From Callorhinchus milii (lineage: Eukaryota), in contig NW_024704742.1 of assembly GCF_018977255.1 (NCBI RefSeq), forward strand, positions 95,606,001 through 95,670,000: a stretch of DNA of 64,000 nt, read 5' to 3'. Within the stretch, counting starts at the first letter, position 1. Each line of letters opens with the position of its first letter. Shown in pieces: positions 1 to 64,000 of the stretch. The notes under the pieces are model-generated. The model made no database searches and was not told the DNA's origin. It saw only the letters and a program-made list of their open reading frames with translations. The position numbers were made by a program, and so were the translations under genes.

Positions 1-439
1 AATCCCAGCAGAGCCTGATCATGTCTTCACTAGATATCTCAACATGTGCATTTTTCAACAGGGGCTGCTGAGCAGTGATCTGGAGCATGCCCTCCTCTAA
101 CCCAGGCAGGAGCATACATCTTTTACTTATTACCTTTGTGGGAGGGAGAGGTAAGTATTTGTGGAATACTGACTAATGCAGGTGCAATCCAAAAAGGGAA
201 TGTTTGTTCAATTTTGCTGTGTTTTTTGAAATGGATGTGGGAGACACATTCTTATAATAGTTGTGCGTGTTTGTGATTTTACAAAGGGTCGATTGCAACA
301 CAGCTTTATGAAGGCATGTGAGTATTTTGCTTCCTATGGATTCCCACACAACACGGCAATTCTTGATTCTTTTCGGTATTTACTGTGGTTTCCAGTGAGG
401 GAGCAAAGGTCAGAGAGCAGAGTGCAGAGCGCTGGTTTG

Positions 440-670
440 GTGCAGCTTGGCTCAACTGATAGCAGTCTGAACTCAGGGTCAGAAGGTCATAGATTCAGGC
501 CCCCAGGGATTTTAACTGATAGTCTGGACTGGTACTTTAGTGCAGTAATGGGAGTGATTGCTGCATTTTGGAGGTGCTGTCTTTGGATGAGACATTAAGC
601 TGAGGGCCCATTTACTTCTTCTTCAGATGGGTGTTAAAGATCACACAGCAGAATTCGAAAAGAGATGGAC
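440..670 (+). mobile_element. Deu-domain tRNA-derived SINE, old copy
   Basis: Degenerate tRNA-like head followed by the Deu-type block GGAGGTGCTGTCTTTGGATGAGACATTAAGCTGAGGGCCC...TTAAAGATC; homologous to copies at 12270, 36165, 45895 and 53300. Confidence 0.7.
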
Positions 671-2031
671 TCAACGAGGTAGGGCTTTATAATAATAATA
701 ATCCTTGCACCTTTCACTTTGTCGAGATGTCTCAAAGTGCTTCACAGGATGTGTGTGTGAATGAGTAGAACAGGCTTACTATAGATCTCAGGAAATCATG
801 ATTACTTGTTGCTCCATCCATGCTTCCTGGGTACAGTCTTGGACTCATTCATGAAAATCAACACAAAGAAAGATGGCGTGAAGCCTGAACCACAAAGAAG
901 AGATGTGAAGACAGATGTGAAGAGCAGTTAAAGTAAAAGACATTGAGCACTGTCATTTTATAGAATATAAATGTTCAGAATCCATTAAAAAATGCATAAA
1001 AATATGTTCACATCACACGTAACTTAATTTATAACTTAATTAACAATTTGGCACTGTTGGCGGCAGAAGCACTAATACTGATTCATCGAATGTCCCCGGG
1101 TTTGCATTTGTGATGCAGTTACAATCCTGAAATTCCAAGCCGTGCAACAAAAATTGCACAAATGATATTTTCAAACCTCTGGGTCTATTTCTGCACAAAA
1201 TCTGCTCTCTCTGTGCCGCAAGCGCTGTTTACAAACCAAATATTTGCTGTAGATTGCTGAGGTGGGACAAAATGAATTAAACAGATTTTAAAGTCCTCTC
1301 AAGTTATTAGGTATAAGCAGGGAACAGAATTGCCTGGATTACTAACATTCCTAGGTTACATTGTCCCATCTGTTGTGAAGATCACACAGCTGTTATCTCT
1401 TGTTTAGAGTATACTATTCCCTTGGAATATGCAGCAAAATAAATCCCGAAAACACTTCAGTGCGAATTGCACAATTTGATTGTAAGAGACTACTGTTTCT
1501 CATTGTCTCTTACAATGACACTGTGTGACACTGGCTGCTGTCCAAGCAAACTGACCTGTCATTGCAGAATGCACCACTGCCTTACACTCACTGCTCAATG
1601 GGACTGTCCTAAACTCTTCGTCAAGTTTAACCTAGCACTTGTACATAAAGAGCTGTGCTTGCAGCTGTGAATCAATAGTGCTAGTCAAAACCATAGTTGA
1701 GTGGGTTGTGCAGGAAGTTAATTGGTGTTATGGAAGTGTAACTGATATGTGAATCACTAACATGATGCATGTGAAGCACTAATGTGTTAAGACTGCTAAT
1801 AGATAATGATTAGCAGTTTGTGTTCACAATGTTGATAAAGTAGCAGGGTTTCAATGCTGCTGATCAATGTGTTTTCTACCTTGGCTTGTAATTGGGGCTG
1901 AACCTTGATGATTTTCACGTCAAAAGGATGTCCCAAAGAGCTTCACAGGATATACTGAAAAGTGCAGTGAATATGGTGTTTTATGGGCGAATATGGCAAC
2001 CAATTTGTGCAAATCAATGTCCCACAAACAT

Positions 2032-2356
2032 AATAATAATAATAATAATAATCCTTGCATTTGATATAGCGCTTTTCACGTCGGGAGGACGTCCCAAAGC
2101 GCTTCACAGAACACACTGTAAAGTGAATTGACTGTATATTTGTGGGCGAACGCGGCAGCCAATTGCGCACAGCAATGTCCCACAAACAGTCGTAGATTGA
2201 AAATGACCAATTTATTATTGTTTTTGTTTTTTGGAGGGATTATTATTAGGCGTGTGGAGTAAGGAAACTTGCCCAAGGTTTCGCCCTGCCTGGAATTGAA
2301 CTCAGGTCTCTTGCTTGCAAAGCGAGTGCTCTAACCACTGAGCTACAGGACTCCAC
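2032..2356 (-). mobile_element. Young tRNA-derived SINE with L2-type 3' tail
   Basis: On the - strand: A box TAGCTCAGTGG, B box GAGTTCAATTCC, CCTTGGGCAAGTTTCC block, stem-loop ACGTC-CTCCC-GACGT and (TTA)n tail; nearly identical to 49672-49992 and 56172-56489. Confidence 0.92.
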
Positions 2357-2401
2357 AATTGACCAATAATGACCAATTTTATTTGGGGAGATTTTGAGCT
2401 A

Positions 2402-2685
2402 GGGTGTTTACCTAGCAGTATGTAAGATCCAGGTTGTTAGTCGATTGGCGGATCACTTTCCAGGGGTAATAATCCCTTTATAAAAATAAAACTAATGATA
2501 ATAATAATTTGGTCACTCAATCCACAACTGTTTGTGGGACACTGCTGTACACAATTGGCTGCTGCGTTTTTCCCATAAAATATACAGTCAATTCACTTTA
2601 CAGAATATTCCGTGAAGCAACGCGATAAGACGCCTCAACAACGTGATATGACACTATATCACATGCAAGGATTAATGTTATTACT
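2402..2685 (+). mobile_element. Older subfamily of the same SINE, head missing
   Basis: Carries the GTTTACCTAGCAGTA...GTTAGTCGATTGGCGGATCACTTT segment and the same 3' body and tail as the young SINE. Confidence 0.75.
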
Positions 2686-5029
2686 TTCGAGTTCCAAGTC
2701 CCGACGTGGACTTTGAACCAACAAACTTCTAACTCAAAGGTGCGAGTGCTACCAATTTAGCCAGCGATGCACAAATTAAAAAATTCACTGTTGGAACCTT
2801 ACATTTTAAGACAAAAAGCTCTTACAAGCTAAGGCTGTGTGGAATTTCATGCATATAAATCCCATGGGGAAGAGGGAGTGAGGCTAATACATCAGCATGG
2901 ACAAGATGGAGCAATGATTGAAAAAAGCTGCACAGTGGCAAGGATTTCACAGTGTTTATCATTGGCTGAAATGAGTGAAGCTTTCTATTTTTATTTGAAG
3001 AAACATGTTTTTCAAAGCTGAGAATAAGTTAAAAAGTCAGCTCTGTAATGTTATGATTCTTGTAAATAAAGCATGCCTGTGTGTGTGGGGGGGGGGAGGG
3101 GCTGGTGGCAGGAGGACAAGAAGTGATGAGACTCACTGGTGGACAGCGGGTGTTGGGATGGCCGTGTGAACAGGTCGTTTGTCTATCCCTGGGAAAGGGG
3201 CCATCAAACTTGATGCAGTGCCATCTGGCAGGTAAGAGCCACTTCCAGTTAGTTTAGATTAATCTGAGTTGCTTGACATCACCCTTTGCTGGCTCGTGTG
3301 CTGTGCCCAGAATCCACAGTCGGGGCTACAGCTCTAGCCCAGGACCTGTCTCAGTGGCAACTCCTGTTTATTTGCTGCTTGTGACAGCTGAGCTTGCCCT
3401 CAGTACGTTAACACTGATATGAATTACTTTCAGTGAAATCACTTAACCTTATGTTTCTCTGTGTGCAGTTGCAAAGTAGCTCATTGATTTTTGAAGATCT
3501 GATGGGAAGTGCGCTGCCAACAGTCCTCAGCTCAAAGTGAGGACAGGTATGGGATAAGTGTGACTTTCTATCAGTGTGTCCTGGGGAATGATTGATTCAG
3601 TGAGGTGAACTCAGCCTTGAAGGACTGCAGTCTCAGTGAGCGACAGAATGTTTTGGTTTTCGTGTGATATTGTAGGTCATTTTTATTTTTTATTCTTTTT
3701 CCAATTTCTTCTTTTAAAGGAGGCAACTTGTCCTGGGTGTGCATCTACCATACCTATCGCAAGAGGTTGTCGATGGTGCGTGAGCCGGGACAGTATCATC
3801 AGGCTGTTTGACTGCAGGGGAAGAGGGACATCACAGTCAAGCAAGATCTGGCTCTCATTTGGCACTAAGTTCAGTGTAGCAAATGCTTCTTCCTCCTCCA
3901 CATCCCTGTGTTCTGACACAGAGTCAAATGATGAACCTTCCTGCTCTATGTGACTCAGTCCTACACCTGGTGCTGCATTTAACCACTGAGCCATGTACAA
4001 GAGACCCCAGGCGTTCTTTAAATAATCAAAAAGCTGAGCGCTGAACTCTGAAATTAGGGCATGAGACAAAGAGATAAAAATTGGGTTGGCGCGGACAAAT
4101 TGTGGTGATTGGTAGTTTTGCCCCAGTAGGATGGTGCTTGTATCAAGTGTCAAAGTGATTATGTCAGTGGAGTTGTGTTACTGGCACAAATCGCCGAGAG
4201 GTCCATTACGGGACAAAGGCACAAGATTGAAAGCAGAACAAAGTGAAGTCGTTGCAAGGCCAACATTCAGCCTGTGATGATGAGATGCAGGCGCCATATA
4301 ATTAGTCAATAAAATGTTGAACTACCCCCTGATGATTACTACATTTTTGAACTTTTCATGACTCTGGGAACGGTTTGCTCTGGTTATATAACCGCACCCC
4401 AGGGCGAGTGTAATGCTTATTTGTTTGTCTTTTTTGTGGGATACATTCCTCATGATTCTGCAGGCCGAGTCCTCAGGCCTCTGCCAATGGAACAAATCTT
4501 GTTTAAAAAATTTTGGTCGGCAAGAATTCCTGCCCAATGTCGAGAGACAGGAGGGTTTGCACAAGTGTGCGCAAGTAAGCTTTTGCCTCAATTATCCTTT
4601 CTGAGTCAACTATTGGAGAGCAAGTGGGGATGTGTGAAATGGTTTTCATTTGTCAGACTTATTATCTCCAGAGCAGCCTGCTCTGATAGTGTGAACTTTG
4701 CTTTGTCAGTTGAAGACTGTTTGCACCGGATAGTTTGTGTAACTCCCTCCTGTTGATTTAGGCAGACTCTGCTTGCAGTCTGCCTGTTGCCAGACAAGAA
4801 CAGTTCAACTAGGGCCCTGGCATATAGAAAGAGAAACAAGCAGCTCAAAAACCAAATGGTTTCCTCCAACGGGGCAATAGGATACACACTGCAAATATTA
4901 TTCCCAAAATTCGGATTTGATATAGGAATGATTGACGTCAGTTTTTAAAATCCTTTCCAAACTCTACCTCATTGTACAAACGTGCATTTCGAGAGCGCTC
5001 TGTTCTCTGGAAGCAAGATGGAAATACCA

Positions 5030-5370
5030 ACAATTTCTCTACTGGTGCTGGCTGCTCTCTGGTGCCTTGCTCAAGTTGCCATTCTTCATGCGTGAACCTT
5101 GAGAATGAATACTGACAGGCTTTGTGACTATGGGGAGAGATCCTGCCCTTGCCTGCTGTGTGCTTTCAAACAGGACTCCATGGATAGTGATGACTCATGA
5201 GGAGCAGATACAAAGATTGATTTTTCTTCCATTTCCCAACCCCAGGGGCCAATTGCAGTTCCTGGCTAAAGTCCACTCACTCAGCACAGACCAGGGATTG
5301 AACCTGAGGCTTTCCCACTCTGTACATTTTAGGTTCACACCAGGCTGTAGCTATGTCACTTGAGTCACTG
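5030..5370 (-). mobile_element. Ancient tRNA-derived SINE, a separate family
   Basis: B-box-like GGTTCAATCCC on the - strand followed by TGGTCTGTGCTGAGT; related fragments near 18160-18268, 47090-47135 and 61860-61935. Confidence 0.5.
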
Positions 5371-5497
5371 TTTATACTCAGTGAAGCTCCCAATATAACA
5401 TAGTATTGGGAACCCATAAAATATTAACCTGTGCTGTAGCGAGGCGCAATAGTGGATTTGATTGCAAGCGCACGGCTGGCCGGCTTACTCCCTGTTA

Positions 5498-6986
5498 CAA
5501 CAACAACAACAACAACAAGATTCCATTTATAGAGCGCCTTTCACGTCGGGAGGACGTCCCAAGGCGCTGTACAGTTGGGTCAGGACCCGAGCAGGGGGGA
5601 AATGGTCAGGGTGAGGGGAGGGAAGGGAGGGAGCGAGGAGGGGGTAGAGAGTCGAGAGGGGAGCTGAAGGCACGGTCAAAGAGAAAGGTCTTGAGATCGG
5701 CCTTGAAGGAGGAAAGGTAGGAGGCAAGGCGAAGGCACTGGGGGATAGAGTTCCAGAGCCTAGGGGCTGAGAGGCTGAAGGCCCGGCCACCGATGGTAGG
5801 GCGGTTGGGGCGGGGGATGTGGAGCAGACCGGAGCCAGAGGAACGGAGAGTACGGGCAGGTAGGTAGGGGGATAGTAGGTCGGAGATGTAGGAGGGAGCA
5901 AGGCCGTGAATGGCCTTGTAGGTGAGGATGAGGATCTTGAAATCGATCCTCTGGGGGATGGGGAGCCAGTGGAGGCGAGCGAGGGTGGGAGTGATGTGTT
6001 CCCAAAGCCTGGTGCGGGACAGTACACGAGCTGCAGAGTTCTGAATGACCTGCAGCTTGTGGAAGGAGGTGCCGGGAAGGCCGGCGAGGAGAGAGTTCCC
6101 ATAGTCCAGCCTTGAGGTGATAAAGGCGTGGACCAGAGTTTCAGCAGCGTGAGGGGTGAGGTAGTGCCGTAGTCTGGTGATATTCCGGAGGTGATGGAAG
6201 GCGGTGCCAGTTGTGGTGCAGATATGAGGGAGAAACGACAGCTCAGGGTCGAACAGAACCCTGAGGTTCCTGACTGGCTTTGAGAGGTGGAGAGTGCAGC
6301 CTTGGATGCTGATGCTGTCAGCGCCTGAGGTGCGGTGGCGTTGACGCGAGCCAATCAGGAGGGCCTCAGTTTTGCGCACGTTGAGCTGAAGAAAGTTGTC
6401 TCTCGTCCAGGACTTGATGTCGGACAGGCAGGCTATCAGGACATCGGTGGTCGTGGAGTTGAGGGTAGAGGAGGAAAGGTAGAGTTGGGTGTCATCCGCA
6501 TACATGTGGAAGTTAACCCCATGTCTGCAGATGATGTCACCAAGGGGGAGCATATAGAGGGTGAAGAGGAGGGGACCGAGGACAGAGCCTTGAGGGACAC
6601 GGCACGAGACAGTGCGGGGGGTGGAGGAAAAACCATTCGTGGAAACAAAGTGAAGAGGGTGGGAGAAGTACGACCTAAACCACTCAAGGACAGGGCCTTG
6701 AAGGTTGAGGTGGGAGTACAAGTGGTGGAGGAGGATAGCATGGTCGACCGTATCGAATGCTGCCGATAGGTCGAGGAGGACGAGGAGGCAGAGGGAGCCC
6801 TGGTCACAGATGGTCAGGATGTCATTGGTGACCTTGACCAGGGCAGTTTCTGTACTATGGGCAGCACGGAAACCCGACTGAAGCGGTTCGAATAGTGAAT
6901 GGTTGGAGAGGAAAGAGTGCAGCTGGGAGGCGACAACTCGTTCCAGGACCTTGGACAGAAAAGGGAGGTTGGAGATGGGCCGGTAG
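5498..6986 (-). mobile_element. L2-clade LINE, young 5'-truncated copy
   Basis: RT-coding region, 3' UTR stem-loop and (TTG)n tail; 3' end nearly identical to 18268-18697, 29106-29350 and 43643-44110. Confidence 0.95.
5606..6985 (-). CDS. L2 ORF2 fragment: reverse transcriptase and C-terminal region, no native start
   Basis: Open for 459 codons from YRPISNLPFLSKVLE through QSGFR, LLDLSAAFDTVDH, VPQGSVLGP, YADD (6502-6491), SRLDYGNSLL and LHWLP. The first 29 codons of the listed ORF are flanking DNA. Confidence 0.9.
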   Translation of the reverse strand, partial: YRPISNLPFLSKVLERVVASQLHSFLSNHSLFEPLQSGFRAAHSTETALVKVTNDILTICDQGSLCLLVLLDLSAAFDTVDHAILLHHLYSHLNLQGPVLEWFRSYFSHPLHFVSTNGFSSTPRTVSCRVPQGSVLGPLLFTLYMLPLGDIICRHGVNFHMYADDTQLYLSSSTLNSTTTDVLIACLSDIKSWTRDNFLQLNVRKTEALLIGSRQRHRTSGADSISIQGCTLHLSKPVRNLRVLFDPELSFLPHICTTTGTAFHHLRNITRLRHYLTPHAAETLVHAFITSRLDYGNSLLAGLPGTSFHKLQVIQNSAARVLSRTRLWEHITPTLARLHWLPIPQRIDFKILILTYKAIHGLAPSYISDLLSPYLPARTLRSSGSGLLHIPRPNRPTIGGRAFSLSAPRLWNSIPQCLRLASYLSSFKADLKTFLFDRAFSSPLDSLPPPRSLPSLPSP

Positions 6987-7084
6987 CTTGATAGATGCAA
7001 GATGTTTCCTGGGTAAAAAATTAAAACATTAAAAAATGGCCAACTAGTGTGGTATTGGGTCATTGCCAACATTGCTTTCTGTTT

Positions 7085-7290
7085 GCAGGAAATGATGCTG
7101 GTGGCAACCTGATGTCATGGAAGTCTGCCTTTATTTCACAGCAAGAGGTTAAATGGCCAACTTCTGGGTTATTAGGACACCACTGACATCACTTCATGCT
7201 TAATGTGTTGTGCAGCAAAGGAGGAAGTGACCCATTTTAGCTTCTCACTGTAAATGACAATATAAAGTTTCCACCAGCATCACTTGCTGC
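7085..7290. mobile_element. Degenerate palindromic element (MITE-like)
   Basis: GCAGGAAATGATGCTGGTGGCAACCT matches the reverse complement of AAGTTTCCACCAGCATCACTTGCTGC at 22/26; a second, inner inverted pair is also present. Confidence 0.55.
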
Positions 7291-7559
7291 CAGTTGGACA
7301 AACTGCTCAACAGAAGTGCAATAAAATATTCAATTTTGTACTTCCTACTTTCCCTATTCTTGCTTTCCAATTGATACTTCCTTAAGCTCGTCTAGCCCAT
7401 AGATTCTTTCAGAACAATTATGAGTAAATGCGCAGTTTCTAAAAGAAATCCAGGGAACCTTTGACAAAAGTATCAAATAAAATCTAAGCAATCTGTTAAA
7501 TTAGGTAATCTGTCGAATACCTAAATTAATAATTAATTACTTGCCTTGGAGGTGTTGCA

Positions 7560-7712
7560 GCGTAAATTTACCAGGGATGAAGGGGATGAGTTACGAGGAT
7601 AGGCTGAGCAATTTGGGCCTATATTCTCTAGAATATAGAAGAATTAGAGGGGATCTTATAGAAACCTCGAAGGGCCGAACGGCCTACTCCTGCTCCTACA
7701 TGTTATGTTATA
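7560..7712 (+). mobile_element. CR1-clade LINE 3' fragment, internally deleted
   Basis: Translates to LPGMKGMSYEDRLSNLGLYSLEYRRIRGDLIET (CR1 ORF2 C-terminus), then GGGCCGAACGGCCT hairpin and TATGT-type tail. Confidence 0.8.
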
Positions 7713-7717
7713 ATTGG

Positions 7718-8886
7718 GCTTCCTCCTGCAATGACCTATCCTCCTCGGTCACTCTTCTCCACAGCTCCCTCTGCTCCACTCTCGATTCCCTTGCTCCCTC
7801 ACTTCCCGAACCGTCTCCTACTCATGAAAGTCACCATGGTACACCAGCCACCTCTGCTCCCTTAAAGCACAGATGCGTGCTGCGGAATGCACTTGGATTA
7901 AATCAAACTTAACGGTCCATCGGCAGATCTGGCTGGACCTTATCAAATCTTACCGCACTGTCCTCACCTCCGCTAAATCGTCATTCTACTCCAAGAAAAT
8001 CTTGGAGGCCAAGGACAACCCCAGCTTCCTCTTCTCCATCTCCAACTGGGTCCTCCTCCCGCCCTCTCACTCCTCGCCCATCCTCACCTCCAATACCAAC
8101 TGCGAGGTGATGCTGGACTTCTTTGAATCCAAAGTCGAGGCGACGCCTCTGCCCTTCTCTCTACTACCCCCTCCCAATCTTCCCCTCACACCCCAGGCCC
8201 TACCCATCACTCCCTCCACACCTTTGAACCTGTCTCCTACTCCTCTCTAACCACCACTATAACCCCCAAGAAACCGACCACCTGCTCCCTTGACCCCATC
8301 CCTACCCCTCTCCTTACCTCCCAGCTCCACCTCCTTGCCCTTCTACTCACAGACATCATAAACCTTTCCCTGTCCACTGATACCATTCCCATCCCTTTAA
8401 AAAGTCCATCATCACTCCTATCCTTAAAATATCCTCCTTGTACCCATCCCTGCTCGCAAACTATTGCCCCATCTCCAACCTCCCTTTCCTCTACGAGGTC
8501 CTGGAGTGAGTTGTTGCTTCCCAGCTTCACTCCTTCCTCTCCCACCACTCCGTTCATAAACCCCTCCAATCGGGTTTCTGTGCCGCCCACAGCATAGAAA
8601 CAGCTCTGGTCAAAGTGACAAATGACATTCTGTCTATCTGCGACCAGGGCTCCCTCTGCCTCCTCATCCTCCCACCTCTCTGCTGCCTTTGACACCATTG
8701 ACCACTCTATCTTCATCTACCGCCCATACCCCATCTCAAGACCCTCCGCTTCGACCGTGTTTTCGATCTACCTGGTTCCCCCCCCACCTCCATCCTCCCC
8801 AATCCCAACCCCCAGGTCGGATCCAAAACACTGACTGTCCTCCCGATGTGAAAAGTGCTATAGAAATGTAACTTTGTTGTTGTTGA
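7718..8886 (+). mobile_element. L2 LINE fragment (linker and RT N-terminus joined to 3' tail)
   Basis: Collinear with 26125-27125; frameshifted; jumps near 8720 to a 3' UTR with stem-loop and (TTG)n. Confidence 0.88.
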
Positions 8887-8894
8887 TTAGGGTA

Positions 8895-9112
8895 ATTCTC
8901 TGGAATCCCTGAAAGCCTCTCCGACTTGCTCTTTTCCTCCTATCTTTCAAGGCATGTATCAAAACTAACCTCTTAGACCCCGCTTTCAATCATCATTTCC
9001 CGTGTCAACTCTTCGGCTCGCTCCCCCAGCTCAGGTTCCCATCCAGCTTTATGAAGCGCTTTGAGACATTCTCCAACATGAAAGGTGCTATATAAATGTA
9101 AATTGTATTGTA
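8895..9112 (+). mobile_element. Old L2 3' fragment
   Basis: CTCTGGAATCCC...GAAGCGCTTTGAGACATT...GAAAGGTGCTATATAAATGT, matching L2 3' ends elsewhere in the window. Confidence 0.65.
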
Positions 9113-9234
9113 TTCCGATTTCTCATTTGTAAAATTCATGGGATTATTGCGGGCAGTATTCACTATCATGTCTGAAAATTATTTGAATTTGTACATCATA
9201 GTAAGTTAACATCTTGAGAGTGCTTGTTAAACAA

Positions 9235-9565
9235 TAATCCTTGTATTTGCATATTCTTTCATCACGCAGCCAATTTGGATACACAATATTTCACCTTGAA
9301 GTGAATGGCCAATTTATCTGGGGGTTTGTTGCCTGAGACACTGGGAGAAACTCCCTTCTCTTTTCTAATAGTGCCATGGGATCTATACCATTCACCTGAA
9401 CAAGCAAATGGGACTGCTTTTATTTTGCTTCACCCAATGTACAACGTTTACAACAGAGCAGCACTCTACCAGCCCTTAAATTGGAGTATCACCTTAGCTT
9501 GTGAGCCCCAAATCCTGACATGGGGCTCAAACCCTTCTGACTATGGGGTGAGAGTGTTACCAATT
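9235..9565 (-). mobile_element. Deu-domain SINE, old copy
   Basis: Reverse complement matches the head, Deu block and tail of 53300-53710. Confidence 0.65.
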
Positions 9566-12269
9566 GAAGGGGAATGTCTAGGAATTTTTAAGAAACAGCG
9601 AGCAACAGTCCATTTCAGAAACACTTGGTTTCAGACGCAACCACTGGAAAACATTTGTGCTTTATTTTTATTTGTGAAACTATAATAATGAAAAGCAGAT
9701 GTATTATAATTTTATAACATTATGTTGGCCATCTTGTTATTGTGCCTCTTATATAAACATGATCAAATGTCTTGGAAGATTCTTCAGCAATGACGACAAT
9801 GCCCCTGCAGTAATAAAACAAGTCTGTTATTTCTGCAGTGGGGACTTGATGCCCCACACTTTCTTTTGTGGTGGGGGTGGGGTGGGGGGGTGGGGGGGGT
9901 AAGGTAGGCCTGATTCAGACCGAGCTTTCATCTCCACTAAAAATAAAACAAAATTCAATACATTTAGGAAAAGGTCATGTCTACATGCTAAAGACAAAAC
10001 AAATGCCTGGTTGCCTTCAACTTTAGAGGGCAGTGCTGTCCAACAATTCTGCGTCTCTACACTATAAGAACTTGCAACAGTGTTGTTGAGCTCTGAATCC
10101 ACCCCTACACCCTTCATGTGCAAAGGCACCGGATCAGTAAATCAACATCAGGAGATTTTCTTTTGTTCTTAAGAAAAAACAAAAAATATTTCTCAAGTTA
10201 CAATCTAAATGGGATTGCCGTGAAAAATAAATCAGGACTTTGAATACAGGCATTGACTTTAATGTGAGCTTGGGACAATGACACAATTCATAAGATTTTA
10301 CATTATGTACCAGGTGCCATTACAGACGTAATAACGTTGAGTATTTTATAGTGGACAACAGAAGAAACAATAAGGGGCCAGGGGTTATTCTGCTCCGTGC
10401 TCTCGTGTTGCACATTCACAGTTGTGGTCTAAGCATATTCTCCAATAAATTTTGCCAATTTGTTCCCGTACACTTATAACTCTAATGCAATTTTTAAAGC
10501 ATTTCATTTTATGACTAAGGCTTCAAATTCGTCCTTGTTTCTCTTGCTGAGTTGCTCCCCAGTGCTTCAAATGTGCCATTGAAGATAAGGTGACTCGAAC
10601 TACTGTGCATACAATATTCCAAATGTGATGTCTATTGAAAGCAGGAATAACCTCTTCCAGCTTAAAGACATTTTGAACAAGATGTCAGATGAAAAGACTA
10701 ACAAATGAATGTATGAATCATGAATTCAGAGCTTTATATGATCCAGGTCTTTTAACTCTAAAAACACAGAACTGAAGGATATATGTTTGAAATTAACAGA
10801 AATTACAGCAATTTATATATGGATAGACTCCTAACACAACTAATAGATATTGTATCAATAAGTGCCATTTTCAAATATCCTCTTAAGAGCAGCAGTGAAA
10901 TAGAAATAGATACAGAATAATACGACCAAATATTCCACATGAGGCCACAGGAAACTTTCATACTGACGGCAGCAAAACAAATTAAATCCAAACTCTTGAT
11001 AATAAAATGTACAAATGTATCAGTTTACCAAACTTAAAGTGTACAACTCAAACCCTTTTATTTCACATACAAGCAGTGAGCTTCCAACCTTCCTGTAAAG
11101 GTTATGAAGAAGAGCATTAGCAGTATCCATGAACATATGCACTTCATAAAGTTATCTGGGATTTAATAAAGAAGCAGCACCCGCTGCCTTCAGGCATCAT
11201 GCTCTTCAGAATTATCTTCAGTACATTTAAATGGAAGGCAGTCATATCACTGTCAGGTTTGTAGGCAGATAAAATAATGTCAGGGTCCCCATCTTCATTT
11301 GGGAACTTTGAAATTTACCTGTTGTTAATCTATGTCTTATCATCATGACTCCAGTCAACTTGACTGCTATTAATAGGTAATGTGATCACAACAAACGGAG
11401 CCTACCTCATGTTTTTGAAACATAATTTAATGTAGGACTTTCTATTATTTTACGTACAGCATTAGTCCTAAACAAAAATGGGATGGGATGGGCAGGGCAG
11501 GACGGGGGAGAATATGTGATATGTGATATGTAATAAATATCCCGTAACATGCATTTTCCACCCTGTAAGTTTTGAAAATGACACCGTCAACTTAATCTGA
11601 AACTTCAGCTGAGATATTTTTATTTTATTTAAAGAATTACACTAACTGTATTGGGTGCAGAAGTTCAGTATAGGAGGTAATTTAAGCAATAAATGGTTAG
11701 TAACATTTGACAGGTATTTAGAACCTGTAGGAGATGCAGCTGATATATCAGCTAGCTCTGGGGAACTGTTAATCATTCACAGTTTTCTCAGATTTAATTT
11801 GTGATGAAAAATGAAGCATAGGCAGACATCAAAACGCTTCTCAAGATGACGGATTTCTCCTTATTTTTCATGCACCAGTAGCGCTCTCTAATGCACCATG
11901 TTTAGCATAAGGTTTCCTGTGTAAAATACCCACTCCAGCACACTTCATTAAAAGACATTTTGCATAGGCCTCAAAAACAGCCTAATGACTGACAAAAACA
12001 TTTTGTTTTGCCAGCTTTATCCTCATTTAGGAATTCTTCTTGTTGAAAATGTGAATGAATAATATTCCGCTTTATAATGCAGATTGTCAATGTCACTATA
12101 ATTAACTACATGGAGAATATCTAACCAATGTACCAATAAAGGTGTTTTTTCCAGTCTGACATTAGAATTTCTATGTTATGTGTTAAGTCTACATGATATC
12201 ATTACTAAGTACTGTGTAATTCTGCAGATTAAAAGGTCTCACATGCACTGTTTATATGTTACAAACTAG

Positions 12270-12515
12270 GGTGTCAGCCAGGCTCAGTTGGGAGCACACC
12301 CACCTCTGAGTAAGAAAGTTTGGGTTCAAGTCTCATGGCGGGACTCTGAACTCACAGTCTAGGCTGACACTCCAATGCAGTGCTTGGATGTGCTATATTG
12401 TTGGAGGTGCCATTTTTTGTATGAGGCAATAAAGTGAGTTCCCGCTTACTTGTTCAGGTGCATATTAAAGATTCCATGGCAGTAATTTAAAAAAGGTAGT
12501 TTTTGGCACCTTGGC
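12270..12515 (+). mobile_element. Deu-domain SINE, old copy
   Basis: GGCTCAGTTGG A box, GGGTTCAAGTC B box, TTGGAGGTGCC...ATTAAAGATTCCATGGCA Deu block. Confidence 0.75.
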
Positions 12516-13448
12516 AGGCTACACTAACCAAAGCACTTTTACACTTGTTTATGTGTCAGCCCAGAATTGGCAGAATTCAGACTTATTGGCTTCCAACAAG
12601 GGCTTTAGAAGCTGAATTGGCTTTCTAGTGTTTCTTTTGCCAAACGTTTAATCCATTAAATGTGAGGTAGGCAAAAAAGGTTGGATGAGAAGCAAATTAT
12701 AGTATTTCATAATTTTGTACCCTCTTTTCTAAATATTTGCTGCCAACAGCAAACTGCACAGACCAGCTTCTGGAGTTAAGAGCTTTAACTCTTCTGGCAC
12801 ACTTTCAGTGTTTGTCATTGTTTTACATCGTAACCTTTTCAGGTTTGGAGTGGAAAGCATTGTTCATTTTATTAGAGAGGTCTCATACAACAGTAGTTTT
12901 TGAGTACTGTTTTCTAAACATTTGCTTTCTGAGCCTTTTTATTGCCATGCAGACTAATCAGAAAGAGCTTTTCAGTTGCTGCCACTGTGTTCCAAAATAT
13001 GGAGACAATGTAAAAGCAGTAGAAACTCGAAATGACCTCCAGTTTGATACTGCATTTACATTGCAGCTCTGAATCTTTAGAGCTCCAATGTAAAGTGGCA
13101 TAAATGAACAAACTGTACCGTAAACCTGCCAGTTTAAAGTCATCTAAGTGTCTAATTACAGTAACTTTTCTTTTGTAGTCATTAATCAACCTTTACACAA
13201 TGTTCTGTCAGCCGTGACCTGACAGCATTTTACTGTTGCTATAGAGACACAAACTTAATAGGGATATTGTTCCTATTCTCTGGGTGGTCTATGTCTTGTT
13301 GAAATCTGATGACAGAAACCCCAGATTTAAAACTTTCAACTTCCATTTGGCACGCCAGACACAAAGACAGTTTAATCATAAACATCCTACTTTACATTTC
13401 CATTTTTAATGGAAGTACTGTAAAACAACAACTACTGGCACTTATATA

Positions 13449-13800
13449 GTGCAGTCCTGTAGCGTAGTGGTTGGAGCACTCTTAAGAGGAAGTGAGAAGA
13501 CTTGAGTTTGATTTCTGGGCAGGGCCAACGTTAGGCAAGTTTCCTTACTCCACTCACCTATGTTTACCTCACAGTAAGTAGAAACCCAATAGTTAGTCGA
13601 TTGGTGGATCACTTTTCCCAGGGTAATAATTCCTTAAAAAAAGACATAATGGCTGTTTGTGGGACACTGTTGTGCACAATTGGCTTCCATGTTTCGCCCA
13701 CAAAATATACAATCAATTCACTTTACAGTATATTCTGTGAGGCACTTCCAGACGTCTCAAAGAGGTGATAAGGCACTATATCAAATGCAAAGATTATCAT
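13449..13800 (+). mobile_element. Older long subfamily of the tRNA-derived SINE, full length
   Basis: Same head as the young SINE plus an extra ~60-bp segment (13560-13623) and the shared tail. Confidence 0.8.
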
Positions 13801-14307
13801 ATAGTGCATTTCACATAGGAAAATAGGTAAAAATGATCCCAGTGACAAAATTGGAGCCCAATCAGGGTAGAAGTTAGGAGGATAGGAGGCTCAGTCAAAG
13901 AGTTAGGCTTGTAGAAAGGATTTGAAATTGGAGCGGGAAGGTGCAAAGTGCAGATCTTTAGGGAGAGTTTTGGAGAGTAGGAGCAAAGTCGGCAAAGGCT
14001 CACTTAATAATGATGGGGCTGAAGGGTAGGATCTCAAGCCTGAATTATCAATGTGGAGGGAGTGGCATGTAGTAAGAACTCAGGACAGGTAGGGTACAGG
14101 CATGTAACAGAGGGTCAGAACTTAAAGTCCTGCGAGGGAAGATGGAGCTAGTAAATCCTGGCAAAGATGTGGTTGGTGGACTTATGGAACTTGGTACAGA
14201 AAATGATATGGATTGCAGAGTTCTGGGTGAACTGGAGCTTGGGGAAGATGGAACTGGGAAGGCCAGAAAGGAGGGCATTGGAGAAATCAAGTCTGGAAAT
14301 GATGAAA
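13801..14307 (-). mobile_element. Old L2 3' fragment
   Basis: - strand encodes FIISRLDFSNALLSGLPSSIFPKLQFTQNSA, followed by a decayed 3' end. Confidence 0.75.
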
Positions 14308-14309
14308 GT

Positions 14310-14778
14310 CCGTATCTCACACCCACAGCAGCCGAAACCCTCGTTCACGCCTTTGTCACTTCCACTTTTCAAATGCTCTCCTTGCTGGTCTCTCCAGTAC
14401 CACCATACACAAAATTCAATAAATTCAGAACTCTGATGCCTGGATACTAAACCGCACAAAACTCCAGACCTCCATCACAACAGTCCTTGCCAGGCTGCCT
14501 CCCAATTACCGAACAGATCGACTTCAAAATCCTTCCTCCATCGTTCCCTATGCACCACCATCGGCGGCCGTGCTTTCAGCCACTACGCCCCAAAGCTGAA
14601 CTGCTTCCCTCAATCCCTCCACCTTACCCCACCCTCCCCACTTTCAAATCCTGCCTAAAGACCTTCGTTTTTGATCGTGCTTATGGTCATCTTCCTCCTC
14701 CTTCTTCCCCTGGCTCGGGGTCAGACTCCATCACCGTCAAGCGCGTGAAGGGCGCTATATAAATGCAAGTTGTTGTTG
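14310..14778 (+). mobile_element. L2 3' fragment
   Basis: YLTPTAAETLVHAFVTS, IDFKIL, FKSCLKTFVFDRAY, then GGCGCTATATAAATGCAAG(TTG)n tail. Confidence 0.85.
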
Positions 14779-15859
14779 AACGTGTGAATGATGATTTGGG
14801 ATGTGTTGGGGTGAGATAGGGATGGAGGGGGAGGGGCAATGTAGCAGAGTACTAATTTGCACATTGTTTGAAGAATGTACAGTACACTATTTTTATAACC
14901 TTGCCTGGTTATAGTAAGAAGATCTGCACTCTACTCTCACTCTCCTCTGATTAATGGGAGGTCCTCTCATGCCATCTATAAGATGCAGTAATAGAAAGCT
15001 TTCTAGTCTCCAGAGCTGTAAGTGAATCTCCTAGGCTCCAAAGTAAGCTTTACTGCAACATGAAGGTAGCCAGGAGATATAAATATTCTGAGGTGAATGG
15101 TTTTATATTAAAGTGCTAATTTTATTTCAGGAATGAGATTTTGAATTAATTTAAGCTTCTCAGTTACATTTGACTTTGATTTAAGAACAATGATGGCAGA
15201 TATGCCAAGGCAGCAAAATATGAGGATAAGAAGTTTTGGGCTTTGAAAGCTAGTTGTAAGATTGACACTAGGAGTTTTCTTACACAGAGGGTAAAAGCAG
15301 CAGGAACAGGCTGCCTGGAAGGATGATAAAAAAATACATTGAACTCGTTGAAGAAACAGCTTGCTGCTATAATGGGAAGATGGTGGGGTGAGTATTCTAG
15401 AAGATAAGACAAAACGGTACAAAGGCGCTCTCCATACAAACTTGTCTTGTGATTTTGCGACTTAAACTGTGTGTGTACTATGATGATAATATTGTGTTGC
15501 ATTTGGCCGAGGTTCTCAGTGGCTCGTCCATGTTGGGTGGGGAGAGGGGAGGATTGGGAATCACTCTCTGCTGAATTAATTTGAGTGGGGTTGGCTGAGC
15601 CCGAGAGGTGGCCAATCTAGGAATGGGTGGCATGGGAACATACCTTCACTGCACAAGGTGTGGAGTAGGTGGCAGATGATGCGAGGGCTGTCGGCTAATC
15701 GGATCTCCAGCATAGTGCCTTTCAATACAACAACAACAAAATTACATTTGTATAATGCCTTTCACGTCAGGAGGATGTCCCAAGGCGCTGGATAGTCAGG
15801 GATCCACAAAAGGCAGGAGCATTGCTCTCCAATGAGATATTCTGTGGATGTCCTCTTAG

Positions 15860-16075
15860 GCATGGTTACCTCAGTGGCAAGCTATGTGGTTTTAGCTGGT
15901 TAGACTTCAGCAGTATCCCAATGCACACTCTGGATTGGATATTGTGCATTTCATTTCAACAATCTATCTCTTGAATTTCCATGTGTAGGTGGGATGCATG
16001 GATCTCTCAGTTTGGTTTTGGATACTCTTAAGCATAATGATGGGTTTCCGCATGTGTCAATCACCCGGCTGATCA
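15860..16075 (+). repeat. Unclassified interspersed repeat (family X), 3' part
   Basis: Ends in GATACTCTTAAGCATAATGATGGGTTTCCGCATGTGTCAATCACCCGGCTGA, homologous to four other copies. Confidence 0.8.
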
Positions 16076-18267
16076 AAAGAAAAGATTGGAATTGGGCCTA
16101 ATGAATTTGATTTATGTATTTTTTCACTGATGGCTGTCATGTATTGATTCTTTTGTTACACCCTGATGCCCTCTACGATATCATAAAGATCAAAGATTTT
16201 AAAAGGAAGACTTCAACCCTGTGTGTTTTCAAACAGAAGAGATGGTAAGTGAGCATACTTTCTATCTCAGGAGAATGAATCTGAAATGAGAATATTTGTC
16301 TTCTATTTTTTGCAGGGTTTTTTTTGCTCTTAGAACATCCATCATTTTTATAGACTGGTTAGAAGTTATTATTTTTTTCCTTTTTACACTATTCCTGCCA
16401 AGATATGGTATTCAGAGAGTAAGCATTAAGTTAAATATCATTTGTGACCCTTTGGATGATAAGAAATCAAGAAAAGACGATCCACTTAGCTTTACCCATC
16501 CAAATCACTCTTTTATCAAAGGCATTGAATCTAAGAAAGGCTAAAAGAAGATTGTCAGACTGAATCAGAGCACTATTAATGGTTCATAGTGTCCATACTA
16601 TACATCTGTTTGATTAAAATGTGCTGCTCTCTTTGTACCTTACATACAGTGTGTTTATCCGGTAAACTGTTGCAGGAATTGTAGACAATAAATGCATTGC
16701 TATCTTTCACTCAAGATATTTGGCTATTTCCCAACTATTACTTGATTCCGCCCAATACCTCGGCATGAAGACAAGAGCATTTGTATTAAGTGTCAGATTT
16801 ATCTTTCAAATAAATATAAAGCAAGATCTGAGCAATGTAACCATCAGTTAAACCAGTGGTGGCCAACCTGTGGTCTGCAGAGCTCACAGGAATCCATATG
16901 AGGTTGGGTAGAAAGTGCCATGCTGCTCAGTTACTGTTCCCTTTGCGCTCCGCTTGCTATTTATTGCTTAACTAACACTTCAAGACACTTAACATTTGAG
17001 TGGAAAGCTTGGATTTACCCCAGTGGTAATCTTTACAGTTCAAACAATTCATTTGAAGCACTTTGAGACATCTCAATGACATTGTAAGACACTATATCAA
17101 ATGCAAGGATTATTATTATTCATTTCTGTGAACAAACATGTATCTTGTCTTCCCTTAATTTTTTTAAAATATACTAAATATATTTAGCAAAGTGTATTTT
17201 ACTCTATTAGGTCTTCAGCACATGGGCTTTATACAACTAATGCTTTGGGGTCTGTTGTCTACCTTATTGTGAACAGCAACAAACAAGCATAATGTGCAGT
17301 ATCTGGAGTGTTTGCTGGTTCTCAGTCTTGCCCAGTGAACAGGTAAGTCATTGTTAGTTTTTATTTTCATTGGCCACAGTTGGATGATTCAGACAATCAT
17401 GTTGTAGGGATTGTTTTTGCTACGCTTCAGTAACTGGAAAGCATTTATCCCAGGAACAGTGTGACCTCCTGCTTCAATGATTATCTAACCCACATGCTTC
17501 AGTGGGTACAGACACAGATGAGAAATCACTCTGCCTGTCTTATTTTGTATGAGTGTGTTTTTAAGAAAAATCAATAATATTCAGTGGACCAAAAAAGATA
17601 CAGTGCTATAAAAGCCCCTGATGTTTTTCCCCAAAGCAAAGCAAAACAAAGCAACGCCTTCTGACAAAAGCACAACATCCTCTCCATTATTTGCGTCTGA
17701 GTAGTATTATTTATATTTTGCAATCTTTTCCTCATTGCAATATCAAATGATCGCAATATATTGGATACAATTATAGGTAATTGGTATTGCATGTAAATCC
17801 TTTATCCAGAATGCTATGTTATCCCTGGGAGTTTGGAAAAATAATTTAAAAAAAACTAATTCTGACTGTCTGCCCCCTTTCCCATTTTTACAAAAATTAC
17901 TGGCAGGTAAAGTGACTGCAAATGTTATGGCATTGGAATTCAGTGAATGCATATTTTGTTTTGTGTTTATATAGATGTGCAATATTAAACTCTGGTGTCT
18001 TTTCCAAATAGCCATGCCTGATAATTCATTACCTTACTTGACTATGGATGAGTCACAGCAAAACCAAAAATGTTTTTCACCTGAATTACACGCATACATA
18101 CATATGGTATGTACATTCAACCAAGATTTCTGCATATATCGACCAGCTTAAGCAAGAATCCAGGCTAATATTTCCTGTCTCTTGTCCAAAGGTTCTGGAA
18201 CCAATTGATGTGCCTCTTCCACCATCCCGGGCTGAAATTCACTAAGTCAACACAGACTGGGAATTGA

Positions 18268-18697
18268 ACAACAACAACAAGATTCCACTTATAGAGCGCC
18301 TTTCACGTCGGGAGGACGTCCCAAGGCGCTGTACACTTGGGTCAGGACCCGAGCAGGGGGGAAATGGTCAGGGTGAGGGGAGAGATGGAAGGGAACGAGG
18401 AGGGATAGAGAGTCGAGAGGGGAGCTGAAGGCTCGGTCAAAGAGAAAGGTCTTGAGACCGGCCTTGAAGGAGGAAAGGGAGGAGGCAAGGCGAAGGCACT
18501 GGGGGATAGAGTTCCAGAGCCTAGGGGCTGAGAGGCTGAAGGCCCGGCCACCGATAGTAGGGCGGTTGGGGCGGGGGATGTGGAGCAGACCGGAGCCAGA
18601 GGAACAGAGTGTACGGATGGGTAGGTAGGGGGATAGTAGGTCAGAGAGGTAGGAGGGAGCAAGGCCGTGAATGGCCTTGTAGGTGAGGATGAGGATT
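18268..18697 (-). mobile_element. Young L2 3' fragment
   Basis: Near-identical to 5498-5935, with (TTG)n tail. Confidence 0.93.
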
Positions 18698-20539
18698 TGA
18701 GACCTTCTTGCATTTTGCAGCTCAGTATATATTTACCACTGAACACCAGAGACAAAGAATTGAGCAATGTGGTGTAAGTGAACTATTGAAGGGGAAAATC
18801 AGTGTTGGACCAATAACCTTTCTCTCTCCTAAATATTCTTATTTTTTCAACTAATGCTTTTTTAAACTCTTCATCTGCTCTATTACAGTTTGGATTTTAC
18901 AAAAAGAAAGTTACTACTTATATGAATATTTCACTATTTCCTGTCCTTATCAAGATATATTGCAGGTTACACACAAGGGGTAGCAGAAGTAATTGAGAAT
19001 TTTTGTGGCAGGCCCTCTGTGTGTGGTACTGACCCTAACCTTACTTATGGGGCGAGGGGGGAGGGGAGGGGAATGGGGGAATTATTATTATTTCACACTG
19101 CTAATTTCATACGAGAATTAACACCACCTCCCACTCACCTTTTTTCATAAGACTGTCTTTGCTTAGATTCAAGAACATTGCAGCGCCATTTTGGATTCTC
19201 AGGTACGAAGGCCTAGGTGGGAACTACCAAGCTAGAGGCAGAATTTGAGTCCAGCAGAAGGGGATATTGGCTTAATTCAGTCAGTATCCCTTTTGCACTC
19301 AAGTGCAAAATTTGACTCTGGGGCAGCATTTTAGCATTGAGATTCTCTCAGACTGTACACTACGCCAAGAAGGAATGAATAGTATAAAATTAGAGTAATT
19401 TCGTAACATTTCCTAATAAAATACCATGGCACAGCTCTCCTGGTGATGCTGCTGTTTGATGTATCATTACCATTTTCACACTCAATTAACCACAACTATA
19501 GCAAGTCGGTACATGGTGACTAAAACACCATTTAAGAGAATTCAGGGGGTAAGACTGACCAAAATAAACCAACAAGTGGTTTAAGTCAAATGTGTGCACA
19601 ATAAAGTGCCACCAGTGATAGAACTACAGTACTTATAAATATACCTACATTCTCAGTAAAATCTCATCCCCAGTGGAAGAAAAACTGAGATCCGTAAATG
19701 CTTCTCACAATGAATATTAGAAACTTAGTCTCGATATTGCAGACGCTTAGTTTTTTTAATGTGAATTTCATTCCTCCCATTTATTGGCTCTCAAATCAAT
19801 GGCATAATCTTGTGTACACATTTCCTATTCCAGGTCACTGGAGCTGTCTGCTTTCTGCTTCTTCACTTTAACTGACAGCAGGTTTCTATCTCCAGTGACA
19901 TTGGAGGCTCATGACTCTGAATTATTTTAGTTGAATGAATTCAATAGGAGACGTTTTACTACAAGCGCTTCTGTCTCAGTGTTAAAAACAGAACTTGCAT
20001 TTTTGGGCAACGTACCATTTCAAAAGATCTCAAAGTGCTTCTTAGTTGGTTGCTGTCCATTGTAGTAACTATTTGCAGACAAACACCAGGGGAGCCATTT
20101 TGCATCAGCGAACTCCTGCAAACAACAATGAGGTGAATGATCGATTAATTTGGCAGATTGTTGGACAACTCAGAAAATTCTTTTCAAGTAGTGTCTTTGG
20201 ATCTTTAATGTCTGCCTTTTTAAGCAAACAGTACATTGGTTTTAAAGTCTCATCCGTTAAAGAAGGTAAACCTGGATCTGACAGCTGAAATTGACCTTCC
20301 TTAAACTCCTTCATGATATGATTTAACAACCAACACAGAGATACAGCAAAATGCCTTTAGGTATTTTTCCATATCAGTGCTTCCATTCTCCAATGTAAAA
20401 TCCCAGAGGTTCCTAAGTATGAAACAGTTGACATAGTGGCACAGTGCATTCCTACTCCCATGTGGTAGGACATGGCTTTGAGGGGTCCATAGGCTGAGTT
20501 GACAACTTGCACTCTGTCACCAGGATTGGCAGGGGGTGA

Positions 20540-21065
20540 GGGCGAAGGTAAGCAGCATATCTTTGGGATAAATTGCCAAGGAGGTAACATGCCTGACAAT
20601 GTAAAACTGGAACCCTCTCCAGTGGTCATGTAGTCCAGTTCCTGAGCCAGTCTACAAGACTCCAAATTGATAATGGCAGACTGGCTCATTAGGAGGACTT
20701 GGAGGAACATATCAGTCATTGGATCAAGGATTTATACCATGCAAGCCAAACTCTATTGGATAAGCTGGTCTTAATTGGATAAGCAATAGGTAGCTTGCCA
20801 TGCTTACAATTGTGTTTTACCTGCTTAAACTCTTGAAGCACCCCAATGCACACTATTGGGTCCTCAATCCTCTGCTCTTGCCAACTTGTGCCTAAATTGT
20901 CCAGGATTAGGTAAGCAGAATGCAGGATTAGGTAAGACAGTACACAATCCATACCAGACACATAATTTGTGGAACCACACATTTATGAAACTTCAAGTAG
21001 TTTGGTTTGGAGACTCTTAAGCATGGTCATGGATTCCTGCATATGTCAAACACCTGGCTTATCAA
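20540..21065 (+). repeat. Family X repeat, long diverged copy
   Basis: Collinear with 51140-51680 (GGTAAGCAG...CATGCCTG...CTGGCTCAT...TGGTCTTAATTGGAT...CTCTTGCCAAC...CTCTTAAGCATGGT). Confidence 0.75.
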
Positions 21066-21810
21066 AATACATCCTTGCACAGAAAGAGGAAATACCAGAT
21101 TCATCCACATTCAAGTAAGGTTGCCATGCTTTAGTTTTAGAAGGCGAATCTAAGGTAGAATAAATATCCAGTTAACCATCACTTGCCATCATTGTAAAAT
21201 ATTAATTATTTATCAACTAGATTCAGAAAAAGGCAGCTGTCAATGCATCAGGAATAACACAATTTGCAGCTCTTTCACGTGAATAGACACTTTTTTCTGC
21301 TGTCTATGCCAATAATGTCAGTTGAAACAATTAATGCCATGTCTCACCCACTAAACCCTATTAGGTAGTAAAATATTGATTGCACCTTCATCGGTTAGTC
21401 CTGTAATCCAGTCTAGCACATGGTTCAGTGCACATGGAAATACATCCGTGTGTGGAAATACCTCCTGGGTTTACTCTATGCTTTACCATCTGTTTTTGTT
21501 CACCTACCAATCATATAGTCACTCTACCTCGTAGTATACTGTGAAGCGCTTTGGGTCGTCCTCCTGACGTGAAAGACACCATACCAAATAAAAGGCTTAT
21601 TATTATTATTGTGCGATATTGCTGTGTGGAAATTGGCTGCCATGTTTGGCTTCAAAGCTTAACTTCAAAGTTAAAACTGAATTCAACAATTTGCCATCTT
21701 CTACACAATCTGAAATGCTACATTAGTAGAGTAGATCAAGACCTAGTTGGAATTTCTACCCACTAAAGCATTTGGAATCATTGGTGGGTGAAAACGGTAA
21801 GAAGTTAGGA

Positions 21811-22125
21811 TAATAATAATAATAATAATCCTTGCATTTGATATAGTGCTTTTTCACGTCTTCTAGACGTCTCAAAGCACTTCACAGAATATGCTGTCAA
21901 GTGAATTGATTGTATATTTGTGGGTGAAATGCTGCAGCCAAATTACGCACAGCAGTGTCCTGCAAACAGTCGTGGATTGAAGTGACCAATTTATTATTGT
22001 TTTTTTTTCTTGAGGGATTTTTATTAGGGGTGTAGAGTAAGGAAACTTGCCCAAGGTTTCCCCCTGGCTGGAAATGAACCCAGGTCTCTCGCTTGAGAGG
22101 CGAGTGCTCTAACCATTGAGCTACA
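21811..22125 (-). mobile_element. tRNA-derived SINE, short subfamily, TAGAA-loop tail
   Basis: A/B boxes, shared body, stem-loop ACGTC-TAGAA-GACGT and (TTA)n tail. Confidence 0.9.
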
Positions 22126-23994
22126 ATCTGGTACATTTCAACATTGAAACAGGCCATTTGGCCCAACTAGTCTGTGTTGGTGTTTAAGCTCCGCATGAGT
22201 CTTCCCCCAATCCCTTCTCCAATATTCTCTATTCCATTCTTTTTTTCTCTATTCTCCATTAAAAAAAAAACGCATTAGGTTAATGGTAAGTAACATTTAG
22301 AAAGCGGTTTCCAATATTGTTCTGATCAATCCTGTACAAATGTCCTGAAAAAAGGCAAAACAAATTCCCTCTGCTCAGCATTGACTTTCCATCCTTTATT
22401 GGAAAATGTACATTCAAACGTGAAAGAAAATTAATTTACTGTGACTCCCTTTCTGGCAAATACATTTTCTGGGTCATTTGCATGCCTCGTGCACAGTAGG
22501 AGGTCATTTTGGTTCAAATATTTCCATCATTGGTATGAAGAGTTTTAAACACTGCTGTGGGTTGTGCTGGTGAATGACAATTCAAAATGAATGGCAATCT
22601 GTGTGGAGACTATTAGGAGAAAAGAATGTTCTCATGATCTTGGGATTGAGAGTGAGCAGTAGTGAGGGAGACAGTAATAATTTATAAAAGTTAAAAATTA
22701 TAGCAAAGAAGGTGGCCATTTGCTGCTAGTAATAATAATAATATGGGTCATATTTATGTGACACACTAAAGGCCTAAAGTACAGAAAGGGATTGTCATTG
22801 ACCAATTTTTCCCAGATAAATTGATTATTTGTTTCATGGTTATTTGTGAGGTGTTGATGTGTGCAAATTGGTTGTCGTGTTTGCCTACAGTTCCGCAGTG
22901 ACTACACTTTACAGTAAATTGATGACATGATAATACGTATATCTAATGCAAGAAGGAAAAATTATTTTAAGTGATTATCAGTGATCAATGGGAGTGCCAA
23001 CATTTTGAAATATCTTCACACCAACCAGAACTCTATTCTCCTGTTCCATAATAACTATCTGATGAAGGGTTCGATCATCTGGAGATCTGGTTTGGCTCAG
23101 TCAATAGTAGTAATGATACAATAATTTGCATCTAGGTGTATTAATAGGTATAATGCAGATGAACTATCTTTTTTAAAATAAAATAATAATAATTATTCTT
23201 ACATTTGATAAAACACCTTATCATATCATCAAAACAATTCAAAGCACTTCACATGATTCACTGCGAAATGTAGTTAATTTGCCTACATCAATATCCACAA
23301 AATGTCATCAGGTAAGTGACAAATTTTATCCGGGGAATGTTAGCCAGGAAGAAGAGAGAAACTCCATTCTCTTTTTATTCTGTTGTCAGTTAAAATAATT
23401 TATGTTTGTTCACTTTATTTCTGTTGATTTTCACATACAGTAAATAGTGCAGTTGAATGCTGATAAGGCAATTGGAGGAATTAAATTGGAGGAGTTATTG
23501 AGCCTGATAACGCAAGGGAGTTGAATTAACATACACTACACATAATTGACATAATTTACTGAAGGACCCTGGGTTAATGATTATTGAGACTAAACTCTGC
23601 GTATCAGTGACTTTTACGCTGATGTACAATCATGTGGAAATGGCAGTCCAGGCATTAAAGGTACCTTAGGCAGTATTAATACTTGTATGTATATTTCAGT
23701 GCAGCTTTAACACAAAATAACTTAAACCTCTGTGAACTGAATACACAAATTGAGTCAATTACTGGGGGAAGATCCAACTAATTGAAGCAATACCCCACAA
23801 GCCCTGCAAGTAACACTTAAATTGGGCTTTTTTGTGCTGACAGACTTCAGCCAGCATGATTCAGGGCAGTGAGACTGTTTTGTATTGTACTGAATTAGTG
23901 TCTTGTTCAGAATGGACATTTTGGACGTGGAAGTAACTATAAAATATATTTAGCGGATATCTAGAGCCTGTCTGTTGCAACTGGCACAAACTGG

Positions 23995-24390
23995 AAAGTG
24001 AGATCTCCTTCAGTTCAGTGACTCCACGCTGACGTCCCTGGTAATAGAATGTCGGAATTGACCCATCCCTCTTTGGTGGTCTTGGTAGTCTAGTTGTTGA
24101 GCCATATGAGTCCACAGTATCCAGGACACAGTTTGGCTTGCAGGTAGGACTTGGTGGAACAGGAATTCTTTCTACTCATCTCAAGTTAACCCTACAAGCC
24201 AACACTCTATTGGGTAGATTGGTCCTGGCTGGACAAGCAGTGAGAAGCTTGCCAGGCATTACTGTCAATCGCAAGCTATGAAGCTTTGGCTGGTTAAACT
24301 CCAGCAGTATACAAACACACACTTTGGGATCCCAAAGTCTTGACTCTTATTAACCTGTGCCTGATATTCCCTGGATTAGATAAGTAGGGT
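23995..24390 (+). repeat. Family X repeat, 5' and central part
   Basis: GTTAACCCTACAAGCCAA...CTGGACAAGCAG...GAAGCTTGCCAG shared with 33280-33655 and 30622-31060. Confidence 0.7.
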
Positions 24391-24404
24391 GCATTTGAAT
24401 GTGA

Positions 24405-24785
24405 GGACAAGGATCTTGAATTCAATCCACTGGGGCTGATGGAGTTGATTGAGGATGGGGTGATGGACTCATGGAGTCTGGTGCCGGAGAGTACACAACC
24501 TGCAGAGTTCTGCATGATCACCACAGTTCTTGACCGCTCCACTGGCTCCCTGTCGCAGAGTGCTCGATTTCAAGATCTCACACTCGCCTATAAATCACTT
24601 CATACGTCATCTCCACACCTCTCACCTCCTCACACCCTATTCACCTACCAGTCTCCTTCATTCCCCTGGTTCCAGTCTTCTTCGCATCCCTCAACCCATC
24701 CACTGTAAGATTAGCCTCCGAGTTTTCAGCCACTATACCGAACCTCTGGAACTCCTTGCCTCATTCCTTCTGCCTTCCCTCATTC
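24405..24785. mobile_element. Two old L2 3'-region fragments in opposite orientation (- then +)
   Basis: - strand gives MQNSAGCVLSGTRLHESITP; + strand gives CTCCACTGGCTCCC...GATTTCAAGATC (LHWLP...DFKI). Confidence 0.65.
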
Positions 24786-24789
24786 TGTT

Positions 24790-27700
24790 TACCAGAGCCA
24801 ACCAGAGCCCGGCTGCTGTGTGACGTCACCTCCGCCCACCACCTTTGAATCTCTCAGCCTGGACTGACATTGTCCGCTCTCCCATGATGACTCTCACCAA
24901 TGGGCTAACCATGCCTCGCTGACCCCACCACACCCGCCGCTTGGTTTTAGTCTCGGTGAGCGCATTTTGGCTGCTGCCACTGACCCGAGCTGCCTCCCCA
25001 TAATGCCCCACCCCTATCCTCTACCCTCACTTATTCCCGCTCGGTCCTCCTCTCCCACAACCCTCCCCGACTCCTATCACTGCTCAACCGTCCCACTGCC
25101 TCTCTCTGCTCCAGCCTGCGAATCCTCCATCGGACCCACCATGGGAGTCGCCGCTGGCCGTCTAACAGCAGCTACTCTGACTGCCCTATCCCCTACTCCC
25201 AGTGCAAGGCTCACTAGTCCCCAACCACAGGGGCCAACCTCTCCTCCCTGATCCACATTTCTACCCCTCCCTTCCCCACCTTGCCCCCCACTTTCCGCCA
25301 CCAACTGTCCCTCCGCATCGGTCTACAAAACATACGTTTTCAGTGCTTTGGGACATCCTCCCGACGTGAAAGGCGCTCTATAAATGTAATTTTGTTGTTG
25401 TTATTGTTCCCACTCCAGCAAAACATTCACCATCCAACACTTCATCATCGATGAACACATTGACATCCTCGCCCTCACTGAAACCTGGATCACTCCAGAC
25501 GACACCTTTCCCCTGATAGAGGCCACACCACCCGGCTGCACCTTCCATCACACCCCACGACCTAACCGCCATGGTGATGGTGTGGCTCTCATCTCCCGGT
25601 TCCTGCTCAGCCTATCCTCTTACTCCTCTGGAACTTTCCCCTGCTTTGAGCACCTTACCCTTTATCTCCCCTCCAACCTTTGCCTCAAAATTATTATTTA
25701 CGCTTCCTCCAATCCCTCCCCCACCTTCATCCCTGACATTTCCACTCTCCTATCTTCCCTCTCCCTTTGCTCTGAATGCCTCCTCATCCTTGGCGATTTC
25801 AATCTTCACTTCACCCCCTACTGTTCTACCTCTGCTGACTTTTCCTCTCTTATCTCCTTCCTCAATCTCTCTCTCCACATCCACTCCACCACCCACGTCC
25901 GTGGCCATCCCCTTGACCTGGTGATCACTCGGGGCTTCACCATCTCGGACCTCACCATCATGGACAAAGTGAGCTCGGACCATCACTTCATCTCCCTTAA
26001 CTCCTCAATCCCTCTCCCCACTGCCACCCAAACCACCTCCATCTCATTCCACCACTGGAAACAAATCTCCACCCCCTCCCTCTCGGCTGCCTTGGAGTCA
26101 TCTGAAATCTTTCTCCTCTGCACACCTTCTTGCAATGACCTATCCTCCTCGGTCACCCTTCTCCACAGCTTTGTCTCCTCCACTCTCGATTCTCTCACTC
26201 CCCTCTCTTCCAGAGCCATCTCTTATTCACGCAATTCACCTTGGTACACCAGCCACCTCTGCTCCCTTAAAGCACAGATGCGTGCTGCGGAATGCACTTG
26301 GATTAAATCAAACCTAACTGTCCATCGGCAGATTTGGCTGGACCATGTCAAATCCTGCCACTCTGCCCTCGCCGCTGCTAAATCGTCGTTCTACTCCAAG
26401 ATAATCTTAGAGGCTAAGGACAACCCCAGGCTCCTCTTCTCCATCATAACCAGCTCCTACACCCACCCTCTCACACCTCACCCATCCTCACCTCAAACGC
26501 CAACTGCGAGGCGATGGTGGACTTCCTTGAATCCAAAATTGAGGGAATCTGCTCAGCTGCCTCTGCCACTGCATCTGCTGCCCCCTCCCCATCTCCTCCT
26601 TCCACCCCGGCCCCTACCCATTCCTCCCTCCATATCTTTGAACCTGTCTCCCCCTCCTCTCTCATCACCACCATAACCTGTATGAAATCTACCATCTGCT
26701 CCCTCGACCCCATCCCTATGCCCCTCCTTACCTCTCAGCACCACCTCCTTGCCCCTTTACTCACTGTCATCGTTAACCATTCCCTGTCCTCTGGTACTGT
26801 TCTCACCCTATTAAAAAACATTGTCATCACGCCTATCAAAAAAAAACTCACTGGACCCTTCTCTACTCCGTAACTACCAAGCCATCTCCAATCTCCCCTT
26901 CCTCCCCAAGGTTCTGGAACCAGTTGTTGCTTCTCAGCTTCGCTCCTTCCACTCCCTTCTTGAACCCCTCCAATCGGGTTTCCGTGCCGCCCACAGCTCA
27001 GAAACCATCCTGGTCAAAGTGACAAATGACATTCTGTTCATCTGCGACCAGGGCTCCCTCTGCCTCCTCGTCTTCCTTGACCTCTCTGCTGCTTTTGACA
27101 CCGTTGACCACTCTATCCTCATCCACCACCTCTCCTCTCAATTCAACCTCCACGGCGCTGTCCTTGATTGGTTCAGATTGTACCTCTCACACCGCCTGCA
27201 CTTCACCTTCTCAAACGGTTTCTCCTCTAGACCCCAGACTGTCGGGTGTGGCGTTCCTCAGGACTCTGCCCTTGGTCCCCTCCTCTTCGACCTCTATATG
27301 CTCCCTCTTGGTGGCATCATCCACAGACATGGGGTTAACTTCCGCGGATGACACCCAACTCTACCTCTCTGTCTCCACCCTTGACTCCAGGACCACTGTT
27401 GTGCTGACAGACTTCAAGTCCTGGATGAAAGCTAACTTTCTTCAGTTGAACGTCCTGATTGGCTCCCGTCAGCGCCTCCTCACCTCTGGCGCTGACAGCA
27501 TCACCATCCATGGTTGCACACTCCACCTTACTAAGCCAGTCTGTAACGTTGGGATCTTGTTTGACCCTCAACTATCCTTTCTGCGCACATCTGCGCCATC
27601 ACCTGCTCTGCTTTCCCCCACCTCCACAACCTCAACTGGCTCCGACACTGTCTCACAGCACAGGCCGCCGAAACCCTCATACATGCTTTCATTACATCGA

Positions 27701-28210
27701 GGCTTGGCTATTCCAACTCATTGCTTGTCGGCCTCTCTAACTCCTCCCTCCACAGGCTGCAGATCTTCCAGAACTGTGCAACCTTTGTCCTCTCCGCACT
27801 AGGCTCCATGACCCTATCATCCCCATCCTTGCTCAACTCCACTGGCTTTCCATCACACAGAGGATACAGTTAAAGATCCTGGTCCTCACCTTCAAAGCCC
27901 TCCACGGTCTTGCTCCCCCCTACCTTTGCGACCTCCTAACCCCCTACCATCCTTTCACTCCCTCCACTCAGTGGGCTCCGGCCTGCTTCACGTCCCCCGC
28001 CTCGCTTGCCCCACTATTGGCAAGCGGGCCTTCCGCCACTCATCCCCCACCCTCTGGACCTCCATGCCGCAGTCCCTCTCCCTCGCCCACCCTCCCCCAC
28101 CCTGATCCCCAGCTCGGGTCTGTAACTCTGTCTGTCCAGCCCCTTGGGACATCCTCCTGACGTGAAAGGCATTATACAAATGTAATTTTGTTGTTGCTGT
28201 TGTTGTTGTT
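24790..28210 (+). mobile_element. Near-full-length L2 LINE, decayed (APE endonuclease plus RT)
   Basis: APE motifs IGLQNIRS, ILALTETW, LILGDFNLH, THVRGHPLDLV, SDH; RT motifs LDLSAAFDTVDH, GVPQ, ADDTQLY; several frameshifts; stem-loop and (TTG)n tail. The 5' boundary is approximate. Confidence 0.9.
25339..25408 (+). mobile_element. 70-bp L2 3' tail inserted into the L2 endonuclease domain
   Basis: Removing it restores ...QNIRSHSSKTFTIQHFIIDEHIDILALTETW; the insert is the stem-loop plus (TTG)n. Confidence 0.85.
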
Positions 28211-29105
28211 TACCTATCTTCACATCATATCTGAATATTTTCCTCTTCAATGTTTCTATGGTTACCTCCTCTTTCTCCCTGATTTGGCGTCACACTACGC
28301 CATTGTTAAGCGCTCCAAGATGCTACAATGAGTGAAGGGTGCTATGTAAATGCAAGATATTATTGTTGATCTGCAGGTTGTGTATAGTAAAACTATTCCA
28401 GCTTCAGTGGTGGCATTCCATAGGTGAGTAACATACAATCTGAATGTATGGTGGTCAAGGGTAGAGGAATCCACTCTGCTGACTAAGTTTCAGGTAGAAT
28501 GAGACAAATCAGAGGAATGACATCCAGATTTCTTATCTCGTTTATCTTGAAAAGGGTTTGTTCATACAATAGCACCTTTCTGCAGCTAAAGCTTCATGTT
28601 ACTCTGCATGGTAACTGAACCTGTGCCCAGAAGGCTGTATCGCCTCTTTGCATGCGTGGCGTTTCAATGATAAACGTGCACTTAAAGTTACTGAGGTATG
28701 ACTGAAGGTTCATTTGATATCCAGTGGAATGTAGTTGTACTGTGGGGCCCTGGGACACCGCATGAACATAATTTCTAACATCCTGTGAATGCAAACAATA
28801 ACACATTTCATTAGAGCGCTCGGGTGTGAAGCATCCATTAGTGCTGTAAAGGTATTAATGGTGCTATGCTTTAAACTGACATGTGGAGTATGACAGGAAC
28901 TGCAAGGTCTGATGAGAACAGATGACAAGATAAGCGAACGGCTTCATTTGCCTGCAGGTCATGTGATGGCTGGATTTCAAACTGGGAAAGGCTAAAACGT
29001 GGGAGACTATCTGTGAACTGGCTGAGTGAACGAAACACGTCATCGCTAAATTGGGGGCAGCAGCGGAAGCGTTACTTTACTTTACTTAAATAACCGACCC
29101 TTGCC

Positions 29106-29350
29106 CTTCAAGGCCGGTCTCAAGACTTCAAGGCCGGTCTCAAGACTTCAAGGCCGGTCTCAAGACCTTTCTCTTTGACCGTGCCTTCAGCTCCCCTCTC
29201 GACTCTCTACCCCCTCCTCGCTTCCTCCCTTCCCTCCCCTCACCCTGACCATTTCCCCCCTGCTCGGGTCCTGACCCAACTGTACAGCGCCTTGGGACGT
29301 CCTCCCGACGTGAAAGGCGCTCTATAAATGGAATCTTGTTGTTGTTGTTG
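29106..29350 (+). mobile_element. Young L2 3' fragment with a triplicated 20-mer at its 5' junction
   Basis: (CTTCAAGGCCGGTCTCAAGA)x3, then a 3' end nearly identical to the 5498 copy. Confidence 0.93.
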
Positions 29351-30281
29351 ACCACCTATTCCGAGCAGTGAATTACTGTCGGGCTTTCAGTCAGAAACAG
29401 CAAGTAAAGAGATGTGACCTCTTTAACAATGCCCTGAAGCTGATCTCTCACAAAATGTAATGTGCCAAAATTCAGGCATGCATTAGCTTAACCTGCAGAA
29501 GGGAACCAACCTTTCATTTAAGCAAGGTGGGAATCTCCACCTAATACTTCATCCTCAGGGTTTACAATGTGGGATTTATAATGCATTATCACACCCAGGA
29601 GTAAAGCGATTCAGAGCAGGATTCACTTACATTTCTCGCCCAAAGCTGCAATGGACTGAGGGCTGAGGAGATCTCTGCAAGAAACTGTTCTACGGACAAA
29701 GGCAATCACTTCAAAGATCGCATGAAAAATATTTTGCAGGTGGAAAAATTAAAGCAGTACTTCACACTGTGTTCTCCTACAACCTGAAGGCTTTTAAAAG
29801 ACATGCTTAGTTCTGTATTGTTGCTTGATTTATCTCTACTACTCTTCGCAAGCATTGCTGGTGCCTGCACTGTGGTCCTCGGCCCTTTTGCTTTAGGTTC
29901 TCGGCTTAAAAAGCAGCCCATCCTCTGTATAGTTTATAGGAAGAAAAAGAATTTGTTTTTTTTATAGCACGTTTAACATTAAAACAATAATTACAGTCAT
30001 GTGTAATGATTGCTTTTGTTTTTTATACTTAGAGTATGTCCACGACAATCCATGTCAATCCACGACATAATTGCTGTGCACGATTGGCTGCTGCGTTTCA
30101 CCCGCAAAATATAGAGTCAATTGACTTCACAGTATATTCCATGAAGTGCTTTGAGATGTCTTGAAGATGTGATAAGGCGCTATATCAAATGCAATGATTA
30201 TTATTATATTTTATATAAATTATATGGCCGTTGGATCAGACGGTAAAGCAAGGTCCTGTCTACCTGTTCAGGCAAATGTTA

Positions 30282-30570
30282 AACAACAACAACAACAAAT
30301 TACACTTGTATAACGTTCTTTGTGTTGGAATATCCCAGGGCGCTGGACAATCAGGGCTTTTGGACCTGAGCTGGGAGTTGGGGTCAGAAGGGAAGGAGGG
30401 CAGAGGGTTCGGGTGGGAGGGTGGCCTAAGGCATGGTTGAAGATAAAGGTCTTCAGACAGAACTTGAAGGAGGCAACAGAGGGATGAGGCGGAGGGATTG
30501 CAGGATTGATCCAGAGTGTGGGGGCAGAGATGCTGAATGCCCGATTGTGATTGTCAATGGTGGCGCCAAA
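30282..30570 (-). mobile_element. L2 3' fragment
   Basis: (TTG)n tail and decayed 3' coding end on the - strand. Confidence 0.75.
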
Positions 30571-30621
30571 GATTCCACAGTACTATTTGAAACAAGAAGG
30601 GAATTTCTCTTGGTGTCCTTG

Positions 30622-31060
30622 GCTTAGTCTCTGACACATGTGGAAACTCTTCACCATGCTTAAGAGTGCCAAACCAGACTGAGAATTTCACATATGAAAA
30701 TTTCACATATGCCACCCACATGTTAAAATTTCCCCCAAATCTGGAATGCACTCTATCCCCAGAAGGACACACCCTACTTAACTAATCCTGGAGAGTATTA
30801 AGCGCATATTGGCAAATCTAACCGGCTAAAACCACATAGCTTGCCATTGATATCACTGTCTGGCAAACATTTCTGTTGCTTGTCCAGCTAGGAACATCCT
30901 ACCAGTTTGGAGCTTTTGCTTGCAGGGTTAACAGGAGCTGAGTGGAAAGAATCTCTGCTCCCAGTGACAAATCCTACTGTGTCAGGCTGGCTGATCTGTC
31001 ATCAGCAGTTCTGTGGTACTGCAACACCTCAGAAACCTCCTGGCTCAGGAACTGGCTACC
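30622..31060 (-). repeat. Family X repeat
   Basis: Reverse complement reads CTGCTGATGACAG...TTCCACTCAGCTCCTGTTAACCCTG...ACTCTTAAGCATGGTGAAGAGTTTCCACATGTGTCAGA. Confidence 0.8.
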
Positions 31061-32860
31061 GAGACTGAGATTGCAATAGAGGAATGACTTAATTATGAAT
31101 AGTCAGTCCTACAGTCAGTACACATTAAACCAAATAGAAGTACCAAGCCACTATTTTCAAGGTCAAACAGTCACTACTATCCACTCATATTGGACAAGCC
31201 AATGTAATTAAGAACTGATCTAACAAATGGAAAAGGATGAATTGTAGAAGCTTAATTTATGTACAGAAAAGAATGAATACTGGAGGAAAAACAAAATCTA
31301 TAGAATCTCAAATGAATACAACAATAAGAACAACTTGCACAGCAACAACAACAAAGTACATTTGTATAGCGCCTTTCATGTCGGGAAGACACCCGAGGTT
31401 AGTAAGGTAGAAAATAGTGAGGCAGGGTGGGAGGGAGATGACTGAAGGAAGACCGATTTGTTATTGTTATTATTATTATTTCAATTGTATGAACTTCTGA
31501 AGGCAAAACCCACAAGTGATGAAGAAGTTTCATTTGCCAAAACGCTGTTGGGAAATACGATAAGCAATTCACCGAACAAATACCATCACTCAGGGTGTAA
31601 GGGGACTTTCAGTGCCCTGTTGCGATGGCTTCAGTCTCGACAATGATAAACTCATTCACCATTTAATTGGGCTCTGTGGAAGTGGTTGTCATTTTGAAGG
31701 TCTTGGAAGATCAAACATTTGTCGTGGGTTCAACAGAACCTACTTATTATCCCACACTTTCACTGTAATCTGCTTATTACCATAACCTTTTAAACCATCA
31801 AACCACTTTTTATTCATTTCAGTCAGTTTTGTAGCATAATGGAGGTCATTATATGTCAGATTTAATTTCTGGGTTACAGCAGCTGACCGGAGCTGGAGTT
31901 GAACTTTTGCGATGTTCTGTGGTGAAGCCAGACATGAATTCTCCAACCTCTTCTGTGGTTTAATTTTTCAGGCCCTTTCTGGATCTTGCTGTAATCTGGA
32001 AATTGCCCGTGTCTCATTATTTCTTGCTCATTACCTTCTTGTCTGCATCTTGTTGGCATTGTGCAACCTTACCCTCCTCTCCGTGACTGCTTTGTCTTAT
32101 ACAATCTGAAAACTGCGCACCACATTGCGAGAATGGTCAAATGATGTACAAAAGGCACATGATATAGAAACCTTTGGTGACAGGATTAAGTTGGAAATAT
32201 TATTCAGTCAAACACCTGAATTCTAACAAATGGGGCACTCCTTGTTTCAAAGCTTCATTGTGTCTGCTCAGGATGCTGGCTGTTTATTTTAATTCATAGT
32301 AATAACATTTGCATTTGATTTTAGATTTGTGACAGTGAACCGTATCAAAATGCTTCACAGCTAATTGCTGTCAAATATAGCAACTGTATATTTGAGGACA
32401 AATAGGGCAGCAAATTTTACTGCGAAAATGTTACTGTTGGCTTGGTGCTGAAGGAAGCATTTTGTGAAGTAAATTGCATTTCGTCCTGTACTTGACTAAC
32501 TGTTGATATTTCTGTTCTGACCCCTAGGAATTGCTCTGCACTAAGTAGTTTATGTTGCACAGTTCTTTGTTTGTTTGTGAGACAGCAATAACGCTGTTTA
32601 TGTCATGAGAAGCAAGTTCGGCCAAAAAACACACGCAGTTATTGCACTTTACATCATGTCCTGTGAAGCACTTTGGGACACCCTCTCAATTTGAAAGATG
32701 CTAAACCAAATGTAAGGATTATTATTATTTTAATGGTGGTGAAGCACAGATAATGCTATTGCTTTCCTGAAGAGTGTTTCTCAACCCCAAAAAGTATCAA
32801 GACAAGGGCTGGTGTTCTTTAATGCAGCGTTGGTACTGAGAGAGAATTGTGTAGTTATTA

Positions 32861-33132
32861 CAGTAAAATTGTGAAACCAGAGATTTTGCGAAATTCCTGA
32901 AATTTTCAGGAAAATGCTGAAATTACAGGATATTCGGTAAAGCACTTTGAGACGTCCAAACGACATGATAAGGCGCTATATCAAATGCAAGGATTATTAA
33001 AATCATTATTATGTGATGAAATTATCACTTTTTCAAGAAATCCCTGACTCCTAATTTGAGTGATTTCATGGTTTCACAATTTTACTGAAATTTTAGAGAA
33101 TTTGCAAAATCCCTGGTTTCACAACTTTACTG
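32861..33132. mobile_element. Tc1/mariner-type MITE carrying an inserted SINE tail
   Basis: TA|CAGTAAAATTGTGAAACCAGAGATTTTGC ... GCAAAATCCCTGGTTTCACAACTTTACTG|TA: imperfect terminal inverted repeats of ~50 bp with TA on both sides; SINE tail at ~32925-33000. Confidence 0.7.
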
Positions 33133-33279
33133 TAACATAGTAATGTGAAACAGGACAGCTGTATTTATATATCTCAGTCCACGTTGTTTCTGGGCAGCAA
33201 AGAGACAAACACACCATGTTAGAGTTCTCCTCGCATGGTGCTTGGCAATTCACTGCTGTACATGCAACTTATGATCAGT

Positions 33280-33655
33280 CACTGGATGCAGGGAGTCATC
33301 CTACTCAACTCCTGTTAACCCAGTAAGCCAAAGCGCTAAAGGATAGAGAGGTCCTAGCTGGACAAGCAGCGAGAAAGCTTGCCAGACAGCGATATCAATG
33401 ACAGGTTTTAGCTGGTTAGACTCCAACGCACACTCTGGGGTTCCCAAGCCTTGGCTCTAGACAACCTGCACCTAATACTTTCTGGAATTAGGTAAGCAGA
33501 ATGTTTTCCCCAGGGAGAGAGTACACATTCCGTTCCAACAATCTATCTCTGGGATTTCCATGTATAGGTGGGATGCATGGAATTCTCTGTTTTGTTTGGA
33601 TACTCTTAAGTATGGTGATGGGTTTCCGCATGTGTCAGACACCCAGCTGACCATC
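33280..33655 (+). repeat. Family X repeat
   Basis: Collinear with 51345-51680 and ends in the conserved 3' block (33598-33650). Confidence 0.85.
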
Positions 33656-33779
33656 CAACAAAATTATTGAGGTCTCCTAAAGTTTCAGTACTGTATGGTA
33701 CTGAACTGTGTTGTACCGTAAGGTAATATAGCATAGTACTGCAAGGATTGTCATAGCCTTAAAAACAGAACCAAGCATT

Positions 33780-34015
33780 AGAACTGAGGTCAGGATACAT
33801 TTCTTCTCACAAAAGGTCATGAGGATGTGGAATGCTCTACCCCAGAAAGCTGTAGAGGCAGAATTAGTAGGGATATTTAAAAGAGAGATACTTGAAAAGT
33901 AGAAATTATAAAGTGGTACGTGATGGGAGAGGACACTGGGACTAAATGATTTATCGAGATCTAATAAACTGATGGAACTGGCTTGTTGGACTGAGCGAGC
34001 TCCCCCTATTCCTGT
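33780..34015 (+). mobile_element. CR1 3' fragment
   Basis: Translates to RTEVRIHFFSQKVMRMWNALPQKAVEA, the typical CR1 ORF2 end. Confidence 0.75.
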
Positions 34016-35777
34016 TTTTATTTATTCCTCAGTGAAGCCTCTAGTTTTTAGGCTGAGCAGTAAGTCTTGCCTCTTCATAATTGATTTTTGATAGGTGTGA
34101 TGAGAGCCCGATGTGGCATTCAATAATAAGGAGTTCTTTGTTTTCTTTAAAGATTATAGCCAATTGTGCAGTGTGTTACAGTGTTCAGGTGCAATCTCTA
34201 ATTTCTGTCCAGACAGAAAGCTCGCAACAATCCAGGAACCATCTGCTGCTGGGTTCTATCAGCTTTGTGCTGTCTCTCCTGAGAAGGTTTTACATTCTGG
34301 TCACAAAACAAAATGGCAGGAACTTAACTAACACAAGCAGTGTGCATCCAGCATTAGTAGATGGTCTGAGTTCAACCTGCTCCCCTTCCACTGATGGAAA
34401 GTCTTCTGAACACTGGAGGATGGGGCCATGGAATCCCACCAGTTACCCTCTTTAATTCAGTAATGAATTTAACACACATCAACTGTGGTGTTCTCAGCTC
34501 TCTTCCTCCCTCCCTCCCCCCAGCAAAAAAAAATGTATTAATTACTAACTATTCCCAACATGTCAGTTGATGTTAATTCTCCCTCCATTGCAGGAGGAAA
34601 AATGAATAATGTACTTCTTTACACATGCGTGCCATAAGGTTAATCAAGCACTTCTATTGGGTTCGATTGAATTGAAATTGCTAAATGCAGGCTGGCCGTT
34701 TATGCGGAAGAATGCCGCTATCTCCAGCAGTAACATGGTTAGCAAATTTTGTGATCGAATTCCCCAAATTGTGTCTTAATTACTTAGACAGCTGTGCACT
34801 TTACATAACAATGGAGCGTTGCCAAGTTTGACATTTCCCTCCAGCTTTTTTTAAGCTATACATTCATATGCATGAAAGACCTTCCTCCCACCTCCCCTGC
34901 CCCTCCCTCCTTTGCTCCTTCATCACTTGATAGCAAATCATCATTCATTGCTGCCCAAATTTATGGAAGGACATTGCTCCCTGAGGTGTCGTATCCTTTC
35001 AGGTCTGTAACCAAACATGACTGATGGTTCCAGTATAACAGTTGCTTATTACCGTGTTCACTGAGCTATGATTGCTTCAATACTTTATGTTGGCAGATGT
35101 GGTTTTCTCAGAACAACATCCCTGAGACACAGGTCATTGATCAAACCCCTCTGGCTGTTCCATTATTTGCAAATTATTGCTTAATTGCTAAAAGCCAGGG
35201 GCCATCAGAGTGTGGACTTTCTTAGTGATGGAGGGAAAAAATAACCGATGGATTTTCTCAGGCTGAACAAACTCAGAAAGTACCTGTGTAACAAAAGAGT
35301 CAAATGCCCTCAGAGTCTGTGTCAGAAATCCCTCAATCACCATCAAGGCCATCTCTCAACTGACACTGTACTGCCTGACAGGCTTTACCTCAGGGTTAAA
35401 GGAAATTAAGACAGAACCTAGGTCCAAAACTGTTGTATCAAGGGAATTTGGATTTGCCTGGGTTATGAACTCACTTGGGCGTAATTTACGGTACTTAACA
35501 GATTTCATCAATAAGAAATGTGTAATTCTCAAGTATCTAAAACGTAGAACATATTGAAGAATGCTAATGTTTTAGAAAGCTGATCATTATTAATAACTAA
35601 CCAGCTATGCTTGAAACCAATTTCATTTAATCAGTCTTCTCTCTTTCGTCTGGCATTTTTATTTGTCCTTGAAAGGCTTGATCTTTGGTTCTTAAGCATC
35701 TTTATCCCTTAAGATTAAGAAAATGTGTTATTAAACTCTTTAGCATTGCTTGTTCACATATTTGCACACATATCCTT

Positions 35778-35941
35778 TGGGAGAACTCCTGTTGGGAGGA
35801 CTCCTGTTGGGAGGACTCAGTGGGAAGACTCAGTCGGAGGACTCCTGTTGAAAAGCCTCAGTGGGAGGACTCCTGCCGGTGTCTCTATGTCAATCGGTCA
35901 GACAGAAACACAGACAGGCATTTTGTCTTTATTAGTATAGA
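35778..35941 (-). mobile_element. Helitron-like 5' end with minisatellite
   Basis: - strand starts A|TCTATACTAATAAAG, then CTGT-type repeats and a 13/15-bp TGGGAGGACTC(CTGT/AG) tandem array at 35778-35876; no clear CTRR 3' end. Confidence 0.45.
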
Positions 35942-36164
35942 TAATCCTTGCATTTGATATAGCTCTTATCACATTGCCAAAACATCTCAAAGTGTTTCAC
36001 AGAATATATTGTGTATTTTGTGGGTGAAATCAGCAGCCAATTGCGCACAGCAATGTCCCACAAATAGCAATGGAGTAATTACACATTTCTTATTGAAAAG
36101 TCTGTTAATTCCACTATTTCTTACTTACAACATGGTTCATAATAAAATCACTTAGTAACCAATG

Positions 36165-36460
36165 CTAGTCTACCATCCTTCAGATGAAATGTTAAACCAA
36201 AGTCCTGTCTGCCTGTTTAGGTGGACATTAAAGATCTCATGGCACTATTCAAAAAGAGAAGGGGGTTTTTCCCAGTGTCCTGGCCAACAATCCCCAAAAT
36301 AAATTGGTCACTCAGCTGTGGTTGTTTTGGGGACATAATTGTGCTCAACTGGTTGCTGCATTTCTTAATTCACAAAATATACAATTAATCCACTTCCTGT
36401 GAAGCGCTTTGAGACATCTCGATAATATGAGAGGCCCTATATCAATGCAAGTATTATTTT
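36165..36460 (+). mobile_element. Deu-domain SINE, head missing
   Basis: CCATCCTTCAGATGAAATGTTAAACC...ATTAAAGATCTCATGGCACTATTC...GTGTCCTGGCCAAC, then the shared SINE tail. Confidence 0.8.
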
Positions 36461-37109
36461 TTACATCTTGTCATTGCCACAGTCTAATAAAAAGGCCCGA
36501 TAAGCTCAATGGGTTCAATGGTTTATTGCTGCTCCTATGTTAATGATGAAAGGGGACTTCGGGCAATGAGATGCAATGTTGTGGTGTCTGGTTTAGAAGC
36601 TAAAATTCAGGATTAGACTTCACCAAGAACGTGCAAATCCCCTCTAACCCATTGGCCTTGCAGTACACCTCTGTTACAGAATGAAGCTGCAGTTTAATAT
36701 AGTGCAATACACATCCGAGTTTGACAAGAAGAGAGAACATAAATAGTTGAATTCCATTAGGATAAACCCATTCCAAATTGAAAATAAATCCATCCCTGGT
36801 GCAAATAGGACACCAGATTTCTTATGGAAATGCTTCCAGACAGTCAGCCTTGCTTGTGTTAAGGATGAGTGAACAGGCTTGCATCAAATTCAGGCCAAAT
36901 CTGAACTGCTACCAATTCTCCTCGGGCTCAATGACAGGCTAAAGACTTGGCTCAGCTCCAAGCTCTAGTTTGCTTCTGGGAAAACAGATGTGAAACAAAC
37001 GACATAAAATAAGTGTCCACACCTTGCAGAGGTTTTATCAAATGTGTACCATACCAATGTCTAGAGACCCTGAGGTTTCATGACCTGGTTCACACTCAAC
37101 CAGTTTTAA

Positions 37110-37225
37110 TGTCTCCTCTCCTCTTCTCTCCATTCCGTTCCAGTCCTCCCATCTTCTCTTCTTCCTTCTCTCTTCTCCTCTCCAGCTCTCTTCTTTCCTG
37201 TCCTCTCCTCCTTTCTCCCCTCTTG
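37110..37225. repeat. CT-rich low-complexity tract
   Basis: Almost pure pyrimidine run of TCTCC/TCTT units. Confidence 0.8.
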
Positions 37226-38729
37226 TTGTTCCGTTGAACCCAACTGCTTTTCCCTGACCTATTCTATAATCTCAGTTAATGAGTATCAACGGGTTATTTG
37301 ATCACAGCTAAACATGTAATCCATGCGCATGGATTTTCCATAGGTTGGGTCACTGAAAAAATCAGATCTGGGAGCCCAGGTCCATTCTCCTCTTCCTAAC
37401 CTTGGAGAGCTCAGACTTACCCTGATTGCTGTCTTGTCTGAAATCAGCTGCAAGAGCCAGTGAAATGATTCCAAAGTGCAAGTATTGAAAATCACCCACA
37501 TTGAGAAACGTGGATACCTTTCCAACAGGGGATGCTGAGAAAACAGACATTTGACATTTTGGCTTCCCCAGCTCAGACTCACCCACTGGAAGAATAGTTA
37601 TGAGGGGACTGCAGAGGGCTTCAATTGATTTTATTCCTGTGTAATGTCAATGGACTCGATTCGCATTTTCAGCCAATATTTAACTTGCTTGAATCACAAG
37701 TTTTTTTCAATCTCACTGAGCCAACTGATCACAATTACCATACTCATGATACTAATTCATCCACGTATTTGAGGACGGGTGACAGTCAAATTTGCCTGAA
37801 GCTGAAGAAACACTTGATGGGAACTGATGACATATCGACGATATTGATGCTTGTGCAGCAGTCAATGAAGACAATAAAGCCATCCGCACCAATATAATCT
37901 AACCTCCTCAGACACTGCAGATTCTACTCAGTGCAGTGGAAGGGAAATTGTTCCAGATCTTTTGAAATTGACAAGCCTAATTGAAGGGGCCCAGAGTGCA
38001 GGACACCATCAAGGGCAAAAAAGAGCATGAGAGAGGCCGAGATAAACAAGAAGTGGTGATTAGATTCTCTGGCACTCAAAACTAATTTGAACATATTAAT
38101 TATATATTTTATGTTTGTTTTATTAAAAAAAATTAAGAGTGATTTATTTTGAAGGTCAGACAAAATACAAAAAAAACCCTCATAAGTGCATCATTTGGAG
38201 AAAGGTTCCTTTTCTACAAAGAGATAGAAATGCAATGTGATGGGTGATGTGGTGATTCTGGCACCTTTAGGAACCTCTGTCAAGTTTTAATTGAACACGG
38301 ATGGAGGTAACTGATATTTGGTAATCCAGCGTGAGGAGGAATTAATTAAATGTACTGGGCCGTAATGACCGCTTGAACATTCATTCAAGAAGCTGTTGCT
38401 GACCTGTGTACTCAAGAAATCAATAAGTGGCAGGAACAACCTGAAAAGGAAGCTCATATTTTATTTCATCTTGTGCTAAAAACTGAGACCCGATAATTGA
38501 ATGTAACAAAATAAGATTAGAAACATCCTAAGCGGGAACTGATGTTTTTTGTTGCAGAGCTGTGGAGATTTTCTTTATTGTGTATGGAAATATTTACCAA
38601 ACAAACCCAGGGAATGGCATCAGTACAGCATTGAAGGAGCTACAGAGAAAGAAAAATAAACAGAAACAAATTATCCGTCCTTTGTATGTGGCAATAAACC
38701 AAAGCCCCAACTGACTGTTCATGTAAACA

Positions 38730-38975
38730 TTAAAGATCCAATCGTACTATTCGCAAAGGGCAAATTTAGGACAGCCACCAGGAGGTATTTCTTTACCCAG
38801 ACGGCAATTAACAACTGGAACAGGTCACCAGGAAGGATGACTGAGGCCAGGACATTGGATTCATTTAAAAAAACAGCTTGATTCTGGGTTGAGAGGATGG
38901 TAGGAGGGTATTCTGGAAGATGAGACCAGATGGGCCAAAGGGCCTTTTTCATCTGAAACTATCTTGTGATCTTGT
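38730..38975 (+). mobile_element. CR1 3' fragment
   Basis: KGKFRTATRRYFFTQTAINNWNRSPGRMTEARTLDSFKK, then GGGCCAAAGGGCCT hairpin. Confidence 0.8.
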
Positions 38976-39219
38976 GTAAAATACACTGTGTGGGCCAATT
39001 GGGGTTCCAGATTGTACCATTCAGTACTCATTAAGCTTTGATATTGGATCCCAAAGAAAAGGCAGTTGCTCTGTCTACAAATCAAAACTCACACACTTAT
39101 TAAATGGAAAAATCATATTGCCCGCTAATATAAGGAAAACTGACTTTCCACTTCCGCCTGCTGGTGACCTAGTGTAGTCATATAAAGATTTTATCATAAC
39201 TCTAGTCTAAAATTATATA

Positions 39220-39560
39220 ATAATCCTTGCATTTGATATAGTATCTTATCACATCATTGAAACATCTCAAAGCGCTTCATAGCATTTTAATGAAAAATTT
39301 AGCAACTGTATATTTTGTAGGCAAGGTTTGTTGGCCAGGACACTGAGTGAAACTCCCTTCTCTTTTTGAATAGTGCCATAAAATACTTAACCTCCACCTG
39401 AACAGACACTGAAGGACAACATCTCTAACAAGAACAAATCCCCCCAGCGCTACATTGAAGTGTCAGCCAAAACTGTGAGTCTCAAACCCAACATAGAGCT
39501 TGAAACCACAACCTTCTGATGCAGAGGTGGGAATGCTACAAAGTGAGCCACACTGACTGA
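39220..39560 (-). mobile_element. Deu-domain SINE, old copy
   Basis: Reverse complement matches the head, Deu block and tail of 53300-53710. Confidence 0.7.
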
Positions 39561-39702
39561 CTAGAAGAGAGTAGATCATAAAATATGTACCCTCTGACAC
39601 ATTACAATAATTCTACTCTCAAGACAACAACTAAAGGATCAAATACTTAAATCTCTTTCTAAAGGCATTATCGTGGCTAATTCCTCTTAAGAAAAGTTAG
39701 GA

Positions 39703-40070
39703 CAACAACAATAACTTGCACTCATGTAGCACCCTCCATGCAGGGTGGCATCTCAGAGCATTTAACAGTGGCGGAGCATGATGCCGAGCTGAGATGGGGA
39801 GGTGGCCATAAGCACGGTCAAAGAGGAAGGTTTTCAGGCAGGGCTTGAAAAAGGATGGAGAGAGGAGGCAAGGCGGAGGGGTTGAGGTAGAGTGTTAGAG
39901 TTTCGGGGCATAGTGACTGAAAGCGCAACCTCTGCTGATGGGGCGGAGGATGCAAGGGACAAGCAGGAGTCTGATTCCAGTCGAGCTGAGGCACCGGGTG
40001 GTGAATTGGGTAGTGAGGAGATCGGAGAGGTAGGGAGGTGCCAGAGAGTGAAGGGATTTGAACATGGCAA
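39703..40070 (-). mobile_element. L2 3' fragment, second subfamily
   Basis: Homologous to 60469-60985 and 62515-62880; (TTG)n-type tail. Confidence 0.8.
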
Positions 40071-42134
40071 GAAGACAGTTGTAGGTTCCTGAACCTATTT
40101 TTTCGACAGTCCATTGGATCTGAAGTGCTATGTTTTGGGCAACTACTCTTCAGCATTTTAAACAGAATGCTTGCTTATGGGAAGAGTTTCACAACGTGTG
40201 ACATTTGTAATTGTTTCAATTCTAATATAGCTGTCAGTCTGTGGGAAAATAATTTGGTGTTATTTATTTGAATGTGATTTGAGGTTAATCGTCAAACATC
40301 CTGCTGCTCTGGGGAGCTAAGCAATTCTACTCATTTGACTTCTGTAGTGGTGTTAATGTTTGTAGATCCAATATGTAAATGTTTCTGGAGACCTGTCTTT
40401 CCCCTGTTCCAAAATGAGGAAATGAGTGAAGAGTTCCACCCTTGTGTTAGAGCTGAAGAGATTTCATCACTGATCGCCATTCATTTGAATTGTGTGCTCA
40501 GATAACATTACTCGGCATGGACTGGCTCCAGAATCTGGGATGACCTGATGTCTAGGGCTTTTTGGTACACGGAGGTGGAAACAATACTTTTTTCACATTT
40601 TTGCTGAAGATTTGATTTGTATGCATTTTGATTTTCCAAATCAAAAGGCCCCAAATTTCACCTAGTCTCAGCTTGTGAGACAGTTTTGTCTTTTACAACT
40701 TATGAATGAATCAGCCATTCTTAAAAGAAACCAGCTTCCAAATTAAGGCTAAGTTTAAGAACTTTTCACAAGTTCTTATACTGTTGTCTGGGCTCCTCCA
40801 GAATTGCAGTGATAATCTTTTTTAGTTTTTTAACAAAACAATTTACTTGCTGTCATTTTAACTAAGATTCTATGCAGAAAATATTTTAAATTCAAGAGGG
40901 AATTGGGTAGCTATTCAACAATGAAAGTGCTTCGGGGGTTAAGAGATGCAGTACTGCATGATATTTTTATTCCAAATTGGTAGAAGCCAGATAACCATGA
41001 TCTTGTATGTTCCTTTGCTCCCATGCAACACGCAGCAGCAGCATCTCATATAAGTAGAGCCATAAAAAATGATCTCATGTTTGCTTGGGGTTTATGGGAC
41101 TGGCCAATCTGATGGCATAAACTGCTTTGTTCTTTCAAGAAATTTTAAATTCCAAATTCTGAAATCTGGACAGCAAGCAAGTCATTGAACATCTGCCATC
41201 AAAGCCTTTCACTTTCTCCCTCCACTTTGTTGACAAATGATGGAATCAGTCATTAAACTCATTGACACATTTTATTGCAGGCCGATACTTGCTGATATGT
41301 TTTCAGGATTCACCAGATGTTGGGATGTCCCAGAACCTGTCAATACATCAATAAACTTTTTTCTGATACAAACATAATTGACAAGACAGAAAGCTGTTTG
41401 TATGGGCTATAAAGTGGATTGTTTTTCTAAATTATTTGCAGACACACCCATTATCAACTCTTGAGAAGAACTGAGAGTCAGTGTTCTTTACAAGAGTTCC
41501 TCCAAGCACTGCAGTAGATGTCTAGTCTATTTAACATTATACAAGACAGAAGCAGTGGTTCCACACAACGTTAGTGAATCCTGCTTATTTGCTTGTGTGC
41601 ACCTGAGACAATTTCCTCCCCGCCGCTTCCAGCTCCCATCCCCCTCCCGCATTGTTCCTGCCACTTCTCGGAAGCCACCCATGCACGCAGCCCCAATCCC
41701 ATCCTTCTTTAATGAATTTTCCTGTCCACGGATGTTTCATGGGTTGTTGAGTTGATGAATTTCACAGGAATAAAACGGCACCTGCTGACAGGCAGTCTGT
41801 GATGTGGTTGGCTCAGACAGTGCCATGCTAGGAGCCGCCTGTATTTGGTGACAGATGCATGCAGGGCACCAGTTTGTTGTGTGTTCAGGCAATAAATTCT
41901 TGGTGTTTCCACTCAGTCTCTTCTCTGCCCGAACATGATCCTCCTTTATCTTGTGAAAAAGCGATTTGAAGGTCCTGGTCTGAGCTGCAAATCTGAGGAA
42001 ACAATTGGCAGTACTGCCCTTTGATCATAAGTTCCTGGGCACAGTATATTGTGACAATTGTAACGCCTAGCTTATTTTGGTTCCAAGTTGCTCCAAGAGT
42101 CTTGTGGAGACCTGTAGCGTATTGGTTACAGCAC

Positions 42135-42356
42135 TCGCCTTGAAAGCAAGAGGACCCGGGCTCGTAGGCAAATTTCCTTACCTCACACACCTCTGTTTAC
42201 CTAACAGTAAGTAGGAACCCGGTTGTTAGTCGATTGGAGGATTACTTTCTGGGGGTGATAGTCCATTGATAAATAAATAAATAATCTGTGAAGCGATTTG
42301 AGACGTCTCAATGACGAAATAAGGTGCTATGTCAAATGCAAGAATTATTATTATTA
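42135..42356 (+). mobile_element. Older long-subfamily SINE, internally deleted
   Basis: GCACTCGCCTTGAAAG head remnant, TGTTTACCTAACAGTAAGTAGGAACCCGG segment and (TTA)n tail. Confidence 0.75.
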
Positions 42357-43058
42357 ATATAAGATTACTGGCTAACTGGCCATCATTATATAAGTAGTTT
42401 TTCATCCAGTGACAATAACAAAAACAACAATTTAGTTATATAACCCTTTTCACATTGGGAGGATGACTCAAAGCATTTCACACAACATTATTATTAACAC
42501 TGTATAGTGAAGATAAAAGTCAACTTTTTTAATCAAAAACATTTATTTTTCTTTACTGCATTGGGTGTTTATGATTTTAGTTTTTAATCAAAATATTGAT
42601 ACACCTGCTAGCTAAACAAAAAATCCTTTCATTTACTTTAATTACCAATCCTTCCAATCAATGCACTCTCCCCTTTAGTTGGGAAGGTGGCTGGGGATTT
42701 GTCACTGACAGAAATGAGAATGACCGAGCTTTTAATTTCATCTCACCAGAAAATGCAGGGTTAAATTCTTCACCCAGAAACCAAACATTCACCTATAAAA
42801 TACATTATAATCATTCGACTTACACTGGAGTACCGTAAATCCTGTAAAGTGCTTTGAGACACTATCCTGCGTGAAGAGCACTACATAAATGTAAGTTCTT
42901 CTTGCTGTTGAGATAGCCTCCTAACGTGAAAGGTGCAGTATTAAATGCAAGCATTATTTTTATTTATTTTAATCAGCTAAGAGCTGTTTAAAATCAACCG
43001 AACCCCTGAGTCAGAACCGAAACCAAAGTTGCTTGGAACACTCAGCAGGTCAGGCAGT

Positions 43059-43364
43059 ATAATAATAATAAGCCTTGCATTTGATATATTTACACATTTA
43101 CACATTTTCTAGATGTCTCAAAGCACTTCACAGAATATTCTGTAAACTGAATTGGCTGCATACTTGTGGGCGAAACGCGCACAGCAGTGTCCCACAAACA
43201 GTCGTGGATTGAAGTGACCAATTTCTTATTGTTTCTTTCTTGAGGGATTATTATCAGGCGTGCGGAGTAAGGAAATCTGCCCAAGTTTTCACCCTGCCGG
43301 AAATCAAACCCAGATCTCTTGCTTGTGAGGCAAGTGCTCTAACCACTGAGCTACAGGACTCCAC
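43059..43364 (-). mobile_element. tRNA-derived SINE, short subfamily
   Basis: Head GTGGAGTCCTGTAGCTCAGTGG, shared body and (TTA)n tail. Confidence 0.9.
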
Positions 43365-43385
43365 ATCTATGGAGAAAGGAAAGTG

Positions 43386-43422
43386 AGTCAACATTTCAGG
43401 TCCATGACCCTTCATCAGAAAT
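43386..43422 (-). ncRNA. Minimal type I hammerhead ribozyme motif, copy 1 (decayed)
   Basis: ATTT-CTGATGA-A-GGGTC-ATG-GACCT-GAAA-TG-TT-GACT: both core boxes and helix II are present. Confidence 0.65.
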
Positions 43423-43642
43423 GGGGCATGTTGGGAGGGAGAGGCTTTTAAGGGCTAAAGAGAGGGGGGAGGCAGGGCAAGGAAGATAAAGGAGAAATGG
43501 GATAGAGGACAGGGGATGATGGGTTAAAGAGGTGCTAATGATGCGAAACAAAGGGGGAGATTGCAACAAAACAGGTAGACTAGAAAGAGAAAAGGTATGT
43601 CTGGGACCCAGATGATGTGGTAAATGATGAACTCTGTCAACT

Positions 43643-44110
43643 ACAACAACAACAATAAGATTGCGTTTATAGAGCGCCTTTCACATCGGGAGGACGTCCC
43701 AAGGCGCTGGACAGTTGGGTCAGGACCCGAGCAGGGGGAAAATGGTCAGAGTGAGGGGAGGGAAGGGAGGGAGCGAGGAGGAGAGGGAAGGGAGGGAGCG
43801 AGGAGGGGGTAGCGAGTTGAGAGTGGAGCTGAAGGAACGGTTGAAGAAAAGGTCTTGAGACCAGCCTTGAAGGAGGAAAGGGAGGAGGCAAGGCGAAGGC
43901 ACTGGGGGATGGAGGTCCAGAGCCTAGGGGCTGAGAGGCTGAAGGCCCGGCCACCGATGGTAGGGCGGTTGGGGCGGGGGATGTGGAGCAGACTGGAGCC
44001 AGAGGAACGGAGTGTATGGGCAGGTAGGTAGGGGGATAGTAGGGTCGGAGAGGTAGGAGGGAGCAAGGCCGTGAATGGCCTTGTAGGCGAGGATGAGGAT
44101 CTTGAATTCG
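43643..44110 (-). mobile_element. Young L2 3' fragment
   Basis: Near-identical to 5498-5945, with a ~25-bp internal duplication near 43758-43805. Confidence 0.92.
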
Positions 44111-44949
44111 AGTGTTAGACTGATGGAGTGCTGTTATTGCCTTCTTTGTCTTTCAGTCCCTGACACCCATTGCAAGACATTACTAGTCTTGTAATATTCC
44201 TTAAATGCGGAGACCATTGATTGAGGAGTAATAAATGGTAAAAGGTGTAAAAGATGTGGAGTGCAGTTGAGCGGGAAATGGCCAGAGTTTCATGAGCATC
44301 ACTGGGGGCAAATCTCAGTGATGGCTTAACAGAGGTGACTCTGCTCCACTCCCAGGCTCCATCCCGGTTTCTTATTTATTCCATAATGTGGCTATCCCAG
44401 CAGAATAGAGGAGAACTCCAGGTTATTTATTTTGGGGGATTATTTACTAATAATAAATACATTTAATAAATAATTTATTGCCTAAACACCCAACAAACTG
44501 GTGCCCTGGATTCATCTGTCACCATTTTTAAAATTTGTTCATTTGTTCTGTGACATTCATATTTGGATGTCATTTTTTAAAAAAATTGAAAGCTTTTCCA
44601 GAATGTGTTTTTCAGAAGATTACCACTTGGGGTCCTCAGAGTCATGTGACTTTGCTATCCTCCCTTACAAGGCTTCTGAAGCTTTTGCAGCTGTAATAAC
44701 TAAACATTGTGAGATGGGAATCTGATCTGAATCTCGTGTTCCACGCAGTTAATGAGTGTCCAGTCAACATTGGTATAATGCATTTCAGATATTGTGATCT
44801 ACTTCATAATATTTCTTGGAAGATTTCTTAATAAGAAATTATTGAACTTGAACATCAAATGTGCTGAAGAATTTCTAAGATAATACTGAATATGTTCTTC
44901 TGCACATTCCAAGTTTGGGAAATGTTATAGTTACACCTTTCTTCTACAG

Positions 44950-45150
44950 CAGTGGTGGCCAACCGTTTTGGTCGGCCAACACAATATATTTTCTTGATTG
45001 AATATTTCTTGCTTTGTGCCATAAATCAAGAAATATTCAATCAAGAAAAACCTGAAAACATGCCACAGATCGAACACATCTTACCCTAGACTAGTGCGAA
45101 TGTTCAGGGTGGGTCCTTCATGATGGCCCCACAGGCCGGGAGTGGGCCTG
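44950..45150. mobile_element. hAT-like non-autonomous fragment containing a perfect inverted repeat
   Basis: Starts CAGTGGTGGCCAACC, a hAT-type terminus also seen at 16854; the second terminus was not found. Confidence 0.4.
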
Positions 45151-45343
45151 TTACTAGCAAAGTGATTAATTGATATTTAAGCATGATATTCCAATGATAT
45201 TATTCTGATAAAATTGAAGAAGTAGTATTTCTTGCAGCATTAATATTTCTCACAAAATTGTGAGATCACCAGTAAGCTTTGGATAATGAAAGCCCTTTGG
45301 CCCAGTTTTTAATTATCCTCTGGGTAAAGAAATATTTCCTGGT

Positions 45344-45480
45344 CAAAACACAAAATACTGCAGATGCTGGAATCTGAAACGAAAACATAGAGAACTGGGA
45401 AAACTCAGCAGGTCAGGCAGCATCTATGGAGAAAGGAAAGTGAGTCAACGTTTTGGGTCCATGACCCTTCGTCAGAACTG
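45344..45480 (-). mobile_element. 137-bp hammerhead-bearing retroposon (Penelope-derived or retrozyme-like) with 12-bp TSD
   Basis: Flanked by an exact direct repeat ATATTTCCTGGT at 45332-45343 and 45481-45492. Confidence 0.8.
45443..45479 (-). ncRNA. Minimal type I hammerhead ribozyme motif, copy 2 (GAAA changed to AAAA)
   Basis: AGTT-CTGACGA-A-GGGTC-ATG-GACCC-AAAA-CG-TT-GACT: 4-bp helix I, perfect 5-bp helix II and palindromic AACGTT in place of helix III. Confidence 0.65.
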
Positions 45481-45894
45481 ATATTTCCTGGTGTCTGTCT
45501 TGAAATTATCCTTTGCAACTCTAAACCTGTGACCCTCTTGCCTTGGTGTTTTAACATGTCTAAAAAAATTGTTCTTTTTTTCCAATCCCATTTGAACTCT
45601 TGTATACCTCCGTAGGGTTCCCTCTGAGAAGCCTTCTTTCAAGAGTTGCCGATACTTGTTTCAAAATACATCTTTATCTTAGAAATCATATTGTCAGTTT
45701 GTGTTTAATGAAATTTGCTCACTGTTTTGCTTTAATGTTGGAAAAAATTAAAATTTTCAATGGGAAAGTATAAATATACAGTTTGATTAAAATTAAATCA
45801 TGCCACACACTGGAATAAACGTTACAATATTTCAATTCCATGTGCTTTTCTTCTTGGAATTTTATTAATATAATTATAATCCTTGCAGTAAGTA

Positions 45895-46145
45895 GGAACC
45901 CAGACACTGGAACAAACTTCTTTCTCTTTTGCAACAGTGCAATGGGATCTTTAACGTCCACTTGGACAGGCAGACAGAACCTCTGTTTAATGTTTCATAC
46001 AAAGGATGGTGCAACAACGCAACACATCCCCAGCACTGCATTGGAGGGTCAGATTGGACCTTCTGGGTTCCAAGTCTCGACGTGGGGTTTGAACCCACAA
46101 CCTTCCGACTCGTAGGTAAGAGTGCTACCAACTGAGCCAGTCTAA
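45895..46145 (-). mobile_element. Deu-domain SINE
   Basis: - strand TGGCTCAGTTGGTAGCAC A box, GGGTTCAAACCCC B box, Deu block GTTAAAGATCCCATTGCAC. Confidence 0.8.
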
Positions 46146-47841
46146 CACAATATTCTTCTGGTGTTGTGAACCTGAGCACTGTTGCCGGGTTTCTCAATAT
46201 GTCCTCTGTCTTGTCCATGAACAAGAGTGCGGAGGTTATAAGAACCATTTTGAATTTCTTTGAATGACAATCCTGTGTTTTTTTTAATAGATAATGCTTT
46301 GCTGGGAAGCTCATGACTGACTGAGTCTGGAGTGGTGATTACTTCTTGCAAATTGTCTCCGACTTTTGGTTACGCTCAACGGAGTTGTCATCCCTCGGCT
46401 AAAATTTGTTTGAAAGATAGCGGTTCAGGAGACAAACTGCAATTAAAACTGCCATCCCTTGAAGTAGTGCTAACATTTCCATATCTTATTACAACACTGC
46501 AGAGTTCTCTTTAATTTTCAAATTTTTACTGTTTAATAAATGCTTATCAGCCTCAATGTGTCCTGATGAATTGAAAACAGTTTGCGTTTCTCTCAGTAGG
46601 CTGCCTCCAATTACCTCTCACATTACTGTCACCGTCCTTTTCATTACCTTAATTACAAATAATTGAACAGATTCTGAAATAATGAGGGACAGGCTCAGGA
46701 TGGTTCAGCGGGAGATTACAACACATCTTTCTCTGTCTCTGAATCAGGTAGACAAGTAGAAAAATGGTTTGCTTAATATTTTGCAACAGCAGATGAAAGC
46801 ACAACTCATTCTCAGTTCATCATTTTTAAGCAAAAATGAAAGCCTAATTTTGTGACCTACGGATACGATTAGCATATCATTTTCTAAACACCCGAAAACT
46901 GTGAAGACTGACCTCATCAGACTTTGTGTCAAAGTTTGCGTCAGATATTCTGTTCTTATTCTCTATAAATAAAGGACTCTTACTGTCTGAATTTAAACCC
47001 AGATTTTGGGCTTCCTCCTTCCAGTGGTCTAGTGGGTAAACGAACCACATAGTGCATTAATAAGCATACAGGTTGCAGCCTGTTGGTACAACTGGGATGT
47101 GACATGAAGAATGGCTCACTTGGATGAGGTTCAGGGAACCAGTTTGTGTATCCCAGCGAGTATCAACACCTTCATGAGAGAAGGAAAGGAAGGGAAGGTG
47201 AGTGGGGGGTGGGAGTGTGGAGAATGGCATGTTTGCTGCAGGCCAGGAAAAGTAAATGACAGCATGTGCCTCAAGAGACATCATTCGGGTTGCCAAATGG
47301 TGCCGCTCATTTGCCTCAGCGCATTGGTTCTGAGACTGGCAGCCTAGAGTGTTCAACGCAAGTCTCTGGTGCCGAGACAGCGTGAGGATCTGACACATAT
47401 TAAAGTTACCCGTCCTGATGCATTGTTAGTTGACTTCCATGGAGTGAAAATGGCAGCCTTCCAGGGAAAGATGGCTTTTTCTGGATCTAGGATTATTTGG
47501 GAGACTCCTCATTTGATGAATGAGCTCCTTTAAAACATGAAAGAAATAATGTGACACCAAATGAAAGAATGTGACACCAAATGAAAATTTGCATAAATTG
47601 TACCACCAGTTATTAAAACATTAAATAATCAGATTGCACTGTTCAGTTTTCATGATCAGACAATGGATTAAAGCATAAAATTTTAATAAATTAAATTAAT
47701 ATAAGATAACAAAACTGAATTACAGACCCTCTTCATCAAAGCTACAGCTTGCATGTTCCTTAGCTGCAGCGTGTATAAATGGTGTGTGATGTTCTGACAT
47801 TTACAACTCAATCCTAAATATAGCCATGCAGAAAAGCTTTA

Positions 47842-48174
47842 GTGGTGTCTTGTAGCTCAGTGGTTAGAGAACTCGCCTTGCAAGCGAGACACTGAGTTCA
47901 ATTCCAGGCAGGACGAAACCTTGGGCAAGTTTCCTTACTCCACACACTTAATAATAATCCCTCCACAAAACAAAACAATAATAAAATTGGTCATTTTCAA
48001 TCCACGACTGTTTGTGGGATACTGCCGTGCGCAATTGGCTGCAGCGTTTCGCCCACAACTATACAGTCAATTCACTTTACAGGATATTCTGTGAAGCGCT
48101 TTGAGACGTCTAGAAGATGTGAAAAGCACTATATCAAAATGCAAGGTTTATTATTATTATTATTATTATTATTA
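47842..48174 (+). mobile_element. tRNA-derived SINE, short subfamily, TAGAA-loop tail
   Basis: A/B boxes, shared body and long (TTA)n tail. Confidence 0.92.
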
Positions 48175-49221
48175 GTGTAAGATGTTTCACTACATGAGGG
48201 AATGGAAGACATTCTGCTCTTACCTCAGCAGTAACCCAATTGCAAAGTATCACACAAATTTTGTCAGTATTTTTGTGTTGCTATTTGCAGTTTCCTTTAG
48301 CCCCTGCCGTGGGTTGAGAATCCTCAGTCTCCAAATCAAGTTAGTTCTCATGTAATTAATTAATTTCAGTCTTGAAGAATGAGTGGGGAGAAGTAAATGG
48401 AGATTCTTTAAAGCTGAGTTGGCTCCACGGTGATTTGCCTTGCAACAGCAACAACAAGATTACATTGTATAGCACCTTTCACGTTGGGAGGACATTATAT
48501 TATCCTTGCAATGGAATATTGGAATGAAGCTGATCCTCTGTGATAGTGGCAGGAGGCCTGAGCCAGTTGGGTTAACTTTCACATGTATGAGATGACACTC
48601 AACTCTACTTCTCCTCCTCCAGCTGGGAACCCCAGTCCTCTGATGTTCTGTCAGTTTGTCTGACAGACATCAAGGCCTGGATGAACACAACCTTCTTGCA
48701 GTTAAACCTCAACAAGACGGAAGCCATACTCTTTGGCTCCCATTGACATCTTCTGTCCCATGCTTCCGACCTCCTCAACCTACCCAATCTGCCCTTAAAA
48801 CTCTCTGAACCCGTGCGCAACTTAGGCATCAGGTTCGATTCCCAGTTATCCTTCCTCCCCCATATCCGGTCCCTGACCAGGACCGCTTTCCTCCACCTCC
48901 GCCACATTGCCCGTCTCCGACAATACCTCACTCCATAAGCTGACAAAATCCTTTTCCATGCCTTCATCATCTCTTGGCTGGACTATTCAAATGCCCTCCT
49001 TGTTGATCTCCCCTCCTCCACTATTCACAAAATTCAGCTCATTCAAAACTCCGCCTCTCTCAATCTCATCCGCACTAAACTTCATACCCTGATTACTCCA
49101 GTCCTTGCCAAACTACACTATCTCCCTGTCACAGAGTGGATCGACTTCAAAATCCTCACTCTAGTGTTTAAATCCCTCCACGCCCTTACACTCCTCTATC
49201 TCTCCAACCTCCTCACAGCAC

Positions 49222-49538
49222 TAATAATAATAATAATCCTTGCATTTGATATTGCGCTTTTCACGTCTTCTAGACGTCTCAAAGTGCTTTACAGAATATA
49301 TTGTAAAGTGAATTAACCATATATTTGTGGGCGAAACGCGGCAGCCAATTGCGCACAGCAGTGTCCCACAAACAGTCGTGGATTTAAAATGACCAATTTA
49401 TTATTGTTTTGTTTAGGAAGGATTACTATTAGGCATGTGGAGTAAGGAAACTTGCCCAAGGTTTTGCCCTGCCTGGAATTGAACCCAGGTGTCTCGCTTG
49501 CAAGGCGATTGCTTTAACCACTGAGCTACAGGACTCCA
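49222..49538 (-). mobile_element. tRNA-derived SINE, short subfamily, TAGAA-loop tail
   Basis: Full head, body and tail on the - strand. Confidence 0.92.
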
Positions 49539-49671
49539 TTACTGGTTGGCCTCTGATCTACTAGCTCCGACCTCCTCCTTGTCCCTCGAATCCTTCACTC
49601 CACCATTGGTGGCCGCGCCTTTGGTCACTACGCTTTGTCTTGCCCTCTCTTTCCCCAAATTCAGGTTGCGC

Positions 49672-49992
49672 GTGGAGTCCTGTAGCTCAGTGGTTAGAGC
49701 ACTCGCTTTGCAAGTGAGAGACCTGAGTTCAATTCCAGGCAGAGGGCGAAACCTTGGGCAAGTTTCCTTACTCCACACGCCTAATAATAATCCCTCCAAA
49801 ACCAAAAACAATAATAAATTGGTCATTTTCAATCTACGACTGTTTGTGGGACATTGCTGTGCGCAATTGGCTGCCGCGTTCGCCCACAAATATACAATCA
49901 ATTCACTTTACAGAGTGTTCTGTGAAGCGCTTTGGGATGTCCTCCCGACATGAAAAGCGCTATATCAAATGCAAGGATTATTATTATTATTA
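49672..49992 (+). mobile_element. Young tRNA-derived SINE, CTCCC-loop tail
   Basis: Near-identical to 2032-2356 and 56172-56489. Confidence 0.93.
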
Positions 49993-51139
49993 AGACCTTC
50001 CCCTTTGACCGCGCCTATGGTCACTTTCCCCTTACCCTGGCTCAGCATCAGGCTCCAGCATTGTTAAGCGCACTGCGATGCCGCCCGGTGTGGAGAGCTC
50101 TATATAAATGCAAGCTGTTGTTGTTGTCTGCAAGGCTTTGTTGATGAAGGACCAGTCAGCCAGGATCACTTGGAGCATTTGGAGGAGCAGATCACTCATG
50201 AGGTTTGGGATTCATCATACTTGATTCCTGTTAACCCTACAAGGCAAAGCCCTAATGCGTAGAGTAATATTAATAATAATGAAACATTCCATTTGATTTT
50301 AGCTCTGTATCACTTGACAAAATATCTCATTCAAAACACTTCACAGGATTTACTGTAAATTGTAATGACTGTGTATTTGTAATCGAATGTGGCAGCCAAT
50401 ATGCGTACAGAACTGTCTCAGTCACGGTTATTAAGTGAATGACCATTTTTATTGGGAGGAGGCGTTATGAGGAAGGGATATGCCTTTAAAATGATGAGAG
50501 GCATAGATGAAGTAGATGTAAGTAAACTATTTGACTTGGACCAAAGAAAAGATCTAGAGAAGATAAATTTAAAATTAAAAAGTCTTAATGGGACTAGAGA
50601 GTAGAGGATTTTTCTTCCTGCATTGTTGCTACTTTGTCAATTAACTCCTTCAAATAAGATCTGGAAAAATATCCCTTGAGAAAAGTACAGATGGATATAA
50701 GGAACAAAACTGCAGTATTCCTAAACACTTCATTGATTGGAAACCATTTAAGGACATTTTCGAAATAAAGCACCTTTGTGAGTTTAATTTTTAATTTTTA
50801 TTATAATACATTTTTATTATAATAAAAATAATCCTTGCATTTAATACAGCACCTTTCACTCAGGGAGATGTCTCAAAACATTTCACAGTATATCAAATGC
50901 AAGGATTGTTTACTCTAAAATGTAGTGACTGTGCATGCATATGTTTGTAGGCAAACATGGCAGCCAATTTGCACACAGCAATATCCCATAAACAGCTATG
51001 AAATGAATGACCGATTTTATCTGGGTAATTGTTGGTCAGGACACTGAGAAAACTCCCTTCTCTTTTTGGCATCTTTAACGTTCGCCTGAACAGGCAGACA
51101 GGACGTTAGTTTAATACCAACTAATGACTGTCCTCCTTG

Positions 51140-51680
51140 GGGTGGGGGGGGAGGTAAGCAGGGTCTCCTTGGACCTGAACTGGCTCCAAGGTGACATGCC
51201 TGGCAACGTATTGTCAGAATTGAGCCAGGCCTCTGTGGTGGTCTTGGCGGTCCGGTTCCTCAGCCAGGCAGGTCTGCAGTATTCCAGGCACTGCTGATGA
51301 CAGCACAGCCAGCCTGGCTCATCGGCAGGACCTGGAAGGACAGACCAGTTACTGGGGGTAGGGAGTCATTCCACTCAGCTCCTGTTAACCCTGCCAGCCA
51401 AAGCCCTAACGGGTAGGGTGGTCTTAATTGGATCAGCAATGGGTAGTTCCGCTGTTCCACTGTGTACATCAAACCCTGGGGTCCCCAAGCCTTGGCTCTT
51501 GCCAACGTGTGCCTAATACTTTCCAGAATTAGGTAAGTGGTCCCTCCAGGGAGAGAGTGCACATTCCATTCCAACAATCTATCTCTGGGATAGATGTGTA
51601 TAGGTGGGATACATGAAAATCTCAGATTGGGTTGGATACTCTTAAGCATGGTGATGGGTTTCTGTCAGACACCTGGCTGA
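51140..51680 (+). repeat. Family X repeat, best-preserved copy
   Basis: Collinear with the other six copies; ends GGATACTCTTAAGCATGGTGATGGGTTTCTGTCAGACACCTGGCTGA. Confidence 0.85.
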
Positions 51681-52189
51681 AAAATTTAACATCTTTTGTC
51701 ATCTTCATCATAACATCTCCAAAAATGTAATATCCCTCACCATTGTATTAAAAGTATCAGCCTGGACTACAAAACAATTTGCAATTAAATCATAGCTTTT
51801 ACATCAGGAGGACGTCCCAAAGCACTTGACAAATGTGAGTTCAAAGTCCCGACATGGGAATTGAAATGATAACCTTCTGTTTTAAATACAAGCGTGTTAC
51901 CGACTGAGCCAGGCTAACATCTAACACCTCTATTTTTAAATTCATTTTTAGCATCACGAAGAAGATAAAATGCTCAGTCTCCACGGTCCGATGAAAGATT
52001 TTCTGATCCTATGCTGGACATCAGGGGTTCTTAACCTGACATTAAATACCATGGGTGGGGTTTTAAGTGTTTTTATATACTGCTGAGTTATAGTCGGTGT
52101 TTTTTATACAATTGATTTCTCAGCTCCCTAAAGCTATTTGACACCAATATTCTTTCTTCTGAACAATGTCTGTGCCCTGGTAATAACAC

Positions 52190-52400
52190 AAAAGAGAAAT
52201 CACAAGACAACAAGAGAGGTGTGGATAAAGAACACCTGTTGATCCATTTTGATCTCCAGGATATGCAATCAACCATCCTCCCATTGGAGCATCAAACTGT
52301 TCCAGGGCCCTGGTCTTCACCATGCTTTCCTGATAACTTGTTCCAGTCATTAATTTTCTTCTGTGGGTCTTGGTATGCATTCATTGCCCATCACTGCATC
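52190..52400 (-). mobile_element. CR1 3' fragment
   Basis: Reverse complement resembles 38780-38975 (CTGGAACAAGTTATCAGGAAAG). Confidence 0.55.
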
Positions 52401-53299
52401 TGTCAAGTTCTCTGAGACATTCCAGACACTATATTAATAATAATATAATAATATCCCTTGCTTTTGATATAGCGCCTTATCACATTGTCGAGACATCTCA
52501 AAGCACTTCACAGGATATACTGTAAAGTGTAGTGACTGTGTGTTTTGTGGGTGAAATATAATTATATATTTATTAGATAATTATTTATAAATATTTATTT
52601 GGGGAGGACAAGCTTTCAGGGTTATTGGAGAGTGGGATTGAATTGGATAGCTCTTTTCAAGGAGCCGGCATAGACACGATGGGCCAAATGGCCTCCTTCT
52701 GTGCTGTATAATTCTATGTTTCTATGATATATATTTTTGCCAGGGTATGCTTTTGCTACTAGTGAGTATTTTGCTGCTACTAACACCTACAGAGTTAGTA
52801 AATAAAGCAATCTAATAATAACAGGCTTCCTGGGTATCAGGCCGGATTTATACAAGTTATACAGCAATCACCACCTCTGCCTCTTAAATGAGTATATTAT
52901 GAACTTTGATTCTTTCGTTGTTTCCAGGCTTGATCCTTTCTCTTCTGTGGTGTATAATTTCATTGCATTGCTTGTTCCCCATTCAACATCCATCTCCTGG
53001 AGATTCAGGAGATGAATAGAGCCCAGTACATTTTTTCTTACATTATTAATGGTTCAATGATAGTTCCAACTGTCCCACTCACAAGAGCATGTGTTATAAG
53101 GCTCTTCCATTTATTACGTACAAGTACAGTCACTACACTTCACAGTTAATTGTGTGAAGCCTTTAAAATATTTCATAAGGTGCAAAATCAAATGCAAAGA
53201 TTATTTTTATTATCAAAATATTAAAAAATCCTGATTTAATTAGCCTTTTATTAAAAAAAAACCAAAGGTGCTCCCATTTTGTTTTGGTTACATATATAA

Positions 53300-53710
53300 T
53301 GTGAGTCAGCCTGACTCAGTTGGTAGCACTCTTGTCTCTAAGTCAGAAGGTTGTGGGTTCAAGCCCATGTCAGGACTCGGAACTCATATAGCTTGTCATT
53401 CGAATGCAATGCTGCATTGTGCTGCATTGTCAAAGCATCTCTCGTATGAGACATTAAACCAAGGTCCCGTCTGTCCAGGTGGATATTAAAGATCTCCTGT
53501 CACTATTCAAAAAAGAAAAGGGAGTTTCTCCTGATGTCCTGGCCAACAAACCGCCAAATAAAATTGATCACTCACTCCGTGGATATTTGTGGGACATTGC
53601 TGTGCACAAAATTGACTGCCCACAAAATACACAGTCGCACCACTTTACCATATGTCCTGTGAAACACTTTGAGAGGTCGCAACAATGTGCTAAAGTGCTT
53701 TATCAAATGT
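53300..53710 (+). mobile_element. Deu-domain SINE, full length
   Basis: TGACTCAGTTGGTAGCAC A box, GGGTTCAAGCCC B box, Deu block, and the 3' half shared with the young SINE. Confidence 0.82.
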
Positions 53711-53729
53711 TATCTCAGTGTTACAAACA

Positions 53730-53940
53730 GCAATTTTAGGATAGCCATCAGGAAGTATTTCTGTACTCAGAGGGCAATTAACAACTGTATCAGGTTTCCA
53801 GGAAAGGTGGTTGAGGCCAAGGACACTGGACTCATTTAAAAACAGCTTGATGCTGTGATGGGAGGGCAGTAGAGTGTGTTTTCTGAAAGGATGATATTAA
53901 TTTGGCCAATCGCCTTCTTCACCTGAAACAATCTGTGATA
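53730..53940 (+). mobile_element. CR1 3' fragment
   Basis: Collinear with 38760-38970. Confidence 0.75.
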
Positions 53941-54199
53941 ATGTGAGGTCATGTTCCTCTGGAGCTTCCTTCCAAAACCACTTTGCTTTGCTTTATCCCT
54001 GGATTCAAATAACTTCTAAAAATGTCTTCAACAGTGCCTTTGGTCAACATTTTTTATTTTGTTTACCCTCCTGCTTGATGTGCACCGTTACACTTGTCAG
54101 ATGCTTTCAGATGATCCGTCACATGAAAGACGCTGTACAAAAACATCATTATTGCGGTAGTTAGGATGTGGGGTAGCAGTGTAGCCTTGCGGTGGGCAT

Positions 54200-54530
54200 G
54201 GATTTGTCTCATTATCAAGCACTGGGCCCAGTGGGATATGTAGCTGTATGGTGCCTAAGAGCCCATCTGGTGTAAAGCTGAACCTTACACTGAATGTGAG
54301 TCCAACATTAGCCGAATGTTCATCCTACCAGAAGCCATCATCTCAGTGCTCCCTAAGGAGGAGGTGGAATCTCCAGTTACACAAAGCCACTGGTCCATCT
54401 CCCTCATTAGTTCCAGTTAGAAGATACAAGCTAACATAGTTGAAAATATACTCTCACCACTTGCCTGTGCAGATTAGCTCGGATTTGTTCAGGGCAAAGT
54501 GCTTCGGTAAGACTCAGAGCCTGCTCATTT
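54200..54530 (+). mobile_element. Ancient L1/Tx1-clade ORF2 fragment
   Basis: Translates to QALGPVGY (cf. KAPGPDGF), EAIISVLPKEEVESPVTQSHWSISLISSS*KIQANIVEN (cf. the IPK...YRPISLLN.D.KI motif) and D*LGFVQG (cf. DQ.GF..GR). Confidence 0.55.
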
Positions 54531-56171
54531 GTGTTCAACAATAAATGGGTTGTGTGGAAAAGTGAATGTTCAATTTTTTAAAATGTTTTGTGAGGTCCGT
54601 GAATGACTGAGGATGGCCGTTTCCTTGCATTTGTCTTGTGCTTGGTGTGGGAGGTAAAACCTGTGAGTCGAAACCAGTGAAAGAAAATAACACTCCAACC
54701 GTATCTTACTTTGAGTCAGTGCAATCTGTTTCTCACTCTGCCTACAGGAAGGATTCTTGGGGTCAAGAGTTTAAATGTAGTCCTGTGCAAAGTGCTGTGC
54801 AGATGGCAAGAAAAAACGAGCCCCTTCTGGAGTTTTCCTGGGGCTGGGAATGGATTGAAGCTGTCAATTCCTTTGTTCTAAAGCACATGCAGTTCTTTAT
54901 AGATCAGCTGAATGACACCTCCTGTTTCCACTTAGTCCACTGACCTGGGAGTAGGAGCAGCTTACCAAGCATAAGTGAGGCAGCGTCCATGGCAGTTGGA
55001 TGCAAGATATTTAGACCATTCATATTGAAATCCTCAAACAAGAATCTTTAGTGCTCCAAGTAGCCTGAGACATCAGAGGATCTGTCAAGACTCTGTGTGT
55101 GAGAGAATGTGAAAAGGGAGGAGCGACCCTGTCTTACATCTGGAGGGATTGCCAATCATTTCAGGAGTTTCTGGAAGGAAGTTGTTCAGTTTATGGTCAG
55201 TGTCTGAGGTTATATGTTGCACTGGGTCGCCTGCTGCAAGTGTAGGAAGAAGCAATAAACGTTACATAGTTATGATTGGAAAAACAGTTGTGGGGATGGT
55301 GGGGATGGGAATGTGTTCTGTACAGCTGGGAAGATAAGATTGAGCAAATGGCTGGAGGAACTGTTACAAGCGTCTGGCCTTGAAAGACATCTGTAGACCT
55401 CATTGTCTCCTGGGGAAAATAAACACATTAAGGAGCTCTTCCCTATTAAAGGCCAAGCATTGAATAAAGTTTTAAAGGTGTGAAAGAATATCCAATCCAA
55501 ATAAACTCATAACTTCACTTTATAGGAGGAGACAAACCAACAGATTATGAAATCCTTTTTGGTTTAGAGCATCCTATTCCCTTGAATAACTTATTTGAGC
55601 AAACCTATCACTAAATTGGAAGTGTCCTTATAAAACTTGTGTACATAATGGGACCTTGTATATATTCCTGGAAGCCCAAAGGTACTTTACATGCAGATGT
55701 TGTCATCTCTGAGCAAACGCCACAAAAAATACTTATGAGCTTCTAACACTTATCTCTGAGCCAGCTTTTCACACCATCCACACGTAATTGTGATTCTTGC
55801 CACCTTTTCATACCTCCGTTCGACATTTGCATCTTGTAGTGTGTCCTCCTGCACCGAGCACTCTGTTCACACCTCCAGTTCACTTTTCATTGTGATTAAC
55901 GCTACTTTGAATGTCATCCCAGCAAGAGCTTTGCTTTCCGATATGGTAAATATCAAAGTTCAAGTTTTCGTGAAAGTATTTACTTGCTGGGCAGTTTGAG
56001 TGCAGAATTCTTAAGTGTAAACAATACTATATCATGGGTGGAAAAGAGCAACCTGTGATGTGATAATTATCAAGGATGATAGTTAAGATTTGCTGAAAAT
56101 TGGAGTCAAAATAATTATCAATTTCCACAGGAGTGAGAATCCCTTTCCCTCCCATCCCTTCCCACCACAGT

Positions 56172-56489
56172 TAATAATAATAATAATCCTTGCATTTGAT
56201 ATAGCGCTTTTCACGTCGGGAGGACGTCCCAAAGCGCTTCACAGAACACACTGTAAAGTGAATTGACTGTATATTTGTGGGCGAACGCGGCAGCCAATTG
56301 CGCACAGCAATGTCCCACAAACAGTCGTGGATTGAAAATGACCAATTTATTATTGTTTTTGGTTTTGGAGGGATTATTATTAGGCGTGTGGAGTAAGGAA
56401 ACTTGCCCAAGGTTTCGCCCTGCCTGGAATTGAACTCAGGTCTCTCGCTTGCAAAGCGAGTGCTCTTACCACTGAGCTACAGGACTCCA
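56172..56489 (-). mobile_element. Young tRNA-derived SINE, CTCCC-loop tail
   Basis: Near-identical to 2032-2356; CAGTT repeated at both ends (56168-56172, 56488-56492). Confidence 0.93.
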
Positions 56490-58794
56490 GTTGCAGGTCA
56501 GATTAGAAAAATAATCCTGACCCCTAGGATCATTGGAATGTAAAATTCCTTGTAACAAACTATAGTTAAAGAGAACTTTTAAAAAAAAGGGAATTAGAAA
56601 GATGTTTGAAGTGGAAATACTATGAAGAGAGACCAGGGGAGTGAGATCAAGTTGACTCAAGTGGAGCAAAACACCATTAGTCTTGTCTTGTTGCCCAATT
56701 GCCTGTTTCTGTAAGCTATAATATTCTTTGATCCTTCGCTCAAGAACTGAGAGCTCTCAATGCATGCCAGGCTGCCTTGAAGCCTTATTCAACCAAAGGA
56801 AATGGACAGAAGGAGGAGACCCAGTAACTCTATGTAATGCCAAAGTACTCTGCTGTTTTACAGTCCAGAAAAATTTAATAGAATTTCCATATGTGGTCCA
56901 ACTGGAATCATGAACTAACTTTACATCCAAAATTGTTACAATGTCAGGTTGAAGGCATGCAACATGCAAATCCCTATCAAAGTGGATTCAACACCAGCTT
57001 TGAGAGTTAGGATCCCATTGATTATTCAGATAGTTGAGCAACTTTCTCATTTGTTTAAAATAATTGAATGCACGGACATTACTACTGAATTGTGAGTTCC
57101 ACGTTAGGATGAGAGAAGATCTGGCATCCTGACTTTGTCCAGATGGATACAGTTTGGTAGAATTGCAGGCAAGCCAAGATTTGTTTTTTGCTGGCTTCAA
57201 TCTGGCTGGATTTCATTTTTATTCACTGGTAAAATGGAAAGATGGAGCTCAGCCAATGTTACATTGCCTCTATTGACTGTTAAGAGGCAAAGGTGAGAAA
57301 TTCCTCTTGCCATCGAATGTAGACTTTGACAATGTGCGCTTGAATGGGTCCAAATTCTGGGAGCCAAACATTGAGTTTTTTTTTAACACTGGTTCATTTA
57401 CCATGCAGATATTTGGGGAGAGGCTTATATCTTTTCAAGAATCATCCAGCAAGTGGGAGCAAAGCAACCAGAGCCATCCAGGCACATGAGGAGCCATCTG
57501 ACTGTCTAGTTAGTGATATTAGTGAGCAACCACTCAAGGGGAAGGAGTTACTCAAGGCTAGAGCATGGAGTCATTCAACCCAATCAGGAACTAGTGTCTG
57601 ACTGTAATCTGGCCATGCTCAATTTCATTCAGAGCCAAGCTCCCTCCTATACCTTGTTTACCTTGAGTAGTGCATCACCGAAACATACCAGATGGTGAGT
57701 ATCTTGCATGATAGCTCTCAGTACTTACACAATAATTTCACAAAGTTTACACATGGTTCACAGAAGATTGAAAAAAGAAATAAAGGAAGGAGGGAAGGTA
57801 GCATGGAAGGGAGGGAGGGAAGGAAAGCAGACCATTATCACAGTGTCTTATTACAGCAAACAATCTCACGGTAATTAAATAATAATCCTCACATTTGATA
57901 TACCACCTTTCACATTCGGTCTCAAAGCGTTACACAGGATATCCTGTAAAGTGGAGTGGCTTTTTTGTTTTGTAGACAAGATTATCAGACAATTTGTGCA
58001 CAGCAATGTCCCACAACTGGCAAATGTAGTGTAGTGACTGTCTAATTTAAGCAAATGTAACAACTACTTGCACCAGCAAGGTCTCATTAACAGCCAGTAA
58101 GTGAATGATCAAGTTAAATATTTTTGTACTGAAAGAGACAGCATTAGCAAACATAGGTTAAACGTATGTTCCCTCCTTTTTCATTTATGCTCATTTTAAT
58201 CAAATGCAGGAGCTGATATTATGTTTCTTTTGGGGGCACCAATAAATATATTTATATGACTAACAGGCACACAAGTGTTTGTAGTCAATCCAAGAATGAA
58301 AATGGGCTTTAAGACAATATTGTGTGTTCATGCACTGTTGAGATGGCATGTCAACACCTTAGAACTTCCTGTAGGCATTTTGCTTTAATTGTTTGCTTTT
58401 GTCGCCTCCCGATGTGAAAGGCGCTATACAAATGTAATCTTGTTGTTGTTATTTGATAACAATGAAAAAAGACTGCAGGCCCCGATGGTGAAATTGTCAA
58501 AACAATCAAACTTTGTTTCTGTTTCCTGATGTTTCTCACTTGTGCTGGGGTCAGGTTCCCAGCCGTTATTCATCCCTGAGTGCCTCACCAAGTAATCATT
58601 CTTCATCTCTGAGCCTCCACATTGAGCCCAGGTTAAGAACATAGGAAAATAGGACCAAGAGGAAGCCTATCAGCCCATTGTGTCTATTTCACAAGTTTAT
58701 TAGATCTTGGCAGATCTTTTTATCCCATTTACCATACCACTTTATGCCATTACTCTACTACCCTGTTTAATTTGATAGGTTATAATAATGCTAA

Positions 58795-59056
58795 TAAATA
58801 ATAATCCTTGCATTTGATATAATATTGTATCAAGCCTCAAAGCTTTTCAGAGAATATATTGTAAAGTGGATCAACTATGTATTTTGTGGGCGGAACATGA
58901 CAGCCAATTTCATATAGAAGTGTTCCACAAACAGTCATGGTTTGAGTGACCAAATTTTTTTGAGGGATTATTACCCCCAGAAAGTAATCCGCCAATCAAC
59001 TGACAACCGAGTTCCTACTTATTGCTAGGTAAACAGGCGTGTGGAGTAAGGAAATT
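58795..59056 (-). mobile_element. Older long-subfamily SINE, head missing
   Basis: Contains the extra GTTTACCTAGCAATAAGTAGGAAC segment and the shared tail. Confidence 0.78.
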
Positions 59057-60468
59057 TCACCTAGATTAGCTTGTATCACTATTTTATTTTAAAATTGAAC
59101 ACCAATTCAATCTCTATTTGGAAGCTGGTTTTCTTCAGTTTTTAAAAAGAATTGTTTTCCTGATAAACACTGAATTTAAGAATTGTTCACAATCCTGTGT
59201 GATCTTACCTTTTAATGCAAAATATTGTAGTTTTAAATGTTAACACAAGGTGGAATTTCAGGCCTCACATGTCCCCAGCTGTACCCACAGGCTCCAGTTC
59301 ATCCAAATCTCTGCTGAGCACATCCTTACCCACACAAAGAATCACATGCCCAACACTCTCATCCTGGCCATTGGTAAAATTTGTCAATCACCTTATGGCT
59401 GTTTGTGGACATTGCTGTGTGCAAATTGGCTGCCACGTTCACCTACAAATAGAGTCCCAACGCTAATATTGTGCTCTACCATCTGTGGCCGAGCCTTCAG
59501 CCTCTAGGTCCCCATCCTGTGGAACTCCCTCCCTCAAGCCCTCTGTCTTCCCGACAATAATGTAATTACCAGCAGTAATATCATTACTGACAGTAATGCT
59601 ATGATGATGCTATGTGAGACCTATTTTTTAGAAAGAGAATATTTGTGCTCTAATAAGAAATGACACATTCACCCTTGACCTGCTATTGCAGCTCTTCGTA
59701 TCTTTAAACTAGGACCTGTCATCATTATTGCAGCAGTCCAGTGTTTGTCTAACAATTACAACAAAATATGATAAGATGTTGCTCGGTGGACCACATTTCT
59801 AGAAGTGACACTCAATGTTCACAGGGATGCTTTACATATCATTAGAGCAAAAAGAGCAGTTGTGGTAATCAGGTGGAAATGTCAAGCTGATGCCATGGAA
59901 GGCTAACCGAGGTGTGGGTTGACTGGATAATGTAGGAGAAGCCATTCCTGAGGTGGAGCTGCAGTGTCAAATCCCTGGAATCAAAATCTGAAATGGGTCA
60001 ATTCTCACCACTAAAAATAAAATAATAATAATTCTTTCACATTGGGAGTAAAGGTGGAAGGTGAAAATATTCTTTGGGGGCGCTGAGGGGTTGGTCCCCT
60101 TTAAGACAGGTGCAACCTCTGTGCCAGATCCATAGATGGCTACCCCCTCCCTCCTCCTCACCGCGCAGACTCCATGCCAGGATCAAAAATGGCCTCCCCC
60201 TGCCCTCCTCACCACAGAGACTCTGAGACCCATTGGCTAATCAAAGGTGAGGATGCTCTGACGAGGAGCACACTGGACCGGAGTGGGTGGGACAATTTGG
60301 GAGAGGGGCAAGAGATGGCCTGTGGTTGCCATGGGTTGGGGCTGCTTGGAGGACTGGCTATTGTCCTCCTGAGGGCTCAGGGCTTTCCCCTCTCAGCTCT
60401 TCTCAAAAGGTCAGCTGTAGATAGATTGAAGGGGTGGCTTGAGCCCCCTCTAGCCCTAACTACCACTT

Positions 60469-60985
60469 ACAACAACAACAACAACAAAAACTTGGATTTA
60501 TATAGCGTCCTCCACGCCGGACGGTGTCTCAGAGAGCTTCACAGTAACGGATCCCGGGACCGAGCCAGTGGGAGGGGGAGGAAAGTGACCAAAGGCGCGG
60601 TCGAAAAGAAAGGTCTTCAGCAGAGACTTGAAAATAGGAAGGGAGGGAGCGAGGCAAAGGGAATGGGGAATGGAATTCCAGAGCCTCGGGGCATAGTGGC
60701 TGAAGGCACGGCCGCCGAGGGTGGAGCGGAGGACTCGGGGGATGAGGAGGAGGCCAGACCCGGAGGAATGAAGGTAATGGGTACTGTTTTGAGGAGAGAG
60801 AAGGTCAGAGAGGTAGGGGGGTGCAGAGGAGTGCAGGGACTTGAATATGAGGGTGAGGATCTTGAAGTCGATCCTCTCTGGAACAGGCAGCCCGTGCAGT
60901 CTGGCAAGGACTGGGGCAATCGGGGAGTGGAGTTTCGTGTGGGTGAGAATGCGGGCGGCAGAGTTTTGAATAATCTCAATTTTAT
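60469..60985 (-). mobile_element. L2 3' fragment, second subfamily, open frame
   Basis: IIQNSAARILTHTK...LARLHGLPVPERIDFKIL...FKSLLKTFLFDRAF and (TTG)n tail. Confidence 0.92.
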
Positions 60986-61504
60986 ATGGCCTATGGCCGG
61001 GTAGATGTCTCAAAACGCTTCACAGGATTTATTGAAAGTATAGTGACTGTGTATTTGATCAGCGAATGCAGCATCCAATTTGCACATAGCAATATTTCAT
61101 AAACAGCTATGAAATAAAGAAATAAGTTTAACAAAAAAAGCATAAAAATATTTGAAAAGCACATTTATCTTTGGGGCGGAACATACAACAACAACAACAT
61201 GCATTTATATAGCACCCTTCATACTGGACAGAGTCTCGCAGCGCTTAAAGTAGCAGTTTCAGGCAGTAGCAGACCTTAGGATCTGTCTAGCCTAATCCAT
61301 CTACATTTCCAAAATATTCCTTCCTTGACAAAGCTATTGATAACTTGGAATAGAAACAATCTTAAACCTCTGAATTGTATTCTGTGTGCTTTAAATAATT
61401 AAATAACATATACAATTTGCAGAAAAAATGTAATAATCTGCAGTGTTGTCTCCTCTTAAAGTACAAAATGACTTAATCTAGATTAAAATAATGCGCATTT
61501 GAAG

Positions 61505-61755
61505 AATTTTAGGTGGATGGTAAACATCCCATGGCATTATTCCAAAAAGAGAGTTTCTCCCGGTGTCCTGGCCAACAATCCCCCAGATAACTTTGGTCAT
61601 TCACTCCATAGCAGTTTATGGGACATTCCTGTGCGCAAACTGACTGCTATGTTTCGCCCACAAGATACAGTCAAACCAGTATATCCTGTGAAGGGCTTTG
61701 AAATGTCTCAAAGATGTGATAAGGTGCCATGTCAAATGCAAGGATTATTATTATT
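61505..61755 (+). mobile_element. Deu-domain SINE 3' part
   Basis: ATCCCATGGCATTATTCC...GGTGTCCTGGCCAAC and shared tail. Confidence 0.75.
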
Positions 61756-62314
61756 TGGTATAAAGCCTCATTACATCATTGAAACCTCTTGAAGCTCTTT
61801 GCAAGATTTCGGTCAAAAGTAGTGACTGTGACTGTATTGACCTATAAGAACAATCCTGGTTGATTTTCCTCTTTGCAGTCCAGGGTTCTGAGGCCAATTG
61901 TATTGTCCTAAACGAATCAGACTGATATCAGCCATTTATATTCAATTACTACTACTACAACTTGGCTTTATACAGCTCCCTCCACGCTGGATGACGTCTC
62001 AGAGCACTTATTGTGGGGTTAGCATCTCAAAGTCCTTTACAAACATAATAGAGAACAAATAAAGCAATACAGAAGTGTAAGGATGTTAAGACACACAGTG
62101 TGGTCAAAGAAATAAGTATTTGAGAAGGTTTTATAGGTATAGAAAGGGGAAGCAAATTCTATGAAATTTTAAGAAAAGAGTTCCAGAGGACAGGCCATGG
62201 TGACTAAAAGCTCAGCCAATGATAATGGGATGAAAGGAATGAAGACCAAGCAATAAACGAAGCTGAACCAGATAGGTTACAGGAGCATTTGAACATACTG
62301 GGAATTGGGCAGAT

Positions 62315-62510
62315 CAGTGGCAGATGAAATTCAATGTGGAGAAATGTAAAGTACTTCACATGGGGACAAAAAATCATGGAAGAGACTATGATTTGAACAG
62401 AAGGAAAATAATATATATGGAAAATGAAAAAGACCTGGGGGTCCTGATTGACAATAAATTGAAGCTCTCCCAACAATGCTCTGTGGCAGTGAGTAAAGCA
62501 AACCATATCC
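62315..62510 (+). mobile_element. CR1 ORF2 fragment
   Basis: WQMKFNVEKCKVLHMG...EKDLGVLIDNKLKLSQQCSVAVSKAN. Confidence 0.88.
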
Positions 62511-62514
62511 GAAT

Positions 62515-62880
62515 ACTTAACAGTGGCAGAGCCTGACTCCGAGCCATGGGGTGGGGGGAGATAGCCATAAGCACAGTGGAAGAGGAAGGTTTTCAGGTGG
62601 GACTTGAAAAGGGGGAGAAAGGGGGCAAGGTGGAGGGATTGAGGGAGAGTGTTCCACAGTTTTGCGGCGTAGTAGCTGAAAGCAAGACCTCCAATAGTGG
62701 GGCGGAGGGTGCGAGGGATGAGTAGAAGGCCGGTACCAATGAAGTGGAGGTGCTGAGTGGTGGATTGGGGAGTGAGGAGGTTCGAGAGGTAGGGAGGTGC
62801 CAGAGAGTGAAGGGATTTGTACACAAGTGTGAGGATCTTGAAGTCGATCCGTTCAGTGACGGGGAGCCACTGGAGCCTGG
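62515..62880 (-). mobile_element. L2 3' fragment
   Basis: YKSLHSLAPPYLSNLL...LWNTLPQSL...FKSHLKTFLF. Confidence 0.85.
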
Positions 62881-64000
62881 TCAGAAGTGGTGAGATGTGG
62901 GTATGGAGTTTGGTCAGGTAAGTATGCGGTTGAAGCAGGAAGTGTTGATTTTTTCAAATGCAGATGAGTTTTCTTATAGGAACTAACATTATGGGATATA
63001 ATACATAGGTAGTTCGAGACATATGTGTATGTGATCACCAGGAAGGTGGAAGGCAAACTAAATGGACCTTGATCTTTTTTCATCTAGCGTTTCTTATGCT
63101 CTTGTGTTTTTTTTGAAAGAGATTAGATGAACTTTAAAGATATCATAACAGAGAATATGCTTAGTTCAGTTTTTGGCATTTTTCAGAGGAAAGGTATATA
63201 CAGAGAAAGCACATTAGAAGGTATTGGGAAAAGCAGGTAACTGAGATTAGGATAGGTGGCTTCATGCATCAACACTAATGCAATGGATCAAATGGCCTCC
63301 TCTGAGTTGTGAATTTCTACTTTTTTTGCAAAGCAGAGCAATAAATATCTTTAATTTTTTTGTTCCCCCTAACCCCATCGTTTTTGGAAGAATCCTAATC
63401 TTACCCTTTCTCCAATGTAATGGAGTGTATTTGTTTCAATTTGGGGGAGGGGTGAATGGATGACAGGCTGGAATGTCTGTCTCAGAAGCTGAGCTCAGTC
63501 TGATGCTCTGATGCTTCATTTAAGAGGCAACCTCGAAAACCAGAGAGATCACTTCTCTCAGCAGCCTGTTAATGATCACAGATGAAGTGAGTTACTGTGG
63601 TTTCACTCTGATCCTCAGCCAGCACAAGTACATGAAACAAAGCTGTCCCTAATTTATCAACCTCAACTCAGAGTCTTGCACTGAATTTGTAAGGATGTCG
63701 GTGTCACTTGCCCAGTGTGAGAGGCTGAAGCTACAGTATTGCTAGACCAATATTATGCGGAAATGCCATTAATCCTCTTCCCATGCCCTGGATCTCACTG
63801 ATACACTGAACAGGATGGCAAACTTCCCCCCCACCACCCCACCCAACTCCCTCCCCCTGTCCTTCCCTCCCTCCCCTGCATCCCTCCCCCGCCCCCCTTT
63901 GCCACAATTTTCCACACTTTGTCCGCTCCTTCTTACACCATCTCAAGTGTCCTGGTCCAAGCCTATACTGGAATTGAAAGAGCAATTTAAGCTCTGAATG

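Follow-up and report, generated by a model that had tools for sequence, protein, structure and literature searches.

Among described systems, the closest to the sequences reported here are the minimal hammerhead ribozymes of Penelope-like elements (PLEs), and what we say of each published system refers to the portions of the cited papers that are drawn on here. PLE minimal hammerheads have a helix II of 4–8 bp closed by a G10.1-C11.1 pair, and their dimers cut weakly (PMC4209133). PLEs make target-site duplications of 8–10 bp (PMC3846280), an inverted 5′-truncated partner is typical of them (PMC8557442), and fold-back copies are a hallmark of the group (PMC8557442, PMC3846280). In the one reconstituted PLE the main substrate is uncut RNA, reverse transcription starts 85–92 nt past the cut, cleavage by the hammerhead requires the protein of the element, and insertion did not need cutting (PMC11167929). 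PLEs have been reported in the Callorhinchus milii lineage (PMC4350176). The chordate rows of the PMC4209133 alignment that are drawn on here include no cartilaginous fish, and our literature search found nothing on such motifs in sharks or Callorhinchus; the chondrichthyan set of a recent preprint (bioRxiv 10.64898/2026.07.22.740005), Repbase or Dfam may cover the family described below.

Inspection of a 64,000-nucleotide window of the Callorhinchus milii genome (the whole stretch of contig NW_024704742.1 that was analysed) reveals two 37-nt motifs on the minus strand, at 43386–43422 (copy 1) and 45443–45479 (copy 2), exactly where an earlier note, made from the letters alone, had placed a pair of hammerheads. 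We think it very probable that the two motifs lie in separate, decayed retro-insertions of a single high-copy repeat, likely the 5′-truncated tail (the pseudo-LTR end) of a PLE, whose minimal hammerhead would cut only as a pair through a palindromic helix III, and that the ribozyme is dead or crippled in both copies.

The layout of copy 2, assigned from the sequence, a pair table and the portion of the PMC4209133 supplementary consensus used here, is as follows. Helix I is formed by 45479–45476 with 45446–45443, and after it come the core box (45475–45469), a single extra A (45468), helix II (45467–45463 with 45459–45455), the GAAA box (45454–45451), in which G12 is changed to A, and the palindromic CG (45450–45449), with the predicted cut falling between 45447 and 45446; all of these are on the minus strand. 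The CUGANGA box with one extra base before helix II is present in both copies, as is a 5-bp helix II, the closing pair 10.1-11.1 of which is G-C in copy 2 and G-U in copy 1. The short open helix I, the type I topology, has four of four pairs in copy 2 and three of four in copy 1. The palindromic 15.2-16.2 pair followed by NUH reads CG and then UU in copy 2, as it does in the majority of the family, and UG in copy 1; the GAAA box is found in copy 1 and in the family majority (66–87%), and not in copy 2. Copy 1 therefore has both its core and GAAA boxes intact, and its lesions are a U-C mismatch in helix I, the G-U rather than G-C pair at 10.1-11.1, and the change of the helix III CG to UG (a wobble). 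By every sequence feature tested the motif is a PLE minimal hammerhead. The palindrome AACGUU, put forward earlier as helix III, is present as a six-letter sequence, but only its inner four letters (15.1, 15.2, 16.2 and 16.1) would form helix III if the motif is active; the A and the U on the outside are, respectively, core A14 and the base at the cut site, so that the helix in the active fold has four pairs and not six.

The two 37-mers differ at five of 37 positions (45478/43421, 45471/43414, 45455/43398, 45454/43397 and 45450/43393), and four of the five differences are CpG transitions, with CpG accounting for six of the 37 places in the two-copy mosaic (hypergeometric P ~0.001). Both counts agree with what the earlier note had claimed, as does the complementarity of the copies: copy 1 keeps GAAA, and copy 2 keeps the helix I and helix II pairs and the CG of helix III. 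Its further claim, that the two together reconstruct an intact ancestor, stands in part. The mosaic matches the family majority at the five positions where the copies differ. In loop 2, however, the base that the copies share is a minority one (45462, where a letter other than that of both window copies has 63–71% of the depth in all four runs described below), and the two-copy ancestor is therefore not quite the family majority. The 37-nt unit is similarly a real motif but not a free-standing one, since the likeness extends beyond it: the copies are identical at 55 of 60 positions over 45480–45421 and 43423–43364, and 78% alike over a further 54 nt (E 4e-6), for which the copy 1 part resumes at 43060–43008 behind a SINE. 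Both copies are damaged at positions of known importance, and from their letters they are predicted to be dead or crippled, as had been suspected. The change of G12 to A is a standard inactivating change of the hammerhead.

How common the element is can be judged from contigs of four public runs (X1, X9, X10 and X8; four of 24 listed, representing three organisms), aligned to 45250–45610 at 80% likeness. Run X1 is, judged by shared words, from the same organism as the window, and X8 consists of contigs for which an RNA origin is only guessed. The aligned contigs number 9455 in X1, 18746 in X9, 18530 in X10 and 2096 in X8. No pile of molecule ends was reported for these runs, nor would contigs reveal one. 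In X1 the summed depth is 262,004 at the core and rises to 778,772 immediately downstream, compared with 10–30 on unique flanks; summed depth is no copy number, and the abundance of the family is of the order of 10^4.

Only five places within the 37-mer have another letter at 10% or more of the depth, and all five are CpG-linked. G12 is the majority letter in each run (79, 66, 71 and 87% of depth in X1, X9, X10 and X8), which bears out the guess that GAAA is ancestral; C11.1 (83–88%) and the helix III CG are likewise in the majority in all four runs (83–91% together), and the family majority has a complete hammerhead core. Decay is equal at both letters of the helix III CpG (14–16% each in X1, X9 and X10), even though one change keeps a wobble and the other breaks the pair, and there is thus no sign of selection after insertion; decay of the inserted copies is probably neutral. 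As judged from contig depth, compensatory changes stay below 10% at every helix position in the four runs, and the structure is therefore without covariation support in the family. Outside the motif, site 45425 (A to G on the minus strand) is variant in 41% of the depth in organisms B and C (X9 and X10) and in 2–4% in organism A, and since these frequencies differ between organisms, the subfamily make-up differs between species.

Opposite-strand joints connecting 45432–45439 to 45476–45481 occur in X1, X9 and X10 (five among the 15 listed of 111). These match fold-back copies, like the inverted 5′-truncated partner of PLEs, and are absent from both window copies. The best-supported of these joints, 45439 to 45479, falls on a 3-letter microhomology (45439–45441 and 45477–45479) that stems from the complementary helix I arms, and this microhomology may guide a template switch.

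Copy 2 occupies a 137-bp insertion (45344–45480, minus strand) that forms a 3′ end piece consisting of the hammerhead and a 100-nt tail region. It is flanked by a 12-bp direct repeat, with the upstream copy (45481–45492) matching the downstream copy (45332–45343) exactly. Empty-site contigs join 45331–45344 to 45481–45503, the 12 letters at the joint fitting both sides. The exact 12-bp repeat, together with contigs of the host repeat that cleanly skip 45344–45480, shows that copy 2 is a retro-insertion with a target-site duplication, and the duplication, the empty sites and the 9455 contigs of the same-organism run X1 together uphold the proposal of a retroposon family bearing the ribozyme motif. 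The host is an older repeat on the same strand (45302–45535, with halves at 45481–45535 and 45302–45343), recognized by depth and translation, which has a depth of about 5,000–17,000 in run X1 against 10–100 on unique flanks. It reads like what we take to be the end of a CR1-type LINE reverse transcriptase, and an Atlas search gave it no confirmed name, every match being below 0.9. Copy 2 crosses the predicted cut, starting 34 nt before it and ending 103 nt past it inside one duplication, and its template RNA was therefore uncut there. The part downstream of the hammerhead (45344–45442) contains the most shared stretch of the family by depth profile (45406–45431) and a predicted long hairpin (about 45428–45349; the fold is not significant relative to shuffles), and by analogy with the role described in PMC11167929 it likely holds the reverse-transcription start site.

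The same element is present as copy 1, which has extra upstream sequence and is interrupted by a SINE of tRNA origin. This upstream part (43423–43600) is pyrimidine-rich (78% C+T) and is kept only by copy 1 of the two; at least 43423–43455 belongs to the element, as it matches the loose-end consensus behind 45480 in all four runs. Downstream of the hammerhead is a first part identical to 45442–45421 of copy 2 (43364–43385), followed by the SINE (43061–43363; about 300 bp, with a TTA-repeat tail and a tRNA match at 43289–43360) and by the remaining downstream part (43008–43060), which is 78% alike over 54 nt to copy 2; all are on the minus strand. The flanks of copy 1 contain no readable duplication, and the element is worn at its 3′ end. 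The copies are 2057 bp from each other and differ in their 5′ ends, as separate insertions; the end of an L2-type LINE and unique sequence occupy the interval. The possibility that the two are the pLTRs of one element was rejected, the 2 kb between them being LINE and unique sequence with no PLE frame.

The window also contains other repeats. The SINE within copy 1 has six more long copies (matches of 314–326 columns, 78–82%), and the family, which is tRNA-Ala-derived and about 300–320 bp long, is found at 2039–2357, 21816–22125, 43061–43363, 47842–48160, 49224–49538, 49672–49990 and 56174–56489, with two copies head to head at 49224–49990. At its 3′ end the family looks like the tail of the window's L2-type LINE (families D5 and D6). 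Long remnants of L2-type LINEs, with domains for reverse transcriptase and apurinic endonuclease, are at 5609–7114 (minus strand) and 25390–27800 (plus strand). An AT-rich and almost perfect inverted repeat at 44984–45051 (about 68 bp), with weak, below-threshold matches to microRNA models, is perhaps a miniature DNA-transposon remnant.

Several observations point to PLE parentage. The motif agrees at each letter with the consensus of PLE minimal hammerheads, the additional base ahead of helix II and the palindromic 15.2-16.2 pair among them (PMC4209133), and retro-insertion with a short duplication and 5′ truncation is seen in the duplication and empty sites of copy 2 and in the different 5′ extents of the two copies. 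As no PLE protein was found, we infer the link from the motif, the duplication, the 5′ truncation and the fold-back joints, and conclude that the family is likely a PLE tail. Within 33–56 kb, none of 146 stop-free frames of at least 55 residues matched Pfam, and neither a PLE frame nor a host gene was found (the set is 146 of the 396 such frames of the window, plus two long frames that matched LINE domains). A frame upstream of copy 1 has no match among 403 candidates, nor among 1.84 billion protein representatives, a rough exon scan gave no recognizable gene, and six pattern scans of viral, metagenome and prokaryote collections all gave no loci. The lack of a reverse transcriptase and GIY-YIG frame beside the stubs is expected, since both copies are truncated. 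In an antisense frame of copy 2, 23 of 30 residues match a UniRef model of Callorhinchus milii golgin A1 (residues 377–406; one of two candidates), a match that places the family in cartilaginous fish; the gene model probably took the repeat for an exon, an artefact, although an exonised repeat is the other explanation.

By analogy with published PLEs, insertion would have begun with a GIY-YIG endonuclease nicking AT-rich DNA, after which the reverse transcriptase would have initiated synthesis some 100 nt past the hammerhead and terminated prematurely, so that a stub remained. In a tandem transcript of the parent element, two hammerheads would come together as a double hammerhead with a 4-bp intermolecular helix III and two active sites, which would cut after GUU at a low rate, probably with the element's protein. 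The inserted copies would decay neutrally by methyl-CpG deamination, with no host function. In nearest-neighbour calculations, which ignore core contacts, the double hammerhead of the mosaic (−14.5 kcal/mol) is disfavoured relative to two monomers (−21.6) and to the best dimer (−27.9); a copy 1 dimer scores +7.4, and in the predicted monomer fold part of the core box pairs with the cut-site triplet. Within the limits of such a model, these energies agree with a motif that would need help to cut.

A feature of the contigs that admits other readings is a pile-up of loose ends with random AT-rich flanks (agreement 0.34–0.40) at 45477–45479 in all four runs, as seen in the best 24 of 1032 rows. 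It comprises 116 contigs at 45478 in X1, 184 in X9, 271 and 208 in X10, and 15 and 32 in X8, and it lies on the 5′ border of helix I and away from the predicted cut site, for which there is no entry among the 24 rows; copy 2 itself starts at 45480. We see a small chance that this edge is the natural 5′ end of uncut RNA, such that the 137-nt stubs would be either complete run-off copies, made by a PLE reverse transcriptase that primes inside the pseudo-LTR on the promoter side, or an independent mini-element with a hammerhead. Were this true, it would explain the tens of thousands of single minimal hammerheads in fish genomes, and the genome-wide proportions of 5′ ends at the hammerhead edge and at the cut site would measure the rarity of germ-line cutting. 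That the 137-nt unit is itself a mini-element without autonomy (or a run-off copy of an RNA whose natural 5′ end is at this edge) borrowing the enzymes of a PLE, and not a product of random truncation, is in our view improbable: the loose ends at 45477–45479 in four of four runs and the start of copy 2 at 45480 are what it would produce, but copy 1 and 141–295 contigs per DNA-like run continue upstream, and a similar pile would come from hairpin drop-off, from the 3-letter microhomology of the helix I arms or from alignment-end effects, the pile-up itself being judged from the best 24 of 1032 rows.

A quite different origin, as monomers of a tandem non-LTR retrozyme spreading through small circular RNAs, is very improbable. 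Retrozymes do derive from PLE ends and are present in the one chondrichthyan sampled (bioRxiv 10.64898/2026.07.22.740005), but the two copies have different 5′ ends and are separated by 2057 bp that contain unrelated repeats, no whole-unit head-to-tail joint is among the 15 listed of 111, only 8–15 contigs per DNA-like run fit two places, and the retrozymes described in PMC7229834 carry canonical hammerheads. We attach almost no weight to the idea that the pair is a working heterodimer that cuts a long host transcript. The copies share a strand at that spacing, the core of copy 1 could in principle act on the GUU of copy 2, and the helix III of such a heterodimer would have the pairs A-U, U-G, G-C and U-A. 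However, the copy 2 GUU site would have G-U at 10.1-11.1 as well as the helix I mismatch, the other site has G12 changed to A, the heterodimer folds at −4.0 kcal/mol against −14.8 for two monomers, no host gene was found in 33–56 kb, and decay is at the family's neutral CpG sites; the copies are not a functional pair. Finally, the resemblance to a hammerhead could be a coincidence within an unrelated repeat. There is no hammerhead among 11 Rfam matches at E up to 5 (4227 models; the Rfam models expect a full helix III), the folding energies are not significant (z 0.20 and −1.26), and a relaxed structural descriptor, which finds only these two places in the window, finds none or one in each of ten random windows (one in three of the ten). 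Yet a 29-letter pattern that matches twice in the window has no match in any of 100 shuffles, the family majority has all the consensus features, including those outside the descriptor, and the place of the motif, close to the 3′ end of a retro-insert that is truncated and prone to fold back, is the one it has in PLEs, all of which makes coincidence exceedingly improbable. Separate, decayed insertions of a PLE tail remain the reading that we prefer.

The upstream edge of the motif also has the appearance of a possible 3′ splice site, the long pyrimidine tract (43423–43600 in copy 1) ending in CAG (45480–45478 in copy 2), of which the AG is the start of helix I; the Drosophila Penelope intron ends at helix I (PMC4209133). 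Loose ends at 45480–45478 show no common exon. A second candidate, a splice acceptor at 45444–45424 (a branch-like stretch and an AG), was rejected as an essential feature, the A of this AG being G in 41% of the depth in X9 and X10.

As it stands the pair means little, since the 2014 description already presented decayed and dispersed minimal hammerheads at PLE ends as a large part of animal genomes. The family as a whole would be good material for asking what the hammerhead does for PLEs, a question raised in PMC8557442 and PMC11167929, as its copies with bounding duplications are very numerous and occur in three or more related organisms. The positions at which insertions begin with respect to the cut site record whether the germ-line template was cut, and copy 2 is one such record, of an uncut template.

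Comparison with described systems, on the portions of those reports used here, places the family as follows. It shares with the PLE minimal hammerheads (Cervera and de la Pena 2014, PMC4209133) the core boxes, the extra base between positions 9 and 10.1, the G10.1-C11.1 pair, the palindromic 15.2-16.2, a helix I of 3–5 bp and an occurrence as thousands of dispersed single copies, and the same build is found in rows from Xenopus tropicalis (2), Ixodes (1) and Crassostrea; its 3-nt loop 2 and 5-bp helix II are at the short end for them, and no linked reading frame was found here. Like PAc, the Poseidon element of Anolis carolinensis (Frangieh et al. 2024, PMC11167929), it has the hammerhead about 100 nt from the 3′ end of the insertion, AT-rich targets and insertion from uncut RNA, but whereas the start site of PAc is an AC-rich stem-loop inside the reading frame, the end here is GU-rich and has no known frame. 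The short duplication, the strong 5′ truncation and the inverted 5′ partner in other copies are shared with endonuclease-bearing PLE insertions (Arkhipova et al. 2013, PMC3846280; Craig et al. 2021, PMC8557442); the pile-up of 5′ ends at the hammerhead 5′ edge, in contrast, is seen here and was not found in the portions of those two papers drawn on. Animal non-LTR retrozymes (PMC7229834; bioRxiv 10.64898/2026.07.22.740005) are similar in having a type I hammerhead that needs a dimer, in being non-coding and in deriving from PLE ends, but they form head-to-tail arrays, whereas the copies here are dispersed single stubs with a minimal motif. The kind is thus the one described in 2014, to which these two copies add one more family.
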